The notes under the pieces: model-generated
Databases searched by the model: none
What the model was told of the DNA's origin: nothing
The model's input: the letters and a program-made list of their open reading frames with translations, nothing else
Shown here: positions 1-64,000 of the stretch, piece by piece
How positions within the stretch are numbered: the first letter of the stretch is position 1
How the letters are laid out: every line of letters begins with the position of its first letter
Program-made: the position numbers and the translations under genes
Assembly (NCBI GenBank): GCA_025352785.1
Contig: JANXSD010000009.1
Coordinates: 5,402 to 69,401, forward strand
DNA from: Bacteroidota bacterium
Lineage (GTDB): Bacteria; Bacteroidota; Bacteroidia; AKYH767-A; OLB10
Length of the DNA stretch: 64,000 nt
Direction: 5' to 3'

Positions 1-83
1 AAAAAATAAATACTAACATGATGAATTATTTAGTTCATCAATTTCAATACTAATCTCTATTACCTCATTTAACAAAAAAATCA

Positions 84-1643
84 ATGGATATATCAATCTT
101 AATAGCAGCAATAATAGGTCTCGTAGTTGGAGCCGTGGTCACGTACCTTGCAACAAGAAAAACGAATCTCAATCTTGTTGCAATTGCAGAAGAAAAAGCA
201 CATTCAATCATTAAAGAAGCCGAAGCTAAAGGCGTAATTTATTTAAAGGATAAAGAGATTCAAGCTAAAGATCGTTTCACGGCATTAAAAGCAGATCACG
301 AAAAACATATTGCTGAAAAAGATAAACGGATTATCGAAGCTGATAATCGTATCAAACAAAAAGAAACTACTTTAAATCAACAATTAGAAGCAAGTAAATT
401 AAAGCAAACGCAAGTTGAAACAATTCAACAAAATTTAACTACTCAAATGGAAGTGGTTGATCGTCGCAAAGAAGAACTTGAAAAAGCTCATCAACGCCAA
501 GTTCAAGCACTCGAAAAAATTGCAGGTTTAAGTGTTGAGGATGCGCGTAAACAATTAGTGGAAGCTTTAAAGGCGGAAGCCAAAACAGAAGCAATGCAAT
601 TCATTAAGGAAACGATGGACGAAGCTAAACTTACAGCAAATAAAGAAGCAAAGAAAATCGTTATTCAAACAATTCAACGTGTTGCAACAGAGCACGCAGT
701 TGAAAATGCTGTTACTGTTTTTCATATTGATAATGATGAAGTAAAAGGCCGTATCATTGGACGTGAAGGAAGAAATATTCGTGCACTTGAAGCTGCAACA
801 GGAATTGAAATTATTGTTGATGATACTCCAGAAGCAATTATTCTTTCTGGCTTCGATCCAGTTCGTAGAGAGTTAGCTCGACTTGCATTACACCAATTGG
901 TTTCCGATGGTCGTATTCACCCCGCTCGTATTGAAGAAGTAGTTACAAAAGTTCGTCGCCAACTTGATGAAGAAATTATTGAGACAGGAAAACGTACAGC
1001 TATCGATTTAGGAATTCACGGACTAGCTCCAGAATTAATTCGCATGGTGGGTAGAATGAAATACCGCTCTTCTTACGGACAAAATTTACTACAACATTCA
1101 CGCGAAGTAGCCAACCTTTGTGCTTTGATGGCTGCTGAACTTGGTTTAAATGTAAAGCTCGCAAAACGTGCCGGTTTATTACACGATATTGGAAAAGTTA
1201 CTGAAGAAGATACTGAACTTCCTCACGCAATTGCAGGAATGAAAATGGCAGAACGTAACAAGGAAAATATTGAAATCTGTAATGCAATTGGAGCCCATCA
1301 TGATGAGATAGAAATGACAAGTATTATCTCTCCTATCGTTCAAGTTTGTGATGCGATTAGTGGTGCTCGTCCTGGTGCTCGTCGTGAAATTGTTGAGCAA
1401 TATATGAAGCGTTTGAAAGAGATGGAGAATCTTGCCCAATCGTATAAAGGTGTTGAGAAAGCTTTCGCAATTCAAGCTGGACGAGAGTTACGTGTAATTG
1501 TTGAAAGTGCAAAATTAGATGATGCACAAACAGAACAATTATCATTTGATATCGCAACAAAAATCCAAACGGAAATGACGTATCCTGGTCAAGTAAAGGT
1601 GACCGTTATTAGAGAAACGAGAGCCGTAAATTATGCTAAATAA
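84..1643 (+). CDS. rny: Ribonuclease Y (N-terminal TM anchor, coiled coil, KH domain, HD domain)
   Basis: 519 aa. N-terminal hydrophobic anchor [19 protein letters not shown], a long Lys/Glu-rich coiled coil, a KH-like [15 protein letters not shown] motif and an HD motif LLHDIGK...HH. This is the typical RNase Y architecture. Confidence 0.9.
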
Positions 1644-1662
1644 TATTCGAAAATAAATAGTT

Positions 1663-1706
1663 AAACGACGAAGCCTGTAATAACCGACAGGCTTCGTCGT
1701 TTAAAT
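1663..1706 (+). terminator. Rho-independent terminator after rny
   Basis: Perfect 16-bp inverted repeat aaacgacgaagcctgt / acaggcttcgtcgttt with an 8-nt loop, followed by an A/T-rich tract. Confidence 0.7.
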
Positions 1707-1754
1707 TAAATTCAAGACATTTGTCAGCTACCAGAGGAAAATCTGTAATCCTTT

Positions 1755-2831
1755 ATGAAAATATTAACCATCATCGGTGCTCGTCCGCAGTTCATAAAAG
1801 CGGCTTCGGTAAGTCGTGAAATTGCTAAACATACTTCTCTTGAAGAGTTGATTATTCATACTGGTCAACATTTTGATGAGAACATGTCAGAGGTTTTTTT
1901 TAACGAAATGGATATTCCTGAACCTAAAATTAATTTAGGTATCGCCGGACAAACACATGGCATGATGACGGCAAACATGATAGCTGGATTAGAACCTGTT
2001 TTTATGGAGCATAAACCAGATCTAGTTCTCGTTTATGGTGATACGAATTCTACTTTAGCTGGAGCATTAGCCGCAGTTAAATTGCAAATTCCGATTGCAC
2101 ATATTGAAGCAGGTTTGCGAAGTTTTAATTTGCAAATGCCAGAAGAAATAAATCGAATTTTAACGGATCGTATTTCTAAATATCTCTTCTGCCCTACCAC
2201 AACAGCCATTAAAAATTTAGATAATGAAGGGTTCAGAAATCATGATTGTGATGTAATTTTTTCTGGTGATGTGATGCAAGATTCTGCGATTTATTATAAT
2301 AAAATTGCAGATGAAAAATCAACGATCCTTTCTAAACTCGGATTGAAAAAATATATTCTCTGTACCATTCATCGTGCGGAGAATACGGATGACCTTCAAC
2401 GATTGGAATCAATTTTCGAGGCGATAAATACGTTGAATCAAGAATTGGATTTAGTAATTCCAATTCATCCTCGCACACGAAAAATAATAGAGCAAAAAAA
2501 AATTAAATGTAATGCTGTTTTAATTGATCCTGTTGGCTATTTTGATATGATCTCCTTGATAAAAAATAGCGAATTAGTAATTACTGATTCTGGTGGTTTG
2601 CAAAAAGAAGCATTCTTCTTCAAAAAATGTTGCGTCACATTGCGAGAAGAAACAGAATGGGTAGAATTAGTTGAAGAAGGATTTAATATGCTAGCAGGAT
2701 TCGATAAAGAAAACATTATTACATCAACTCACACAATGTTAAATGCGCATCCAGATTTTAATGTGAATTTATATGGTAATGGACATGCTTCACAGCATAT
2801 TGTTTTACATTTACTAAGTGTGTTGAATTAA
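1755..2831 (+). CDS. wecB: UDP-N-acetylglucosamine 2-epimerase (non-hydrolysing)
   Basis: 358 aa. N-terminus MKILTIIGARPQFIKAASV and the HTGQHFD motif are characteristic of the WecB/MnaA family. Confidence 0.85.
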   Translation: MKILTIIGARPQFIKAASVSREIAKHTSLEELIIHTGQHFDENMSEVFFNEMDIPEPKINLGIAGQTHGMMTANMIAGLEPVFMEHKPDLVLVYGDTNSTLAGALAAVKLQIPIAHIEAGLRSFNLQMPEEINRILTDRISKYLFCPTTTAIKNLDNEGFRNHDCDVIFSGDVMQDSAIYYNKIADEKSTILSKLGLKKYILCTIHRAENTDDLQRLESIFEAINTLNQELDLVIPIHPRTRKIIEQKKIKCNAVLIDPVGYFDMISLIKNSELVITDSGGLQKEAFFFKKCCVTLREETEWVELVEEGFNMLAGFDKENIITSTHTMLNAHPDFNVNLYGNGHASQHIVLHLLSVLN

Positions 2832-2846
2832 AAAGTAACGAGAGAA

Positions 2847-3725
2847 TTAAGCTACAACATTAAAAAGTTCCAGCATTTTTGCTAGCTCATCCACTTTTTC
2901 TGTATCGCCTAGTTTTTGATACGACAAGGTTAAATTACGCACCATGCGTTGAATCATATCTTTATTTTCACAAGGATTGTAATAGCTGTCTTGAGGTTCT
3001 AAATTTAGCTTTTTAATAAATTGATCGATGTCTGACTCCCCGAATACAGAACCTTTACTAAATGGATTAATATAAAATATCACCTTATTCTTATCAGGAT
3101 TTTCTTCCTCTGAAGTACCTAAATAGGCAAGAATAAAATGTTCAGGAAGATTAACTCCGTAAATTGGTAAATTTAATTGATTCGTTATTACTTGATATAT
3201 AATTCCTAAAGCTAAAGGATTACCCTTCTTACTTTCTACTACACAATTAATATATGAATTTTGTGGAGCATGATAATTAGAAGTGTTTCCAGCAAAATTA
3301 TATTGACTGAATAAAATGGTATTTACAATATTTACAATTTCAAGAGCTGTAAGATTTTCATTTATCTCTAACCAAATGTCTTTCTTTATTTGCGCAATAG
3401 TTTGAAAGATTTTCTCTTCGTTTAAATCAGGATACTGATACTTCGCCACTAAAATTGCTCCTCGCAATAAATCATGTTCACTAGCATGAATCCATATTTT
3501 AATATCTTCTAATAAAGTATCATATTGAATTTTATGAACGATAAACTCAATTCGATTTTGCATCACAGCATCAAAAGCATTCGACCACGCATCTTCTAAA
3601 ATAGGAATTACTTCGCGTCCTAAGCCAATTAAACGCTCTTCAATATGAAAATATACATCTTTATCAGTATCATCTAAAAGGCTTATCAATGCCTTTATTT
3701 CTGGTTCGTTGAGTGAAGTTTCCAT
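2847..3725 (-). CDS. Transglutaminase-like (SirB1/Transglut_core2-like) family protein with C-terminal TPR-like helices
   Basis: 292 aa. Overall composition and the C-terminal helical repeat resemble the SirB1/YchA-type family. There are no catalytic motifs I can verify by eye. Confidence 0.3.
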   Translation of the reverse strand: METSLNEPEIKALISLLDDTDKDVYFHIEERLIGLGREVIPILEDAWSNAFDAVMQNRIEFIVHKIQYDTLLEDIKIWIHASEHDLLRGAILVAKYQYPDLNEEKIFQTIAQIKKDIWLEINENLTALEIVNIVNTILFSQYNFAGNTSNYHAPQNSYINCVVESKKGNPLALGIIYQVITNQLNLPIYGVNLPEHFILAYLGTSEEENPDKNKVIFYINPFSKGSVFGESDIDQFIKKLNLEPQDSYYNPCENKDMIQRMVRNLTLSYQKLGDTEKVDELAKMLELFNVVA

Positions 3726-3832
3726 AGTACAAGAATATAGGTTTATTTCTCTTGAGATTGAATAATTTACTACTTTTATTAACGTTTAAGTGTTAATCTC
3801 GTTTCGCTGTTTTTACTAATAACTTGAAAATT

Positions 3833-4957
3833 CTAATGTTGCTCCAACCAACGAGATAACAATACATCATATACATAAAATCTTCCTTCTTCATCAAATA
3901 TCATTTCCTTATCCAACAAGGCTGCCAAAGCCGTCTGAACAGAACTCGTGCTTCCTAATTCGTTCTTTCGAATAAACTCTCCGCCCAATACTTGTCTAGC
4001 TCCATTCTCTTTGGCTATTGCTTTCATCAACAACCATTGGTTTTGTGTTAAGAGTTTCCGATAATTGTAATATACTGAAGAGTTCTCATCCAAAAGTTCA
4101 GCCATCAGGCGTTCCACATACCATTCGTCTGGTTGGCGAATTCCCTTTGTGTATAAACGATTGCATAACAACTGTACATAATACGTATGGTGACGACACC
4201 AATCTAATATTCGATCTGCGATTGCATCCGAAATTTTCCGTTTTCCTTCGGCAAATTTTTCTATGATAAATTTACGATAAATATCGTGTTCTATAGCAAC
4301 TAAATTCAACATATCTGTCGATTGATAAAATGGTCGGGACTGATTTCGAAACATGGCTTGCATCATAGAATTCTGACTATCTACAAAGATAAAACGGATA
4401 TTCTTCGCTTTTTGTACAAATGTTTGTAACAATGCTTCTGTATTCTTCTCCGAATACTCCAAAATTTGTTGAAATTCATCGAAGGCTAAAACAATCTGAC
4501 CCGGCTGCTTCTCTAAATAAGCGAAAATTTGCTCCAAGCTATGTTCTGCTTGAACATTTGCATCTAAAGTAAATTCCACAGAAGGTGCTCCCGACATTTG
4601 ATCATACTGAATCATAGGACGTAAATGCGTGAAGAAATTCGCCAGTTCACGCATCAGTTTTATCTGATTGGAATCAAGTTTTCCCAGTGTACTTTTAGCC
4701 AGTAATTTTACCAAATCAGCCTGTGAAGTTGTTGGGTATAAATCGAGATAAAAACAACGTACTCCTTTCTTGCTTTTTAGCTGCTGAAAAACATGCTGAA
4801 TCAGGCCAGTTTTACCCATCCTCCGAAGAGCGGTAACTGTAGTATTTCGACCATTTTTTATTCCTTCGAGGATTTGATCCGTTTCACTTTGCCGATTACA
4901 GAAATATTCGGGGCTGTGATAAGCGATTACCGGAAAGGGATTTTCAATTTTATCCAT
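3833..4957 (-). CDS. ATP-binding protein, archaeal-type AAA+ ATPase (PF01637-like) with C-terminal DUF234-like region
   Basis: Walker A GRNTTVTALRRMGKTGL and Walker B-like IVLAFDEFQ. The likely true start is MDKIENPF at 4957; the ORF-track start at 5020 adds 21 implausible residues. Confidence 0.55.
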   Translation of the reverse strand: MDKIENPFPVIAYHSPEYFCNRQSETDQILEGIKNGRNTTVTALRRMGKTGLIQHVFQQLKSKKGVRCFYLDLYPTTSQADLVKLLAKSTLGKLDSNQIKLMRELANFFTHLRPMIQYDQMSGAPSVEFTLDANVQAEHSLEQIFAYLEKQPGQIVLAFDEFQQILEYSEKNTEALLQTFVQKAKNIRFIFVDSQNSMMQAMFRNQSRPFYQSTDMLNLVAIEHDIYRKFIIEKFAEGKRKISDAIADRILDWCRHHTYYVQLLCNRLYTKGIRQPDEWYVERLMAELLDENSSVYYNYRKLLTQNQWLLMKAIAKENGARQVLGGEFIRKNELGSTSSVQTALAALLDKEMIFDEEGRFYVYDVLLSRWLEQH

Positions 4958-5074
4958 TACGTAAACTAAATTATGTTTATTGCATAATACAAAGAACGTT
5001 ATCTTATTCCAATAATGCAAATGAGGTAAGAATATAGTTTATGAATTGCGAAAGTCATAAGCGATATTTGCCAA

Positions 5075-5776
5075 ATGAATATAAACCATCAAATTTTTAC
5101 TCCTGAACTTCTTGAATACTTGTTGAGTTTTATTTCTGATAAAAGAAAAGAAAGATTCAATACTGTATTAGCAAATCGAACACGACATATTACGGTCGCG
5201 ATGGAAAATTCCACCGACGGACATAATACAAGTGCAGTAATGCGAAGCTGTGAATGTTTCGGGATTCAAGATATACATGTAATCGAAAATGGATCCTATA
5301 TTAAGCCAGCAAAAAATGTTACTAACGGAGCTTATAAATGGTTATCCATAAATAAATATAGCGATACAGAAAATAATACATTAAACTGCATTCAATCATT
5401 ACGAAAAAAAGGTTATCGCATTGTTGCAACAACGCCACATATTTTTGATAAAGCTGTGCATGAATTAGATATTTCAAAACCCATCGCATTATTTTTCGGT
5501 CAAGAACGAGATGGCATCTCACAATTATTGATGCGAGAAGCAGATGAATTTGCTATCATTCCTATGCAAGGTTTTTCAGAAAGTTTTAATGTTTCTGTTG
5601 CAGCATCCATTATGCTATACGACCTAACACAGCGATTAAGAGAAAACAATGCTATCAATTGGAAATTATCTGCGAAGGAAATTACCGAGATAAAAAAAGA
5701 TTGGACTTTGAAAAGTCTTTTTCGTCCCGAATTATTTATTCGTAGATTTGAAGAAGAACAATCTGCCAAAAAATAA
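5075..5776 (+). CDS. trmH: tRNA/rRNA 2'-O-methyltransferase, SpoU/TrmH family (likely tRNA Gm18)
   Basis: 233 aa SPOUT-class sequence with motifs NTSAVMRSCECFG and IVATTPH...ALFFGQERDGIS. The stop overlaps the next start (taATG). Confidence 0.7.
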   Translation: MNINHQIFTPELLEYLLSFISDKRKERFNTVLANRTRHITVAMENSTDGHNTSAVMRSCECFGIQDIHVIENGSYIKPAKNVTNGAYKWLSINKYSDTENNTLNCIQSLRKKGYRIVATTPHIFDKAVHELDISKPIALFFGQERDGISQLLMREADEFAIIPMQGFSESFNVSVAASIMLYDLTQRLRENNAINWKLSAKEITEIKKDWTLKSLFRPELFIRRFEEEQSAKK

Positions 5777-6438
5777 TGTTTACTGATATCCATACGCACC
5801 AAACAAAAGTATCCGAAGATTGCATCAGCATTTTTAATTTATTAGATACAGATTCCATTGCAAATGATCTGGAATCTATAAATAATTTTTCTATTGGAAT
5901 TCATCCACGATTTATTCGTGTGGATTCATCTCAAGAAGATATTCGAATTATTCAATTTCATGCAAAAAAGAAAAATGTTTTAGCCATTGGCGAATGTGGA
6001 CTAGACCGATTAAGTGAAACACAATTAGAGCTGCAAATTTCAATTTTCGAAGACATGGTGCGCCTCTCTGAAGAAATTAAAAAGCCGCTCATCATTCATT
6101 GTGTAAAGGCTTATGACGATATCCGAATCTTACATAAAAAATTAAAGCCGAAACAACCATGGATATTACATGGCTTTAATGTAAAAATATCAGTAGCCAA
6201 ACAACTACTCGAAGAAGGATTTTATTTTTCTTTTGGTAATGCAATTTTACATGACGATTCGATGGCCAAAACGGTTTTACCATCTATTCCAGATGGGAAA
6301 TTTTTCCTGGAAACAGATGCCTCTGAAGTCTCTATCAATGCTATCTTTGCACGCGCTGCAGTTTTGAGAAATACCACAGAAATTTCATTGAAATCGCAGC
6401 TTCACCACCAATTTTTAAAGTTATTCCATTATGTCTGA
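5776..6438 (+). CDS. tatD: TatD-family metal-dependent hydrolase/DNase
   Basis: Begins MFTDIHTHQ and contains GECGLD and IIHC motifs typical of TatD. It ends in TGA and overlaps the next gene by 8 nt. Confidence 0.65.
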   Translation: MFTDIHTHQTKVSEDCISIFNLLDTDSIANDLESINNFSIGIHPRFIRVDSSQEDIRIIQFHAKKKNVLAIGECGLDRLSETQLELQISIFEDMVRLSEEIKKPLIIHCVKAYDDIRILHKKLKPKQPWILHGFNVKISVAKQLLEEGFYFSFGNAILHDDSMAKTVLPSIPDGKFFLETDASEVSINAIFARAAVLRNTTEISLKSQLHHQFLKLFHYV

Positions 6439-7177
6439 TCGTTCCTGGCTTTCCAGAACTGCATTATTAATCAATGAAAACCAGCTTACTACTCTCGAAA
6501 ACGCACATGTAATCGTGATTGGCCAAGGTGGGGTTGGCTCATTTGCAGCTGAATTTTTATGCCGTGCAGGAATTGGAACTTTGACAATCGTTGATGGTGA
6601 TCAAGTGGAGGCAAGTAACAGAAATCGGCAACTTCCTGCTTTGAAATCAACAGAAGGTCTCTACAAAACAGATATCATGAAGGAACGATTACTTGATATT
6701 AATCCCGATTTAAAGCTGAATGTCATCAAGGAATTTATCAATCCCGCAGAGGTGAATAATTTGTTGAGCTTTCCTTATGATTACGTAGTTGAAGCAATCG
6801 ATTCAGTAACACCAAAAATTACAACGTTAGTTGCAGCCTATCGTAAAGGACTAAAAATTGTTAGCTCGATGGGAGCTGGTGGTAAATTGGATCCAACAAA
6901 AATTAAAGTTGTTGATATTAGCGAAACACATGAATGCAGACTTGCTCAATGTGTTCGAAAAAGATTAAAAAATCATGACATCCGTAATGGAATAAAAGCA
7001 GTTTTTTCGTACGAAGAAGTAATCAAAGAATCACTCCTTATGACTGATGGAACACGATATAAAAAATCGGCTTATGGTACAATATCTTACCTACCTGCTA
7101 CCTTTGGAGCTGTATGTGCATCCGTAGTAATTCGGGATCTCATAACAACAGAAAATACGATTACCGAAAATAATTAA
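6431..7177 (+). CDS. tcdA: tRNA threonylcarbamoyladenosine dehydratase (ThiF/MoeB-fold E1-like)
   Basis: Nucleotide-binding loop VIGQGGVGS within a ThiF-family fold, size 248 aa. This matches the TcdA/CsdL family. Confidence 0.75.
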   Translation: MSDRSWLSRTALLINENQLTTLENAHVIVIGQGGVGSFAAEFLCRAGIGTLTIVDGDQVEASNRNRQLPALKSTEGLYKTDIMKERLLDINPDLKLNVIKEFINPAEVNNLLSFPYDYVVEAIDSVTPKITTLVAAYRKGLKIVSSMGAGGKLDPTKIKVVDISETHECRLAQCVRKRLKNHDIRNGIKAVFSYEEVIKESLLMTDGTRYKKSAYGTISYLPATFGAVCASVVIRDLITTENTITENN

Positions 7178-7225
7178 TTGAATTAAAAAATCAACAAGCA
7201 TAACAGCTTACAACATTTATAATCA

Positions 7226-8356
7226 TTGAAATTTACATTACAACAAACCGATACTGCAAGTAAAGCGAGAGCTGGTTATCTTGAAACTGATCACGGTAAA
7301 ATTGAAACACCCATTTTCATGCCGGTTGGTACTGCAGGAACCGTGAAGAGTGTTCATCAGCGTGAACTAGCGAATGACGTAGGTGCTCAAATTATTTTAG
7401 GCAATACGTATCATTTGTATTTACGTCCGGGAACTACTATTCTAGAAAAATCTGGAGGCTTACATAAATTTATTGGTTGGGATAAACCGATCCTTACTGA
7501 TAGCGGTGGATACCAAGTTTTTTCTTTGAGTGATATTCGAAAAATTAAAGAAGAAGGAGTCCATTTTACTTCGCATATTGATGGATCAAAACATTTTCTC
7601 TCGCCAGAAATAGCAATAGATACACAACGAAGTATTGGTGGTGATATCATCATGGCATTTGATGAATGTACCCCCTACCCTTGCGAGTACGATTTGGCAA
7701 AAAAATCAATGGAGTTAACACATCGTTGGTTGAAACGGTGCTGTACTCATTTTGATAATCATCCACCCCTCTACGGCCATTCACAAACTTTATTTCCGAT
7801 TGTTCAAGGAAGTACCTATAAGGATTTGCGTAAGCAGAGTGCAGAATTTATTGCATCAATGGATCGCGAAGGAAATGCTATTGGAGGATTATCCGTTGGT
7901 GAACCAGCAGAAATGATGTATGAAATCACTGATCAGATGACGGATATTTTACCGAAAAATAAGCCACGTTATCTGATGGGTGTTGGAACTCCTGCAAATA
8001 TTTTAGAGGGAATTGCACTTGGCGTAGATATGTTCGATTGTGTGATGCCAACACGTAATGCACGCAATGGTATGCTTTTTACAAAAGATGGTATCATCAA
8101 TATCCGCAATGAAAAATGGAAGGCAGATTTCTCTCCTATTGAAGCGGATGGAACTTGTTATGTAGATACAGCATACAATAAAGCATACTTACGCCACTTA
8201 TTAATTTCAAAAGAAATTCTTGCAGCACAAATTGCAACGTTGCATAATTTAGGTTTTTATCTTTGGTTGGTAAAAGAAGCAAGAAAACATATTCTTGCTG
8301 GAACATTCTCATTATGGAAATCGGAGATGGTGAAAAGAGTTAGTAATAGATTATAA
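7226..8356 (+). CDS. tgt: Queuine tRNA-ribosyltransferase (tRNA-guanine transglycosylase)
   Basis: N-terminus ...ETDHGKIETPIFMPVGTAGTVK, a DSGGYQV motif and a C-terminal zinc-site region. Size 376 aa. Confidence 0.9.
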   Translation: MKFTLQQTDTASKARAGYLETDHGKIETPIFMPVGTAGTVKSVHQRELANDVGAQIILGNTYHLYLRPGTTILEKSGGLHKFIGWDKPILTDSGGYQVFSLSDIRKIKEEGVHFTSHIDGSKHFLSPEIAIDTQRSIGGDIIMAFDECTPYPCEYDLAKKSMELTHRWLKRCCTHFDNHPPLYGHSQTLFPIVQGSTYKDLRKQSAEFIASMDREGNAIGGLSVGEPAEMMYEITDQMTDILPKNKPRYLMGVGTPANILEGIALGVDMFDCVMPTRNARNGMLFTKDGIINIRNEKWKADFSPIEADGTCYVDTAYNKAYLRHLLISKEILAAQIATLHNLGFYLWLVKEARKHILAGTFSLWKSEMVKRVSNRL

Positions 8357-8381
8357 ATTGTAGCATTGCAAAATAAAAATA

Positions 8382-9464
8382 ATGAAGATTAAAATATTAG
8401 ATCGTTATATCATTAAGAAGTTCTTAGGCACCTTTTTCTTTGCTCTGGGATTAATTATTGCTATAGCAATTGTATTTGATATTTCCGAAAAGATCGATGA
8501 CTTTCTCGAGCGACAAGCTCCAATGAAGGCAATTATTTTCGATTATTACATGAATTTTATTCCATATTTCGGAAATCTTTTTAGTCCGCTCTTTGTGTTT
8601 ATTGCAGTAATATTTTTCACTTCTAAACTAGCAAACAATACTGAAATAATAGCGATACTTGCAAGTGGGGTAAGCTTTCGCAGATTACTTATGCCCTATA
8701 TGTTTTCCGCTGGGGTTTTAGCAGTTATATCGTTAGGATTAAACACATATATCATTCCACACTCGAATGCTACACGATTAGCATTTGAATCACGGTATAT
8801 TAAAAATCCATTTGTTTACAGAAATAAAAATGTACATCGACAGATTAGTCCGGGTAATTTTATTTATTTCGAAAGTTACAATAATATTGACAAGATAGGA
8901 TATCAGTTTTCATTTGAAAAATTCGATAAAGGAAAGTTAACTTACAAACTATTATCAGAACGAATATTATGGGATAGTATTAAAAGTAATTGGATACTAG
9001 AAAATTATTTTGTTCGCCAAATAAATGGCGAAACAGAAAGGATGAAAAGTGGTTTTCGAATGGATACCACATTTGCATTTTATCCAAACGAATTTAATCG
9101 AAGAGTTGATTATATTGAAACGATGGACGCTTCAAAATTAGATGGATTTATAGAACAAGAACGAATTCGAGGTTCTGAAGAACTTCCATTTTATCTCATT
9201 GAGAAATACAAACGAACATCTTTTCCATTCGCAACATTTATCTTAACTATCATAGGAGTTTCACTTTCCAGCAGAAAAGTAAGAGGAGGAATTGGTGTTC
9301 AAATTGGAATTGGCTTGCTTATTAGTTTTACGTACATTATGTTCATGCAAATAAGTACCACATTTTCTACAAATGGTGATGTACCTCCAATGCTTGCTGT
9401 TTGGATTCCTAATATTTTCTTTTCCTTTGTTGCAATATATTTGCTGCGAAGAGCAATGAAATAA
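8382..9464 (+). CDS. LptF/LptG-family LPS export permease (YjgP/YjgQ)
   Basis: Begins MKIKILDRYIIKKFLGTFFF. The layout is a TM bundle, a periplasmic beta-jellyroll domain, then further TMs. Size 360 aa. Confidence 0.75.
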   Translation: MKIKILDRYIIKKFLGTFFFALGLIIAIAIVFDISEKIDDFLERQAPMKAIIFDYYMNFIPYFGNLFSPLFVFIAVIFFTSKLANNTEIIAILASGVSFRRLLMPYMFSAGVLAVISLGLNTYIIPHSNATRLAFESRYIKNPFVYRNKNVHRQISPGNFIYFESYNNIDKIGYQFSFEKFDKGKLTYKLLSERILWDSIKSNWILENYFVRQINGETERMKSGFRMDTTFAFYPNEFNRRVDYIETMDASKLDGFIEQERIRGSEELPFYLIEKYKRTSFPFATFILTIIGVSLSSRKVRGGIGVQIGIGLLISFTYIMFMQISTTFSTNGDVPPMLAVWIPNIFFSFVAIYLLRRAMK

Positions 9465-9470
9465 TTTTAT

Positions 9471-10610
9471 TTAAACAAGAGATTCATCGTATACTTTTAC
9501 AGTATTGTAAAGTGTATCGCGTTCAATAGGAATTCTCCCCGAATCTTTTATTAAGTCGACTAACTGATCAGTAGATAAAACTGGCACTTGTTCTTCAGAA
9601 CCAGCCATTGAATAAATTTTCGTACTGTCATCGATGGTTCCATCTAAATCATCAACACCAAATGATTGCGTTAGTTGTGCCGTTGATCTTCCAATCATTG
9701 GCCAATATGCTTTAACATGGCCAAAATTATCGAGATAAATGCGACCAATTGCATACGTTTTTAAGTCTTCTATTAAATTTACTTCAGGCACATAACTCAT
9801 ATCGTTATCACCATTGCGAAATTTCAATGGAATAAATGTTTGAAATCCTTGTGTACGATCTTGCAAATCACGTAACCTTCGCATGTGATCCACTCGATGA
9901 GAATATGTTTCTATGTGTCCATAAAGCATCGTTGCATTACTTCGGATTCCAAATTGATGGGCTGTTTCATGAATCTCTAACCAGCGATTAGAATCACATT
10001 TATCACCCGCAATTTCCAAACGCACTTTTTCATCAAAAATTTCTGCGCCCCCGCCAGGGATTGAATCTAAACCATTCTCTTTAAGATATTGCAAACCTTC
10101 TTTGATACTCATTTTACCTTTGCGAAACATATAATCTAATTCCACAGAGGTAAACGCTTTTATGTGCAAATCAGGACGATGATCTTTTATTCGTTTTAAT
10201 AATTGAGCGAAAAAATGAACATCCATTTTCGGATGAACACCTCCAACAATATGAACTTCAGTAATGGCTTTGCCATCATATTCCTTCACTCGATTTACCA
10301 TCTGTTCAATGTCAAGCTCCCAACCATCTTCCCGCTTTTTATACTCACGTGAATAAGCGCAAAATTTACAAGCAAAAACACAAATGTTAGTAGGCTCAAT
10401 ATGAAAATTACGATTAAAATAAGTGTACTGACCATTTTTCTTTTCACGTACATAATTTGCAAGAACTCCTAATGATGATATCTCACCATTTTCATAAAGC
10501 CAAAGTGCATCCGCATCAGTGATTCTTACACCTTCAATAATTTTAGCTGCAATATTTCTTAAATTTATATTTGATGATTTTATAATTGTGTCAATTGCTG
10601 TATGATTCAT
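9471..10610 (-). CDS. Radical SAM enzyme of the MqnC/MqnE family (futalosine menaquinone pathway)
   Basis: CxxxCxxC-type motif (CKFCAYS) with GGxHP. The 379 aa size is typical of MqnE/MqnC/CofH-like enzymes. I cannot say by eye which member it is. Confidence 0.5.
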   Translation of the reverse strand: MNHTAIDTIIKSSNINLRNIAAKIIEGVRITDADALWLYENGEISSLGVLANYVREKKNGQYTYFNRNFHIEPTNICVFACKFCAYSREYKKREDGWELDIEQMVNRVKEYDGKAITEVHIVGGVHPKMDVHFFAQLLKRIKDHRPDLHIKAFTSVELDYMFRKGKMSIKEGLQYLKENGLDSIPGGGAEIFDEKVRLEIAGDKCDSNRWLEIHETAHQFGIRSNATMLYGHIETYSHRVDHMRRLRDLQDRTQGFQTFIPLKFRNGDNDMSYVPEVNLIEDLKTYAIGRIYLDNFGHVKAYWPMIGRSTAQLTQSFGVDDLDGTIDDSTKIYSMAGSEEQVPVLSTDQLVDLIKDSGRIPIERDTLYNTVKVYDESLV

Positions 10611-10637
10611 TTTTTATAAAATTTGTAATTAATAATA

Positions 10638-12248
10638 TCACTGTGGTAAATAAATAAATTTGACGGATTCAGTATTCACGTTTCCATCAAACTGAAAAAT
10701 ATAAACTCCAGCACTCATTCCAATTAATGATATTGTAAACGTATCACCCGGATTAATGTTTTGAACCTTCTCGAAAATCAACTGTCCTACGGAATTAAAT
10801 AACCTTAATGAAGATTTTTGACTTTCAGAAAATTTAGTTTTAACATTTATACTATTACCTCCAATAAGTGGATTAGGGAAAATCTCGATTCCACTGTTTT
10901 CACAATTAGCAATTGATGTTGAGTTTAATTTAAAGCTCGAACTTGCATAATTATTCACGCTATTACTATCTGTAATAGCTATTCGTACTTCAAATAAATT
11001 TTCACCAAAAATTCCAGAGATAGATGGCAATTGAATTGTTAAATTGGAATGAGGAGCAATGGTATCTAAACAAGTATATGTTTTTTCAATTCCTGAATTG
11101 ATACTATACCTAACAGGAATATTACTTAATGGAATATTGCCTTCATTTGCCAATCGAATTATAGGAATAAAGCAACGATTTCCAGCTAGCGTAACAGGAG
11201 AAAGTATACTATCAATTGAAAGCTCTTTATTAATGGAATTTAAAGAAATTTTTCCATTAGAATTTTTAATGGAGCTTCGTGCAACATCTAATGTAGTATA
11301 CATTTTTTTCGTTTGATCGACAGTGAAAAACATCATACACTTATCATCTGTATAATCCATATAATTCATATACATCACACCTGGACTGACGGTTGAACAA
11401 TTATCTAGGGAGGGAAATCCAGGACAACGAAAATGCGAATCACCTTGATCAGGAGTATCTGCGATTCCATCACCTTGAGCGGGATCAGGATTACAAGCAC
11501 CATTATCATCACCCCAGATATGTCGCATGCTTAACCAATGTCCAATTTCATGTGTTGTTGTACGACCTAAGTTGTAAGGTTTTTTCAAAAGCCCTATGCG
11601 TCCGAATGCGCTATTAATAATTACAATCCCATCACGAAAGGGCGACGTACCAGGTAATGCAGCAAATCCTAAAACATTATCTTTAAGTGAACAAACCCAA
11701 ATATTCAAATAGGAACTGTCAGGCCAAGCATTTTTACCACCTGCGGAATCAAAAAATATAGAAGTATCATTGTATGCAAATTCCACTTTACTCGTTAATG
11801 TTCTTGTAATTCCATCAGAGAAATTTCCAAGAGGATCTTGTTTTGCTAGTTGAAAACGAATTTTACTATCGTTAATTAAATTTTGCCAAACGGAAGGAAC
11901 ATCAATAATTGTTGAATTAATTGCAGTATAATCTTCGTTGAGTACATCAATTTGAGATTTTATTTGTTCATTAGAAATATTCTCTGCGATGTTGTGATAA
12001 AGCACATGAACAATAACAGGAATTATTAGAACGGGGGTTACTATGGAAGTGCTTTTTTGAGAATTTAAAGATTGCTGTATTAATGAATCAATTTCCTGAT
12101 AGTGCGTTTTCAATTTTAGATTTGAATCGGTCATCCACTTTTGCAGACCAATAGTTTCACATTTACGATTTTGAGCTTGCAATGGAAGAAATATAGTCTG
12201 AAGAAGGAGGCTATAGCAAACCACCCTTAAGAATAAACGGAAACTCAT
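10638..12248 (-). CDS. Secreted M43B (pappalysin/ulilysin-like) zinc metalloprotease with T9SS C-terminal sorting domain
   Basis: Signal peptide. Zinc site HEIGHWLSMRHIWGDD (HExxHxxxxxH), as in ulilysin HEVGHWLGLYH. C-terminal FPNP...GVYIFQF...KFIYLPQ resembles a Por_Secre_tail. It is a paralog of 15019-17232. Confidence 0.7.
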   Translation of the reverse strand: MSFRLFLRVVCYSLLLQTIFLPLQAQNRKCETIGLQKWMTDSNLKLKTHYQEIDSLIQQSLNSQKSTSIVTPVLIIPVIVHVLYHNIAENISNEQIKSQIDVLNEDYTAINSTIIDVPSVWQNLINDSKIRFQLAKQDPLGNFSDGITRTLTSKVEFAYNDTSIFFDSAGGKNAWPDSSYLNIWVCSLKDNVLGFAALPGTSPFRDGIVIINSAFGRIGLLKKPYNLGRTTTHEIGHWLSMRHIWGDDNGACNPDPAQGDGIADTPDQGDSHFRCPGFPSLDNCSTVSPGVMYMNYMDYTDDKCMMFFTVDQTKKMYTTLDVARSSIKNSNGKISLNSINKELSIDSILSPVTLAGNRCFIPIIRLANEGNIPLSNIPVRYSINSGIEKTYTCLDTIAPHSNLTIQLPSISGIFGENLFEVRIAITDSNSVNNYASSSFKLNSTSIANCENSGIEIFPNPLIGGNSINVKTKFSESQKSSLRLFNSVGQLIFEKVQNINPGDTFTISLIGMSAGVYIFQFDGNVNTESVKFIYLPQ

Positions 12249-12342
12249 ACAGACTTTGGCGTTATCAATATTATGTCACAAATTTACAAAGAAAGCGTAT
12301 CCTTGTCAAAGGAAATCAAGCATAATTTCAAGATACTTGAAA

Positions 12343-13923
12343 TCACTGCCCACTTTTATAGAATTTGCACAACAGGTATATTCCTTCTTGATGAATTATG
12401 ATTTTGTCTTGAATCATATTTCTAGAGGTAAGGCTGATATCCCAAATTCTAAAATTTATATTAATTGGACAAACGATTACGGAATCTGGGCGGTTCGGAT
12501 AAAGCAACTTTGTTCGTTCAATAACATGCTGATTTATATTACCCGGTAAAAGCCCAACACCATAAATCGAATAAAAATTTTTATACCAAGGAAGTAAGAA
12601 AAAGGGCTCATGAATAATTGCTTTGTATCCAACAGGAATACTCCGCTGGGCTTCGCATAAAAAACTATCATCATCAGGTAATGGCAAAATAACACAATCT
12701 TTCGGAGTATTTGTTGCAATCCAAAAATGCATTTTGCTTAAATCGGATTTAAGATAATTTCCCATTTGATACCTTATTTGTAACTTTTCAATTGGTATAA
12801 ACGAGGAATTCGAAAGCGCAACAAATAAAAGTATTGAAACTGGCCAAATAGTAATTCTAAGAGCAGAAATAATTTTATCTGACAAACGGTTAAACCATAT
12901 AACTTTACTAAGGTATTTTGTTATGGGAATTATTCCTAGTAAGGTAATCCAACCAGTAGTTTTAAACCATTGCAATTTCCCTAATGATGTGAAGTTTAAT
13001 TTCTCAAATCCAACCCAATAGAATAAACAACCAATGGTAACAAATAGCATTAATGAGACTACCATTTTATTCCATTTTGTTTTACAAATTAATGAAAATA
13101 GTAATATCAAAATCCAGCAAAATATTGTTTTCAAATAATCCTTTAATGGGAAATAAGAAGGCAGATAGTGATGCGCATTTCGGAACTTAAATAAGATATC
13201 GTTATATAATTTAACATCTGCAATAGGTATTCCAGCAAATTGTCGCAGTATAATTGGAACTAACATTGCTGATGAGAAAATCAGGTAGGTTAGAAAACTA
13301 AAAAAAACTTTTTTATACTTCTGATCATTCATACTCAACGCTATTATCAACATCAAAAGAATTGCCACATGTAATCCAATTAAAACTTGAAATAACGAGG
13401 CAATTCCAGCCACTGCGGAAGCTAGGTAATAGCGATTTTTCATACACATAAAAATAGCAGTAATACTAAGAGCACTTGCGAAACAACTACAAGTAAGTTG
13501 ATTATCAAAAATGGAATTTGCACTTATTGTAAATGAATTTAGCAATAGAAAAATTATAAGTGGCCCAATAATGAATGCGTTTTTCCAGCCACTACCTTCT
13601 TCCGCAATTCTCCCCGTAAAATAGATCATGGTTCCTAAACAAATAAAATAAAATGTTATCACTGTAAGTGGCATGGGCAAAAAATAACCGAATCCATACA
13701 GTAGCCATGCAAAATAAAAACGAACCGTAAAATTAGTTACTTGAAAGGGGACAATATAATCATGCTGATATAACTCATGATGTAGTAATTTATAAACATA
13801 AGGCAAATGCTCCTCTTGGTCACCAGAATTAAAAGTATAACCATAAACTGCAATAAATAATAATCCAATTAATACCGTCCAACCTAACCTCTCATATTTC
13901 TTCCATTCTCTCATTCGCATCAT
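12343..13923 (-). CDS. Polytopic integral membrane protein of unknown function (possible GT-C-like glycosyltransferase)
   Basis: 526 aa with at least 10 hydrophobic segments and large loops. There is no recognisable catalytic motif. Confidence 0.3.
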   Translation of the reverse strand: MMRMREWKKYERLGWTVLIGLLFIAVYGYTFNSGDQEEHLPYVYKLLHHELYQHDYIVPFQVTNFTVRFYFAWLLYGFGYFLPMPLTVITFYFICLGTMIYFTGRIAEEGSGWKNAFIIGPLIIFLLLNSFTISANSIFDNQLTCSCFASALSITAIFMCMKNRYYLASAVAGIASLFQVLIGLHVAILLMLIIALSMNDQKYKKVFFSFLTYLIFSSAMLVPIILRQFAGIPIADVKLYNDILFKFRNAHHYLPSYFPLKDYLKTIFCWILILLFSLICKTKWNKMVVSLMLFVTIGCLFYWVGFEKLNFTSLGKLQWFKTTGWITLLGIIPITKYLSKVIWFNRLSDKIISALRITIWPVSILLFVALSNSSFIPIEKLQIRYQMGNYLKSDLSKMHFWIATNTPKDCVILPLPDDDSFLCEAQRSIPVGYKAIIHEPFFLLPWYKNFYSIYGVGLLPGNINQHVIERTKLLYPNRPDSVIVCPININFRIWDISLTSRNMIQDKIIIHQEGIYLLCKFYKSGQ

Positions 13924-14021
13924 TTCAGTGTAAAATTCTTGGTTCTACGCTATGTAGTTCACAAAATATTCGTATTCTAGCATTACAAGTATAGTAAATT
14001 TGTACGATCAGAATAAAAATT

Positions 14022-14723
14022 ATGAGCAATATCCGAATATTATTAGTTGAAGATGAGCAAAGTTTAGCAGATACGATTAAGTTAAATCTAGAATTAGAAG
14101 GCTATAAAGTTCAGTTTGCTGCGGATGGGAAAAAAGCATTAAAGATTTTCAAACAAGAGCGATTCGACTTAGTAGTTTTGGATGTGATGCTTCCTGAAAT
14201 GGATGGATTTACGGTATGCGAAGCTATTCGTCTTGAAAATTTAGAAGTACCAGTATTATTTTTGACTGCTAAAAACTCTTCCGCCGATCGGATAGCTGGA
14301 TTACGCAAGGGAGCGGATGATTACCTTACAAAGCCTTTTAATTTAGAAGAATTATTGCTTAGAGTTCAAAATCTACTGAAGCGAACACAACGAGGATCGG
14401 AAACAAGAATTCCTTCAATAAATGCCTATACTTTTGATAATTATCAAATCAATTTTTCAGAAATGAATGTGATAAATCCTGATGAACAAAAGATAAATCT
14501 CACGAAAAAAGAAAATGCTTTACTAAAATTACTTATAGAGCGGAAAAACGAAGTAGTTTCACGAGAGCACATTCTCGAAACAGTTTGGGGTTATGATATC
14601 TATCCTTCAACTCGAACTATTGATAATTTTATCGTTACTTTTCGTAAATATTTCGAAATAGATCCTGGAAATCCAAAGCACTTTCATTCAGTAAGAGGAG
14701 TTGGATATAAGTTTACTGATTAA
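14022..14723 (+). CDS. OmpR/PhoB-family response regulator (receiver plus winged-helix), orphan
   Basis: Receiver motifs LLVEDE, DLVVLDVMLP and LFLTAK, followed by a winged-helix C-terminus VRGVGYKF. Confidence 0.85.
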   Translation: MSNIRILLVEDEQSLADTIKLNLELEGYKVQFAADGKKALKIFKQERFDLVVLDVMLPEMDGFTVCEAIRLENLEVPVLFLTAKNSSADRIAGLRKGADDYLTKPFNLEELLLRVQNLLKRTQRGSETRIPSINAYTFDNYQINFSEMNVINPDEQKINLTKKENALLKLLIERKNEVVSREHILETVWGYDIYPSTRTIDNFIVTFRKYFEIDPGNPKHFHSVRGVGYKFTD

Positions 14724-14727
14724 TGAT

Positions 14728-14758
14728 AAAAAGGCTTATTCCCTATTAAGCCTTTCAA
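14728..14758 (+). terminator. Putative intrinsic terminator after the response regulator
   Basis: Hairpin aaggcttatt...attaagcctt followed by a T-tract. Confidence 0.4.
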
Positions 14759-15018
14759 TTACGTAAGTAATACGTGTAATTAACTCATTTCTTTCAACAA
14801 TTCATGTATTTTTAACAATTGCATCTTTCTAAGCCACGAAAGGGCAGGAAATGTATTCTACTAATATAGTTTCCTTAATTGTTTAAAAGTAAAAAATCAA
14901 TTGAAATAACCTTTGCATGGCATGATAAAAAAGTACTAACTTAGAGCATTAGGATACCATTATTTCATTGGTGGCCTTATTCTTAAATTAAAAAATACAT
15001 CTAAAACAAATAAATTAA

Positions 15019-17232
15019 ATGAAGAAAAATTACATCGCGGCGCTGGCACTTGTGCTAGGAATGTTTACTAACACGTGGGCGCAATCACAAAGAAGTTGTG
15101 CTACAATGCAACATTTACAGATGCAGTTGCAATCTGATCCAACGTTAGCAGCTAGAATGCAACAAATTGAAAATAAATCACAGCAAATTATTGCTGGCAA
15201 TGCACAAAATAGAACAACTGCTGTTATTGTAATTCCCGTTGTTGTTCATGTTGTATATAATACTGCATCACAAAATATTTCTGATGCACAAGTTCAATCT
15301 CAAATTGATGTTTTAAACGAAGACTTTCGTAAATTAAACGCTGATGCATCACTAACTCCTTCGATATATGCAGGACGTGCAGTTGATTGTCAAATTCAAT
15401 TTTGTCTTGCACAAAGAGATCCTAATGGATTAGCAACAACAGGTATTGTTCGTAAATCAACTTCCACTACATCTTTCTCAAGCAATGACGGAATTAAGAC
15501 GGCTACTTCTGCTACTGCTGGTGGTGACAATGCTTGGAATTCTACTCAATATTTAAATTTATGGTCAGGAAATCTTAGCGGTGGATTATTAGGTTATGCT
15601 CAGTTTCCTGGTGGTGCTGCATCAACGGATGGAGTTGTAATTCTTTATTCAGCTTTTGGTCGTGTTGGAAATGTTGCTGTACCTTATGACAAAGGACGTA
15701 CTGCTACACATGAAATTGGACATTGGTTAAATCTTCGTCATATATGGGGTGATGCGAATTGTGGAGATGATTTTGTTTCTGATACTCCTATTCAGCAAAC
15801 ATCAAATTTCGGATGTCCTACTTTTCCACATATTACTTGTTCAAATGGGACTGGAGACATGTCTATGAATTACATGGATTATACTGATGATGCTTGTATG
15901 TATATGTTTTCTTCAGGACAATCATCACGTATGTCGGCTGCAATTTCAAGTTCACGACCTGGTATTCTTACGTCTCAAGGATGCGTTCCAGTAACGGGTG
16001 GAACATGTGCAGTTCCTGTTGGATTGACTTCATCAGCAATCACTACTTCTTCTGCAACAATTTCATGGGGAGCTGCTTCAGGAGCTGGTTCTTATAATGT
16101 ACAATATCGTATAATTGGTGCTGCAACTTGGACTTCAACTTCAAGTACTACAACTTCTATTGCATTATCTGGTTTAACGTCTGCTTCTAATTATGAATTT
16201 CAAATACAAACTGTTTGTTCTTCTGCTTTAAGTGCGTTCTCTGGTTCTGGCACATTTACTACAGGAACAGTTTCCACAACATGTAATGTAGCTTCAGGAT
16301 TATCTTCATCGGCGATAACAACAACGAGTGCAACTATTTCATGGTCTGCGGCAACAGGAGCAGTTTCTTATGCAATTCAATATCGTATTGTTGGTGCGGC
16401 CTCATGGACTTCAACAACCAGCACAACAACTTCAAAAGCTCTTTCAGGATTAACTTCTGCTTCTAATTATGAATTCCAAGTACAAACAGTTTGTAGCGCT
16501 GGTTCCAGTGCATTCTCTGCATCTGGATTATTTACTACATCAACAGTTGCTACTGGTTGTTCAGATATTTATGAGCCAAATCAAACTAGAACTGCTGGTG
16601 CATTAATATCAGTTAATACTACAATATCTGGGCTAATTGGAGTTTCTGGAGATAATGATTACTACAAATTTGTAACAACATCTGGATTAACAAACATCAA
16701 AGTTATTTTAGATCAACTTCCTGCTGATTATGATTTAAAATTATATAATTCATCTGGAACAACTCTTACTACTTCTCAGAATGGAGGTACAACATCTGAA
16801 CAAATTATTCGAAATACTACAACAGCTGCTACTTATTATTTACGTGTGTATGGTTATTCTGGTGCAAACAATGCTACTTCCTGCTACCATTTAACTGTTA
16901 ATACGAGTGGTAGTACTTTCCGTACTACAAATCAGTTAGCTGACGAAGGTTCATTAAATGCACTTAAAATTAATGGAATCGATGAATTAAGTGTTTATCC
17001 AAATCCTGCAACGGATAAATTAAATCTTAATTTCTTTATCACGGAAAATGCTACAATCACAGCAAACGTTATTGATATGATTGGCAAAACAGTAATGAAT
17101 CAAAATTTCACTGCTCAAGAAGGCTTTAATCAATCAGCGCTTGACATATCATCTTTAAATAATGGTATTTATTTCTTAAGAATACAACAAAACGATCAAA
17201 TTGTTGTTAAGAAGTTTGTTGTGAAGCATTAA
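15019..17232 (+). CDS. Secreted M43B zinc metalloprotease with two FN3-like domains, a PPC-like domain and a T9SS C-terminal sorting domain
   Basis: Signal peptide MKKNYIAALALVLGMFTNTWAQ. Zinc site HEIGHWLNLRHIWGD. Two 92-aa Ser/Thr-rich FN3-like repeats. The C-terminus LSVYPNPATDKL...GIYFLRIQ...KKFVVKH is a Por_Secre_tail. Confidence 0.75.
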   Translation: MKKNYIAALALVLGMFTNTWAQSQRSCATMQHLQMQLQSDPTLAARMQQIENKSQQIIAGNAQNRTTAVIVIPVVVHVVYNTASQNISDAQVQSQIDVLNEDFRKLNADASLTPSIYAGRAVDCQIQFCLAQRDPNGLATTGIVRKSTSTTSFSSNDGIKTATSATAGGDNAWNSTQYLNLWSGNLSGGLLGYAQFPGGAASTDGVVILYSAFGRVGNVAVPYDKGRTATHEIGHWLNLRHIWGDANCGDDFVSDTPIQQTSNFGCPTFPHITCSNGTGDMSMNYMDYTDDACMYMFSSGQSSRMSAAISSSRPGILTSQGCVPVTGGTCAVPVGLTSSAITTSSATISWGAASGAGSYNVQYRIIGAATWTSTSSTTTSIALSGLTSASNYEFQIQTVCSSALSAFSGSGTFTTGTVSTTCNVASGLSSSAITTTSATISWSAATGAVSYAIQYRIVGAASWTSTTSTTTSKALSGLTSASNYEFQVQTVCSAGSSAFSASGLFTTSTVATGCSDIYEPNQTRTAGALISVNTTISGLIGVSGDNDYYKFVTTSGLTNIKVILDQLPADYDLKLYNSSGTTLTTSQNGGTTSEQIIRNTTTAATYYLRVYGYSGANNATSCYHLTVNTSGSTFRTTNQLADEGSLNALKINGIDELSVYPNPATDKLNLNFFITENATITANVIDMIGKTVMNQNFTAQEGFNQSALDISSLNNGIYFLRIQQNDQIVVKKFVVKH
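16003..16554 (+). repeat. Tandem duplication (2 x 276 nt) encoding two FN3-like domains inside the M43 protease gene
   Basis: Units 16003-16278 and 16279-16554 encode near-identical peptides: TCAVPVGLTSSAITTSSATISWGAASGAGSYNVQYRIIGAATW... and TCNVASGLSSSAITTTSATISWSAATGAVSYAIQYRIVGAASW.... Confidence 0.85.
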
Positions 17233-17248
17233 TATAAAAAAATATTTC

Positions 17249-17287
17249 AAGAAAGCCTCCGTGTATACGGGGGCTTTCTTATTTTCG
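17249..17287 (+). terminator. Rho-independent terminator after the M43 protease gene
   Basis: aagaaagcctccg / cgggggctttctt hairpin with one G-U pair, followed by attttcg. Confidence 0.65.
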
Positions 17288-17316
17288 TACGGATTCAATT
17301 AAATAAACTTAAACTC

Positions 17317-20079
17317 GTGCAAAAAACTTTTCTAACGAACGTTGTTCTTGCAGTTAAAACATATCATCTTCCTGATACACTAGTAATATTTCCCACAAGA
17401 AGAGCGTGTATGGCATTCAGAGATGAATTAGCATCTGACATTCAAAAAGTTTCCTGGATGCCTACAATATTACCCATACGTGATCTACTATTACAATTAA
17501 GTCCTTTGCCGGTAGCGGATGAAAATACTTTGTTGATGGAACTTTTTAAAGTGTATGAAAAGTTATATCCAAGTGATAATCTTGAAATTTTTTTAACATG
17601 GGGGCAACAATTAATTGACGATTTTAATGAAATTGATCGACAAATGGTATCTGCCGAACAACTATTTCAAAAAGTAATTGATGTAAAAAGTATTGAAAAT
17701 ATTTTTGCACTTGAGGAGGCGGACTTCGTGCATTTTAAAGAATTTTGGTCGCAATTTTCTGCTGAAAACATTACACCATTACGTCATGAATTTTTAAGTT
17801 ATTGGGAGATGCTTCCCGATTTATATACAGCTTATAAAAAACATTTATTAGAATTACAAATTTCTTATGAAGGAATGTCGTGGGCTCTTGCGGCACAATC
17901 AATAAATAACAATACCTATTTTGATAATTTTAGTAAAGTAGTTTTTGCAGGATTTTATGCATTTACAAAATCTGAAGAAACAATAATAAAATATTTAGAA
18001 TCAATTGGCAAAGTTGTTTTATTTAAGGATGCTGACAATTGGTATATTGAAGAAAAATATCGAGAGGCGGGTCGCTTTTTTAGAAAAGGAATTTTAAGCA
18101 AAGCAGAAATTCCTTGGACTGAATCATTATTAACAACTTCTACAAAAGATATATTCATAAGTGGAATTGGAGGAAGATCGGCAATGACTCGAGAACTTGC
18201 AATAAGTGTCTATGAAAAATTGAAAGATAAATCCGAAGAAGTTCTTAAAAGATCAGTAGTAGTTTTACCAGATGATAGTTTACTTTTTCCATTTTTAGAT
18301 CATTGTTCTCGACTAGGATTAGCAGCAAATCCATCTATGGGTTTTCCATTAACGCATCATCCGTTATTGCAACTATTACATAGTATTAAAAGTATTCGGA
18401 AGCAATTAACCGAACAACAAGGTGATTGGTTCATTATTGAACAAGCTAAATGGATGCTGGAACATCCCCTATTAAAGCCGATGTTGTTAAAAGAAGATAA
18501 ATTACAACTTGAGTCTATAGGTAAAAATTTACCAATTGATAATAATATTTCTCCTTTTTCAGCTTTGTTGAGAAAAACACCTTCTACGGTATTGGAAGAA
18601 GAAAAAATAATATCAGAATTTCTTGATGCCTTAGATTCATCGAAATTAAGTGGAATAGAAGGGTTAAGAGAATCAGTACAAAAAGAATCTAAATTAGTTT
18701 GGATTCAATTGAGACCGTATTACAATAAACTATCAATAGTATCGTGGTGGAAATTATATTTAGGTGTAATTGATAAAATACGCATACCATTTAGAAGTGA
18801 ACAAAATGTTGGCGTTCAAGTAATGGGATTTCTTGAAACTAGAATATTAGATTACGAATATGTTTTCATTGCATCCATGAACGAAGGCACACTACCTGGA
18901 AATAGTACCCCTAAATCACTTATCCCCTATTCTCTCCGTAAGGCTTATCAATTGCCTTGTCGAGAAGAGCAGGATGCCGTAACTTCCTATCACTTTTATA
19001 GACTTCTTCAACGAGCTGAACACATTCATTTTTTTTACAATAGTGATATGAATGATATGGGTGGTGGTGAACGGAGTCGTTTTCTATTTCAATTACATCA
19101 TGAATTAAAAGAATCAAATACAAAAATAAAATTCAATTATTTACAGATTGAAAATAATCTAATTAGTAATTCATCTAATGAAATTATAATTGAAAAGTCA
19201 GATGCCATTATAAATATTTTAAAAAATAAATTTGTAGAAGATTTTGCCGAAAAAGAATTTAGTGGTTTATCTGCATCGTCTATTAATGAATACATCGCTT
19301 GTACCCTACGTTTTTATTTTAATCAAATTGCCGAATTAAAAGAGCAAGAAATACATGATTCGATAGATCCAAGTGTTTTTGGAAATATATTTCATGAAGC
19401 AATGCATAAAATTTATGAGCATCATGAAATTTTAACCAATGAAATAATACAAAGCAAGCTGATTAATTTAAAAGAATTCGTAATAAATGCTATTCATAAA
19501 AAATTTAAGTCAACACCATTATCTGGAAATGATTTCTTAATGCAAGGAGTATTATTTGATTTACTTTATAGAGTATTGCAAACAGATCTCGAAGATCTTC
19601 CACTAAACATCATAGGATTAGAAAAACGTATTCAGAAATCAATTCAAATAGAAAATGTAGGAAACGTTTTTATTAAAGGAATTATTGACAGAATTGATGA
19701 AAAGGATAATTTCATCCGCATATTAGATTATAAAACTGGAAGTGATAAATTAAATTTGCCAGAGAATATAACAGAATTATTTATTGATCCTGCATTTAAA
19801 ACATCATTGCAACTTTTATTTTATGTTCATTTATCCAAAGATATTATCCAAGATAAAAGGGTTAAGGCTGGGTTATTTAAATTGAAAAAGATTAAAGAGG
19901 GAGTAGATTATCTTACAAAAAAAATCCCTATTGATAACGAGATAATTTCTTCTTTTGAAAATAATCTAAGAAAATTAATTACTGAAATATTTAATCCATC
20001 AATTCCATTTAAACAAACAGAAGATTACGATCAATGTCAATATTGTTCTTATAATGGAATTTGCAACCGGTTAGGGTAA
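17317..20079 (+). CDS. AddB-like PD-(D/E)XK nuclease family protein (inactive-helicase-like N-terminus, C-terminal Fe-S nuclease domain)
   Basis: 920 aa. C-terminal cysteine cluster DYDQCQYCSYNGICNR (Cx2Cx5C) as in AddB/RecB-family iron-staple nuclease domains. The N-terminus has a degenerate UvrD-like fold without a clear Walker A. Confidence 0.55.
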   Translation: MQKTFLTNVVLAVKTYHLPDTLVIFPTRRACMAFRDELASDIQKVSWMPTILPIRDLLLQLSPLPVADENTLLMELFKVYEKLYPSDNLEIFLTWGQQLIDDFNEIDRQMVSAEQLFQKVIDVKSIENIFALEEADFVHFKEFWSQFSAENITPLRHEFLSYWEMLPDLYTAYKKHLLELQISYEGMSWALAAQSINNNTYFDNFSKVVFAGFYAFTKSEETIIKYLESIGKVVLFKDADNWYIEEKYREAGRFFRKGILSKAEIPWTESLLTTSTKDIFISGIGGRSAMTRELAISVYEKLKDKSEEVLKRSVVVLPDDSLLFPFLDHCSRLGLAANPSMGFPLTHHPLLQLLHSIKSIRKQLTEQQGDWFIIEQAKWMLEHPLLKPMLLKEDKLQLESIGKNLPIDNNISPFSALLRKTPSTVLEEEKIISEFLDALDSSKLSGIEGLRESVQKESKLVWIQLRPYYNKLSIVSWWKLYLGVIDKIRIPFRSEQNVGVQVMGFLETRILDYEYVFIASMNEGTLPGNSTPKSLIPYSLRKAYQLPCREEQDAVTSYHFYRLLQRAEHIHFFYNSDMNDMGGGERSRFLFQLHHELKESNTKIKFNYLQIENNLISNSSNEIIIEKSDAIINILKNKFVEDFAEKEFSGLSASSINEYIACTLRFYFNQIAELKEQEIHDSIDPSVFGNIFHEAMHKIYEHHEILTNEIIQSKLINLKEFVINAIHKKFKSTPLSGNDFLMQGVLFDLLYRVLQTDLEDLPLNIIGLEKRIQKSIQIENVGNVFIKGIIDRIDEKDNFIRILDYKTGSDKLNLPENITELFIDPAFKTSLQLLFYVHLSKDIIQDKRVKAGLFKLKKIKEGVDYLTKKIPIDNEIISSFENNLRKLITEIFNPSIPFKQTEDYDQCQYCSYNGICNRLG

Positions 20080-20439
20080 TTAAGTCCTTGGCTTTTCAAA
20101 TCGTTCATTTAAGTAATCTATTAGTGAAGTCGCCATAGCGAGTACAATGCTAAACAGCATAGCAACCCAAAAACCATTCACCTTAAATCCACTTTGTAAA
20201 ATATGTGAAGTAATCAAGATTATTAAAGCATTAATTACGAGTAGAAAGAATCCGAGAGTTACCACCGTAATTGGTAAAGTCAAGAAAATCAATATGGGTT
20301 TTACAAATACATTCATAACGATTAAAACAAAAGATACCAAAATAGCCATACCAATACTGGTAACCTCAACACCAGGCATTAATGTGGCGATTAAGAATAT
20401 TGCAACTGCAGTAGATAGAACTCGTGCTAAAAAATTCAT
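20080..20439 (-). CDS. DUF360/YvlD-type small membrane protein (phage-holin-4-like superfamily)
   Basis: 119 aa with 3-4 TM helices (VAIFLIATLMPGV...). This is the typical family pattern. Confidence 0.5.
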   Translation of the reverse strand: MNFLARVLSTAVAIFLIATLMPGVEVTSIGMAILVSFVLIVMNVFVKPILIFLTLPITVVTLGFFLLVINALIILITSHILQSGFKVNGFWVAMLFSIVLAMATSLIDYLNERFEKPRT

Positions 20440-20509
20440 GAAATATTTTTTACAAAATTAAATTAATATTTACAAAATTAAAAGTGTTTCGCTAATTTTT
20501 ATAAATGAT

Positions 20510-21595
20510 TTAGAATTTCTTAAAACTGTTTTTTCTTGGATCAGGTAATTCGTCTCCCAAAAGATAACCTAATGGTTTTAAATGCTCAACCCGGTCGAAT
20601 ATTACCTTTAAAATTGCTGTTAATGGAATTGAGAGAAACATACCAGCAACGCCCCAAATGGTGCCACCAATTATAACAACAATTATAGAAACTAAAGCAT
20701 TAATTTTCACTTTCGATGCGACTATTTTTGGAACAATAAAATTATTATCAATAAATTGAACAAGCAGATAAGCGATTAAAACAAAAAAGGCGTCTGATGG
20801 TGATTTAGTTGCAAAAGCCAAAATCATTGGCAATGCAATAGCGATTAAACCACCAATATATGGAATAATATTAAGTAGAGCGCCTATTATTCCAAGTAAA
20901 ATGGCATAATCTAAACCAATTATTAGTAAACCAACAGAATTTAAAAAAGCTACTAAAGCGGCTTCAATTAATAATCCCAATAAATAATTTTGTATTAATG
21001 ATTTTGATTGTTCGAGTACATCAACAACTGTAGCATGTTTTTCTCTAGAAAAAAGTTTGCTTATAAAATTTAGTAATAAAGGTTTGTAATAAAGTATCAT
21101 AAATGTGTAAACAGGAATTAGAAAAGCAATAATGAAAACACCGCTAAGTGTTGATAATGTTTGACCAATCATAGAAGAACTAGAATTTAATCCTTCATTT
21201 TCCATTTTAATTAACCATAATTTAATTTTATATTTACTCACATTAAAATTTTGCGATACCCATTCAATGATATCATTAATCATTATGTTAAATTTAACTT
21301 TCAATTGAGGTAAAGCGTCACTAAACAAACTTGCTTGCGACCCTATGAAATAGAATAAACCAACAAATAATATCAATGCGCAAAATAAGGCCATAAAAAT
21401 TGCCACTACTCTATTTATTTTTCGCACTACTAAAAAATGAACGATCGGGTTTAATAAGATGGCAAATACAAAGGAATATATAATTGGTAAAATAATATCT
21501 TGAGCAATATACAAAGCATAAATAGTTGCTACTAATCCAATTAAAATTTGCGAGTATTTTAAATAATAAGGCAAATTCTGTTCTTTTTCAATCAT
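20510..21595 (-). CDS. AI-2E family transporter (UPF0118/PerM-like)
   Basis: 361 aa, about 8 TM segments, and the conserved C-terminal region GMFLSIPLTAILKVIF. Confidence 0.7.
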   Translation of the reverse strand: MIEKEQNLPYYLKYSQILIGLVATIYALYIAQDIILPIIYSFVFAILLNPIVHFLVVRKINRVVAIFMALFCALILFVGLFYFIGSQASLFSDALPQLKVKFNIMINDIIEWVSQNFNVSKYKIKLWLIKMENEGLNSSSSMIGQTLSTLSGVFIIAFLIPVYTFMILYYKPLLLNFISKLFSREKHATVVDVLEQSKSLIQNYLLGLLIEAALVAFLNSVGLLIIGLDYAILLGIIGALLNIIPYIGGLIAIALPMILAFATKSPSDAFFVLIAYLLVQFIDNNFIVPKIVASKVKINALVSIIVVIIGGTIWGVAGMFLSIPLTAILKVIFDRVEHLKPLGYLLGDELPDPRKNSFKKF

Positions 21596-21659
21596 AAGTA
21601 TTTACAATATAATTATTAATAAAACTACTTTTCTTTTTTATGAAACGTTGCGAAATATG

Positions 21660-23546
21660 CTATTTTACAATAATTTTTCCTGATTTGAATCCTGATTTAG
21701 TTTTAAATTCATATATATATACTGCATTTTCTTTAAATTTTATTTTTTTAATCTCATCCGCCAACAATGGTTCAAATTTTACTTTAACTCCTCTTAAATC
21801 AAAAATCGATAACTCACCTATTGATTTGCTAGAATTAAAAAATTGCACCTCTCCAAAAGAAGGATTAGGAAATACTTGAATAATGTCAGATGAAGAATTA
21901 ATTAGCTCTTCTGTTCCAGTTGTAATCGTCTTCACTTCAAATTTTCCAATATTAATAGTGAATGGTCCGGATGATTTTAACAAAAGATTTAAAGCAACAA
22001 TTGTATCACCACTATTAATTACAGTAGGAAGGCTTTGTAAATTTTCCCATGAACCATTTGAAGTAGGATGAATATAAATATTTTTGAATGTTGAATTTTT
22101 TGATTGTAATTGTACACCAATTGAATCTATAGTTGCAGAAGAAGATTTAAATGCAATCCCTCCTACTAAACTATTTAATTGAGTTACAATGTCGGTAGAA
22201 TATAGTGGGATATTATACGAACCGCCTAATGATGTAGAAGATAATGCAATCGAAGATCCACCATTATAAGCATCATTAAAATCATAATCCATATTTACAC
22301 TCGAATTATAGAAAGTCCATGTTGGAAGAATTGATTGATGTGACATATTGTGCCAAGTACCTGAACTTAAAACTATGCCATTTGAATAATAATTAAGACC
22401 ATGACCCGTATTGAAATCTGTTGAAAATGGTAATGTTGTAATTGTAGTTCTAGCAGCAATGTAATTCCCAATACCTTTCCATGCCAAATCAATTAAAAAT
22501 GGATTTTCATCATTGCCAGAAAATATTTTTCTTTCCGTTGCATAAAAGCTAGCATAGTCAGCCGGATCATTGTTAAAAGTAGAAAAACCACCATAGTTAA
22601 ACGTAAAATTTGTAGCAAAAAGTGCTATTGATGTTTTGGCAACACCACTTGGAAATATTTTATCAATCCAAGTATAATTAGAGAATGCAGGTTGCGCTGT
22701 TCTATTGGGCCACATATCAGCGCCAGTATAAACATCAAAGGGACTACGCGCTAAACTTAAGGCATACGTATTCGAGCTGGCAACAGTCGTTGCTTGGCTC
22801 CAACTATAATTCGTGAATAAGCCCGTAGAATGTTGAAAGAAATAAGCATTATTTGCGTTCAATTTATTTTGATAACTAATTGAACCGTTTTGCAACATAG
22901 CATCATACCAAATTACTTCTCCATTATAACTGCTGTCAAACTGATTTATAAAACTAGAAAAATCTGCACCAGTTGTCGAATTCACTTGTGTTTCACAATT
23001 AAAAATCCAGCCATCGAAATTATAATAATTAGCTATTGCCATTAATTGAGAAGAAGCAATATAATTTCCATTTATGTCCTTTTGCAAGAAGCTTTGAACA
23101 GCAGCTTGAGTTCCGCCATAAACAGCAGGAGCAAAAAAGATTGTACCGATCACTTTCACCCCATTTTTATGTGCTGCATCAACCCACGCTTTTGAAGGGA
23201 TAAGAATCGGAGTTCCGGCACTACCTCCAAACCAAGCCAAGATATCGATGTATTGCCAATGTGAAAAATTAAATAAATTAAACTGACTTGATGAATCAAT
23301 GTAAGGTCCAAAATTGTCCATCCCATCAGGCGAATAAAGAATTTTTGCATTGGTATCCACGTTACTTATCAATTGAAAATTCTTTGATTTCTCCCTATGA
23401 TTCAAAGTCGTATAAGAAATATTTGACTGATTTATAATAGAAGGATTCCAATTTAAAAAATCAATAATGGTAAGAGATAAATCCGCCTGAGCAAATAGAA
23501 ATTGGTTTGAAATGAGAAAAAACATACACACTAATAATTTTTTCAT
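21660..23546 (-). CDS. Secreted glycoside hydrolase, probable GH85 endo-beta-N-acetylglucosaminidase, with T9SS C-terminal sorting domain
   Basis: Likely start MKKLLVCMFFLISNQFLFAQ at 23546. A DGWIFNCET motif resembles the GH85 catalytic xDGWxxNxE. The C-terminus VFPNPSFGEV...AVYIYEF...KIIVK is a Por_Secre_tail. Confidence 0.45.
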   Translation of the reverse strand: MKKLLVCMFFLISNQFLFAQADLSLTIIDFLNWNPSIINQSNISYTTLNHREKSKNFQLISNVDTNAKILYSPDGMDNFGPYIDSSSQFNLFNFSHWQYIDILAWFGGSAGTPILIPSKAWVDAAHKNGVKVIGTIFFAPAVYGGTQAAVQSFLQKDINGNYIASSQLMAIANYYNFDGWIFNCETQVNSTTGADFSSFINQFDSSYNGEVIWYDAMLQNGSISYQNKLNANNAYFFQHSTGLFTNYSWSQATTVASSNTYALSLARSPFDVYTGADMWPNRTAQPAFSNYTWIDKIFPSGVAKTSIALFATNFTFNYGGFSTFNNDPADYASFYATERKIFSGNDENPFLIDLAWKGIGNYIAARTTITTLPFSTDFNTGHGLNYYSNGIVLSSGTWHNMSHQSILPTWTFYNSSVNMDYDFNDAYNGGSSIALSSTSLGGSYNIPLYSTDIVTQLNSLVGGIAFKSSSATIDSIGVQLQSKNSTFKNIYIHPTSNGSWENLQSLPTVINSGDTIVALNLLLKSSGPFTINIGKFEVKTITTGTEELINSSSDIIQVFPNPSFGEVQFFNSSKSIGELSIFDLRGVKVKFEPLLADEIKKIKFKENAVYIYEFKTKSGFKSGKIIVK

Positions 23547-23869
23547 GAAAGGTAATTTGTAAATTTGATTTGCCATAATTTTATTGCTACTAATAATTCT
23601 ATTCATTTTACTTGATTGAAGAACTACGTAAAAGTACTACTTAACTATCAAGTTTGAATATTACTTTCAAAAGTAAAATAATTTTTAGATAATAAGATAA
23701 AATATAAATAAAATGTTAAACTCAGACCTACTTCGATTTGATTTAAAATCAGTAAGTCGATACCTAAAAATTTAAATTCAGACGAAAATCTGGGTATAAA
23801 TCAGGTTAAAATTATCACTTTTGCAAAACTAATCACTTACCTTTATGTTTTCATTGATTATTCCATAAA

Positions 23870-24961
23870 ATGCTTGGCTTACGATTCTCCCAATTAATTC
23901 CACCGTCTGAAGGTTCCACCTACGATAAATTGTCGAAAATTTTTATGGAGTTGCTTCAATATACCGCTGCAGATGCTAATGAAGCATTGAGTTGGTTAAC
24001 GGAATTAGATCGGCAACATAATCTCACTACATCTGAATATGGAATGGGGGATTTTATTAATGATTTAATGGAAAATGGCTTCTTAAAAAAAAATGAGCAA
24101 CAAAACCTTGAAATAACTTCGAAAACGGAGCAAACAATTCGTCAGCAATCTTTAGAAGAGATTTTTGGCAAAATGAAAAAAGCTGGACTTGGTGGGCACA
24201 GAACTACAAAAACGGGACAAGGTGATGAAGTTTCATCAGATATTCGTCCGTGGCAATTTGGAGATACTACCGAACAAATTAATATGACCGACTCCTTACG
24301 AAATGCGCAAATAAGAAATGGTATTGAAGATTTTTCGATGAATGAAAATGATCTTGAAGTACAAGAGAGAGAACATAAAACTTTTAATGCCACGGTTTTG
24401 ATGATCGACATTTCACATTCCATGATTTTGTACGGAGAAGATCGTATTACTCCAGCAAAAAAAGTAGCTATGGCATTAGCTGAACTTATTCGTACACGTT
24501 ATCCCAAGGACACATTGGATATCGTAGTTTTTGGTGACGATGCATGGTCTATTGAAGTTAAAGATCTACCTTATTTGCAAGTTGGACCTTTTCATACTAA
24601 TACATCTGCTGGCATTACACTAGCAATGGATTTATTAAGAAAAAGAAAAACGCCAAACAAACAAATATTCATGATTACCGATGGTAAGCCCAGTTGCTTA
24701 AAAATTGGAAACAAATATTATAAAAATAGTTTTGGTTTAGATCAGAAAATTATAACTGACGTTTTTAATCTTGCAGGACAATGCAGAAGATTAAATATTC
24801 CTATCACAACATTCATGATTGCTAAAGATCCATATTTACAATCATTTGTTAGAGATTTTACACAAGTTAATAATGGAAGAGCATTTTATAGTTCACTAAA
24901 TGGATTAGGTGAATTCATGTTTGAAGATTATATTAAAAACAGAAAAAAAACAGTTCGATAA
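23870..24961 (+). CDS. von Willebrand factor A (VWA) domain protein with MIDAS motif
   Basis: DISHSM (DxSxS) MIDAS motif, then ...MITDGKPS. It sits immediately upstream of a ChlI-like ATPase. Confidence 0.6.
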   Translation: MLGLRFSQLIPPSEGSTYDKLSKIFMELLQYTAADANEALSWLTELDRQHNLTTSEYGMGDFINDLMENGFLKKNEQQNLEITSKTEQTIRQQSLEEIFGKMKKAGLGGHRTTKTGQGDEVSSDIRPWQFGDTTEQINMTDSLRNAQIRNGIEDFSMNENDLEVQEREHKTFNATVLMIDISHSMILYGEDRITPAKKVAMALAELIRTRYPKDTLDIVVFGDDAWSIEVKDLPYLQVGPFHTNTSAGITLAMDLLRKRKTPNKQIFMITDGKPSCLKIGNKYYKNSFGLDQKIITDVFNLAGQCRRLNIPITTFMIAKDPYLQSFVRDFTQVNNGRAFYSSLNGLGEFMFEDYIKNRKKTVR

Positions 24962-24962
24962 A

Positions 24963-26453
24963 ATGAATAAAAAAATAAACATTGACAAAATCCGTACACT
25001 TGGTGAATTGATACGTTCGGGGTATAAACCAAGAACAATTAAACAAGAAATGAGAGAAAATCTCATCGAATCATTGCGAAGCAAGACACCACTTTTTAAA
25101 TATATTCAAGGCTATGAAGAATCCGTAATTCCCCAATTAGAAACAGCAATACTTTCTCAACATAATATTTTATTTCTAGGATTAAGAGGGCAAGCTAAAA
25201 CAAGATTATCACGGTTACTAACTGATTTATTGGATGAGTACATTCCAGTTATTTCGGGCAGCGAATTAAATGAAGATCCAATGTCACCTTTAACAAGATA
25301 TGGGAGAGATTTAGTAGAGGATCGTGCAGAGAATACTCCCGTTAGTTGGTTACATCGAGATGAGCGTTACATCGAAAAATTAGCAACTCCCGATGTTTCT
25401 GTTGCTGATTTAATTGGCGATTTAGATCCAATAAAGGCAGCAAATTTAAAATTAAGTTATGCTGATGAAAGAGCTATTCATTTTGGATTAATACCTCGTT
25501 CGCATCGTTGCATATTTGTGATTAACGAATTACCAGATTTGCAAGCAAGAATTCAAGTTGCTTTGTTTAATATTTTGCAGGAAGGCGATATTCAAATTCG
25601 TGGATTTAGAATTCGCTTACCTCTAGATCTTCAATTTATATTTACTGCAAATCCAGAAGATTACACCAATCGAGGATCAATTGTAACTCCACTTAAAGAT
25701 AGAATTGGAAGTCAAATTTTAACACACTATCCAAAATCTATTGAGATTAGCTCCTTAATCACTAAACAAGAAGCCAAAGTTCCTGCCGATCAAAAAAACA
25801 TAATTTCAATCCCACCATTAGTAGATCGTTTACTCGAACAAATTGCGTTCGAAGCAAGAAAAAGTGAATATATTGATCAAAAAAGTGGAGTTTCTGCCAG
25901 ATTATCGATTAGTGCTTATGAAAATTTATATTCTGTTGTTCATCGACGTATTTTGATGAATGGAGAAGCAGAGGGCACTGCAAGAATTAGCGACCTTTAC
26001 GGGATTATTCCAGCAATAACTGGCAAAGTTGAATTGGTTTATGAAGGAGAGTTAGAAGGGATTTCTAATGTTGCATATACTTTAATTGGGAAAGCCATAC
26101 GTTCAGAATTTTTAAAGTTTTTTCCCGATCCAGAACGTACAAAAAAGTCAAAACAAAAAAATCCATATAGCGAAGTTATTGGTTGGTTTGGCGAAGGAAA
26201 TGAAGTTGATATTTTGCATAATGGAACTCAACGTGTGTTTGAAGAGGAATTAAAAAAGGTTGTAGGATTGCATGACTTAGTAAAAAATTATTTGAAAAAT
26301 GTTCCTAAAAACGAAGTATCGTTAATGTCGGAATTTTTACTTCATGGCTTATCTGAATATTCACAAATTAGTAAAAGAAAATTAGAAAGCACATTGAAAT
26401 TCAGTGATCTTGTTGGAAGTATTTTTAACATGAAAACAGAAGATGAAGAATAA
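24963..26453 (+). CDS. AAA+ ATPase of the Mg-chelatase ChlI/BchI-like (sigma-54-interaction-like) family
   Basis: Walker A LGLRGQAKTRLSRLL and Walker B CIFVINELPD. Probable start MNKKINID at 24963, one nucleotide after the VWA stop; the track start at 24909 overlaps the VWA gene. Confidence 0.6.
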   Translation: MNKKINIDKIRTLGELIRSGYKPRTIKQEMRENLIESLRSKTPLFKYIQGYEESVIPQLETAILSQHNILFLGLRGQAKTRLSRLLTDLLDEYIPVISGSELNEDPMSPLTRYGRDLVEDRAENTPVSWLHRDERYIEKLATPDVSVADLIGDLDPIKAANLKLSYADERAIHFGLIPRSHRCIFVINELPDLQARIQVALFNILQEGDIQIRGFRIRLPLDLQFIFTANPEDYTNRGSIVTPLKDRIGSQILTHYPKSIEISSLITKQEAKVPADQKNIISIPPLVDRLLEQIAFEARKSEYIDQKSGVSARLSISAYENLYSVVHRRILMNGEAEGTARISDLYGIIPAITGKVELVYEGELEGISNVAYTLIGKAIRSEFLKFFPDPERTKKSKQKNPYSEVIGWFGEGNEVDILHNGTQRVFEEELKKVVGLHDLVKNYLKNVPKNEVSLMSEFLLHGLSEYSQISKRKLESTLKFSDLVGSIFNMKTEDEE

Positions 26454-26517
26454 CATTAAAATCCAAAATTAAACGTATAAATAATTTCACAATAACGAAC
26501 AATAAATTAGATAAAAT

Positions 26518-27030
26518 ATGCTTACATTCCTCCTATCATTTATGATGTTAATTTCATCTCCTGACAATGTATATTCTTTCAAAGTAAATGACATTAATGG
26601 CAAACCAATGGAACTTTCGCAATTCAAAGGAAAGAAAATTCTTGTTGTTAATACCGCTTCTAAATGTGGATACACTCCTCAATATGAAGACTTGGAGAAA
26701 TTATATCAAGCCTATAAAAGTAAATTAGTTATTATTGGATTTCCAGCAAATAATTTTGGAGGTCAAGATCCAGGAACTAATTCTGAAATTCTAGAATTTT
26801 GTAGTAGTAAATTTAATGTAACGTTCCCAATGGCATCAAAGGTTTCAGTGAAAGGATCGAATATGGATGAATTATTTAAATGGTTAACAACGCAAGATAA
26901 TCCAGATTTTAAAGGTGATATTCATTGGAATTTCGAAAAATTCTTAATCGATGAAAATGGAAAATTAGTTCACCGTTATCGTTCAGGAACAAAGCCATTG
27001 GATGAATCTATTACGAAGGAATTAAAATAA
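26518..27030 (+). CDS. Glutathione peroxidase (Cys-type, not selenocysteine)
   Basis: VVNTASKCGYTPQY active site with FPANNFGGQDPG and WNFEKFL motifs. The N-terminal 15 aa may be a signal or the start may lie slightly downstream. Confidence 0.85.
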   Translation: MLTFLLSFMMLISSPDNVYSFKVNDINGKPMELSQFKGKKILVVNTASKCGYTPQYEDLEKLYQAYKSKLVIIGFPANNFGGQDPGTNSEILEFCSSKFNVTFPMASKVSVKGSNMDELFKWLTTQDNPDFKGDIHWNFEKFLIDENGKLVHRYRSGTKPLDESITKELK

Positions 27031-27052
27031 TTTTAAGTATTTAGTACTATAT

Positions 27053-27088
27053 AAAAAAGGTGATTAATTAAAGATCACCTTTTTTAAT
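27053..27088. terminator. Bidirectional intrinsic terminator between gpx (+) and the response regulator (-)
   Basis: aaaaaaggtgat / gatcacctttttt hairpin with A-run and T-run flanks, placed between convergent genes. Confidence 0.65.
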
Positions 27089-27121
27089 TTCTTAAACCTA
27101 AGGATAGAAAAAATTTGTTTA

Positions 27122-27820
27122 TCATTCTGCAATTAGCAGTCGAACTCCTTTGCCATGTAATGTTACAATTTCAATGGAGGGATCTTTCTTTAGATACTTC
27201 CTTAAACGTGTAACAAACACATCCATGCTTCTTCCATTGAAATAATTATCATCTCCCCAAATTAATTTCAATGCTTTTTGCCTAGGTAAAAGATCATTTT
27301 TATGAGTACATAACAATCGTAACAAATCTGCTTCTTTGGGAGAGATACTTATCGTCTCTTCTCCATCAAATATTTTCCTATACTTATAATCAAATTGATA
27401 CAAACCAATTTTAAAATTTGTTTGGTCTTCCATTTCTGTAATTCCCATTGATCGTCGAAGTATGACATTAATTTTATGGAGCAAAACATCTGTATCAAAC
27501 GGTTTAGTTAAATAATCATCTGCACCTGCTTTATATCCTTTCAGCATATCTTCTTTCATTCCTTTAGCAGTAAGGAAAATAATAGGAACTTTTTTGTCAA
27601 CTTCTCTAATTTGAGTTGCTACCGAAAAACCATCCAATTTAGGCATCATCACATCCAAAATACAAAGGTCGAATGATTTAGTTCCAAATGTTTCTAAGCC
27701 AGCGACCCCATCTCTTGTCAAGGTAACGTCGTAACTATTCAATTCAAGATAGTTTTTCAACACATTGCCGAAATTAATATCATCTTCCACTAATAATATT
27801 TTAGCTTTTATTGTTTGCAT
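27122..27820 (-). CDS. OmpR-family response regulator
   Basis: Receiver motifs ILLVEDD, DLCILDVMMP and IFLTAK, plus a winged-helix C-terminus. Confidence 0.85.
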   Translation of the reverse strand: MQTIKAKILLVEDDINFGNVLKNYLELNSYDVTLTRDGVAGLETFGTKSFDLCILDVMMPKLDGFSVATQIREVDKKVPIIFLTAKGMKEDMLKGYKAGADDYLTKPFDTDVLLHKINVILRRSMGITEMEDQTNFKIGLYQFDYKYRKIFDGEETISISPKEADLLRLLCTHKNDLLPRQKALKLIWGDDNYFNGRSMDVFVTRLRKYLKKDPSIEIVTLHGKGVRLLIAE

Positions 27821-27822
27821 AA

Positions 27823-29505
27823 TTAGGAGATATAATTGGGTAACTGCACAGTAAAAATGCTTCCTTTATTTAGTTCACTACTTACATGAATAATTCCATC
27901 ATGGGCTTCTACAATTGCTTTAACATAACTCAATCCTAAGCCAAAACCTTTCACATCATGAATATTACCAGATGTTGCTCTATAAAATGTTTCAAAAACA
28001 CGCTTTTGAACATCCTTCGACATTCCTATGCCGTGATCTGTTACACTAACCATCAAACAATTATTTTCATTCCACGATTTAATTAGAATCAAAGGATTTT
28101 CTGGAGAATATTTTGTAGCATTATCAATTAAATTTGTAAATACATTTAACAAATGGTTTCCATCAGCATTTACATTCGCATTTGTTGCCTCTAATTGCAA
28201 TTCAATTTTTCCCTCTCGTTGTTCCACAGGTAAAAAAGCCGAACCCACAGCATGATGAATAATGTCATGAATATCAGTAATTTCTTTTCGAAATATTAAT
28301 TCCCCTTTATCAATTTGTGCCATTTGCAAAACATGTTCCACTTGATTTAACATACGTTTGTTTTCTTCGATAATTACCGAAGTAAAGTAATCAAGTTTTT
28401 CATAATTTCCATAAACTCTTGGATCTCGAATTGATTCATTCGCAATAGCTATTGTTGCAATGGGAGTTTTAAATTCATGAGTCATATTATTGATGAAATC
28501 ATTTTTAATTTCTGCAAGTTTTTTTTGTTTTAAAACTGTATTTAATGTATATATAAAACCAACTATCATTATTAAAGTGAAGATGATTGAACTTGCGATC
28601 AGGGGCCACATTCCATACAATAAATAATTAAATTTATTGGGGAAAGCTAAAATTAACTGTTCATTACGCTTGAAAAAATCATTCGGAAAAAGAGGTAAAC
28701 GAAAATTGGAAATTATTATGATTGAAGTGTCATTTATGAGCTTCGAATAAATTAATTTTTCCTTAAGTGGATTAGCAATTCCAAAATTGTACGGTTGATC
28801 AATTTCGTGGTGATAAAGTTCAGAATGAATTATTGAATCAAGAGTTACGGAATCTATTCTACTAAAAACATTACCATTATGATCCGCAACTTGAAAAGTA
28901 AATTTTTGCATCATGGTATTTAATTTACGCATTTTTGAACGCATCCTCTTTTCCGTTTCACTTGCTAATGAATCGAATCTTGCCTCCTCTTGTACAAGAT
29001 TCTGCTCTTGACTTTTCATTTCAATAGCATATACTTCTTTTGATTGAACATCTTTTTCAACACGAATATCAATGCTTGCAGTATCCGGATGAAGACGTAA
29101 ATCACCATCAGGATATCGACGATGGCGTAGCTCACGAAGATTCACAATTTGTTGGTTAACTGCTTTGGTGAAATCACTGATTGCAGTTGGTGGGCCTGGA
29201 GGAGGTAATGGCTCGGGGGGTGATTGAATTAATTCCTTTAAAACTTCTTCAGTGGAATCACCACTCGAGAAAGAAGAATTACTAGAATCAGCAGTACTCA
29301 TGAATTTATGAACTACAATCTTCATATTTTCCTTTTGCTCAACTTTATCCACAATATTATTCATGGCAAGCATTACATTCTGACTAAATTGCTGCTCTTT
29401 CAATTGCAAATCATGCCTTATCCAATAGGATTGAAGTATAATCAACCCTAACATGGCAAGACTCATCAATACTACGGTAGACCAGAATCTTCTCTTATTC
29501 ATCAT
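27823..29505 (-). CDS. Sensor histidine kinase (2 TM, periplasmic domain, HisKA H-box HEFKTP, HATPase_c)
   Basis: H-box NMTHEFKTPIATI. N, G1 and G2 boxes are present (DNATKYS, DHGIGM, GFGLGLS). It forms an operon with the adjacent response regulator, the two genes separated by 2 nt. Confidence 0.85.
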   Translation of the reverse strand: MMNKRRFWSTVVLMSLAMLGLIILQSYWIRHDLQLKEQQFSQNVMLAMNNIVDKVEQKENMKIVVHKFMSTADSSNSSFSSGDSTEEVLKELIQSPPEPLPPPGPPTAISDFTKAVNQQIVNLRELRHRRYPDGDLRLHPDTASIDIRVEKDVQSKEVYAIEMKSQEQNLVQEEARFDSLASETEKRMRSKMRKLNTMMQKFTFQVADHNGNVFSRIDSVTLDSIIHSELYHHEIDQPYNFGIANPLKEKLIYSKLINDTSIIIISNFRLPLFPNDFFKRNEQLILAFPNKFNYLLYGMWPLIASSIIFTLIMIVGFIYTLNTVLKQKKLAEIKNDFINNMTHEFKTPIATIAIANESIRDPRVYGNYEKLDYFTSVIIEENKRMLNQVEHVLQMAQIDKGELIFRKEITDIHDIIHHAVGSAFLPVEQREGKIELQLEATNANVNADGNHLLNVFTNLIDNATKYSPENPLILIKSWNENNCLMVSVTDHGIGMSKDVQKRVFETFYRATSGNIHDVKGFGLGLSYVKAIVEAHDGIIHVSSELNKGSIFTVQLPNYIS

Positions 29506-29626
29506 TCCAAAAATACAATTTGATTCAATGTCAACATCTCCATTAACCGGACATTAACTTTGTTTAACTAGCCTTTAACGCATAGAGCATGATAAATAAT
29601 GTACTATTGTCAGAAATTTAAAAACA

Positions 29627-30139
29627 ATGAAACCACTTTACAAAATTTTTATGCTTTGCGCTATACTCTTTCTTGCAGCAAATAGCAATGCGCAGGATTC
29701 AAAGAAGCAATAAAAAAATAAATCGCATATTGTGATTATTACCAATGAAAATGGGAAAGAGTCACAAATTGATACTACATTCTCGGATGAGATATCGATG
29801 AAAGTATTTCTCAAAGATCATGATATGGATGCGCCAAATCCTCCAGAGCCACCAATGCCCCCTGAAACAATTGCACCACCAGAACCACCGATGCCACCAA
29901 AAGAGGTTTCAGAATCTCGAAAAGTTACTCATCACGGAAAAGATGTTGTTTATACGTATCGTTACAATTATGATAACGAAGAAGGTGAAAATAATAATTT
30001 AATTATTTCATTTGACAAAAAGGATTTTAATGATTTGTTAGATCGTTTAAAAAGTACAATCTATGAATTAGAAAAAGATAAAAACATAAGTCAGAAATCA
30101 CTTCAGAAAGAACTTGAAGAATTGAAAAAGTCATTGTAA
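29627..30139 (+). pseudogene. Small secreted proline-rich coiled-coil protein, reading frame interrupted by a single TAA directly after the signal peptide
   Basis: ATG 29627 encodes MKPLYKIFMLCAILFLAANSNAQDSKKQ, then TAA at 29711. The same frame continues KNKSHIVIITNENGK...PPEPPMPPETIAPPEPPMPPKE...ELEELKKSL to 30139. The track's GTG ORF at 29732 is in the same frame as the upstream ATG. Confidence 0.35.
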
Positions 30140-30622
30140 GAAATAACAGCGGAATCTAACGTATTAAATAAAACTGTAAAAAAAGTGATTACTAAGAATG
30201 TCGATAAGGAGTGAAATTTAAAAATATTAATTCGAAATTCCAGTATACGTTTATTGTCTTTATATTTGATTTTATTACCGGGGTAACTAAAAATTATCTC
30301 GGTTTTTACATTCATATCGATGCAAAAACTTATATGAAAATTTCTTAAGGTTCGATTCATACAACTTATTCAAGAACTAAAAAACTTGGCATAACTTATA
30401 TAATATTTTTAGGTTTAATATTTTCATTTCTTCTTTACATCACTTTTTTAAAATGCAACTCAATTACTGAAACATGCGATGAAATCCACTATTTGAAAGA
30501 TGGTAAATTAATCGGAAATTTTGTGCAACCACAATTTATTGTTCTCGGCAAGGAACTCAAAGAAATCACCAATTCTTTGTATAAGGATTGGATAAAACAG
30601 ACGCACGAATTACAATAAACAC

Positions 30623-31495
30623 TTAATCGTTATTAGCACTTTCTTCAATAAGAAATTTTCGTTGTTTTAAAAGATAACCATTTCCTTTAGTCATTACATG
30701 CACAATTAAATTCTCAATACTTATAGGTGATCCTTCTGATAAATCGGCGATATTAGAATGACGAATTCCATGTCCATCAACAATTATGATTAATCCAGAA
30801 CCAATAGCTTCTAAATTATCATTACCACGAATTATAACACCAGTATCTTCACCTAAGCCAATTCCAATGCATGATGGATTGGAAGCAACAGCTTGTGCTA
30901 ATCTCCCGAATCGTCCACGTTTATCAAAATGCGAATCAATAATTACATCCTTAATAAAAGCTAGTCCTGTAGTAATTTTCACTTCTCCTTTTACGAGAGC
31001 GCCAGCACTACTACCTTGGTAAATCATGGTGTTACTCATCGCCATCGCTCCAGCAGAAGTTCCTGCGATAACTATTTCTTCGTCAATAAAACGTTGATGA
31101 AGTGTTGATAAAATTTCTGTACCTCCAAAAATTGTACTCAATCGAAGTTGATTTCCGCCTGTCATCATTACACCGTCACACTCACGAATCCGCTTGATAT
31201 AATCTGGATTTTGTGTATCGGCTCTATTCTTAATATGCATAATTTGGATGTTAGTACAACCAATTTTTGTAAATGCATGTAAGTAGTTTTCACCAACTTC
31301 TTCAGGAATGCTGGATGCCGTTGTGATAACTTCTATATGAGAGTTTTTCTGATTCTTAGTCTCGTGAGCAATCCTAGAAAGTATCTGAAGCTCGAAAAAA
31401 TTGAGATTATTTTTCTGTTGGAAATTAGGTTCTGGCTCGGTCCCTTTATCTTCGTTTCCGCCAATTGCAATTAACTTTCCCTTCGGTAATGTCAT
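30623..31495 (-). CDS. cphB: Cyanophycinase (peptidase S51)
   Basis: 290 aa with LIAIGGNEDKG and GTSAGAMAMS (Ser nucleophile context). It is divergent from cphA. Confidence 0.8.
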   Translation of the reverse strand: MTLPKGKLIAIGGNEDKGTEPEPNFQQKNNLNFFELQILSRIAHETKNQKNSHIEVITTASSIPEEVGENYLHAFTKIGCTNIQIMHIKNRADTQNPDYIKRIRECDGVMMTGGNQLRLSTIFGGTEILSTLHQRFIDEEIVIAGTSAGAMAMSNTMIYQGSSAGALVKGEVKITTGLAFIKDVIIDSHFDKRGRFGRLAQAVASNPSCIGIGLGEDTGVIIRGNDNLEAIGSGLIIIVDGHGIRHSNIADLSEGSPISIENLIVHVMTKGNGYLLKQRKFLIEESANND

Positions 31496-31667
31496 GTTAT
31501 TTTATTAATTCTACTAAGATAAGGCTCTGAACCAATGCAAGTCAAGAAATCAATTTTTCCTAATGCTTGGTAGAGTACGAAACTATTTCTATTTTCAGCG
31601 TCGACTGGACAAGTCCCACCAGTTTTATCAACAATAAAAATTGAATAACCCCATTTAAATTTACCCT

Positions 31668-34343
31668 ATGAAGATTCGTGAGATACGTGCCATGCGTGGC
31701 CCCAATTATTGGTCAATCCGTCGTCATAAACTCATTGTGATGAAGCTCGACCTAGAAGAAATGGAAGAAAAACCGAGTAATAGTATTGATGGCTTCTCGG
31801 AAAGAATGGAAGCCATGTTTCCGACGATGTACTCTCATGAATGCTCTGAGTCACAGCCTGGTGGCTTTTTTAAACGAGTAAAAGATGGTACTTGGATGGG
31901 TCATGTGGTAGAACATATTGCTTTAGAAATTCAAACGCTAGCTGGAATGGATGTCGGTTTTGGCAGGACACGTTCCGCTTCAGAATACGGCGTTTATAAT
32001 GTAGTTTTTTCCTACATGGAAGAAAAAGTAGGCATCTATGCAGCTAAATCGGCGGTTCGAATTACTCAGTCCTTGGCTGATAACATTCCTTATGACCTTG
32101 AAGCTGACATTCAAGAGATGCGTGAAATCAGAGAAGACAATCGCCTTGGGCCTAGTACAGGATCAATCGTTGAGGAAGCTCAAGCAAGAGGAATTCCTTG
32201 GATTCGCTTAAATCGACATTCTTTAGTAATGCTTGGTTATGGTGTTAATCAAAAACGTATTCAAGCAACGGTAACGAGTAATACAAGTAGTATAGCGGTT
32301 GAAATTGCATGCGATAAAGAAGATACGAAAAATTTACTCGAAGCAGCTAATATCCCAGTGCCTAAAGGCCGAATTATTTATGATGAAGATGATTTGAAAG
32401 ATGCAATTGTATCTATTAATTATCCGATTGTTATTAAACCTATTAATGGAAATCATGGACGAGGAGCTACCATAAATATTCGCAATTGGGAAGATGCTGT
32501 GGAAGCTTTAGCTGCGGCCAAGAAAATTTCACGATCAGTAATTTGCGAAAAATATATTACAGGATTTGATCATCGCTTGCTAGTTATAAATTACAAATTT
32601 GTTGCTGCTGCAAAACGAACTCCAGCCGCTGTTAAAGGTGATGGCGTTTCAACTATACAAAAGTTAATAGATGAAGTAAATAAAGATCCTCGTCGTGGAT
32701 ATGGGCATGAAAAAGTATTGACATCCATTAAAGTGGATGATAATACATCTAATATTCTCGCAGAAAAAAATCTTACACTTGAAAGTATTTTACCTGTTGG
32801 CGAAATTTTATTTTTGAAATCTACTGCAAATATTTCTACTGGTGGTACAGCAACTGATGTTACTGATTTAGTACATCCACATAATGTTTTTATGGCTGAA
32901 CGAATCGCAAAAATTGTTGGACTTGACATTTGCGGTATTGATATTATGACTGATGATTTAAGTGAACCACTTGCTGATTCACAAGGTGCAATTCTGGAGG
33001 TGAACGCAGCCCCAGGATTTAGAATGCACCTCGCACCAACAGAAGGTTTACCACGTAACGTTGCCGATCCTGTTATTGAAATGTTATTTCCTCCAGGAAG
33101 TAGTTATCGAATTCCAATTGTTGCTGTTACTGGTACCAATGGAAAAACAACTACAACGCGATTACTTGCGCACATGGCAAAAACTGCTGGTTATAAAGTT
33201 GGATTTACTACTACTGATGGAATTTATATTCAAAATATAATGATGCAACGTGGTGATTGTACTGGGCCACAAAGTGCCGAATTTGTATTGAAAGACCCTA
33301 CTGTTGATTTCGCTGTATTAGAATGTGCACGAGGCGGAATTTTACGTGCTGGATTAGGATTCGGACAATGTGATATTGGTATTGTAACGAATGTGGCTGC
33401 AGATCATTTAGGCTTAAAGGATATTAATTCACTTGATGATATGGCACGTGTAAAATCAGTGGTTCCAGAAGCAGTGCGACCTGGAGGATATGCCATTTTA
33501 AATGCCGATGATGAACTCGTGGCAAATATGGCGAAAGGTTTACATAGTAACATTGCATATTTCAGTATGGATGAAAAAAATCCATTGATTCGTGAACATT
33601 GCGATAAAGGTGGATTAGCTGCTATAGCAGAGAATGGCTATATCACAATTTGTAAAGGAAATTGGAAAATTAGAGTTGATAAGATTGTCAATATTCCACT
33701 TACTTTTAGAGGGAAAGCAGTATTTATGATTCAAAATATTTTACCGGCTGTTCTTACTGGATTTATCCGCAATTTCGAAATGGAAGATATTCGTCTTGCG
33801 TTAGAAACATTTATTCCTTCCCCAGTTCAAACTCCAGGAAGAATGAACATGTTCGAATTCAAGAAATTTACGGTTATGGTTGATTACGCTCATAACCCAG
33901 CAGGTTTCCAAGCAATAGGAAGATTCCTTGAAAAGATTGAAGCCAAACCAAAGATGGGAATCATAGCAGGAGTTGGTGATCGTCGTGATGAAGATATTAT
34001 ATTGTTGGGAACTTTAGCTGCTAAAATGTTTGATGAAGTAGTTGTTCGTCAAGATAGAAATTTAAGAGGTAGAAGTGAAAGTGAAATAATCGAATTAATG
34101 CTTAAAGGTATTTATAGTGTAGATCCAAATAAAAAAGTTACTGTTATTCCTAGTGAACCAGAAGCCATTGACTACGCCTTTAAAAATGCGAAAAAAGGAG
34201 CATTTATATGTATCTGCAGTGATGTGGTTCCTGATGCACTTGAGCAAGTAATGCGGTATAAAGATGACGAAGATAAATTTGAAATAACAGCTGATGATAT
34301 TCCTAATCTTCAAGAAAATAGAAGTACTGAAAAACAAAGCTAA
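31668..34343 (+). CDS. cphA: Cyanophycin synthetase
   Basis: 891 aa. Begins MKIREIRAMRGPNYWS. It has an ATP-grasp domain plus a Mur-ligase-like domain (GTNGKTTTTRLL P-loop). Confidence 0.9.
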   Translation: MKIREIRAMRGPNYWSIRRHKLIVMKLDLEEMEEKPSNSIDGFSERMEAMFPTMYSHECSESQPGGFFKRVKDGTWMGHVVEHIALEIQTLAGMDVGFGRTRSASEYGVYNVVFSYMEEKVGIYAAKSAVRITQSLADNIPYDLEADIQEMREIREDNRLGPSTGSIVEEAQARGIPWIRLNRHSLVMLGYGVNQKRIQATVTSNTSSIAVEIACDKEDTKNLLEAANIPVPKGRIIYDEDDLKDAIVSINYPIVIKPINGNHGRGATINIRNWEDAVEALAAAKKISRSVICEKYITGFDHRLLVINYKFVAAAKRTPAAVKGDGVSTIQKLIDEVNKDPRRGYGHEKVLTSIKVDDNTSNILAEKNLTLESILPVGEILFLKSTANISTGGTATDVTDLVHPHNVFMAERIAKIVGLDICGIDIMTDDLSEPLADSQGAILEVNAAPGFRMHLAPTEGLPRNVADPVIEMLFPPGSSYRIPIVAVTGTNGKTTTTRLLAHMAKTAGYKVGFTTTDGIYIQNIMMQRGDCTGPQSAEFVLKDPTVDFAVLECARGGILRAGLGFGQCDIGIVTNVAADHLGLKDINSLDDMARVKSVVPEAVRPGGYAILNADDELVANMAKGLHSNIAYFSMDEKNPLIREHCDKGGLAAIAENGYITICKGNWKIRVDKIVNIPLTFRGKAVFMIQNILPAVLTGFIRNFEMEDIRLALETFIPSPVQTPGRMNMFEFKKFTVMVDYAHNPAGFQAIGRFLEKIEAKPKMGIIAGVGDRRDEDIILLGTLAAKMFDEVVVRQDRNLRGRSESEIIELMLKGIYSVDPNKKVTVIPSEPEAIDYAFKNAKKGAFICICSDVVPDALEQVMRYKDDEDKFEITADDIPNLQENRSTEKQS

Positions 34344-34392
34344 TTGGAATGTTCTTTAATTTTTTTAAGTGATTAATTTATTGGAATCGTAT

Positions 34393-34427
34393 AAAAGGTC
34401 TCGACATTGTCGAGACCTTTTATTTGT
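34393..34427 (+). terminator. Rho-independent terminator after cphA
   Basis: Perfect aaaaggtctcgaca-tt-gtcgagacctttt hairpin followed by atttgtt. Confidence 0.7.
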
Positions 34428-34614
34428 TACTTACATTTATTTTTATAAAATTAATTGCAAATAGTAGATGTGAGGCTAACGAATTTTATTCATCGTAAAA
34501 TAATTGCATTTCGTCGATAGAAAATATGATTTAATATGGAAAAATAATCCTACTAAAAATAGGTTGAGGAATTAGGAAATAGTATTTGTTACTATATATT
34601 TGTATGTACATATA

Positions 34615-37068
34615 ATGAGCAAATACTTACTTTATTTTTTGTTATTCTTTTCATCGTTTGCATTTCCTGCAGATACTACCAAAGTATGTACTGCGACTAG
34701 AGTAACTATTGCTCCAAAGATTAATGGCAATCTTGATGATGCTGTATGGCAACAAGGATTAGCTGTTGGAAATTTTACACAGCGGAGTCCTAATGATAAA
34801 CATCCAGAATCGCAGCAAACGGAGGTGAAAATAATTTATACAGATTATGCTATTTACATTGGTGCAGAAATGCACGATACTTCACCTGATAGTATATTGC
34901 AACAGCTAGGAATGCGAGATCAAAATGATTTAAATGCTGATCGCTTTTTTTTCAAGATTGACACTTACCATAATGAACAAGATGCATTTCAATTTGGAGT
35001 TTCTGCATCAGGAATACAATTTGATTCAAAATTCAGTGATTATACTTTTGATGCGGTTTGGACCAGTTCCGTTAGTGTTACAAAAAACGGATGGACAGCA
35101 GAAATGGAAATACCCTATTCAGCTATTCGCTTTCCGAAAAGAGAAGTACAAGAATGGGGTTTGCAATTCAACAGAGAAATTCGACGTAATCGAGAATTTG
35201 ATTTGTGGTCGTATGTTCCTAAAACAGCAGCCAACGCACAAAGCTATTGGGGTACATTAATAGGCATTACGAATGTTAAAACGCCAATTCGTCTATCTCT
35301 GATTCCATATATAGGTACTTCGTACGAACATGCGCCAGATTATGATGATGTAGGAAATTATAAATATAGTAATAGTACTTCTTATAATTATGGAGCCGAT
35401 GTAAAATATGGGATTGATGATCGCTTTACATTGGATATGTCGTTGTTACCAGATTTTGGGCAAGTGCAATCTGATAAAACAGTAAAGAATTTAAGTTACG
35501 AAGAAACCATTTATGATGAGAATCGTCCATTCTTTAAAGAAGGTACAGAATTATTTAACAAAGGAAATTTATTCTACTCAAGAAGAATTGGTAAAACTCC
35601 ATCTAACTATTATTCAATTTATGGGAATTTAAATGAAGGTGATATTGTAGTGGAAAATCCTAATAAAGTCAAGCTAATTAATGCTACAAAAATATCTGGA
35701 AGAATGGATCAAGGATTAGGTATAGGATTTTTTAATGCCCTTACAAATAATGCATACGCTAAAATTAAAGCTCAAGATGGAAGCACAAGAAAAATTTTAA
35801 CAGAGCCACTCACAAATTATACGATTTTAGTTTTAGATCAACAATTTAAAAACAATTCTGATGCATACCTTATCAATACGAGCACGCTACGTTCTGGAGA
35901 ATATACCAATGCAAATATAACAGGTGCTGGAGTTAAAATAAGCAATAAGAAAAACACCTACGCGATCAAAAGTGAAGGGTTTATTAGTCAGAATTATTTC
36001 AAAAAAATAGAAAACTATCAATATAATTCGAATCAATTAATAGGGTATAAATACCTACTTGGAATCGATAAACTCGGCGGGAATTTCAATTATGGTATTA
36101 ATAGAACTGTTAGGGATACAAATTATAGAAGTATTGATTTAGGATATTACGAGAGAGTTGGACAAAATGAAAACAAAAGTTATTTCAATTTTAATTTATA
36201 TAATCCTTGGGGATTTATTCGTGAATCCTATAACAATGTTCAAATGGATTATGCTACTGATTGTAAAACAGGAAAGATTGGATATAATGAAATTAGATTG
36301 AATTTATTTGTAAATACATTAAGTTATAATGCGTTCTATTTAAATGGAGGAATTCAACCAATTAGACCTTATGATTATTATGAATCGAGAACTCCGGGGA
36401 GAGTTTTTCATGGATACAATTATTATTATCTTAATAGTGGAATAAGTTCAGATTATAGAAAGTCGTTAGCGATTGATTATAGTTTTCAAGTTTCAAATTT
36501 CTTAAATCGATTTAAAGGAGAAGGGTATAAAAACGCAATCAGCATTAGAGTTCGACCATCCGATAAATTATTTATAATCTATAATTTCATTAGTGATTTT
36601 GATCCATATAATTTAGGATATGCAAATACAACTACTGACGGCGCCATAATTTTTGGCACCAGAAAAATAAATACTTGGGTTAACGAACTAAATTGCAATT
36701 TCATCTTTACTAAAGATATGAGTATTTCTTTAATTGGTCGTCATTATTGGAATACTGGAAAATATAGAAACTACTATTCACTTTTAGACGATGGTGAATT
36801 AGCAGAGAATAGTACGTATATTCAAAATAATGATTTCAATTTTAATGCATTCAATATCGATCTTGTTTATGAATGGAGATTCTCTCACGGAAGCATTTTA
36901 AACTTCATTTATAAAAACGGAATTCAAAATGAATCTGAACTTAAAACTTTAGATTATGGTAAAAACTTTCATACTGTTTTGCAATCACCACAAACTAATA
37001 TTTTCGCAGTGAAGTTGCTCTATTATTTAGATTATCAAAAAATACATACGAGGACAAATATTCCATAA
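34615..37068 (+). CDS. DUF5916-family secreted/outer-membrane protein with N-terminal CBM9-like carbohydrate-binding domain
   Basis: Signal peptide MSKYLLYFLLFFSSFAFPA, then ...KINGNLDDAVWQQ...NFTQRSPN, which is CBM9-like. It is Tyr/Asn-rich and beta-rich through to the C-terminus. ATG at 34615 is preferred over the TTG at 34600. Confidence 0.45.
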   Translation: MSKYLLYFLLFFSSFAFPADTTKVCTATRVTIAPKINGNLDDAVWQQGLAVGNFTQRSPNDKHPESQQTEVKIIYTDYAIYIGAEMHDTSPDSILQQLGMRDQNDLNADRFFFKIDTYHNEQDAFQFGVSASGIQFDSKFSDYTFDAVWTSSVSVTKNGWTAEMEIPYSAIRFPKREVQEWGLQFNREIRRNREFDLWSYVPKTAANAQSYWGTLIGITNVKTPIRLSLIPYIGTSYEHAPDYDDVGNYKYSNSTSYNYGADVKYGIDDRFTLDMSLLPDFGQVQSDKTVKNLSYEETIYDENRPFFKEGTELFNKGNLFYSRRIGKTPSNYYSIYGNLNEGDIVVENPNKVKLINATKISGRMDQGLGIGFFNALTNNAYAKIKAQDGSTRKILTEPLTNYTILVLDQQFKNNSDAYLINTSTLRSGEYTNANITGAGVKISNKKNTYAIKSEGFISQNYFKKIENYQYNSNQLIGYKYLLGIDKLGGNFNYGINRTVRDTNYRSIDLGYYERVGQNENKSYFNFNLYNPWGFIRESYNNVQMDYATDCKTGKIGYNEIRLNLFVNTLSYNAFYLNGGIQPIRPYDYYESRTPGRVFHGYNYYYLNSGISSDYRKSLAIDYSFQVSNFLNRFKGEGYKNAISIRVRPSDKLFIIYNFISDFDPYNLGYANTTTDGAIIFGTRKINTWVNELNCNFIFTKDMSISLIGRHYWNTGKYRNYYSLLDDGELAENSTYIQNNDFNFNAFNIDLVYEWRFSHGSILNFIYKNGIQNESELKTLDYGKNFHTVLQSPQTNIFAVKLLYYLDYQKIHTRTNIP

Positions 37069-37122
37069 TGGTATCCTTTTTTTGTCTTTACATTTGCAAA
37101 AAGTAAAATCAAACCTATTATT

Positions 37123-37998
37123 ATGAAAAGGATACTATTTCTAACTGCTTTCCTATTGATTCAGCAAGCAATTATTGCACAACGTAATGGCGTATTTTTA
37201 TTTAAAGGAAATGCAGATTTCAAACTCAGTTTTAACACTTGTATTTATGATAAAGTTTATGATGATGATGGTGAAAAAAAGACTATTGCTAATACAAAAA
37301 GCACAATAACTAGCCTAGAGTTTAGAGGCGGTTTAACAAACAAAATTAATGCGCTAATTGTTATACCTTATATAATTAACAAAGTAAATGGAACACCTGC
37401 AAATCAGTCATCAGAAAGTATCTCTACCCAATATTCTTCTACAGGAGATTTAGATTTAGGAGTTGAATATCTATTTATCAATAATGATCCGTTGAAACTA
37501 ATTTTAGGCCTACATCAAAGTATTGGAACGGGGAATAACATCCAACAAATAGGTTTGAATACTGGCTACAAGGATTATCATGAGCAACTAAAAATAAAAT
37601 TGGCCTTTGAGCCTTCTACAAAGTGGAATTTTATTTCATGTGTCGGATTCACGAATCATAACAAAGGGTATGGGGATGAAATATCAGGTAAGATTGAATT
37701 AAATATTATTGCATTAAAAAATCTTTGGTTTAACTTTCGCGTGGAAGGAATTCAACCATTAGAGAATGGTGACAAAATCAGTAAACCTTTTGCCAATGGC
37801 AAACTAATTTCTGATGGATTGTTTTATGGATTATATGCTCAAAATAGGGGCTATTTCATGTTTAGTCCTGAGCTACATTATGAATTCACAAAAAAATGGG
37901 GAACTTATACATCAATAAAAAAATGTTTCATTGGGCAAGAATACCAATCGGGAATTACTTATGAATTTGGTGTGCACTATCAACTGGAACCAAATTGA
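37123..37998 (+). CDS. Hypothetical secreted/outer-membrane beta-rich protein
   Basis: Signal peptide MKRILFLTAFLLIQQAIIAQ, a pattern of alternating hydrophobic residues, and a C-terminal aromatic. Confidence 0.3.
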   Translation: MKRILFLTAFLLIQQAIIAQRNGVFLFKGNADFKLSFNTCIYDKVYDDDGEKKTIANTKSTITSLEFRGGLTNKINALIVIPYIINKVNGTPANQSSESISTQYSSTGDLDLGVEYLFINNDPLKLILGLHQSIGTGNNIQQIGLNTGYKDYHEQLKIKLAFEPSTKWNFISCVGFTNHNKGYGDEISGKIELNIIALKNLWFNFRVEGIQPLENGDKISKPFANGKLISDGLFYGLYAQNRGYFMFSPELHYEFTKKWGTYTSIKKCFIGQEYQSGITYEFGVHYQLEPN

Positions 37999-38282
37999 TT
38001 ATATATGAAATAAATTATTTAAAAAAAATTATATTTTAGGTAAAATAAAAAACATAAAAATCATAAATGTAAAATACACCATTAGTACGGAGAAACAAAA
38101 TCTTTCGAAGCTATTAAAACTATAACCCTCATATCTCCTAAGCAATTGTACCATTGATTTTTGTTCTTTCATTACCTATACAATTTATAACTTAAAGTTA
38201 ATTTTTTCGAATTATTAATAGTAAATAAAATAATCCATAATGATTATTTTATTACAATAATAGTTTATTCATCTTGATAATA

Positions 38283-38684
38283 TTAATACGAATTCAATAC
38301 GAATTTGAAGCCAACAAAAGCTACAGAGATTATCAATATTGAAATGAATAAGTGAACAATATTTCCTGGTTGCTGTAGCCAATGACGTTTAAACATCCAC
38401 AATAATTTTTGCTGTTGCAACCATGTTAATCTCGTTAAATATTCTCTTTGTGTAGTCTTGTACGATGACTCTGTAATAATTCTATTTATATCTCTTTTAA
38501 ATCGTTTATTTTCTCTTTCGCAAGTAATTTCAAAATGAGTATCATCATAATAAAATGATCTTCCAACTTCTTCAATTGGCAATTTTCCGAGCTTCTTGAT
38601 TTGCTTTCCATCAAGTACTAACTGACCACCACATTCGAAGTACTTACCCTTGTCAAGGTAATAAAACTTTGTTTTTATTTTCAT
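38283..38684 (-). CDS. Hypothetical small protein with C-terminal TM anchor (orphan, within an AT-rich island)
   Basis: 133 aa with a basic soluble N-terminal part and a C-terminal HLFISILIISVAFVGFKFVL helix. It is flanked by about 280 and 385 bp of very AT-rich non-coding DNA. Confidence 0.25.
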   Translation of the reverse strand: MKIKTKFYYLDKGKYFECGGQLVLDGKQIKKLGKLPIEEVGRSFYYDDTHFEITCERENKRFKRDINRIITESSYKTTQREYLTRLTWLQQQKLLWMFKRHWLQQPGNIVHLFISILIISVAFVGFKFVLNSY

Positions 38685-39069
38685 TTTACAGCCATGTTAA
38701 GATGCACTATTCCCGTTGAGAACTGAATTAATTAGTATATATTAGGGCTGAGAGGTGTAAACTAGGAATATAAAAAAGTCCATCATCACGAGTGTAATAT
38801 AGCCCTAAGCTTCAATATTACCCATATATTGCTTTGATAAATCCAAAACAATATGCGCATTATACAAGTGGCTCTGCTAAAATCGAGACATGTGTAGATT
38901 TGAACTGGAAAAAGAGGGATTTTATTAATTACGAGGCTATTTCGATTAAAAAATATAGCTGATAATCCATTTTAACAAAATTATAACAATTTAGGCCTTA
39001 TAAACTGTTGAAAGATTCATGATTACAACAGGGAAGATCATTAAATTTGCCTAGCAAAATAAAAAATAT

Positions 39070-40491
39070 ATGCGTCTAAGAAACTTCATCGTCTCCACTC
39101 TACTGTTTTGTAGCTTCTCCACATTTCAAACCAAGGCAGCAGTAATACCTGGTTATGAACTTCATTTTAAAATTGATGGATTAAAAGATTCTTTGTGTTT
39201 TTTAGCCAATTATTATGGTGACAAGCAATATTTAAAGGATTCTACAAAAGCCGATGGTAATGGAAATATTATCTTTAAAGGCAAAGAGGAACTTCCTGGT
39301 GGAATATATCTCTTCGTTTTTCCTAACAAAACTTATTTCGAATTACTTATCGATAAGAATCAACATTTCTCTATGGAATGTGATATGAATAATGTGGTTT
39401 CCTCCATGAAAGTTAAGGGCTCTGATGATAATATTCTTTTCTATCAATATCTCAATTTTATTCAAAACAAATCAAAAGAAGTTGAGCCACTAAAAAGTGA
39501 ACGTATAAAAATAACCGATCAAAAACAAAAACCAGATTCTATTGATGCAAAAATCAAAGCAATTGATGAAGCTGTTTCTAGCTTTAAAGTAAATTACGCT
39601 AAAGATCATCCAGGTAATATTTTATCAGCAATCTTTAGAGCTTCTCAAGATCCTGTTGTTCCAGAAATTCCAACTTTTGCAAATGGTGCAAAAGATTCAA
39701 CCTTTGCGTTCCGATATTACAAAAAACATTATTTCGATACTTTCGATTTTACGGATGAAAGAGTTTTAAGAAGTCCTGTTTATAATAATAAATTATCTTA
39801 CTATGTAAAGAATCTAATCATTCAGATCCCTGATTCCATAATACCTGAAACCGATAGTCTTATTAAAAAGGCAGAAGGAAATAAAGAGACTTATAAATAT
39901 ATGATATGGTTTCTAACAAATACGTACGAAACTTCCAATATCATGGGTATGGATGAAGTTTTTGTGCATTTAGTAAGGAATAATTACACGAAAGAAAAAG
40001 CTTATTGGGTTGATGCCGCAACACTTTACAAGATTCAAGATAGAGCTGATGTTTTGGAACCAATATTACTTGGGAAAAAATCAAAGAACCTAGTTCTTGC
40101 TGACACTAGCGGCAACTATCAATCCATGTATAATTTAAATGGTCCGTATACAATACTTTATTTCTGGGATCCAGATTGTGGTCATTGTAAAAAGGCTACT
40201 CCAAAAGTTTTAGCCTACTATGAAAAAGTCAAATCGAAAGGTGTAAAAGTATACGCTATTAATTCAGCTGTTGAAGAAGAAAAATGGAAAAAATATATAA
40301 TCGAAAATAAATTGGACTGGACAAATGTTGCAGATCTACATACCCAAAATAATTTTCGACATGAATTCGATATCTCAACAACACCACAGATTTTTATTCT
40401 TGATAAAGACAAAAAAATCATAGCCAAGAAAATAGACGAAGACACCATGGAAAAGATATTAGATAACGAATTAGAAAAGAAATCTAAATAA
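39070..40491 (+). CDS. TlpA-like thiol-disulfide oxidoreductase (DUF4369 N-domain plus thioredoxin fold, CGHC active site)
   Basis: Signal or lipoprotein-like N-terminus and YFWDPDCGHCKK in the C-terminal thioredoxin domain. Confidence 0.6.
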   Translation: MRLRNFIVSTLLFCSFSTFQTKAAVIPGYELHFKIDGLKDSLCFLANYYGDKQYLKDSTKADGNGNIIFKGKEELPGGIYLFVFPNKTYFELLIDKNQHFSMECDMNNVVSSMKVKGSDDNILFYQYLNFIQNKSKEVEPLKSERIKITDQKQKPDSIDAKIKAIDEAVSSFKVNYAKDHPGNILSAIFRASQDPVVPEIPTFANGAKDSTFAFRYYKKHYFDTFDFTDERVLRSPVYNNKLSYYVKNLIIQIPDSIIPETDSLIKKAEGNKETYKYMIWFLTNTYETSNIMGMDEVFVHLVRNNYTKEKAYWVDAATLYKIQDRADVLEPILLGKKSKNLVLADTSGNYQSMYNLNGPYTILYFWDPDCGHCKKATPKVLAYYEKVKSKGVKVYAINSAVEEEKWKKYIIENKLDWTNVADLHTQNNFRHEFDISTTPQIFILDKDKKIIAKKIDEDTMEKILDNELEKKSK

Positions 40492-41227
40492 TTATTTTAT
40501 TATTCCTCTCTAAAAAAGAATTTATTATTATCCCATATAAAAAACTTCCAATCGCAATGATAATTAAATGTCGGGGTACATTTTGATTAAGTCCTAGTAC
40601 AACTCTCGCCGTAGAAAGTATTAAAGCAGTAAGAAATACTTTTCCCCAATAATTTCTATACTTCGATAACAATCTCCATTGTTTCATATCTAACAATGCT
40701 TTTCTATCAATAATTATCAATACAACTGTTGCCAATCCAATTAATGTACAAACGTACCATAAGACATAACACCAACGTATGTTATGCCCAGCAATGTGTG
40801 CGTAATCAATCAAAATTGGAATTCGTTTTACCATAAAACCTTTTGAATGACAAAAGGAATCCCAGAAAAGGTGACTCATGATTCCTACTATTGCAGAAAT
40901 TATAAATACCACATAGTTTCTTCGAAACCAATCAGCGAAATCATAAATAGTTGAAGTTTTATATTTCGATTTTAAAAATGGTAATTTTTGCAATAAATTT
41001 TTTCCGATAAATGAATGCCACGCAAACGCAATTAAGAATGTCATAGGCAAATTAAAAACTAGTATACCCCAAAATGAATGACTGATGTATGAACCTGAAT
41101 TCATCCAAATAAAATATTCTACATCAGGAACCATACTGCCAATGATGAGTGCAGTCCATGAAATATATTTAGGATTTAACCATCGTGCAGGTAATAATAT
41201 GGCAGTGTGAGCCGGAGTAAATGGCAT
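40484..41227 (-). CDS. DUF4184-family membrane-associated metal-dependent hydrolase-like protein
   Basis: Begins MPFTPAHTAILLP, with multiple TM segments and conserved His residues. Confidence 0.45.
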   Translation of the reverse strand: MPFTPAHTAILLPARWLNPKYISWTALIIGSMVPDVEYFIWMNSGSYISHSFWGILVFNLPMTFLIAFAWHSFIGKNLLQKLPFLKSKYKTSTIYDFADWFRRNYVVFIISAIVGIMSHLFWDSFCHSKGFMVKRIPILIDYAHIAGHNIRWCYVLWYVCTLIGLATVVLIIIDRKALLDMKQWRLLSKYRNYWGKVFLTALILSTARVVLGLNQNVPRHLIIIAIGSFLYGIIINSFLERNNKIII

Positions 41228-41229
41228 AA

Positions 41230-43209
41230 TTACAAGATCGTAAATTCGGTACGGCGATTTTGCGAGCGCCCCTCTTCCGTATCGTTTGAAGCGAGCGGCT
41301 TACTCTTACCGTAGCCCTTATACGTCAATCTAGCAGAAGAGATTCCATCTTTAACAAGAAAATCGTAAACTGCTTTTGCCCTGTTTTCTGATAGTATCTG
41401 ATTTAATTTCGGATCACCGGAGCTATCGGTATGTCCGCTAACTTCAATACGAACGGAAGTATTAGCAATTAAAAACGCTTTGAGTTTCGCTAATTCCGAA
41501 TTCGATTCTGCCCTTAAATCAAACTTATTGACGTCAAAAAAAATATTCTTCAATACAACATGTTCACCAGCTTTTGGCTTGTGCAATTTAATGAGCAAAT
41601 CGTATGCATGTTGTTTATCAGTTGCTTCTTTGCATTCGAAAAAATCAGAATAAAATAAATATTGTTCCTTGTTAACATTCAACATGTAATTTTTTCCTGC
41701 AGGTAATGATGCTAAAAACTCTCCTCTCTTTTGATCAGTTGAATTTGATAATACTAGTTTTCCTGTAGTAACATCGATCACTTCAAACTGTGCTGACAAC
41801 GGTAAATTTGTTTCTGCATCAACAACTTTTGCTTTGAGATAGCTCACTAATAAAGGTTGTGCTGCAGGATATAAATCAAAGCTATACAAATCCAAACTAC
41901 CGTATCCTCCCGCTCTATTACTTGCGAAATACGCCTTCTTTCCATCAGCACTCACCACTAAACTATTCTCATCACCCGAAGTGTTTATTGGGTAGCCTAG
42001 ATTCATTGCTGGTCCCCACGTTCCATCAGGCAGGCGACGACTCAAAAAAATATCCAACCCTCCCATTCCAGGTAAACCATTTGAAGTGAAATACAATGTT
42101 TGATTATCGGGATGAATAAAAACGGATTCTTCTTTTCCAATTGTATTGATATTATCGTTTAATCTTTTTGGTTCCGACCAATGATGATCCGCTTGAAATT
42201 CGCTGTAATAAATATCGTCTTGTTGTGAACCATGATCACGCGAATTAGAACCACGAATAAAATATAATGTCTTTCCATCAGAGGAGAAAGAAGGTTGCGT
42301 TTCCCAATCACCCGTATTGATTGGTGGCCCGAGATTCATTGGCTTCGACCATGATCCATCTGCAACGCGTTGTGATAAATAAATATCGCATCTGCCCTTT
42401 CCATCGTTGCGATCACAAGCTGCAAAAAATAATAATCGTCCATCAGCAGAAATACTTGGAGCACCTTCATTTAAAATTGAATTCAATGGTGATCCTGCAT
42501 TCATTGCTTGTTGCCATGAGGTATCTTTTTTACTACTTAGATAAAAATCTTCTTGATGACCTTCCATCGCTTGTCGATCAGGAATATCTCTCGTAAAAAT
42601 AATTTCATTTTGATCAACTGTAAACGAAGGAAAATATTCAGCATTAATAGAGTTGATAGCCGAACCCATATTAATTGGATTAAAAGGAACTGGATGCTTC
42701 AATGCTTCCATAGCAAATTCGCAATTCTTAATTCCTTGGTCAACCAAAATAGTTTTCTCTGGATAAATTACGGATACTAATTTTTTATAGTTTTTAAAAT
42801 CTTCTAAAGCGCGTTCGTACTTTGAAGTTTTCATTTCTAATCGAGCCAACTGGTAAAAATTATTTGGAAAAAAAGTAGGATTAATATCAATGGCTTTGTT
42901 ATAACGTAATATGGCAGCTTCATAATCGCCTTGCTCAGTTAAAACTTCTGCAAGAATTACATGTGCTTCAATAAAGTTTGGATCCTTATCTATTGCTTGT
43001 AAAAATGAACGTATCGCTTTTTCAAAATCACGTTGGTCATAATATTTCGTTCCATTTTCAAATGCGTTAATTGCAGATTTTGAGGTTGTAGAATAACGAA
43101 GCGTTTGTGCGTTTACGATTTGAAATGAAAATAAAATTATCGCTAGTAAAAGAAATTCTCTTAAATAGTTGATGCCTATAAATTTGCTTTTAAAATTCAT
43201 GAATTGCAT
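41230..43209 (-). CDS. OmpA-family protein with N-terminal TPR repeats and TolB-like (PD40) beta-propeller repeats
   Basis: C-terminal OmpA domain (VSGHTDSSGD...NRRTEF), PD40 motifs (DGKTLYFIR, DGKKAYFASNR) and TPR helices. The probable signal peptide begins at MNFKSKF. Confidence 0.75.
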   Translation of the reverse strand: MQFMNFKSKFIGINYLREFLLLAIILFSFQIVNAQTLRYSTTSKSAINAFENGTKYYDQRDFEKAIRSFLQAIDKDPNFIEAHVILAEVLTEQGDYEAAILRYNKAIDINPTFFPNNFYQLARLEMKTSKYERALEDFKNYKKLVSVIYPEKTILVDQGIKNCEFAMEALKHPVPFNPINMGSAINSINAEYFPSFTVDQNEIIFTRDIPDRQAMEGHQEDFYLSSKKDTSWQQAMNAGSPLNSILNEGAPSISADGRLLFFAACDRNDGKGRCDIYLSQRVADGSWSKPMNLGPPINTGDWETQPSFSSDGKTLYFIRGSNSRDHGSQQDDIYYSEFQADHHWSEPKRLNDNINTIGKEESVFIHPDNQTLYFTSNGLPGMGGLDIFLSRRLPDGTWGPAMNLGYPINTSGDENSLVVSADGKKAYFASNRAGGYGSLDLYSFDLYPAAQPLLVSYLKAKVVDAETNLPLSAQFEVIDVTTGKLVLSNSTDQKRGEFLASLPAGKNYMLNVNKEQYLFYSDFFECKEATDKQHAYDLLIKLHKPKAGEHVVLKNIFFDVNKFDLRAESNSELAKLKAFLIANTSVRIEVSGHTDSSGDPKLNQILSENRAKAVYDFLVKDGISSARLTYKGYGKSKPLASNDTEEGRSQNRRTEFTIL

Positions 43210-43260
43210 TAGTTTTTTTAGAATAAAATTACTTCAATGAAAACCTAATTCAGAATAAAA

Positions 43261-43893
43261 CTAAGGCACATTGATAATTTTATGCGTCTGTAAAGATATT
43301 CGCCAATTAGGATTATGTTTTATGTAATCAATGATTTGCGGCATGATCAAGTCAAACTTACTGAATTCAGGTTGTAATAATAATTCGCAATCCGCATTAA
43401 CTTTTTGCGCTTGTTCTTCTGCCCATTTAAAATCACTGGCATTAAAAATTACTACTTTCAATTCTTGTGCTTCAATGATCGACTCAGCTAATGGTGCTTT
43501 GAATTTTTTTGGTGAAACACAAACCCAATCAAATTCTCCTGATAGAGGATATGCTCCAGAAGTTTCAATAGCAATTTTGAATCCTGCGTCTTTAAGTAAA
43601 CGTGAAAGTGGAATTAAATCGTACATGCATGGTTCACCTCCGGTAATTACAACAAATCTAGCTTTCTCTATCGCAGCTTTTTTAACGATATCTTCAATAG
43701 AAAATAGTAAATGAGCATCAGCATCCCAGGATGCTTTTACATCACACCAAACACATCCTACATCACATCCACCTAAGCGAATAAAATAGGCAGCGCGACC
43801 AGTTTGAATTCCTTCTCCTTGTATGGTGTAGAATGATTCCATAACTGGAAGCAATAATCCTTGCTTCAGCTTAATTGGAGATACTTCCTGCAT
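43261..43893 (-). CDS. queE: 7-carboxy-7-deazaguanine synthase (radical SAM)
   Basis: YTIQGEG motif and cluster ligands [12 protein letters not shown]. The start may be the internal Met near 43842, which would avoid the 23-nt overlap with folD. Confidence 0.8.
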
Positions 43894-44773
43894 TTTTATA
43901 AATTACTTTTTGAGCTGCAAGCAAGGTGTTTTGTAAAAGTCCGATGATGGTCATAGGTCCTACTCCACCTGGAACTGGAGTAATGAAACTACATTTTTCA
44001 GCAACGTTTTTAAAGTCTACATCGCCAACTAATCTAAAACCAGATTTTGTTTCGGAAGATGTAATTCGCGTCATTCCTACATCAATAACAACTGCCCCTT
44101 GTTTCACCATATCTGCTTTAATAAAACCAGGACGACCGATCGCTGCAATGATGATATCAGCCTGTTTTGTAATGGAACCAATATCTTTAGTTTGACTATG
44201 ACAAAGTGTAACGGTACAATTTCCCGGATACGTATTTCGTGATAACAATATTGACATTGGTGTACCTACTATACTACTTCGTCCAATCACTACGCAATGT
44301 TTTCCTATAGTATCGATATCATAACGTTCGAGCAATTGTAAGATCCCTTTAGGTGTTGCAGGAACATAACAAGGCATTTGCTGTGTCATACGACCGATGT
44401 TGATCGGATGAAAACCATCCACATCTTTTTCAGGTAAAATAGCTTCCGTAATTTTAGGAACATTTATATGTGATGGAAGAGGAAGTTGAACGATGAATCC
44501 ATCTACTTTATCGTCGTTATTTAAACGATCAATTTCTTGAATTAATTCTTCCTCTGTTATTGATGGGTCAAATCGCAAAAGAGAAGAATCGAATCCAACT
44601 TCTTTGCATGTTTTCATCTTATTGCTAACATACGTTTCTGAAGCGCCATCATTACCAACCAAAACAGCCACTAGATGAGGTGCTCTCTTACCGGTTGCAA
44701 GCATTTTCTGAACAACGCTCCTCAGCTCTTCTTTAATTGCTTGCGATGTCGCCTTTCCATCTATTAACTGCAT
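43871..44773 (-). CDS. folD: Bifunctional methylenetetrahydrofolate dehydrogenase/cyclohydrolase
   Basis: Begins [17 protein letters not shown] and has the GRSSIVGTP motif. Size 300 aa. Confidence 0.9.
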
Positions 44774-44817
44774 TTAATCCCTTTTAATTAATCTTAAATT
44801 TATAATTCATCATACTT

Positions 44818-46146
44818 TTAACGCCTTGCGGGCATATTTTTCATCATTTTTTGCGCATTGCCATTGCTAAACATTTTCATCATCTTACGCATATCGTCGA
44901 ATTGTTTTATCAAACGATTTACCTCCTGAATAGTTGTTCCGCTACCTTCTGCAATTCGTTTACGTCGTGATCCATTTAACACATCAGGATGCTCACGTTC
45001 TGCGTTGGTCATAGAATGAATAATTGCTTCAATCGACTTGAACGAATTCTCATCAATATCCACATCCTTCACCATCTTACCCATTCCTGGAATCATTCCC
45101 ATGAGATCTTTAATATTTCCCATCTTTTTAATCTGCTGAAGCTGAGACAGGAAATCATTAAAGCTAAATTGATTCTTAGCAATTTTCTTTTGTAACTCAG
45201 CAGCTTGTTTCGCATCAAATTGCTCTTGCGCTTTCTCAACGAGGGAAACGATATCACCCATCCCGAGAATACGATCCGCCATACGTTCTGGATAGAATAC
45301 ATCGAGTGCATCCATCTTCTCACCAGTACCAACAAATTTGATTGGCTTATTCACCACCGATTTGATGGAAAGAGCAGCACCACCACGTGTATCACCATCT
45401 AATTTGGTGAGAACAACACCATCAAAATTCAGACGATCATTAAAAGTTTTAGCGGTATTTACAGCATCCTGACCAGTCATTGCATCTACTACAAAAAGGG
45501 TTTCAGAAGGGTTTAAAATTTCCTTCAAACGAGCAATTTCATTCATCATCACCTCGTCAATTGCTAAACGACCAGCAGTATCAATGATGATGGTATTATA
45601 ACCTTTTGCCTTCGCAACTTCAAGTGCATTCTTTGCAATCTGAACCGGATCTTTATTATCAGCTTCACTGTAAACCTCAACGCCAATTTGTTCACCAATT
45701 ACGTGCAATTGATTGATAGCAGCAGGTCGGTAAACGTCACATGCCACCAACAAAACCTGACGACTTCTTTTGGTCTTTAAAAAGTTAGCAAGCTTACCAG
45801 AAAGTGTTGTTTTTCCAGATCCTTGTAAACCCGACATTAAAATAATGGAAGGGTTCGACTTTAGATTAATATCCGTTGCTTGACCACCCATCAATTTGAT
45901 GAGTTCTTCCTGAACGATTTTAATCATCAATTGCCCAGGAGAAACTGAAATCAAGACATCTCTTCCTAGAGCGATATCTTTGACAGTATCAGTAAAAGTT
46001 TTAGCAACTTTATAGTTAACATCAGCATCGAGCAAGGCCTTACGAACCTCTTTCAGCGTCTCCGCAACGTTAATCTCAGTAATTTTTCCCTGACCTTTTA
46101 GCAGTTTAAATGCCCTGTCAAGCTTATCGGATAAATTTTCAAACAT
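44818..46146 (-). CDS. ffh: Signal recognition particle protein Ffh
   Basis: N domain (MFENLSDKLDRAFKLLKGQG), G domain (GLQGSGKTT, DTAGR, TKLDGD) and a Met-rich M domain. The start is trimmed from the track's 46230 to the ATG at 46146. Confidence 0.9.
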   Translation of the reverse strand: MFENLSDKLDRAFKLLKGQGKITEINVAETLKEVRKALLDADVNYKVAKTFTDTVKDIALGRDVLISVSPGQLMIKIVQEELIKLMGGQATDINLKSNPSIILMSGLQGSGKTTLSGKLANFLKTKRSRQVLLVACDVYRPAAINQLHVIGEQIGVEVYSEADNKDPVQIAKNALEVAKAKGYNTIIIDTAGRLAIDEVMMNEIARLKEILNPSETLFVVDAMTGQDAVNTAKTFNDRLNFDGVVLTKLDGDTRGGAALSIKSVVNKPIKFVGTGEKMDALDVFYPERMADRILGMGDIVSLVEKAQEQFDAKQAAELQKKIAKNQFSFNDFLSQLQQIKKMGNIKDLMGMIPGMGKMVKDVDIDENSFKSIEAIIHSMTNAEREHPDVLNGSRRKRIAEGSGTTIQEVNRLIKQFDDMRKMMKMFSNGNAQKMMKNMPARR

Positions 46147-46484
46147 AATATAGAAATACGGAGGCGAAAGTACGAAAAAAAGGTCAAAAATTGCCATGAA
46201 AACAACTAACACGTTCCATTTTAAATTCACTACAGGTAAGTTTGTAGAGATAAATATTAGAAGAGATAAAGCTCATTTTTCAGCTTGTTCAAAATTATTA
46301 AAGGCAAAATACTTGCATTTGACAGTACTACAAATTACTTTTCCGTTTTAATTCAGATATTGCCGTTTCTAATTGTGCTGTTTTTATTTCATTTAGGATC
46401 TTATTGTTCTGCTAACTTTAAACTTTTAAACTGGAAAATAATTTGGGTAAGCATTATAATTCAAAATTGATCATTGCAAAATAA

Positions 46485-47993
46485 GTGAAACAAATAATAT
46501 TTAAATACATAATCTTGGGAATCATTTTATTGATTCCTAAGATTTCTTGTTGTCAATACACCAATAACATCTGGTGCTTTGGAGATAGTGCTGGTATTAA
46601 TTTTAAGACAAATCCACCGACTGCAATTACCTCTGGACTTTTAACTAAAAGTGGCTCAGCAAGCATTACGGATAATTTTGGAAATATTTTATTTTACGGT
46701 TCAGCTTCCGACGATAGTATTAAATCTTCTGGTAAAGATAGTTCAGGAATATTAAAAAATAGGTTGAATGCAACAAAACAAAACGGGACTAATCTGTACA
46801 GTGAGTGGTATCATGTGATGACCATTATACCAAAATCTATAAGCGATAGTACCTTTTATGTTTTTACTGGAGGCGTTTTACATTCGTTTGGGTTGTATTA
46901 TAGTGTTGTCGATTTAAAGCAAAACACTGGGTTGGGTGCAGTGGTGCAGAAAAATGTTCAGTTGGATACTTTTCCCGTGTTTGATGGAATTACTGCTGTT
47001 AAACATGGCAACGGAAATGACTGGTGGCTGCTATATCAAAGATGGGACGCATTGAGTTCGCAGCAAAATAATGAATTTCATCTGCTGCTAGTCGATTCGT
47101 CAGGGATTCAAATGCAATCCTTACAAAATATCGGAAGTCTTCATGATAACGGTGCTGGTGACCTAAGTTTTAATTCGAATGGAACTAAAATGATCTATGT
47201 TGAATGGAGAGGAATGATTGAGCTGTATTATTTTGATCGGTTTACTGGAATTATTTTAAATCCAATAAATATTGAACCCGAACTTTCAGTTAATCCCGTT
47301 CCTTATTATACTAGCGCAGTTTTTTCTTCAAATGGAAGAATTTTATATGTCACATCGTATCAGTCAGTTTATCATAAGGCAAGCTATCTGTATCAATACG
47401 ATCTTACAGCCGCCAACATCGCAGCAAGCAGAATTTTACTTGATTCTGTTTGATACCCAATTGCTATGGGAGTAATGGAAATGGGGCCAGATAAAAAAAT
47501 CTATTTGTCTGCAGAAAACGATATCGTTACCATACCTTATCCTGATTCAGTACATACATCAGTGTGCGATAATCTTTCAGTAATTAATTATCCAGATAGC
47601 CTTGGCCAGGCTTGTAATTTTCAGCCTTATAGTTTTTATCAAGGTGGAAACAAAGTTTATATTGGACTTCCGAACAACCCAGATTATACTTTAGGACCTA
47701 TGGATACACTAACGGCAGTGCATGAACTAACCCCGGTTTTAACAACTAACGAACTTAAAATATTTTATCATCCAGCCTGAGATATTGCATTTATTAACGC
47801 AGATAAATTAACTGGTAGAAAATATACCTTGAGCTTATTTGATATAACAGGTAAATTAATTTTTAGAGAAAATGGAACTCTAAGCTCACAATATTTTACC
47901 AAAGATTTAAGCATGCAAAGCTTTGGGATAGGGGTTTATATTGCTACCCTGAAAACTGACAAGGAAAGATTAAATAAGAGATTTGCGAAATAA
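46485..47993 (+). pseudogene. T9SS-sorted secreted adhesin-like protein interrupted by two in-frame TGA codons (47451-47453 and 47778-47780)
   Basis: Three consecutive ORFs are all in the same frame: 46485-47453, 47466-47780 and 47781-47993. The last piece is a Por_Secre_tail (GVYIATLKTDKERLNKRFAK). The N-terminal part is paralogous to the gene at 62066. Confidence 0.5.
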
Positions 47994-48183
47994 TATCAAT
48001 ATGACATTTCGATACTTGGATGCCGATATGCTAATATGCCAATGGAAAAAAAATTAAAAATGAGGAATGGGGAATTGGACTATAAAATAAATTCTGAAAA
48101 TTTTAATATTCTGTAAATTTTGTTTCAGACAATTTAAATCTTGATAATCATAGTAATTTTTTAAATCATGTTCAAGACAAGTT

Positions 48184-50757
48184 TTACCTCCTATCAAACC
48201 TATCTGGATTCTTCGTCAATTTTAAATCCTGAAGAATGCTAGATTTAACATTGATCTGGAAAAAATAATTTGCTGCAAATCCAAACGGAACCCAGTTTAA
48301 TCGCATCTCCCAACAGTGTAAATCTCGGAAAATTCCAAGTGAGGTATAGGAAATATCCTTTTGGTTGAAATCATAACCAGAAGCAAAATTTACTTTCCAG
48401 TTATCGGTAACTTTTACATCTCCACTAAACCCAAAAACTTGTGTTGTTTGATCAGCAATATTTACATTATTTTGAAAAGAATAATTATAATGCAATGATA
48501 AATTTATTGGAATACTGTAATCGATGTAATCTTCTGGATTTTTATTAATATCATCTAACTCATTCCCAACTCCCTTTTTCGAACTATATTGTTTCTTACT
48601 ATTTGTTAAACTAAAATCAGCAGAAAAATTTACGTTTCTTAATCGTGCCAATTTCCCATTTGCCTCCCACTCTGTTTTATTTTGTCGCACTTCTAATGCA
48701 TTTACAACATACGGATCGAAGGAACTACTTAATGATAAATTTAGTCGCTCAAAAACGATTGTTCGGGCAGCAACAGAAATGATCGACAACTTTAAGGAAT
48801 CTGCTGCAAAATTATAATTACCTGCTAACGATAAACTCTCCAGAACTTTTACTTTTTTAATATTAACTGCAGTATCTGTTTGCTGACGAATTTTCATTTC
48901 TAAACTATTATCCAAACTAAAATTTAACAACGATGATTTCCCAGAACCTGGTCCACCGAAAATAGTTCCATCATAAATTGAATAACGTTGAATTGTACCA
49001 ATAGAATCTACCTGTGTTGATTTATATGCCTTCCATTTATCTTCACTAAAATCTGGTCGCCAGGAGAACCCTATAGATGGAGTTAAGACATGACGAATTG
49101 CGGCAATTTTTCCACGACGAAATTGTTTCAATCCAAAAACTCTCGTCGACATGGAAGTACTAAATCCAAAATCACGAGCTGCTTTAAATCCACTAATGGT
49201 ATCAATAACTAAGCTATCGTTTCCAGGTATATATCTTTTTTCGTACGTCTTTAAATACCATCGCTCATTATAATTAAAGGATGGGGTTACAGTAAAAAAT
49301 TTTGCCACAGTAAAAGAAGTACTTATAGGAATACTATGTTGTAATCCATATTGAAAACGATCTAAACTTTCTTTCTTAAAAAGCAAAGTATCTTTTGTAT
49401 TGATGGTATTCAATAATGTTGCACTGTAACTAACGCCGATTTTTTCATACCATTTTGCAGCACCAATTTGCGACTTACTTTGAAAAGGTGAAAATCGTCC
49501 AACACTAAAACTTGCAGAAGGAATACTAATGCTAATATCTCTTGTAATAGAATTTTGGGAATGACGTAAACTTGAAGTGAAACTATATGGTTTTCCAACC
49601 CATGTTTTGCTGTAACCGATATAAGAGCTAAAAGTATTTGTTAAATAATTATTCGCCGTCGATAAAGTATTTCTAAAGTTAGTTGATGTTCCTGCATTTA
49701 CATTTGCCGAAAAATTACTGTTGGGTCTTGCTTTAGGATCTTGCGTATGATTCCATGTAATGAAGAAATCTTTTTCCAAGGAAAAATCGGGAAGTTCTCT
49801 ATCGCCGATCAATGTTTTAGAATAACTTAATGATACGTTTCCATTATAATGATAACGATTTGCATAATTAGAACTCAAAAATCCTTTCCAACTTCCGCGT
49901 GAAAAGATATCACCTGTAAGCGCCAAATCAAATTTATCACTGTTGCCATAATAATAACCACCATTCTTTAAATAAAATCCCAGTTGATTGGACTCACCAT
50001 AAGAAGGAAATAATATTCCGGAAGTTCGTCCTTTATGATTCGGAAAAAAACCAAATGGAATCATTAAAGGTGTGGGCACATCGGCAATAAATAAATCAGC
50101 TGGACCCGTTACCACTTTATTGTTGGGAATAATTTTTATTTTTTTTGAAAAGATGAAATAATGGGGATGCGGCAAATCACAGGTGGTGAAATAACCATTT
50201 CGGATATATGTTGTATTGTCAGGTTCTTTCTTTACAGTTTCACCATGAATATATTTATCACCATCTTTTGTGGTGATCTCCGAAATCTTGCCTCGTTTCG
50301 TATCAAAATTGTATCGAATGTTATCCGAATTAAATTCCTCACTACCTTGTTTAAAAACAGGCAATCCTGCCATTTTACCTGAACTATCTGGAACACCATG
50401 AGCCGTTAAGGTCCTTGTTTCGTAATTTATTTCCACATAATCTGCTTTCAGATTAATATCTTCATACGTGATTTCAGCATGGCCATATAAAAAGATTTTC
50501 TTGCCATCAATGGCATAAACGATGGAGTCATCGGCGGTATACTTAACTTTGGACTTCAGATCATCCGCTAAGGTTAATGAATCAGCAATTAAAGTGTCCT
50601 TCTTTACAATCAAAGTATCAGTTTGTTTCATAGAAAGCGTGTCGGGAGATTGTCCGTAAGAGACATAATGCCCTATTAAAAGCATGAAAAAACATATGCG
50701 CCACCAACAATGTCCCGTTAATAAGTTGCTTGTCAATTGCTTTCGTTTACTCGTCAT
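48184..50757 (-). CDS. lptD: LPS-assembly outer-membrane protein LptD (OstA-like N-domain plus large beta-barrel)
   Basis: Signal peptide, then an OstA-like N-domain (KIFLYGHAEITYEDINLKADYVEINYETRTL), then an 800-aa Tyr/Asn/Ser-rich beta region. Confidence 0.6.
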   Translation of the reverse strand: MTSKRKQLTSNLLTGHCWWRICFFMLLIGHYVSYGQSPDTLSMKQTDTLIVKKDTLIADSLTLADDLKSKVKYTADDSIVYAIDGKKIFLYGHAEITYEDINLKADYVEINYETRTLTAHGVPDSSGKMAGLPVFKQGSEEFNSDNIRYNFDTKRGKISEITTKDGDKYIHGETVKKEPDNTTYIRNGYFTTCDLPHPHYFIFSKKIKIIPNNKVVTGPADLFIADVPTPLMIPFGFFPNHKGRTSGILFPSYGESNQLGFYLKNGGYYYGNSDKFDLALTGDIFSRGSWKGFLSSNYANRYHYNGNVSLSYSKTLIGDRELPDFSLEKDFFITWNHTQDPKARPNSNFSANVNAGTSTNFRNTLSTANNYLTNTFSSYIGYSKTWVGKPYSFTSSLRHSQNSITRDISISIPSASFSVGRFSPFQSKSQIGAAKWYEKIGVSYSATLLNTINTKDTLLFKKESLDRFQYGLQHSIPISTSFTVAKFFTVTPSFNYNERWYLKTYEKRYIPGNDSLVIDTISGFKAARDFGFSTSMSTRVFGLKQFRRGKIAAIRHVLTPSIGFSWRPDFSEDKWKAYKSTQVDSIGTIQRYSIYDGTIFGGPGSGKSSLLNFSLDNSLEMKIRQQTDTAVNIKKVKVLESLSLAGNYNFAADSLKLSIISVAARTIVFERLNLSLSSSFDPYVVNALEVRQNKTEWEANGKLARLRNVNFSADFSLTNSKKQYSSKKGVGNELDDINKNPEDYIDYSIPINLSLHYNYSFQNNVNIADQTTQVFGFSGDVKVTDNWKVNFASGYDFNQKDISYTSLGIFRDLHCWEMRLNWVPFGFAANYFFQINVKSSILQDLKLTKNPDRFDRR

Positions 50758-52185
50758 TATCGCTTCGATACACCTAATTTTGATCGCGCAAAGCTACAAA
50801 ACAACGTGAAACGTATCCTCTGGATTACTATATGTATTTTGCTTCCAGTAATTTCATTTACTGCGGCAAAACCTCCCCGTGATTCTTATCGAATCAAAAC
50901 GGTGGTTATTGATCCTGGACATGGTGGTCATGATTCTGGCTGTCTAGGTTCTTCTGCTAAAGAGAAGCATGTGGCGCTTGAAATCGCACTCAAGCTGGGC
51001 AAATTAATTGAACAAAACTACCCAGATATTAAGGTAATTTTTACCCGTAAGACGGATGTTTTCATTCCTCTTCACGAGAGAGCCGATATCGCAAATCGGA
51101 ATCATGCTGATTTATTTATTTGTGTTCATCTTAATTCGGGTAATAAAGTTGCTTATGGTGCTGAAACGTATGTGATGGGATTACATAAAACAGAAGATAA
51201 TCTCAATGTAGCTAAACGCGAGAATGCCTCGATTCTTTTAGAGGATGATTATAAAACGCAATATGATGGCTTCGACCCGAATTCTCCAGAAGCAAATATT
51301 ATTTTCTCGTTGTATCAAAATCAATTTATGCATCAAAGTTTATCCTTTGCATCAAAAATTCAAGATCAATTTGAAGAATATGCAGGACGAAATAATCGAG
51401 GCGTAAAGCAAGCTGGGTTCCTCGTTCTTTATAAAACTGCGATGCCATCTGTATTGATCGAATCAGGATTCTTGACACACGATATGGAAGAGAAATATCT
51501 TGATTCCGATAAAGGTGAATCTACAATTGCCACTTCCATTTTTAGAGCATTTAGAGAGTATAAAATTGATATGGAAAGCTCTAATGAAGAGCGAAATGGT
51601 TCTACTAAGGAAAATAAAAACAAATCCATAGAAGAAACCAAAGCAGTAATTCCAACTAAAAAAGAGAAGTTAGAAGTAAAAAAAGATACTTCAACAATTC
51701 AAGACCGTACAGACAGCACTCCTGATCCAATAAATAGTGATGATTTAAAAGATCAAGAAGAAAAACATGTTACTAAAAAAGTTTTGCCAACACAAGTAAA
51801 AGAAACTAAAAGCAGCTCTAAGCCAACAATTACTAAAGAAATAAAAAATGTGGCTGAACCAAAACCAAAGACCGAAAAGATTGGTGCTAACTCCACAAAC
51901 TCTTTAGAAAAAGAAAACAATTCGGTATACTTTACTGTTCAAATTGGTGCTAGCACTAATCCTTCAAAAGATGATGCTAATTTCTTTAAGAATAAAGAGG
52001 TGAAAGGAGTTAAATGTAGCGATGGTTATACTCGTTATGTGGTTGGTTCTTACGATAATGCAAATGCAGCACGTAAACGTCAATCACAATTAAAAACTAC
52101 TGGTTATAAAGATGCTTTTATAACCGCATTAAATGGAAATAAAAGGATAACAGTTCAAGAGGCCGAACTAATGCTGAAAAGGTAG
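50737..52185 (+). CDS. N-acetylmuramoyl-L-alanine amidase (Amidase_3, AmiC-like) with low-complexity linker and C-terminal SPOR domain
   Basis: Amidase_3 motifs VVIDPGHGGHDSG and HLNS, a Lys/Glu/Thr-rich linker, and a C-terminal SPOR-like fold (YFTVQIGAS...GYTRYVVGSYDNANAARK). An alternative GTG start at 50806 gives a clean signal peptide MKRILWITICILL and removes the overlap with lptD. Confidence 0.8.
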   Translation: MLSFTRHYRFDTPNFDRAKLQNNVKRILWITICILLPVISFTAAKPPRDSYRIKTVVIDPGHGGHDSGCLGSSAKEKHVALEIALKLGKLIEQNYPDIKVIFTRKTDVFIPLHERADIANRNHADLFICVHLNSGNKVAYGAETYVMGLHKTEDNLNVAKRENASILLEDDYKTQYDGFDPNSPEANIIFSLYQNQFMHQSLSFASKIQDQFEEYAGRNNRGVKQAGFLVLYKTAMPSVLIESGFLTHDMEEKYLDSDKGESTIATSIFRAFREYKIDMESSNEERNGSTKENKNKSIEETKAVIPTKKEKLEVKKDTSTIQDRTDSTPDPINSDDLKDQEEKHVTKKVLPTQVKETKSSSKPTITKEIKNVAEPKPKTEKIGANSTNSLEKENNSVYFTVQIGASTNPSKDDANFFKNKEVKGVKCSDGYTRYVVGSYDNANAARKRQSQLKTTGYKDAFITALNGNKRITVQEAELMLKR

Positions 52186-52239
52186 TATTTTTGCGACCTA
52201 TTATTCAATAAAACACCTTTCAACTCAATCAGATTCGGA

Positions 52240-53565
52240 ATGCTTAGCTCCCTACTCTTCTTACTTTTATTTGGTATTGCTGTATATTTCTTTACCAAAA
52301 AAATTAAGGAGGTGAATAGAAATATTAACCTTGGTCGTGATGTCGATTTAAACGATTACCAATCAAAGCGTTGGAAAACGATGGCGATGGTTGCCTTAGG
52401 ACAATCTAAAATGGGTACGCGTCCAGTTGCCGCTTTTTTTCATGTTTTAATTTATGTAGGATTTATCATCATCAATATTGAAGTACTCGAAATAATTATT
52501 GATGGAATTTTAGGAACACATCGCATTTTATCTTTTATGGGAAGCTTCTATAATTTCCTTATCGGAAGTTTTGAAATTCTTGCTGTCGGAGTATTGGCTG
52601 CTTGTTTTGTATTTCTTTCGCGAAGAAACATAGTGAAATTGAAAAGATTTTGGATGCGTGAGATGACTTCTTGGCCACGCTCCGATGCTAATATTATTTT
52701 AGTGGTAGAAATACTTTTGATGTCTGCTTTTTTAATTATGAATGCAACTGATCATCAATTGCAATTAAACGGTTCACAGCATTATTCTAATGCAAATGGA
52801 ATTATTGGTTCATTCCCTATTAGTAGTTTTCTACTTCCATTCATTTCAGGAATATCAACTGATGGTTTAATACTATTGGAAAGATCTTGTTGGTGGTTTC
52901 ATATCATTGGAATTCTTGCCTTTTTAAATTATGTTCCTTATTCAAAACATTTTCATATTCTGCTAGCGTTTCCTAATACATATTATAGCAATTTGAAACC
53001 AAAAGGAGAATTCACCAACATGCAAAGTGTTACGAATGAAGTTAAATTAATGCTAGATCCTTCATCGGTGCCTCCTCCTATTGAACCGAATGCGTCTCCT
53101 CGACGTTTTGGTGCAAAAGATGTTCAAGATCTTACTTGGAAACAACTGATGGACTCGTATTCATGTACTGAATGTGGAAGGTGTACTTCTGTTTGTCCAG
53201 CAAATATTACAGGAAAACTTTTATCGCCTCGCAAAATAATGATGGACACGCGTGATAGATTAGAAGAAGTTGGAAAAAATATTGATAAGAATGGAGCATC
53301 CAATGATGATGGTAAAACTTTATTGAATGATTATATAACTCCAGAAGAATTATGGGCGTGTACTAGTTGCAATGCATGTGTCCAAGCTTGTCCAGTAAAT
53401 ATCGATCCTTTATCAATCATTATCGATATGCGTCGTTATTTGGTGATGGAACAAAGTTCTGCTCCCGCAGAACTCAATGGTATGTTTACGAAAATTGAAA
53501 ATAATGGTGCCCCGTGGCAATTCTCTCCAGCTGATAGATTGAATTGGGCTAAAGAAGAAAATTAA
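52240..53565 (+). CDS. Membrane-anchored (Fe-S)-binding protein with two 4Fe-4S ferredoxin-type motifs (HdrC/GlpC-like N-terminal partner)
   Basis: At least 5 TM helices, then CTECGRCTSVCP and CTSCNACVQACP. Confidence 0.55.
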   Translation: MLSSLLFLLLFGIAVYFFTKKIKEVNRNINLGRDVDLNDYQSKRWKTMAMVALGQSKMGTRPVAAFFHVLIYVGFIIINIEVLEIIIDGILGTHRILSFMGSFYNFLIGSFEILAVGVLAACFVFLSRRNIVKLKRFWMREMTSWPRSDANIILVVEILLMSAFLIMNATDHQLQLNGSQHYSNANGIIGSFPISSFLLPFISGISTDGLILLERSCWWFHIIGILAFLNYVPYSKHFHILLAFPNTYYSNLKPKGEFTNMQSVTNEVKLMLDPSSVPPPIEPNASPRRFGAKDVQDLTWKQLMDSYSCTECGRCTSVCPANITGKLLSPRKIMMDTRDRLEEVGKNIDKNGASNDDGKTLLNDYITPEELWACTSCNACVQACPVNIDPLSIIIDMRRYLVMEQSSAPAELNGMFTKIENNGAPWQFSPADRLNWAKEEN

Positions 53566-53614
53566 CATGGCTGCATATTGGCAATTTATCAAATTAGAAT
53601 ATTAAAGAAATTAA

Positions 53615-54403
53615 ATGGCAGATTTTAAAATTCATACGATGGCAGAAATGGCTGCTGCAGGTGAACATCCAGACGTATTGTTTTGGGTAGGATGTGCAGG
53701 TAGCTTCGACGACCGTTCAAAAAAGGTGACGAAAGCCGTTGCTAAAATATTATTTCATACGGGAGTTAAATTTGCAGTACTTGGCACCGAAGAAAGTTGT
53801 ACTGGTGATCCAGCAAAGCGTTCAGGAAATGAATTTCTATTTCAAATGCAAGCAATGAATAATATTGCTATTTTGAATGGTTATAACATTACAAAAATTG
53901 TAACTGCTTGTCCACATTGTTTTAATACAATTAAAAACGAATACCCGGAATTAGGCGGACACTATGAAGTAATTCATCATTCACAATTATTACAAAGTTT
54001 AATTGATAGTGGAAAATTAAAGGTTGAAGGCGGTGATTATAAAGGCAAAAAAATCACATTTCATGATCCATGTTATTTAGGAAGAGGAAATCAAGAATAT
54101 GAAGCACCCCGATCAGTAATCCAAAAATTAGATATTGAATTGAATGAAATGAAACGTAGTCGTGCAAACGGATTATGTTGTGGTGCAGGCGGAGGACAAA
54201 TGTTTAAAGAGCCAGAAAAAGGTAATAAGGATATTAATATTGAAAGAACGGAGGAAGCATTATCGTTGAATCCTGATGTGATTGCAGTGGGTTGTCCTTT
54301 TTGCATGACTATGATGACCGATGGAGTAAAAAATTTCAATAAGGAATCTAGTGTTAAAGTGAAAGACATTGCAGAAATGATAGCTGAAGCAATCGATTTT
54401 TAA
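53615..54403 (+). CDS. (Fe-S)-binding protein with two cysteine-rich CCG domains (HdrD/GlpC/LutA-like)
   Basis: Two CCG-type motifs, GCAGSF...CTGDP...CPHCF and DPCYLGR...CCGAGGG...CPFC. Confidence 0.6.
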   Translation: MADFKIHTMAEMAAAGEHPDVLFWVGCAGSFDDRSKKVTKAVAKILFHTGVKFAVLGTEESCTGDPAKRSGNEFLFQMQAMNNIAILNGYNITKIVTACPHCFNTIKNEYPELGGHYEVIHHSQLLQSLIDSGKLKVEGGDYKGKKITFHDPCYLGRGNQEYEAPRSVIQKLDIELNEMKRSRANGLCCGAGGGQMFKEPEKGNKDINIERTEEALSLNPDVIAVGCPFCMTMMTDGVKNFNKESSVKVKDIAEMIAEAIDF

Positions 54404-54439
54404 AGAAACTATTCAATAAAATTATTAAATTAAATATTA

Positions 54440-55210
54440 ATGTTTAAAAAGAACCGGTATAAAGATTTTCTTAAGGAAACTGGAGAAATTTCAGCCTTTG
54501 CCGGAAGGTTTTTTAAGGAAGGTTTTAAACCTAGATATGAATTTGCCGAACTCATTAGGCAATGTTTTATCATCGGATATCAATCGTTGCCATTAGTATG
54601 TGTAACAGCATTCATTATGGGATTAGTTTTAACAGTTCAATCGCGTCCTACACTTGAAGAATTTGGCGCTGAATCCTATTTGCCAGCGATGGTGGCAATA
54701 TCTGTTATTCGTGAGATTGGTCCTGTTATTACTGCCTTAATATGTGCAGGTAAAATCGGATCTAGTATAGGTGCTGAATTAGGATCTATGCGCGTTACTG
54801 AACAAATAGATGCGATGGAAGTGTCAGGAACAAATCCATTTAAATACTTAGTAGTAACAAGAATTTTAGCATGTACACTGATGCTCCCGCTGCTTGTAAT
54901 AGTTGGTGATACCATATCATTATACGCTTCATATATTGGAGTCAATTTAAAAGGAGTTGTTAGTTGGCATTTGTATTACACACAAGTTTTCGACACTATT
55001 GATTTCAGTGATTTAATACCCGCATTTATTAAATCCTATTTTTTTGGTTTTGTAATTGGGCTTATCGGATGCTATAAAGGATATAACTCAAAAAAAGGAA
55101 CGGAAGGTGTTGGACTCGCTGCAAATTCAGCAGTAGTTGTTTCATCATTATTAATATTTATCCTCGATTTAATTGCAGTACAAATTGCTGATTTAATGGG
55201 CCTCACTTGA
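54440..55210 (+). CDS. mlaE: MlaE-family ABC transporter permease
   Basis: Conserved MlaE region ...PVITALICAGKIGSSIGAELGSMRVTEQIDAMEVSG. Its stop overlaps the mlaF start (ATGA). Confidence 0.8.
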   Translation: MFKKNRYKDFLKETGEISAFAGRFFKEGFKPRYEFAELIRQCFIIGYQSLPLVCVTAFIMGLVLTVQSRPTLEEFGAESYLPAMVAISVIREIGPVITALICAGKIGSSIGAELGSMRVTEQIDAMEVSGTNPFKYLVVTRILACTLMLPLLVIVGDTISLYASYIGVNLKGVVSWHLYYTQVFDTIDFSDLIPAFIKSYFFGFVIGLIGCYKGYNSKKGTEGVGLAANSAVVVSSLLIFILDLIAVQIADLMGLT

Positions 55211-55986
55211 TTATGGAAAAAAATCCAAAACATCAATCTACAGAAGGAATCATTAATGATGATAAAGTAATTATTGTAAATAAACTTTATAAATCATTTG
55301 GAGATAATGATGTATTGAAAGGTTTTAATCTTGATTTAAAGAAAGGAGAGAATTTAGTTGTACTAGGGAAATCTGGATCAGGAAAATCAGTACTTATAAA
55401 ATGTATGGTAGGATTATTATATCCTGATGATGGTGAAGTTGCAGTACTAGGAAAAAACATTCCTAAATTAGATCAGGATGAATTAGATCATCTACGTGTT
55501 CGAATTGGATTCCTCTTTCAAAGTTCGGCATTGTATGATTCAATGACAGTTCGCGAAAATCTCGAATTCCCATTGCGTCGTCATTGGATAAGTAAATCGA
55601 AGGAGGAAGTAAATGAATTAGTAATGGAAGCATTAAAAAATGTAGGATTAGAAGATGCCGTTGATAAAATGCCCTCCGAATTATCTGGAGGTATGAGAAA
55701 AAGAATTGGATTAGCAAGAACATTAATTTTAAAACCTGAAATAATGTTATACGATGAGCCAACTACAGGTTTAGATCCAATAACATCACGAGAAATAAGT
55801 AAATTAATAGTAGAAATTCAACATACCTACCAAACATCTTCTATCATCATCACTCATGATATGGCATGCGCAAAAATTGTTGCGAACCGTATGATTATTT
55901 TAGTCGATGGCATCTGTTATGCCATCGGCACTTACAATGATTTAGAACAATCAAAAGATCCCAAAATTCGCCCATTCTTTGAATAA
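55207..55986 (+). CDS. mlaF: MlaF-type ABC transporter ATP-binding protein
   Basis: Walker A GKSGSGKS, ABC signature LSGGMRKR and Walker B MLYDEPT. Confidence 0.85.
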   Translation: MIMEKNPKHQSTEGIINDDKVIIVNKLYKSFGDNDVLKGFNLDLKKGENLVVLGKSGSGKSVLIKCMVGLLYPDDGEVAVLGKNIPKLDQDELDHLRVRIGFLFQSSALYDSMTVRENLEFPLRRHWISKSKEEVNELVMEALKNVGLEDAVDKMPSELSGGMRKRIGLARTLILKPEIMLYDEPTTGLDPITSREISKLIVEIQHTYQTSSIIITHDMACAKIVANRMIILVDGICYAIGTYNDLEQSKDPKIRPFFE

Positions 55987-56959
55987 TATGGAAAAGACAA
56001 AAAATTATATTAAACTAGGTTTATTTGTAACTATTGGAACTGTGCTTTTAGTACTTGCACTTTATTTAATTGGAAGCAAGAAAAATCTTTTTAGTGAAAC
56101 GATTAAAGTAAATACGTTATTTAGAAATATTGGAGGCTTATTGCCAGGAAATAATGTTCGTTTTGCAGGTATCAATGTTGGAACTATTCAAAATGTAAAA
56201 ATCGTAAATGATACAACAGTATTGGTGACAATGATTATCGAAAAAGATTCAAAGAAATTTATTCGTAAAAATTCAGTAACAGATATCGGTTCTGATGGTT
56301 TAATGGGAAATAAATTAATTAATATCAGTGCTTCTTCTTCCGAATCTTCTATCATTGAAGAAAACGATACTTTGCTTTCACTAAAATCAGTTGGCACTGA
56401 TGAAATGATGCATACCCTGAGTAATACCAACATGAATGTTTATGATATTTCTACTGACTTAAAAGCAATCATGAAACGTATCAATAACAATTCTGTATTA
56501 TGGAATTTGCTTTCAGATACTACATTAGCTAGAAAGGTTAGAACTTCTATGGAGAATGTGGAACAAACAACAAAACACGCTAGTGAATTATCAGCTAATA
56601 TGGAGGGTATATTAAAAGATATTCATGATGGAAAAGGTGCAGCTGGAAAATTAATTGGCGACAAAGCGGTTGCCGACGATTTAGCAAATTCTATTGCAAA
56701 TTTAAAAGCAGCTTCCGATACTGCTAAATTAGCATTGCATCACATGCACGAATTTATGCGTGATCTAAACATCACTCCAGGACCATTAGGTGTTCTTGCA
56801 AGAGATACGGCAATGGCCAATGACTTAAAAAGTACTATTCATAATCTTGATAGAAGTAGTTCCTTGTTACAAGAAGATCTTAAAGCAGTGCAATCAAATT
56901 TCTTATTACGAAAATATTTTAAAAATAAAATTAAAGCAGAAAAAGATTCTGTGAAATAA
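55979..56959 (+). CDS. mlaD: MlaD (MCE-domain) protein
   Basis: N-terminal TM then an MCE domain (...FAGINVGTIQNV...), followed by a long helical C-terminal extension. Confidence 0.75.
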   Translation: MNNMEKTKNYIKLGLFVTIGTVLLVLALYLIGSKKNLFSETIKVNTLFRNIGGLLPGNNVRFAGINVGTIQNVKIVNDTTVLVTMIIEKDSKKFIRKNSVTDIGSDGLMGNKLINISASSSESSIIEENDTLLSLKSVGTDEMMHTLSNTNMNVYDISTDLKAIMKRINNNSVLWNLLSDTTLARKVRTSMENVEQTTKHASELSANMEGILKDIHDGKGAAGKLIGDKAVADDLANSIANLKAASDTAKLALHHMHEFMRDLNITPGPLGVLARDTAMANDLKSTIHNLDRSSSLLQEDLKAVQSNFLLRKYFKNKIKAEKDSVK

Positions 56960-57108
56960 TAACTTGAAGTGTCTGATGATAAATTTCGACTTAAGGCAAA
57001 TAAGTGTTTTTCTCTTTGCTAGATTTGAATTTGGGATTTCACGATTTTTTTTAGAGTTTTGTCCAATATTTTTCTGTAAACAATTTTTAGTAAAAAACTT
57101 TAACCAAC

Positions 57109-57627
57109 ATGCAGCCACAACAAATTGGTTCAAAAATCTATATAATCAAAGGTGAGCGCATAATGCTCGATTATGATTTAGCAATGCTGTATGCTGTAGA
57201 AACTAAGACTGTAAATCAAGCAGTTAAGCGTAATTTAAAGCGTTTTCCTCCTGATTTCATGTTCCGCCTAACAGTTGAAGAATGGGTTGATATGCGGTCA
57301 CAAATTGTGACCGCATATCAAAGTAAAAGAAATACTAGTAGTACTCCTTATGCTTTTACCGAACAAGGAGTAGCGATGCTTAGTGGCATCCTTAAAAGCG
57401 ACAAAGCAATTAATATGAACATCGCAATTATGCGAGCTTTTGTAGAAGTTAGGAAGGTGTTATTAATCAAAAATGACTGGCAAGAGCAATTAAATGAAAT
57501 TTGCGAACGTCTTGGTGAACATGATGTTCAACTCAACCTAATTTACGAGGTTATGGAAAAACTAAGCGAAGAAAAGTCGATTCAAAAAGATCAAGAGCAA
57601 AGAACCAAAATTGGCTTTCTACATTAA
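57109..57627 (+). CDS. ORF6N-domain protein (KilA-N/antirepressor-like DNA-binding domain)
   Basis: N-terminus IYIIKGERIMLDYDLAMLYAVETKTVNQAVKRNLKRFPPDFMFRLT is the ORF6N pattern. The C-terminus is a coiled coil. Confidence 0.6.
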   Translation: MQPQQIGSKIYIIKGERIMLDYDLAMLYAVETKTVNQAVKRNLKRFPPDFMFRLTVEEWVDMRSQIVTAYQSKRNTSSTPYAFTEQGVAMLSGILKSDKAINMNIAIMRAFVEVRKVLLIKNDWQEQLNEICERLGEHDVQLNLIYEVMEKLSEEKSIQKDQEQRTKIGFLH

Positions 57628-57633
57628 ACACAA

Positions 57634-58965
57634 CTATGGTTTTTTCTGACCACGTGTTTTAGGCTTACCATATTTCAATCTTTGTGTTTGTGCTCTCGAC
57701 ATTTTAATATTCACCTTTTTATTTTTGTCTTTCTTCTCATGAAAACTTGCTCCAGCAGGATCCGTATTTAATTGTTTTATAAGCACTGCTTTCATACTAA
57801 TTTTAGGTTTCTCATCCTCAGTCAATACATCAGAAAACAGGAGATCATCAGGGCATTGAATTACAGGAATTTTTTGATTCATTAACGTTTCTATCCTTTC
57901 TAAACTTTCTTTCTCCGAATCACTAACAAAGGCTATTGCGGTTCCTGTTTTGTCAACTCGTCCGGTTCTTCCAATGCGATGAATATATGTTTCTGGTGAT
58001 TCGGGCATATCAAAATTAAATACATGTGTTACTTCCGAAATATTTATTCCTCGGGCAATAATATCTGTAGCAATAAGAATTCGAATTTCTTCCTTCTGAA
58101 AATTATTTACCGTTTCAAATCGTAAATTCTGAGATTTATTCGAATGAATTACTGCGATCTCCTCGGGAAATTTCTCATTTATAGAATTGAAAATTTGATC
58201 TGCTAATTTCTTAGTCGCCGCAAAAACCATCACTTTACTAAATACCTCTCTATCTGATAATAACAACTTTAACAAATTGATTTTCGTATTGTAATTCGGA
58301 ACTAAATACATCGATTGCTGAATCTTATCTACAGGAGTTCCTGTTGGTGCGGCTTCAATAGTTACTGGCGTATTAAAAAATTCTGATATTAATATTTCTA
58401 TTTCATCAGTAATTGTAGCCGAAAAAAGTAAGTTCTGTCTCTTTGCTGGTAAGAAACTAAAAACACGTGTTAATTGAGAACGAAAGCCAAGATCCAATAA
58501 TTCATCCATCTCATCAATTACCAATCGTTTTACAGATTTTAATTTCAAGGATCCATTCAATGTTAAATCGAGTAATCTTCCTGGTGTTGCAACTAAAATA
58601 TCAACACCATTGTAAACAAGATCCATCTGAGGTTTAATATTTACTCCTCCATAAACACCAGCTACAATAACATTAATATAAGTAGTAAGTTTTTTCACTT
58701 CCTCCACAACCTGAATTACTAATTCTCGTGTTGGTACTATGATTAATATTTGAGTGTAATGGTCATTCGAAAATTCAAGCAAACGTAAACAAGGCAAAAT
58801 ATAGGCTATCGTTTTACCTGTCCCTGTTTGTGCAATACCAATAACATCCTTACCTGACATGATCACAGAAAAAGCTTTCTCCTGAATTAATGTTGGTTGA
58901 GAATATCCAAGATCATCCAAAGCATTTTTTAAGGGCTTATTCAGATTTAAATCACTAAAATTCAT
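57634..58965 (-). CDS. DEAD-box ATP-dependent RNA helicase (DEMD variant of motif II) with basic C-terminal tail
   Basis: Motifs AQTGTGKT, PTRELV, DEMDELL, SAT and HRIGRTGR. C-terminal tail KKDKNKK...RGQKKP. Confidence 0.85.
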   Translation of the reverse strand: MNFSDLNLNKPLKNALDDLGYSQPTLIQEKAFSVIMSGKDVIGIAQTGTGKTIAYILPCLRLLEFSNDHYTQILIIVPTRELVIQVVEEVKKLTTYINVIVAGVYGGVNIKPQMDLVYNGVDILVATPGRLLDLTLNGSLKLKSVKRLVIDEMDELLDLGFRSQLTRVFSFLPAKRQNLLFSATITDEIEILISEFFNTPVTIEAAPTGTPVDKIQQSMYLVPNYNTKINLLKLLLSDREVFSKVMVFAATKKLADQIFNSINEKFPEEIAVIHSNKSQNLRFETVNNFQKEEIRILIATDIIARGINISEVTHVFNFDMPESPETYIHRIGRTGRVDKTGTAIAFVSDSEKESLERIETLMNQKIPVIQCPDDLLFSDVLTEDEKPKISMKAVLIKQLNTDPAGASFHEKKDKNKKVNIKMSRAQTQRLKYGKPKTRGQKKP

Positions 58966-58989
58966 ACTTGCATTTTAATCAATGTTATT

Positions 58990-59032
58990 AAAAAGTTGTG
59001 AAGCAGTTATCAATCAAACTACTTCACAACTT
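58990..59032 (-). terminator. Intrinsic terminator after the M16 peptidase gene (minus strand)
   Basis: agttgtgaagcagtt / aactacttcacaact hairpin with a T-run on the minus strand. Confidence 0.55.
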
Positions 59033-59043
59033 TAAACTTTTTA

Positions 59044-61959
59044 TTAATATCCGAAGATATCACTTAGTCCTAATTCTGTTACTGTACCATATTTCTGAAG
59101 TGATTTCATATCCAACTTATCATGATTTCCTAAAACTACAATATGATAATTGAGAGGTTTTATAAATTGCTCCTGAAACTTTTTAATATCTGATAATGTT
59201 AATGTTGGTATTTGCGAGTAAACTTCCTTGCGAATGTCATAATTCAATCCCAACTTTTTATTGCGATGATACATGGCCAACAAATCATCTTTTGTGATAC
59301 GCTCCGTTTGTACTTGTTGCAATGCTCCATCTTTCGCATTTTCAAATCCTTTTTCCGACATTGGAAATTCTTTAAGTAATTCCATCATACCAGCTGCAGC
59401 CTCAGGAAGTTTATCCACTTGTGATCCAATATAAGCGAAGTTATAAAAAGACTTCTCAAGAATATTCGGCGCAGAATATCGTGAACTCACCGAATACGCT
59501 AAGGCTTTACTCTCGCGTAAGGTTTGAAATATTGGTGATGACATTCCTCCACCAAAATAGCGATTGTACAAATTAATTTTCGCCAACTGTGATTTATCAT
59601 AATGCATTCCTTGAGCTAAGAAAACAACTTCAGCTTGTTTCATATCATAATTCACAACAAATACTTTCGATGTATCTGTTTTTAATTCTACAAACTTAAT
59701 TGGTGCTGGGATTGGCTTTAATGTAGCGGCCGCTTTGTGAGTTTTGTTAAGTGTATTCGTTATAGTTAAGCTATCCGCCGGACCATAATAATCAACATAA
59801 TGTTGGTATCCCGTTAATCCTTTTAATAACGATACAAGTTCTGTTGCACTTGTTGCATTCAATTCACTCTCGCTTAAGATATTTGTTTGTGCTGATTTTG
59901 CTCCGTATTTTGCATAACTCTGCATCGCACCTAAAATAATGTTCTTATTCAACTTTGCGTTTTCGCGACGTTTCATAATATCATCTTTTAAATTTGATAA
60001 TGCCGCAGTATCTGCTTTCATATTCGCTAATAAATCTTCTAGTAATAGTAACGCAGGCACAAAATTCTCATGAATACCATCCAACGATATAGACGATTCA
60101 TCTTCACTCGCACCAGCATTAAAGCTACATCCTAACTTATAAAACTCTTCTTGTAATTTTGTTGAAGTTAGTTTTGTAGTTCCTAAATATTTCAAATACT
60201 CCAAAGCAAGGCTAAGTTTTTTATTATTATTGGATCCCATCTCAAATACATAATCTAAACTAAATAAATTGTTTTCAATATTTTTAACCATGTAAACGGG
60301 AATGCTATTTTTAATTTTACTGGTCTTAATTGATTTATTGAAATCGATAAATACGGGATCAATAGATGGAGCTTTATGGTCTGCCAAATTTCTCACAAAA
60401 TCTGATTGCATTTCACGATTCATTTTCACAGGAGTTATTGCTGGTTTTACTACCTTTACAACACTCTCATCTTTTCCTGTTCGTTTGTACACTATCACGT
60501 ATCCTTCGCCATACCAAGTACGAACGAAATCTATGACTTGCTGCTTATTAATTTTAGAGATACGATCAATCTTATTTACTTCATCTTTATAATTTACACC
60601 ATCTACTTCAGTACTCAACATTGCAGAAGCTCTTGCATTATTATTTTCATAAGAAGTTGCTTGCTCCTTTTTTAAATTATTCACTACAGCACTTATCATC
60701 CAATCCGGAAAGTTCCCCAATTTAATTTCCATAATCTGTCCTAGTAATAAATCACGTACTTCTTCCAATTTCTGTCCATCGCGCGGTCGTCCAGAAATCA
60801 CATGTACGGAATAATCTTTCATGATGTTTGTTGAAGATCCAGATGTCAATACTTTTTGTGAATTATTTAAATTTAAATCCAATAATCCAGCTTGTCCGTT
60901 CGATAAAATATAATCAACAACTGTAAGCATATCCGCATCCTGACTATTTGCTCCTTTAAAACGAAATCCTAATGTTACACTTTCCGCATCAGGTCCAAGC
61001 ACTTCTTTTACGATGGGTTGTTTTAAAAATCGTTCTTCTGGAACAACAAATGTGGGAACTGGCTTCGATGGCAGCTTTCCAAATTTTTCATCAATTACAC
61101 GAATAGCATTATCTGGATCAAAATCTCCACTCAATGAAATCACCATATTATTAGGTACATAATACGTATTGAAGAAATTCTTTATCTCTATCAAGGAAGG
61201 ACTTTTCAAATGTTCTACAGTTCCAATAGTCGTTTGTGTTCCATATTGATGTTTTTCGAAAATACCACCTAATAATGCTTCATAAACTTTACGGCTATCA
61301 TTATCAAGAGCTCTATTTTTTTCTTCATAAACCGCTTCAAGCTCCGTATGAAATAAACGCATTACAGGTTTGCGAAAACGTTCAGCCTCCACGGTAAAGA
61401 AATTTTCGAATTGATTTGAAGGAACATTATTAACGTAAACAGTTTGCTCTACAGATGTAAAAGCATTCACACCAGACACACCTAACGATGCCATCATCTT
61501 ATCAAATTCGTTTGGAATAGCAAAAGTTGCAGCAACACCAGAAACAGAGTCTATTTGATGATATATCGCAACACGCTTTGAACTATCTTTTGTTTGTCCA
61601 TAAGCTTGATAAAGATTTACTATACTATCCAACAAGGGTGCTTCCTTCGAATAATCTAATGAACCATAATGATCTGTCCCTTTAAAAAGCATATGTTCTA
61701 AATAATGTGCTAGTCCAGTATGATCTGCTGGATCATTCTTACTTCCTGCCTTCACTCCTATCATGGATTGGAAGCGAGGTTCATCTTTATAAACTGATAA
61801 ATAGACCTTTAACCCATTATCTAACGTGTAAATGTGCGCTTTTAAAGGATCACCAGGGACAGTATCAAAAGGAAATATTTTGGTTTTGCTAATTTGGCTG
61901 AAGCTCAAAAGAGGCAAAAGGATTAATAATAGAAGGAATTTACGCGTGTACTGATACAT
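59044..61959 (-). CDS. Secreted M16-family zinc metallopeptidase (pitrilysin-like, four-domain)
   Basis: Signal peptide and inverted zinc motif HYLEHMLFKGT (HxxEH). At 971 aa it is consistent with tandem M16 active and inactive halves. Confidence 0.8.
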   Translation of the reverse strand: MYQYTRKFLLLLILLPLLSFSQISKTKIFPFDTVPGDPLKAHIYTLDNGLKVYLSVYKDEPRFQSMIGVKAGSKNDPADHTGLAHYLEHMLFKGTDHYGSLDYSKEAPLLDSIVNLYQAYGQTKDSSKRVAIYHQIDSVSGVAATFAIPNEFDKMMASLGVSGVNAFTSVEQTVYVNNVPSNQFENFFTVEAERFRKPVMRLFHTELEAVYEEKNRALDNDSRKVYEALLGGIFEKHQYGTQTTIGTVEHLKSPSLIEIKNFFNTYYVPNNMVISLSGDFDPDNAIRVIDEKFGKLPSKPVPTFVVPEERFLKQPIVKEVLGPDAESVTLGFRFKGANSQDADMLTVVDYILSNGQAGLLDLNLNNSQKVLTSGSSTNIMKDYSVHVISGRPRDGQKLEEVRDLLLGQIMEIKLGNFPDWMISAVVNNLKKEQATSYENNNARASAMLSTEVDGVNYKDEVNKIDRISKINKQQVIDFVRTWYGEGYVIVYKRTGKDESVVKVVKPAITPVKMNREMQSDFVRNLADHKAPSIDPVFIDFNKSIKTSKIKNSIPVYMVKNIENNLFSLDYVFEMGSNNNKKLSLALEYLKYLGTTKLTSTKLQEEFYKLGCSFNAGASEDESSISLDGIHENFVPALLLLEDLLANMKADTAALSNLKDDIMKRRENAKLNKNIILGAMQSYAKYGAKSAQTNILSESELNATSATELVSLLKGLTGYQHYVDYYGPADSLTITNTLNKTHKAAATLKPIPAPIKFVELKTDTSKVFVVNYDMKQAEVVFLAQGMHYDKSQLAKINLYNRYFGGGMSSPIFQTLRESKALAYSVSSRYSAPNILEKSFYNFAYIGSQVDKLPEAAAGMMELLKEFPMSEKGFENAKDGALQQVQTERITKDDLLAMYHRNKKLGLNYDIRKEVYSQIPTLTLSDIKKFQEQFIKPLNYHIVVLGNHDKLDMKSLQKYGTVTELGLSDIFGY

Positions 61960-62065
61960 ATATTGGTGGTTTTTTATTGATCCCTCAAAAGTATAACATA
62001 GTTTCTATCTAAATAACATTAATAAAAGTCTTGTCTTGCCTCATTTTTTTTTAGATTTTTGTAAG

Positions 62066-64000
62066 GTGCGTTCAACTACTCTCATTTCCACCTTCTTTAG
62101 TCTTTGTTTGATATTGTTATTCTCCGCTTCCAAAGGGCAGAAGCAAGATAGATATTGGTATTTTGGAAATAGAGCAGCTCTAAATTTCAATACAACGCCG
62201 CCCACTCCTCTCGCAAATTCAAATATGAATGCTTATGAAGGATGTGCCACGGCATCAGATACTGCGGGAAATTTATTATTTTATACTGATGGCGCTACTG
62301 TCTGGAACGCCAATCATGTTCCGATGTTAAATGGAAGCGGACTTTTCGGATACGGTAGTACTCAAGCTGCGATAGTTGTTCCAGCTCCACTTAACTTAAA
62401 TAAATATTACATATTTACGGTGGATACTAATGGAGGTATTAGAGGTTTCTGTTATAGTGAAGTTGATATGACCCTGAATGGAGGATTGGGAGACATAACT
62501 ATAAAAAACACACTTATCCAAACTCCAGTTGCCGAAAAACTTACTGCTACACATGACGCAAATAATGTGGATGTATGGGTCGTAGTTCATGGATGGAATT
62601 CAAATGCTTTTTACTCCTATAAAGTTACATCGACAGGTGTAAACTTAACGCCAATGATTAGTTCGGTGGGCGCTGTTCAGGGTGGTGTTTACACCAATTC
62701 GCACGGATACATGAAAATTTCTCCGAATTCAAAAAGGATAGCTTGTGCTATTAGAGGGTTACGACAAGCCGAATCATTCGACTTTAACAACTCCTCTGGT
62801 CAAATTAGTAACCCTGTAAACTTTACTTATACACGTGATGTGTATGGGTTAGAGTTTTCGCCAAATAGTAATCTCCTTTATGTGGCAAATTTCTCATCTA
62901 ATTCTGACATCAATCAATACGATCTTTTGGCTGGATCTCCAGCAGCAATCGCAGCATCAGCAACCGTTATAGGTACTTCAAGTGGATTTATGGGTGCTAT
63001 GCAATTAGGACCCAATGGTAAGATTTATGGCACTCAATTTCTAAAAACCTCTCTTATTGTAATCGATCAGCCTAACCTTTCTGGTACCTTCTGCGCTTTC
63101 AATAATTCAGGTCAAAGTGTTGCCCCTGGTACTACCACTAATTACGGATTACCAAATATTTTGTTAAGCTATTTTATCACTGCTGATTTTACTTATGTCG
63201 ATACCTGCTCGAGTGCTCCAACTACATTCACATTACAGTTTTCACCAGGAATCGCCGATTCTGTTCGATGGAATTTTGCCGATCCTGCATCAGGAGCTGC
63301 AAATACGAGCATACAAAGCAATCCGCAACATACCTTTGTGGCAGGTGGCTATTATAGTGTTCAACTAATTGCTTACCAAGGAGTATTATCTGATACCGTA
63401 ACCCACCTAATTCAAATCATCGAGCGACCAGCTCCCAATTTAGGTAATGATATCTCTGCATGTCAGGGAAATTCATTCATGTTTTATCCGGGAAATTTTA
63501 CTGGCGATATCATTACCTGGAAAGACAACAGCTCAGGACCAACATTTACATCGACCATTTCAGATACTATTTGGGTTACTGTTGATCGTATCGGTTGCAT
63601 TGGAAGTGATACTGTAATCTTAAAAATAAATCCGATTCCGTTTATAGATTTTGGTTTAGATAAAACAATATGTAGTAGCGACACTTTGCGCTTAGATGCC
63701 ACAACACCATCTGCAACCTATTTATGGCAAGATGGAAGTACTAAATCCTATTATGATGTAAGCGTTACTAACAATTATGGCGTAAGTATAACTGTAAATG
63801 GATGCATTGGAGGAGATACTATTTATGTTACCTCAAATCCAGCACCTATTGTATATTTAGGTAATGATACTACCATTTGTAAAGGCTTTCAATTGTTTCT
63901 TGATGTAACAAGTCCGGATCCAAATGCAACTTATAATTGGCAAGATGGAACTGCAAATTCCATCTATTTCGTTTCGAATCCGGGTCTATATTATGTAACC
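62066..64000 (+). CDS. Large secreted repetitive adhesin-like protein (partial, runs off the window); intact paralog of the 46485 pseudogene
   Basis: Absent from the ORF track. A continuous frame opens after TAA at 61994. GTG at 62066 gives MRSTTLISTFFSLCLILLFSASKGQKQ, then DRYWYFGNRAALNFNTTPPT..., which parallels NIWCFGDSAGINFKTNPPT... in the 46485 ORF. Downstream there are repeated modules of about 80 aa (LGNDxxxCxG...ATYxWQDGST...NGC..DTI). Confidence 0.5.
   Translation, partial: MRSTTLISTFFSLCLILLFSASKGQKQDRYWYFGNRAALNFNTTPPTPLANSNMNAYEGCATASDTAGNLLFYTDGATVWNANHVPMLNGSGLFGYGSTQAAIVVPAPLNLNKYYIFTVDTNGGIRGFCYSEVDMTLNGGLGDITIKNTLIQTPVAEKLTATHDANNVDVWVVVHGWNSNAFYSYKVTSTGVNLTPMISSVGAVQGGVYTNSHGYMKISPNSKRIACAIRGLRQAESFDFNNSSGQISNPVNFTYTRDVYGLEFSPNSNLLYVANFSSNSDINQYDLLAGSPAAIAASATVIGTSSGFMGAMQLGPNGKIYGTQFLKTSLIVIDQPNLSGTFCAFNNSGQSVAPGTTTNYGLPNILLSYFITADFTYVDTCSSAPTTFTLQFSPGIADSVRWNFADPASGAANTSIQSNPQHTFVAGGYYSVQLIAYQGVLSDTVTHLIQIIERPAPNLGNDISACQGNSFMFYPGNFTGDIITWKDNSSGPTFTSTISDTIWVTVDRIGCIGSDTVILKINPIPFIDFGLDKTICSSDTLRLDATTPSATYLWQDGSTKSYYDVSVTNNYGVSITVNGCIGGDTIYVTSNPAPIVYLGNDTTICKGFQLFLDVTSPDPNATYNWQDGTANSIYFVSNPGLYYVT

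What the first reader, a model, noticed from the sequence alone, without database searches (positions are those of the whole stretch)
46485..47993. T9SS adhesin-like gene kept in one frame across two internal TGA codons
Three ORFs (46485-47453, 47466-47780 and 47781-47993) lie in the identical frame, separated only by TGA at 47451 and TGA at 47778. The last piece is an unmistakable T9SS C-terminal sorting domain, so the locus was one 502-codon secreted protein. Two nonsense codons with no frameshift, both TGA, point to one of three things: a very recent pseudogene, sequencing or assembly artefacts, or (least likely) local recoding by selenocysteine or readthrough. TGA is a genuine stop elsewhere in this window (the tatD and mlaE ends), so a genome-wide code change is excluded. 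The first TGA aligns to a Ser/Gly-rich position in the intact paralog at 62066 (GTSSGFMGAMQLGPNGKIY versus DSV*YPIAMGVMEMGPDKKIY).
Basis: seen in the sequence. Interest (0 to 1): 0.5.

Follow-up and report, generated by a model that had tools for sequence, protein, structure and literature searches.

The report
Recently broken secreted-protein gene (pseudogene)
A gene for a secreted beta-propeller protein carries two real point mutations that created stop codons, so it is most likely a recently inactivated copy of a large gene family: an ordinary finding, not a change in how the genetic code is read.

Summary
One frame runs from GTG 46485 to TAA 47993 and is broken only by TGA at 47451 and TGA at 47778, with no frameshift. 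More than 1100 full-length homologs of about 500 aa from Bacteroidia genomes cover all three pieces. The T9SS C-terminal sorting domain spans the second TGA.

- **Second TGA:** it replaces a Trp present in 88 of 89 homologs, and the three closest homolog genes have TGG there. A single G-to-A change explains it.
- **First TGA:** it falls in a variable loop (Pro/Ser/Thr/Asn).
- **Not sequencing errors:** three assemblies from other sequencing runs, forming two haplotypes 99.85-99.98% identical to the window, carry the same TGAs.
- **No intact allele:** none turned up in any collection searched.
- **TGA is a normal stop here:** six other genes end on it at their expected C-termini.
- **No selenocysteine signal:** there is no SECIS-like hairpin, and no homolog has Cys at either site.
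- **Signs of relaxed constraint:** since the haplotypes split, the gene gained three amino-acid changes and one silent change, while 2.6 kb of flank gained none. One change is Asp-to-Tyr at a residue invariant in 89 of 89 homologs.
- **Young:** overall decay is not yet measurable.

Verdict: a young, ordinary nonsense pseudogene. Low interest.

The parts
46485..47450 (+). Fragment 1 (322 codons): GTG start, hydrophobic N-terminal signal-peptide-like segment, and most of the beta-propeller domain
   Evidence: Aligns to residues 1-316 of intact homologs. Gene callers in other assemblies report it as a 312-322 aa protein.
47451..47453 (+). First in-frame TGA (codon 323), followed by T. It lies at a variable loop position of the family.
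   Evidence: The closest homolog genes have GGG, CCT and TCA here. The column holds P 31, S 19, T 10, N 9 among 89 homologs. The same TGA is present in L001, L002 and L003.
47454..47777 (+). Fragment 2 (108 codons): remainder of the propeller, including the conserved GLPNNPDY...DT motif, the linker, and the first strand of the sorting domain
   Evidence: alignment; model of the homolog P0001 (propeller to about residue 400, low-confidence linker 403-413, C-terminal domain 418-496).
47778..47780 (+). Second in-frame TGA (codon 432), followed by G. It replaces a nearly invariant Trp (TGG to TGA).
   Evidence: TGG in all three closest homolog genes. Trp in 88 of 89 family members. The same TGA is present in L001 and L003.
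47781..47993 (+). Fragment 3 (70 codons plus TAA): the rest of the T9SS type A C-terminal sorting domain
   Evidence: PF18962 aa 430-498 and TIGR04183 aa 437-501. 64-76% identical to the sorting domains of the closest homologs.

Best explanation
This is a young pseudogene. It was one member of a large, often multi-copy Bacteroidia family of about 500-aa secreted proteins, built from a signal peptide, a beta-propeller and a T9SS type A sorting domain. Two independent point mutations turned sense codons into TGA. The second is a TGG (Trp) to TGA transition. The first arose from an unknown sense codon, possibly TCA or GGA. Translation should stop at codon 323. The 322-aa product would lack the last one and a half propeller blades and the whole sorting domain, so it could not be exported by the T9SS and probably would not fold (inference from the model). 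Both mutations predate the split of the two haplotypes sampled. They are recent on the scale of the family, because the rest of the sequence shows no measurable decay. Shown here: the stops are real, they are shared between haplotypes, the ancestral state of the second was Trp, and TGA is a normal terminator in this genome. Inferred: loss of function and lack of product.
For: (1) Full-length intact homologs cover all three fragments colinearly.
(2) The second TGA aligns with TGG in the three closest genes and with Trp in 88 of 89 homologs.
(3) The same TGAs occur in L001, L002 and L003, from three other sequencing runs, at 99.85-99.98% identity to the window and in two haplotypes.
(4) Every copy of this gene in the roughly 15-billion-protein collection is called as a 312-322 aa truncated protein. 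No intact allele above 62% identity exists there, in the JGI metagenome contigs, or in the GTDB species representatives.
(5) Between the haplotypes, the gene carries 5 nucleotide differences in 4 codons, and 2614 nt of flank (folD, ffh) carries none (Fisher p = 0.005 counting nucleotides, 0.013 counting events). Three changes alter the protein and one is silent. They include Asp407Tyr at a residue invariant in 89 of 89 homologs, and Met98Lys at a mostly Met position.
(6) TGA is a true terminator here. Six other genes end on TGA at the ends of their Pfam profiles and meet another stop within 0-19 codons.
(7) There is no SECIS-like fold (z = -1.6 and -0.6), no Rfam match and no tRNA gene nearby.
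(8) The first TGA maps to a loop between strands 311-316 and 320-327 of a confident homolog model (pLDDT 91.7), so truncation there removes part of the propeller and the sorting domain.
Against: Apart from the two stops, the gene looks intact. There are no indels. Its 10 departures from columns conserved in at least 90% of the family match those of its intact closest relatives (10, 11, 11). Relative-rate tests show no acceleration before or after the first stop. That fits a very recent inactivation but equally a still-constrained gene. The polymorphism evidence for relaxed constraint rests on only four events. The excess of variants could also reflect gene conversion from a paralog or diversifying selection on a surface protein. 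Expression was not and cannot be measured here.
Confidence: 0.85

Rival explanations
1. The gene is still functional at a low level (a 'pseudo-pseudogene'). Near-cognate tRNA-Trp occasionally reads each UGA, so a small amount of full-length protein is made. At the second site this would restore the ancestral Trp exactly. The stops would act as a strong dampener of expression.
For: The frame is fully preserved across both stops with no indels, and conserved motifs downstream are intact. Both stops are UGA, the stop described as leaky and read as Trp (PMC9122581). The second replaces an invariant Trp. Published surveys report widespread in-frame stops, shared between close strains, with dN/dS below 1 (PMC7918605), and low-level translation of many Salmonella pseudogenes (PMC9122581).
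Against: Two stops must both be bypassed, so the yield is the product of two small probabilities. The first TGA is followed by T, the same context as all six genuine TGA terminators in the window. The second is followed by G. Neither is the A reported to favour UGA suppression by tRNA-Trp (cited in PMC9122581). No stimulatory structure follows either stop. One haplotype has since replaced an invariant Asp downstream with Tyr. The stops are conserved only among strains at least 99.85% identical, which says nothing about selection.
Confidence: 0.07
2. The 322-aa N-terminal fragment is itself the functional product: a shortened periplasmic protein that no longer needs the T9SS.
For: It keeps the start codon and signal-peptide-like N-terminus, and gene callers report it as a protein in four assemblies.
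Against: The stop falls inside a propeller blade, between strands 311-316 and 320-327 of the homolog model. It removes about one and a half blades plus the most conserved motif of the family, GLPNNPDY. No family member among the 120 listed ends naturally at this position. One haplotype changed a mostly conserved Met to Lys at residue 98.
Confidence: 0.05
3. The TGAs are sequencing or assembly artefacts and the real gene is intact.
For: None beyond the prior that assembled metagenome sequences contain errors.
Against: Identical TGAs appear in three assemblies from other sequencing runs (SRR23617199, SRR23617308, SRR20627846), on two distinguishable haplotypes.
Confidence: 0.01
4. One or both TGAs encode selenocysteine, or the organism reads TGA as Trp or Gly (genetic code 4 or 25).
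For: In-frame TGA. The second TGA sits at a Trp position, as expected under code 4.
Against: TGA ends six other genes at their normal C-termini, and no other gene in 64 kb has an in-frame TGA. There is no SECIS-like hairpin. Homologs have Trp and Pro/Ser/Thr at the two sites, never Cys. No tRNA gene lies in the window.
Confidence: 0.02

Closest known systems
Bacterial nonsense-mutation pseudogenes and population-level in-frame stop polymorphisms (Belinky et al. 2021, PMC7918605; Feng et al. 2022, PMC9122581)
   Same: Stop codons created by single-base changes in an otherwise intact gene, at least one by a G-to-A transition. [quoted passage not shown]
   Different: Two stops in one gene rather than one. 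No expression data. The gene is a non-essential member of a multi-copy family in an uncultured Bacteroidia lineage.
T9SS type A cargo proteins (C-terminal sorting domain TIGR04183 / PF18962)
   Same: The C-terminal 70-80 residues match the sorting-domain models. The homolog model shows a beta-sandwich C-terminal domain after a flexible linker. Another cargo gene with the same domain lies in the window at 10638-12248.
   Different: The sorting domain is cut off from the N-terminal part by two stops, one of them inside the domain, so the locus can no longer encode a cargo protein.
Bacterial selenoprotein genes (UGA plus a downstream SECIS hairpin)
   Same: In-frame UGA codons.
   Different: No SECIS-like hairpin, no Cys in homologs at either position, and the ancestral residue at the second site is Trp.
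UGA-to-Trp decoding (code 4 lineages; tRNA-Trp with a 4-bp anticodon stem, PMC13092985)
   Same: UGA at a conserved Trp position.
   Different: Here UGA is a regular terminator in the same 64 kb, and only this one gene is affected. The tRNA-Trp gene is not in the window and could not be examined.

Membership tests
T9SS type A cargo protein | C-terminal sorting domain matching TIGR04183 / PF18962 | tested here: met
   TIGR04183 scores 25.3 bits (cut-off 23). PF18962 scores 25.9 bits (cut-off 27, just below), E 1.2e-5, on the joined translation.
T9SS type A cargo protein | One uninterrupted reading frame linking the signal peptide, the passenger domain and the sorting domain | tested here: not met
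   TGA at codons 323 and 432, both real.
T9SS type A cargo protein | T9SS machinery encoded in the genome | not testable with these tools
   Only 64 kb is available. Another gene with the sorting domain (M43 peptidase, 10638-12248) is present, which suggests the system exists.
Nonsense pseudogene | Frame disrupted relative to intact full-length homologs | tested here: met
   Over 100 intact homologs of 483-540 aa cover 95-100% of the joined sequence.
Nonsense pseudogene | The disruptions are genuine, not sequencing errors | tested here: met
   The same TGAs occur in three other assemblies and two haplotypes.
Nonsense pseudogene | Relaxed selective constraint | tested here: inconclusive
   In favour: 3 amino-acid changes to 1 silent change, Asp407Tyr at an invariant residue, and an excess of variants over the flanks (p = 0.005-0.013). 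Neutral: no rate acceleration and no excess loss of conserved residues against the closest homologs. This is too few events to decide.
Nonsense pseudogene | No full-length product made | not testable with these tools
   Needs proteomics or reporter assays.
Bacterial selenoprotein gene | SECIS hairpin directly downstream of the UGA | tested here: not met
   Folds of the 70 and 101 nt after each TGA are no more stable than shuffled sequence (z = -1.6, -0.6, -1.1, -0.6). No Rfam match.
Bacterial selenoprotein gene | Homologs carry Cys or Sec at the aligned position | tested here: not met
   Trp in 88 of 89 at the second site; Pro/Ser/Thr/Asn at the first.
Bacterial selenoprotein gene | selA, selB, selC and selD present | not testable with these tools
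   The whole genome is not available. No tRNA gene in the window.
Genome-wide TGA reassignment (code 4 or 25) | TGA not used as a terminator; in-frame TGAs in many genes | tested here: not met
   6 of 44 other genes end on TGA at their profile ends, with another stop 0-19 codons later. This locus is the only one on the + strand where long open stretches flank an in-frame TGA; one further pair, on the - strand at 24144, was not examined.
Programmed stop-codon readthrough | Stop conserved in diverged orthologs, with purifying selection downstream | tested here: inconclusive
   The stops are seen only in strains at least 99.85% identical. The next relatives, at 62% identity or less, are intact and not syntenic.
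Programmed stop-codon readthrough | Leaky stop context or a stimulatory downstream structure | tested here: not met
   The contexts are TGA-T and TGA-G. All genuine TGA terminators in the window are also TGA-T. No significant structure follows either stop.

The most novel reading that the evidence does not exclude
The two UGAs are tolerated, or even kept, because tRNA-Trp occasionally reads them. That would restore the invariant Trp at the second site and place Trp in a permissive loop at the first. The locus would then yield a trickle of full-length T9SS cargo, acting as a heavily damped but revertible copy. This could be helped by an unusual tRNA-Trp encoded elsewhere in the genome.
Probability: 0.05. 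Interest if true: 0.5.

Novelty: new member of a known kind. Interest (0 to 1): 0.12.

Why it matters
It matters little beyond correct annotation. The locus should be annotated as one pseudogene rather than as two or three small hypothetical proteins, as gene callers did in at least four assemblies. It is a clean, dated example of very early gene decay in an uncultured Bacteroidia population: both stops shared by both sampled haplotypes, with the first missense hits just appearing. The family it belongs to has over 1100 members and no Pfam model for its predicted propeller domain, and its function is unknown. That family is the more interesting open question.

Tried and rejected
- **Selenocysteine:** I folded the RNA downstream of each TGA and found nothing beyond shuffled controls. 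Rfam at a permissive threshold gave only sub-threshold plastid-family noise, located on an unrelated hairpin.
- **Code change:** rejected from stop usage, from the downstream extension of every TGA-terminated gene, and from Pfam profile ends.
- **Artefact:** rejected because other assemblies carry the same TGAs.
- **Search for an intact allele or close ortholog:** the protein search found nothing between 62% and 99% identity. GTDB species genomes gave a best hit of 57-67%. An exact DNA pattern around the first TGA found nothing in JGI metagenome contigs. A protein-based scan there gave at most 34% identity. The ancestral codon at the first TGA is therefore undetermined.
- **Synteny with the closest homologs:** absent for P0001 and P0003, so strict orthology cannot be claimed.
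- **Measuring decay:** departures from conserved columns, identity by segment and Tajima relative-rate tests showed no significant acceleration. Two of 21 post-stop comparisons reached p of about 0.03-0.07, which is not convincing. dN/dS against homologs was not attempted, because synonymous sites are saturated at about 68% nucleotide identity.
- **Function from fold:** Foldseek against the PDB returned only generic propellers such as WD40 proteins, YncE and lactonase, so no specific function or adhesin role can be assigned.
- **Lookup of the window's own protein (P0122):** this returned nothing.

Full report
**Observation.** From GTG at 46485, one frame reads 322 codons, TGA (47451-47453), 108 codons, TGA (47778-47780), 70 codons, and TAA (47991-47993). 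There is no frameshift. The joined translation matches the T9SS type A sorting domain at its C-terminus. PF18962 covers aa 430-498 (E 1.2e-5, 25.9 bits against a cut-off of 27). TIGR04183 covers aa 437-501 (25.3 bits against a cut-off of 23). The Pfam match begins before codon 432, so the second TGA lies inside the domain.

**It was one gene.** A protein search with the joined sequence returned 1127 homologs. The best 120 are nearly all 483-540 aa, cover 95-100% of the query, and come from Bacteroidia, Bacteroidota or Chitinophagales genomes assembled from metagenomes. Where they are named at all, the name is 'T9SS type A sorting domain-containing protein'. The closest intact relatives are P0001 (62% identity), P0003 (60%) and P0004 (57%). 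Alignments run colinearly across both stops. Several pairs of family members share the same longest-contig length, which suggests more than one copy per genome. I did not verify this. The window itself holds a distant paralog starting at 62066, 29% identical over the first 357 aa (E 3e-28), with a PKD domain further on.

**What the two TGAs replaced.**
- The second TGA aligns with TGG in the genes of all three closest homologs and with Trp in 88 of 89 aligned family members. A single G-to-A transition explains it.
- The first TGA sits at a variable position. The three closest genes have GGG, CCT and TCA there, and the family column holds Pro 31, Ser 19, Thr 10 and Asn 9. TCA or GGA would each be one step from TGA, but the ancestral codon cannot be determined.

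**The stops are real.** The only near-identical proteins in the roughly 15-billion-sequence collection form one cluster of four 312-322 aa proteins, all ending at the first TGA. I recovered three of their contigs from Logan assemblies of three sequencing runs. L001 (SRR23617199) is 99.85% identical to the window over 3966 nt, and L002 (SRR23617308) is 99.98% identical over 11157 nt. L003 (SRR20627846) has 6 mismatches over its 1843 nt. All three carry TGA at the first site. L001 and L003 reach the second site and carry TGA there too; L002 ends before it. L001 and L003 form a second haplotype, so sequencing or assembly error is excluded. No intact allele and no ortholog between 62% and 99% identity turned up in the protein collection, the GTDB species genomes or the JGI metagenome contigs.

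**Not a code change, not selenocysteine.**
- Among 45 long ORFs in the window, stops are TAA 32, TGA 7 and TAG 6.
- The six TGA-terminated genes other than this one meet another in-frame stop after 0-19 codons.
- Those with a Pfam match that reaches the C-terminus end at the end of their profiles: MlaE at 211/212, Trans_reg_C at 76/77, and Por_Secre_tail at 74/75 in an M43 peptidase.
- A scan of all six frames for long open stretches on both sides of a single stop found this locus, three ordinary neighbouring gene pairs separated by TAA or TAG plus a spacer, and two shorter pairs on the - strand (TGA at 24144, 118 and 61 codons; TAA at 9473). I did not follow up the two - strand pairs.
- RNA downstream of each TGA folds no better than shuffled sequence (z = -1.6 and -0.6 for 70 nt; -1.1 and -0.6 for 101 nt).
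- Rfam gives nothing relevant, and no tRNA gene lies in the window.
- No homolog has Cys at either site.
- The first TGA is followed by T, exactly like all six genuine TGA terminators in the window. The second is followed by G. Neither is the A that favours UGA suppression by tRNA-Trp, as cited in PMC9122581.

**How old, and is it decaying?** Measured against the family, the gene looks fresh.
- It departs from 10 of the 102 columns conserved in at least 90% of members. Its intact closest relatives depart at 10, 11 and 11, because most departures are shared within the clade.
- Departures private to the window gene are L68I, N361C, L386Q, R390K and the Trp-to-stop change.
- Tajima relative-rate tests against P0001, P0003 and P0004, with seven outgroups and a family consensus, show no consistent acceleration before or after the first stop.

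So the inactivation is recent relative to divergence at about 60% identity. That is a coarse clock.

Within the population there is a finer signal. Haplotype A (window, L002) and haplotype B (L001, L003) differ at 5 nucleotides in 4 codons inside the gene, and at none of the 2614 flanking nucleotides in folD and ffh (Fisher p = 0.005 counting nucleotides, 0.013 counting events). Three of the four codon changes alter the protein:
- **Residue 98:** Met (ATG) in haplotype B and in most of the family, Lys (AAA) in haplotype A.
- **Residue 191:** Ser in A against Gly in B.
- **Residue 407:** Asp in A and in 89 of 89 homologs, Tyr in B.

Both haplotypes have therefore taken hits at conserved positions since they split. 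One hit is upstream and one downstream of the first stop, and both stops were already present. This is what neutral decay predicts, but four events cannot prove it. Gene conversion from a paralog could also produce clustered variants.

**What the protein was.** An AlphaFold2 model of the closest intact homolog P0001, built on an 89-sequence alignment, is confident (mean pLDDT 91.7, pTM 0.78). It shows an all-beta domain from about residue 20 to 400, a low-confidence linker (403-413), and a beta-sandwich at 418-496, which is the sorting domain. Foldseek against the PDB returns only generic beta-propellers, such as WD40 proteins, E. coli YncE and the lactonase PpgL, at 8-13% identity. The 'adhesin-like' label therefore has no support. 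The passenger domain is a propeller of unknown function with no Pfam model.

The first TGA corresponds to P0001 residue 317, in the turn between strands 311-316 and 320-327. A product ending there would lack roughly the last one and a half blades. It would also lack the most conserved motif of the family (GLPNNPDY...DT), the linker and the whole sorting domain. My inference is that it would not fold properly, and it could not be recognised by the T9SS.

**Mechanism and rivals.** The best explanation (confidence about 0.85) is a young nonsense pseudogene in a family with many similar members, where loss of one copy costs little. [quoted passage not shown]

The main rival (about 0.07) is low-level readthrough of both UGAs by tRNA-Trp, which would recreate the ancestral Trp at the second site. 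It is not excluded. It is disfavoured by the need to bypass two stops, the non-leaky contexts, the lack of downstream structure, and the Asp407Tyr change in one haplotype. A functional truncated fragment (about 0.05), selenocysteine or a code change (about 0.02), and an artefact (about 0.01) are unlikely, for the reasons given above.

**Verdict.** The feature is ordinary: a recently inactivated copy of an uncharacterised propeller-type T9SS cargo gene. Interest is low, about 0.12. The most novel reading not excluded is damped expression through double UGA readthrough, with a probability of about 0.05.

Noticed in passing
window 46511-46544 (+): A 14-bp hairpin with a 6-nt loop lies inside the signal-peptide coding region, 27 nt after the GTG start: AATCTTGGGAATCA / TGATTCCTAAGATT, followed by TCTTGTTGTC. 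A 101-nt stretch containing it folds at -22.9 kcal/mol (z = -5.3; 0 of 200 shuffles fold as well). The terminator scan flags it, and the weak Rfam noise hits fall on it. It occurs once in the window and is absent from the same region of the three closest homolog genes. It could be an internal terminator or a translation-blocking structure, or a coincidence of hydrophobic codons.
   Followed up: partly
window 47781-47870 versus L019 (gene of P0004, JGI metagenome 3300035209): Directly after the second TGA, about 90 nt of the sorting-domain coding sequence has about 6 mismatches to the P0004 gene, all synonymous by my reading of the alignments, and the 30 residues are identical. The rest of the two genes is about 69-76% identical at the nucleotide level and 57% at the protein level. 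This suggests recombination or gene conversion of sorting-domain segments between family members.
   Followed up: partly
L001 and L003 ends (window 47836); L002 end (window 47671): Both haplotype-B contigs, from different sequencing runs, stop at exactly the same base inside the sorting-domain region, and the haplotype-A contig stops 165 nt earlier. This hints at a branch in the assembly graph there, from a repeat shared with paralogs or further polymorphism. It is unexplained.
   Followed up: no
P0051 (374 aa, seen on 9 contigs, longest 52.7 kb): This family member starts at a position equivalent to window residue ~139 and lacks the signal peptide and first blades, while the similar P0006 is a full 505 aa. 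It may be another truncated or decaying copy, or a miscalled start.
   Followed up: no
window 62066-64000 (+), runs off the window end: An intact distant paralog. The same propeller-type N-terminal domain (29% identity, E 3e-28) is followed by a PKD domain and further repeats instead of the short linker and sorting domain.
   Followed up: partly
window, all TGA-terminated genes (5776-6438, 10638-12248, 12343-13923, 27122-27820, 37123-37998, 54440-55210): All six genuine TGA terminators are followed by T, as is the first in-frame TGA of the pseudogene. This may be a strong-termination context preference in this genome. The sample is small.
   Followed up: no
window 46042 (within ffh, 44818-46230, - strand) and 37440: The window carries A at 46042 where all three other assemblies carry G. 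L002 alone differs at 37440. Apart from the pseudogene, the strains are almost identical over 11 kb.
   Followed up: no
window 17230, 37066, 52183 (+): Three pairs of long neighbouring ORFs share a frame and are separated by a single TAA or TAG, with no other in-frame stop in the 54-84 nt spacer. Their distinct starts and spacers suggest separate genes that share a frame by chance. They were not examined further.
   Followed up: no

Follow-up and report, generated by a model that had tools for sequence, protein, structure and literature searches.

A predicted T9SS type B cargo with an N-terminal beta-propeller at the edge of a Bacteroidota contig window

Results

Genes and features of the locus

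The window analyzed here is a stretch of 64,000 nucleotides from a Bacteroidota bacterium. It has a GC content of 33.5%, and the stop codons TAA, TGA, and TAG are used 28, 7, and 6 times, respectively. Scans of the whole window for tRNAs and Rfam families found nothing. The gene under study starts at position 62066 on the plus strand and runs off the window end (62066 gene). Its neighbors are housekeeping genes, encoding LptD, an amidase, an Fe-S/CCG pair, MlaE/F/D, an ORF6N protein, a DEAD helicase, and an M16 peptidase. The T9SS-related genes in the window encode three proteins with a type A CTD and a PorE-like protein that scores below cutoff. The latter matched the PorE model NF052230 with an E value of 3e-84 and the CHU_0125 model with an E value of 3e-89, in both cases below the equivalog cutoffs. 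None of the T9SS core genes (gldKLMN, sprA) was found within the 64-kb window. The features considered below are as follows.

10638-12248, minus strand, M43 metallopeptidase with type A CTD
15019-17232, plus strand, M43 metallopeptidase with type A CTD
41230-43209, minus strand, TPR/PD40/OmpA protein, PorE-like, below the equivalog cutoffs
46485..47993, plus strand, paralogue with propeller and T9SS type A CTD, with two in-frame TGA codons at 47451-47453 and 47778-47780
62036..62065, plus strand, conserved stretch TTGCCTCATTTTTTTTTAGATTTTTGTAAG directly upstream of the GTG start, including the alternative in-frame TTG at 62036
62066..62137, plus strand, GTG start and Sec/SPase I signal peptide, aa 1-24, predicted cleavage before Gln25
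62138..63175, plus strand, seven-bladed beta-propeller domain, aa 25-370, N-terminal, paralogous to the 46485 gene
63191..63424, plus strand, PKD domain, aa 376-453, PF18911 PKD_4 match, beta-sandwich in the AlphaFold2 model
63425..63634, plus strand, Ig-like Cys-pair module 1, aa 454-523, assigned by motifs and by similarity to module 2 (z = 8.9)
63635..63841, plus strand, Ig-like Cys-pair module 2, aa 524-592, assigned by motifs and by similarity to module 3 (z = 14.6)
63842..64000, plus strand, Ig-like module 3, aa 593-645, cut by the window end

Open reading frame and start codon of the 62066 gene

A preliminary description of the window had reported a plus-strand frame without stop codons from 61997 to the window end. 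Translation of the window agreed with this: the frame is open for 668 codons, with no stop up to base 64000. The longest competing ORF on either strand that overlaps positions 62000-64000 encodes 72 aa and lies on the minus strand. The ORF list skips ORFs that run off the source sequence, and the 62066 gene was thus left out; the sole cause is the end of the 64-kb window, which falls about 183 codons short of the stop codon. The word "unannotated" in the preliminary description therefore holds for the ORF track, but it reflects a window-edge effect only, as homologues of the gene are routinely annotated. The gap in the track is an artifact of the window edge, not hidden biology, and the main value of the finding lies in correct annotation.

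GTG 62066 had been taken to be the only available upstream start. This was too strict, as an in-frame TTG is present at 62036 and was chosen by gene callers for the orthologues P0001 and P0002 (MPHFFLDFCKV...), but the evidence favors the GTG. The 30 nucleotides from the TTG to the GTG are identical at the nucleotide level between the window and the orthologous contig L023, and a single base differs in contig L024, which shares only 75% nucleotide identity with the window overall. Unlike these 30 nucleotides, the signal-peptide codons just 3' of the GTG diverge freely among the orthologous loci. A 35-nucleotide element, the GTG, and the signal peptide are also present in the metagenome contig L026, a fourth orthologous contig, and the GTG start is kept in four orthologous loci. 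Homologues with an ATG start, e.g. P0010, carry 23-25 residues ahead of the RYWYFG motif. TTG 62036 is therefore disfavored as the true start, because the stretch between the two codons is conserved at the nucleotide level without variation of the synonymous type, because the codons past the GTG diverge freely, and because the signal peptides of homologues are 23-25 aa long. Judged from these alignments, the conservation of 62036..62065 has the pattern of a non-coding regulatory stretch rather than that of a coding one, and the stretch is probably promoter or 5'-leader sequence.

From GTG 62066, the N terminus reads MRSTTLISTFFSLCLILLFSASKGQKQDRYWYFG, and the translation MRSTTLISTFFSLCLILLFSASKG is followed by QKQDRYWYFG. 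The signal peptide combines a short n-region bearing a single basic residue with a hydrophobic core of 14 residues and a c-region of small residues, and Gln takes position +1. The preliminary description had proposed a signal peptide from this GTG, and the classical pattern MRSTTLISTFFSLCLILLFSASKG before Gln, kept together with the GTG in four loci, fits that proposal. In the AlphaFold2 model, residues 3-19 form a helix of low pLDDT, residues 19-24 a disordered linker, and the folded domain begins at about residue 28. A "Q-rule" has been described for signal peptidase I substrates of Bacteroidetes (PMC5837995), and the Gln at +1 of the 62066 protein appears to match it.

The 645 codons in the window were compared with the orthologous gene of L023, giving 186 synonymous and 47 non-synonymous codon differences. 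By codon position, there were 38, 20, and 201 differences at the first, second, and third positions, respectively. Because third-position differences dominate, the gene is under strong purifying selection. The 62066 gene is real and conserved.

Orthologues, synteny, and the C terminus beyond the window

A protein search returned 2,312 homologues, with top matches of 800-870 aa that carry PF13585 and PF18911; many of them are already named, e.g. "T9SS type B sorting domain-containing protein". The top match is P0001, a protein of 838 aa with 93% identity that contains PF13585 (CHU_C) and PKD_4; the two homologues ranked after it have 74% and 76% identity. A protein search of genome contigs gave relatives only, with a best identity of 74%, and an exact 60-mer search of metagenome contigs for the window's own contig gave no match.

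Positions 57626-64000 of the window align with 424-6798 of L023, which encodes P0001, over 6,375 nucleotides at 89% identity and without an indel. The gene order DEAD-box helicase, M16 peptidase, and 62066 gene is common to the window, L023, and L024 (which encodes P0002). The helicase and the 967-aa M16 peptidase are on the minus strand and the 62066-type gene is on the plus strand. Downstream of the gene, both L023 and L024 carry Lactamase_B, ParA, ParB, DUF5683, and DapB. Base 64000 of the window corresponds to base 6798 of L023, where the gene stops at 7350. From this orthologue we infer that 552 nucleotides, i.e. 183 codons and the stop, are lost past the window end, and that the full protein has about 828 aa from the GTG (838 aa as called), the first 645 of which are covered by the window. 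Beyond the window edge, the remainder of module 3, a fourth module, a type B CTD, and the stop codon would follow. In P0001, modules lie at residues 603-673 and 674-742 and the CTD at 749-823. Residues 749-823 matched TIGR04131 with 50.3 bits (cutoff 35) and PF13585 with 51.7 bits (cutoff 27), passing the curated cutoffs. PF13585 is also present in P0002 and P0003, and in 117 of 120 among the homologues listed. A search for a T9SS CTD past the window end, as suggested in the preliminary description, thus leads to a type B CTD in the colinear, 93%-identical orthologue, the end of the window's own copy lying outside the window.

Domain organization of the 62066 protein

AlphaFold2 was run on the window protein with a 40-sequence alignment and yielded a model with a mean pLDDT of 89.4. 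Residues 28-370 are modeled as seven blades of four strands each, with about 28 strands in total, as in seven-bladed beta-propellers of the lactonase/YVTN class. Invariant polar residues in this part of the protein include E58, H84, E157, K158, H175, K217, D239, E263, and Q313. Three small beta-sandwiches follow (the PKD domain, module 1, and module 2), and then the truncated module 3. In structure comparisons, the fold resembles 1L0Q (propeller plus PKD) and seven-bladed propellers, with a sequence identity to the structural matches of just 10-13%. Lactonase enzymes and binding proteins are both represented among the closest folds.

The propeller of the window protein had no match in Pfam (at E<=1) or NCBIfam; an NCBIfam scan of the in-window fragment gave no match, nor did a PDB sequence search at E<=1. 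The lactonase family PF10282 also gave no profile match, either for the window protein at E<=1 or for P0001 at E<=10. By contrast with these results from the model libraries, a phmmer search with the propeller against 1.84 billion cluster representatives (at 50% identity) returned 14,225 representatives at E<=1e-3 and 6,424 at E<=1e-30, and some of the proteins hold two to four propeller copies. By these sequence counts, the propeller is a very common domain that the Pfam and NCBIfam libraries do not match in the window protein. A curated model could be merited for a family this large.

The domain after the propeller matched PF18911 PKD_4 at residues 385-437 with 30.7 bits, passing the Pfam gathering score of 27. 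The tandem modules behind it contain the motifs LGNDxxxCxG, ATYxWQDG, and (N/I)GCIGxDT(I/V). The conserved pattern given in the preliminary description was thus recovered, and the modules are significantly alike, with z values of 8.9 (modules 1 and 2) and 14.6 (modules 2 and 3) in local alignments against shuffled sequences. Their number and length had been overstated, however. Instead of at least four modules of about 80 aa, the window contains two complete modules and one truncated module (2.75 in total), preceded by one PKD domain, and the real period is 69-70 aa. A fourth module is located past the window edge and could be observed in the orthologue only, which has four modules in total. 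The 78-aa PKD domain showed no significant sequence similarity to the modules (z < 2.2, local alignment against shuffles), and its interpretation as another module copy was rejected on this ground.

Cysteine conservation was assessed across 40 homologues. C466 is invariant, and C466, C511, C536, C580, and C605 are all invariant or conserved in at least 90%. These conserved pairs would be consistent with one disulfide per module. Each module was modeled as a small beta-sandwich. At residues 593-629, PF19081 Ig_7 (Ig-like domain, CHU_C-associated) gave a weak match of 19.6 bits, below the cutoff of 27.3; the same family is a precomputed match in many homologues. Models for HYR or SprB repeats had no Pfam match at E<=1 for the window protein or at E<=10 for P0001. 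Among the repeat families named in the preliminary description, PKD therefore stood as PKD_4 and the Ig-like assignment reached sub-threshold level, and SprB and HYR gave nothing. Taken with the orthologue for the part past the window, the predicted order is Sec signal peptide, propeller, PKD domain, four Cys-pair Ig-like modules, and type B CTD.

The disrupted paralogue at 46485

Paralogy with the gene at 46485 had been proposed and was supported by BLASTP, in which residues 1-395 of the 62066 protein aligned with the 322-aa ORF at 29% identity over 318 columns (E value of 4e-25). The ORF at 47466 carries on the homology with the 62066 protein (MGAMQLGPNGKIY versus MGVMEMGPDKKIY, BLASTP). All three pieces of 46485-47993 are in one frame, and the tail at 47781-47990 matched TIGR04183 with 28.3 bits (cutoff 23), identifying it as a type A CTD. 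The 1,127 homologues of the paralogue are undisrupted, with a length of about 500 aa and a PF18962 domain. At the site of the second TGA these homologues have an invariant Trp, consistent with a TGG-to-TGA change, and the first TGA lies at a variable position.

An independent Logan contig (L025), 99.85% identical, has both TGA codons, which rules out an assembly error behind the two stops. Recoding of TGA was likewise ruled out, because TGA acts as a regular stop codon in the rest of the window: it terminates 6 further long ORFs, and read-through of TGA is required in none of the 41 long ORFs. The gene had been described as a pseudogene; with two real in-frame TGA codons and intact homologues, it is indeed disrupted, and sequence comparison points to probable recent inactivation, not to recoding.

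The paralogue shares with the 62066 protein a homologous propeller (29%), a signal peptide, and Gln at +1. In contrast to the 62066 protein, the family of the 46485 paralogue has a type A CTD (PorV/PorU route) and no PKD and Ig stalk, and the copy in the window has two nonsense codons.

Discussion

Proposed secretion route and role

Proteins with a type B CTD cross the outer membrane via the T9SS, and PorP/SprF-like outer-membrane proteins act as their specific shuttles and anchors (PMC9143113; PMC12618676). In Flavobacterium johnsoniae, 9 of the 12 type B cargo genes adjoin a shuttle gene of their own, whereas three "orphan" cargos share one shuttle encoded elsewhere, Fjoh_1677 (PMC12618676). 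We consider it very probable that the 62066 gene encodes a cargo of this type, displayed at the cell surface of a low-GC Bacteroidota bacterium. The preliminary description had suggested a secreted Bacteroidetes cell-surface protein with Ig/PKD-like modules, and the signal peptide, the PKD_4 match, the Ig-like modules, and the CTD of the orthologue are all in line with that. The adjective "large" used there is relative, the protein having about 828 aa.

The 62066 protein has in common with T9SS type B cargos the Sec signal peptide and a multidomain, beta-rich passenger, and a type B CTD is present in the syntenic orthologues. It differs in the passenger, which has its own layout of propeller, PKD domain, and four Ig-like modules, and its own CTD lies outside the window. 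The gene also resembles those of the F. johnsoniae orphans that use Fjoh_1677 (PMC12618676) in having no PorP/SprF gene as a neighbor, judging from L023 and L024, where none was found next to the 62066-type gene. A Pfam match to PorP/SprF was also lacking among the 39 window ORFs scanned, a set without the ORFs at 26518-27030 and 27122-27820. With no PorP/SprF gene adjacent, the 62066 gene is classed among those of the "orphan" type B cargos, of which it would be a further example, and the PorP/SprF shuttle must be encoded elsewhere.

In the proposed route, the precursor would pass the inner membrane through Sec, and signal peptidase I would cut before Gln25. The type B CTD would then be recognized at the SprA/Sov translocon and passed to a PorP/SprF-type shuttle encoded elsewhere in the genome, to which the protein would remain non-covalently anchored. 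Given the order propeller, PKD, four Ig-like modules, and CTD, the propeller is farthest from the CTD anchor, and the PKD and Ig-like modules may form a stalk that holds it off the cell. The protein would most likely serve to display the propeller as a ligand-binding head at the surface, where it may act as an adhesin or lectin.

Alternative interpretations

An open frame that arose by chance, or a pseudogene in decay like the 46485 paralogue, is barely conceivable for the 62066 gene. The window does contain a disrupted paralogue, and the end of the gene is outside view, but 645 stop-free codons in DNA of 33% GC, the strong excess of synonymous over non-synonymous differences relative to the orthologue, the high-confidence AlphaFold2 model, and intact full-length orthologues on three other contigs all speak against decay. 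For an intact gene, a gliding-motility adhesin in the strict sense of SprB, mounted on the gliding track and carried across the cell surface, would be another possibility. SprB of F. johnsoniae likewise has a type B CTD, and a surface anchor of the PorP/SprF type would presumably be common to both proteins (PMC9143113). Judged from the CTD of the orthologue, the 62066 protein shares this class, and databases label homologues "gliding motility-associated". The label, however, stems from the domain name of TIGR04131 rather than from tested function. With only about 828 aa, the 62066 protein is much smaller than SprB, whose length runs to thousands of residues. The window protein (at E<=1) and P0001 (at E<=10) also gave no match to the SprB-repeat family PF13573, L023 and L024 hold no adjacent sprF-like gene, and a propeller head takes the place of SprB's long repeat filament. 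Among the type B cargos of F. johnsoniae, motility adhesins are also a minority (PMC12618676). The "gliding-type adhesin" of the preliminary description was thus not upheld for want of SprB repeats and an adjacent sprF, and we regard a role of the SprB kind as very unlikely.

The main alternative to an adhesin or lectin is an enzyme, displayed at the surface or released via the T9SS, with the propeller as a lactonase-like or cycloisomerase-like catalytic domain. Lactonases are among the closest folds, but no lactonase model in Pfam or NCBIfam was matched even at E<=1, and the identity to the structural matches is as low as that given above (10-13%). Non-enzymatic propellers, namely the S-layer protein 1L0Q, the BP39L lectin, and WD40 proteins, reach nearly equal structural scores, and the layout of a propeller on a PKD-Ig stalk is typical of binding proteins. 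On balance, an enzyme appears unlikely and a surface-displayed, ligand-binding propeller is preferred. Quite unlikely, on the sequences at hand, is a more specific proposal in which the propeller family would constitute a separate kind of lectin or enzyme module on Bacteroidota surfaces, with a conserved site on the top face, and the conserved location of this "orphan" copy between an M16 peptidase gene and parAB would point to a housekeeping role in the envelope instead of accessory adhesion.

Comparison with known propellers and family context

The same order of propeller and PKD domain is found in the surface-layer fragment of Methanosarcina mazei (PDB 1L0Q, tandem YVTN beta-propeller plus PKD). 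Identity to 1L0Q is only 11-18%, and 1L0Q is archaeal and has no T9SS signal. The likeness looks like a resemblance at the level of the modeled fold, without evidence of close common ancestry. Compared with seven-bladed lactonase-type propellers (PF10282; PDB 4QRJ, 6NAU, and 6IGB), the 62066 protein lacks a sequence-profile match. The 62066 gene is an ordinary member of a very large and routinely annotated class of Bacteroidota T9SS type B cargos, and adds one more predicted cargo to a family with thousands of members. The propeller family is found fused to type A or type B T9SS signals, and both versions occur within the same window.

Conserved DNA upstream of the probable type B cargo gene

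The main gene (GTG start at 62066) and its M16 peptidase neighbor are divergently oriented, and the intergenic region they share contains two conserved blocks:

62036-62070, + strand: 35-nt element TTGCCTCATTTTTTTTTAGATTTTTGTAA(G/A)GTGCG, conserved at equivalent positions in the orthologous contigs L023, L024, and L026

61986-62003: second conserved block, CAAAAGTATAACATAGTT

The 35-nt element lies immediately upstream of the GTG start and spans the GTG itself. It was almost perfectly conserved in the four orthologous loci, which elsewhere are 75-89% identical. Within the element, TAGATTTT, a putative promoter motif, agrees in seven of eight positions with TAnnTTTG, the Bacteroidetes -7 promoter motif.

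Propeller paralogues

The propeller domain of the main gene has a disrupted paralogue in the window:

46485-47993, + strand: propeller paralogue with type A CTD and two in-frame TGA codons

No frameshift was found in this gene. The TGA codons are located at 47451-47453 and 47778-47780; the latter stands in place of an invariant Trp. The two stops recur in L025, an independent contig that is 99.85% identical. Over 3,966 nt the window and L025 differ at six positions, and three of these differences are amino acid changes within the paralogue, a hint of relaxed selection. The domain is also found in tandem arrays in giant proteins, since some of the proteins recovered by phmmer (P0241-P0254; 1,200-3,800 amino acids) carry 2-4 copies.

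Other genes of the window

Further genes were assigned as follows:

10638-12248, - strand: Peptidase_M43 (pappalysin-like) metalloprotease with type A T9SS CTD (Por_Secre_tail)

15019-17232, + strand: Peptidase_M43 (pappalysin-like) metalloprotease with type A T9SS CTD (Por_Secre_tail) and additional fibronectin type III domains

21660-23606, - strand: GH85 endo-beta-N-acetylglucosaminidase homologue

30623-31495, - strand: Peptidase_S51 (cyanophycinase-like) protein

31668-34343, + strand: cyanophycin synthetase, 891 amino acids, with Cyanophycin_syn N-domain, ATP-grasp, and Mur ligase domains

34600-37068, + strand: CBM9 and DUF5916 protein, 822 amino acids

37123-37998, + strand: 291-amino acid ORF

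41230-43209, - strand: TPR, PD40 propeller, and OmpA_C protein, 659 amino acids, PorE-like architecture

The 291-amino acid ORF had no Pfam or NCBIfam match. The ∼1 kb that follows it (37999-39069) contained no ORF of at least 150 amino acids and no Rfam or tRNA match. The PorE-like protein matched NF052230 (T9SS_PorE; E 3e-84) and NF053607 (CHU_0125 family; E 3e-89), in both cases under the equivalog cutoff. In P. gingivalis, PorE occurs in a complex with PorP and type B cargo (PMC9143113). The Peptidase_S51 and cyanophycin synthetase genes form a divergent cyanophycin metabolism pair.
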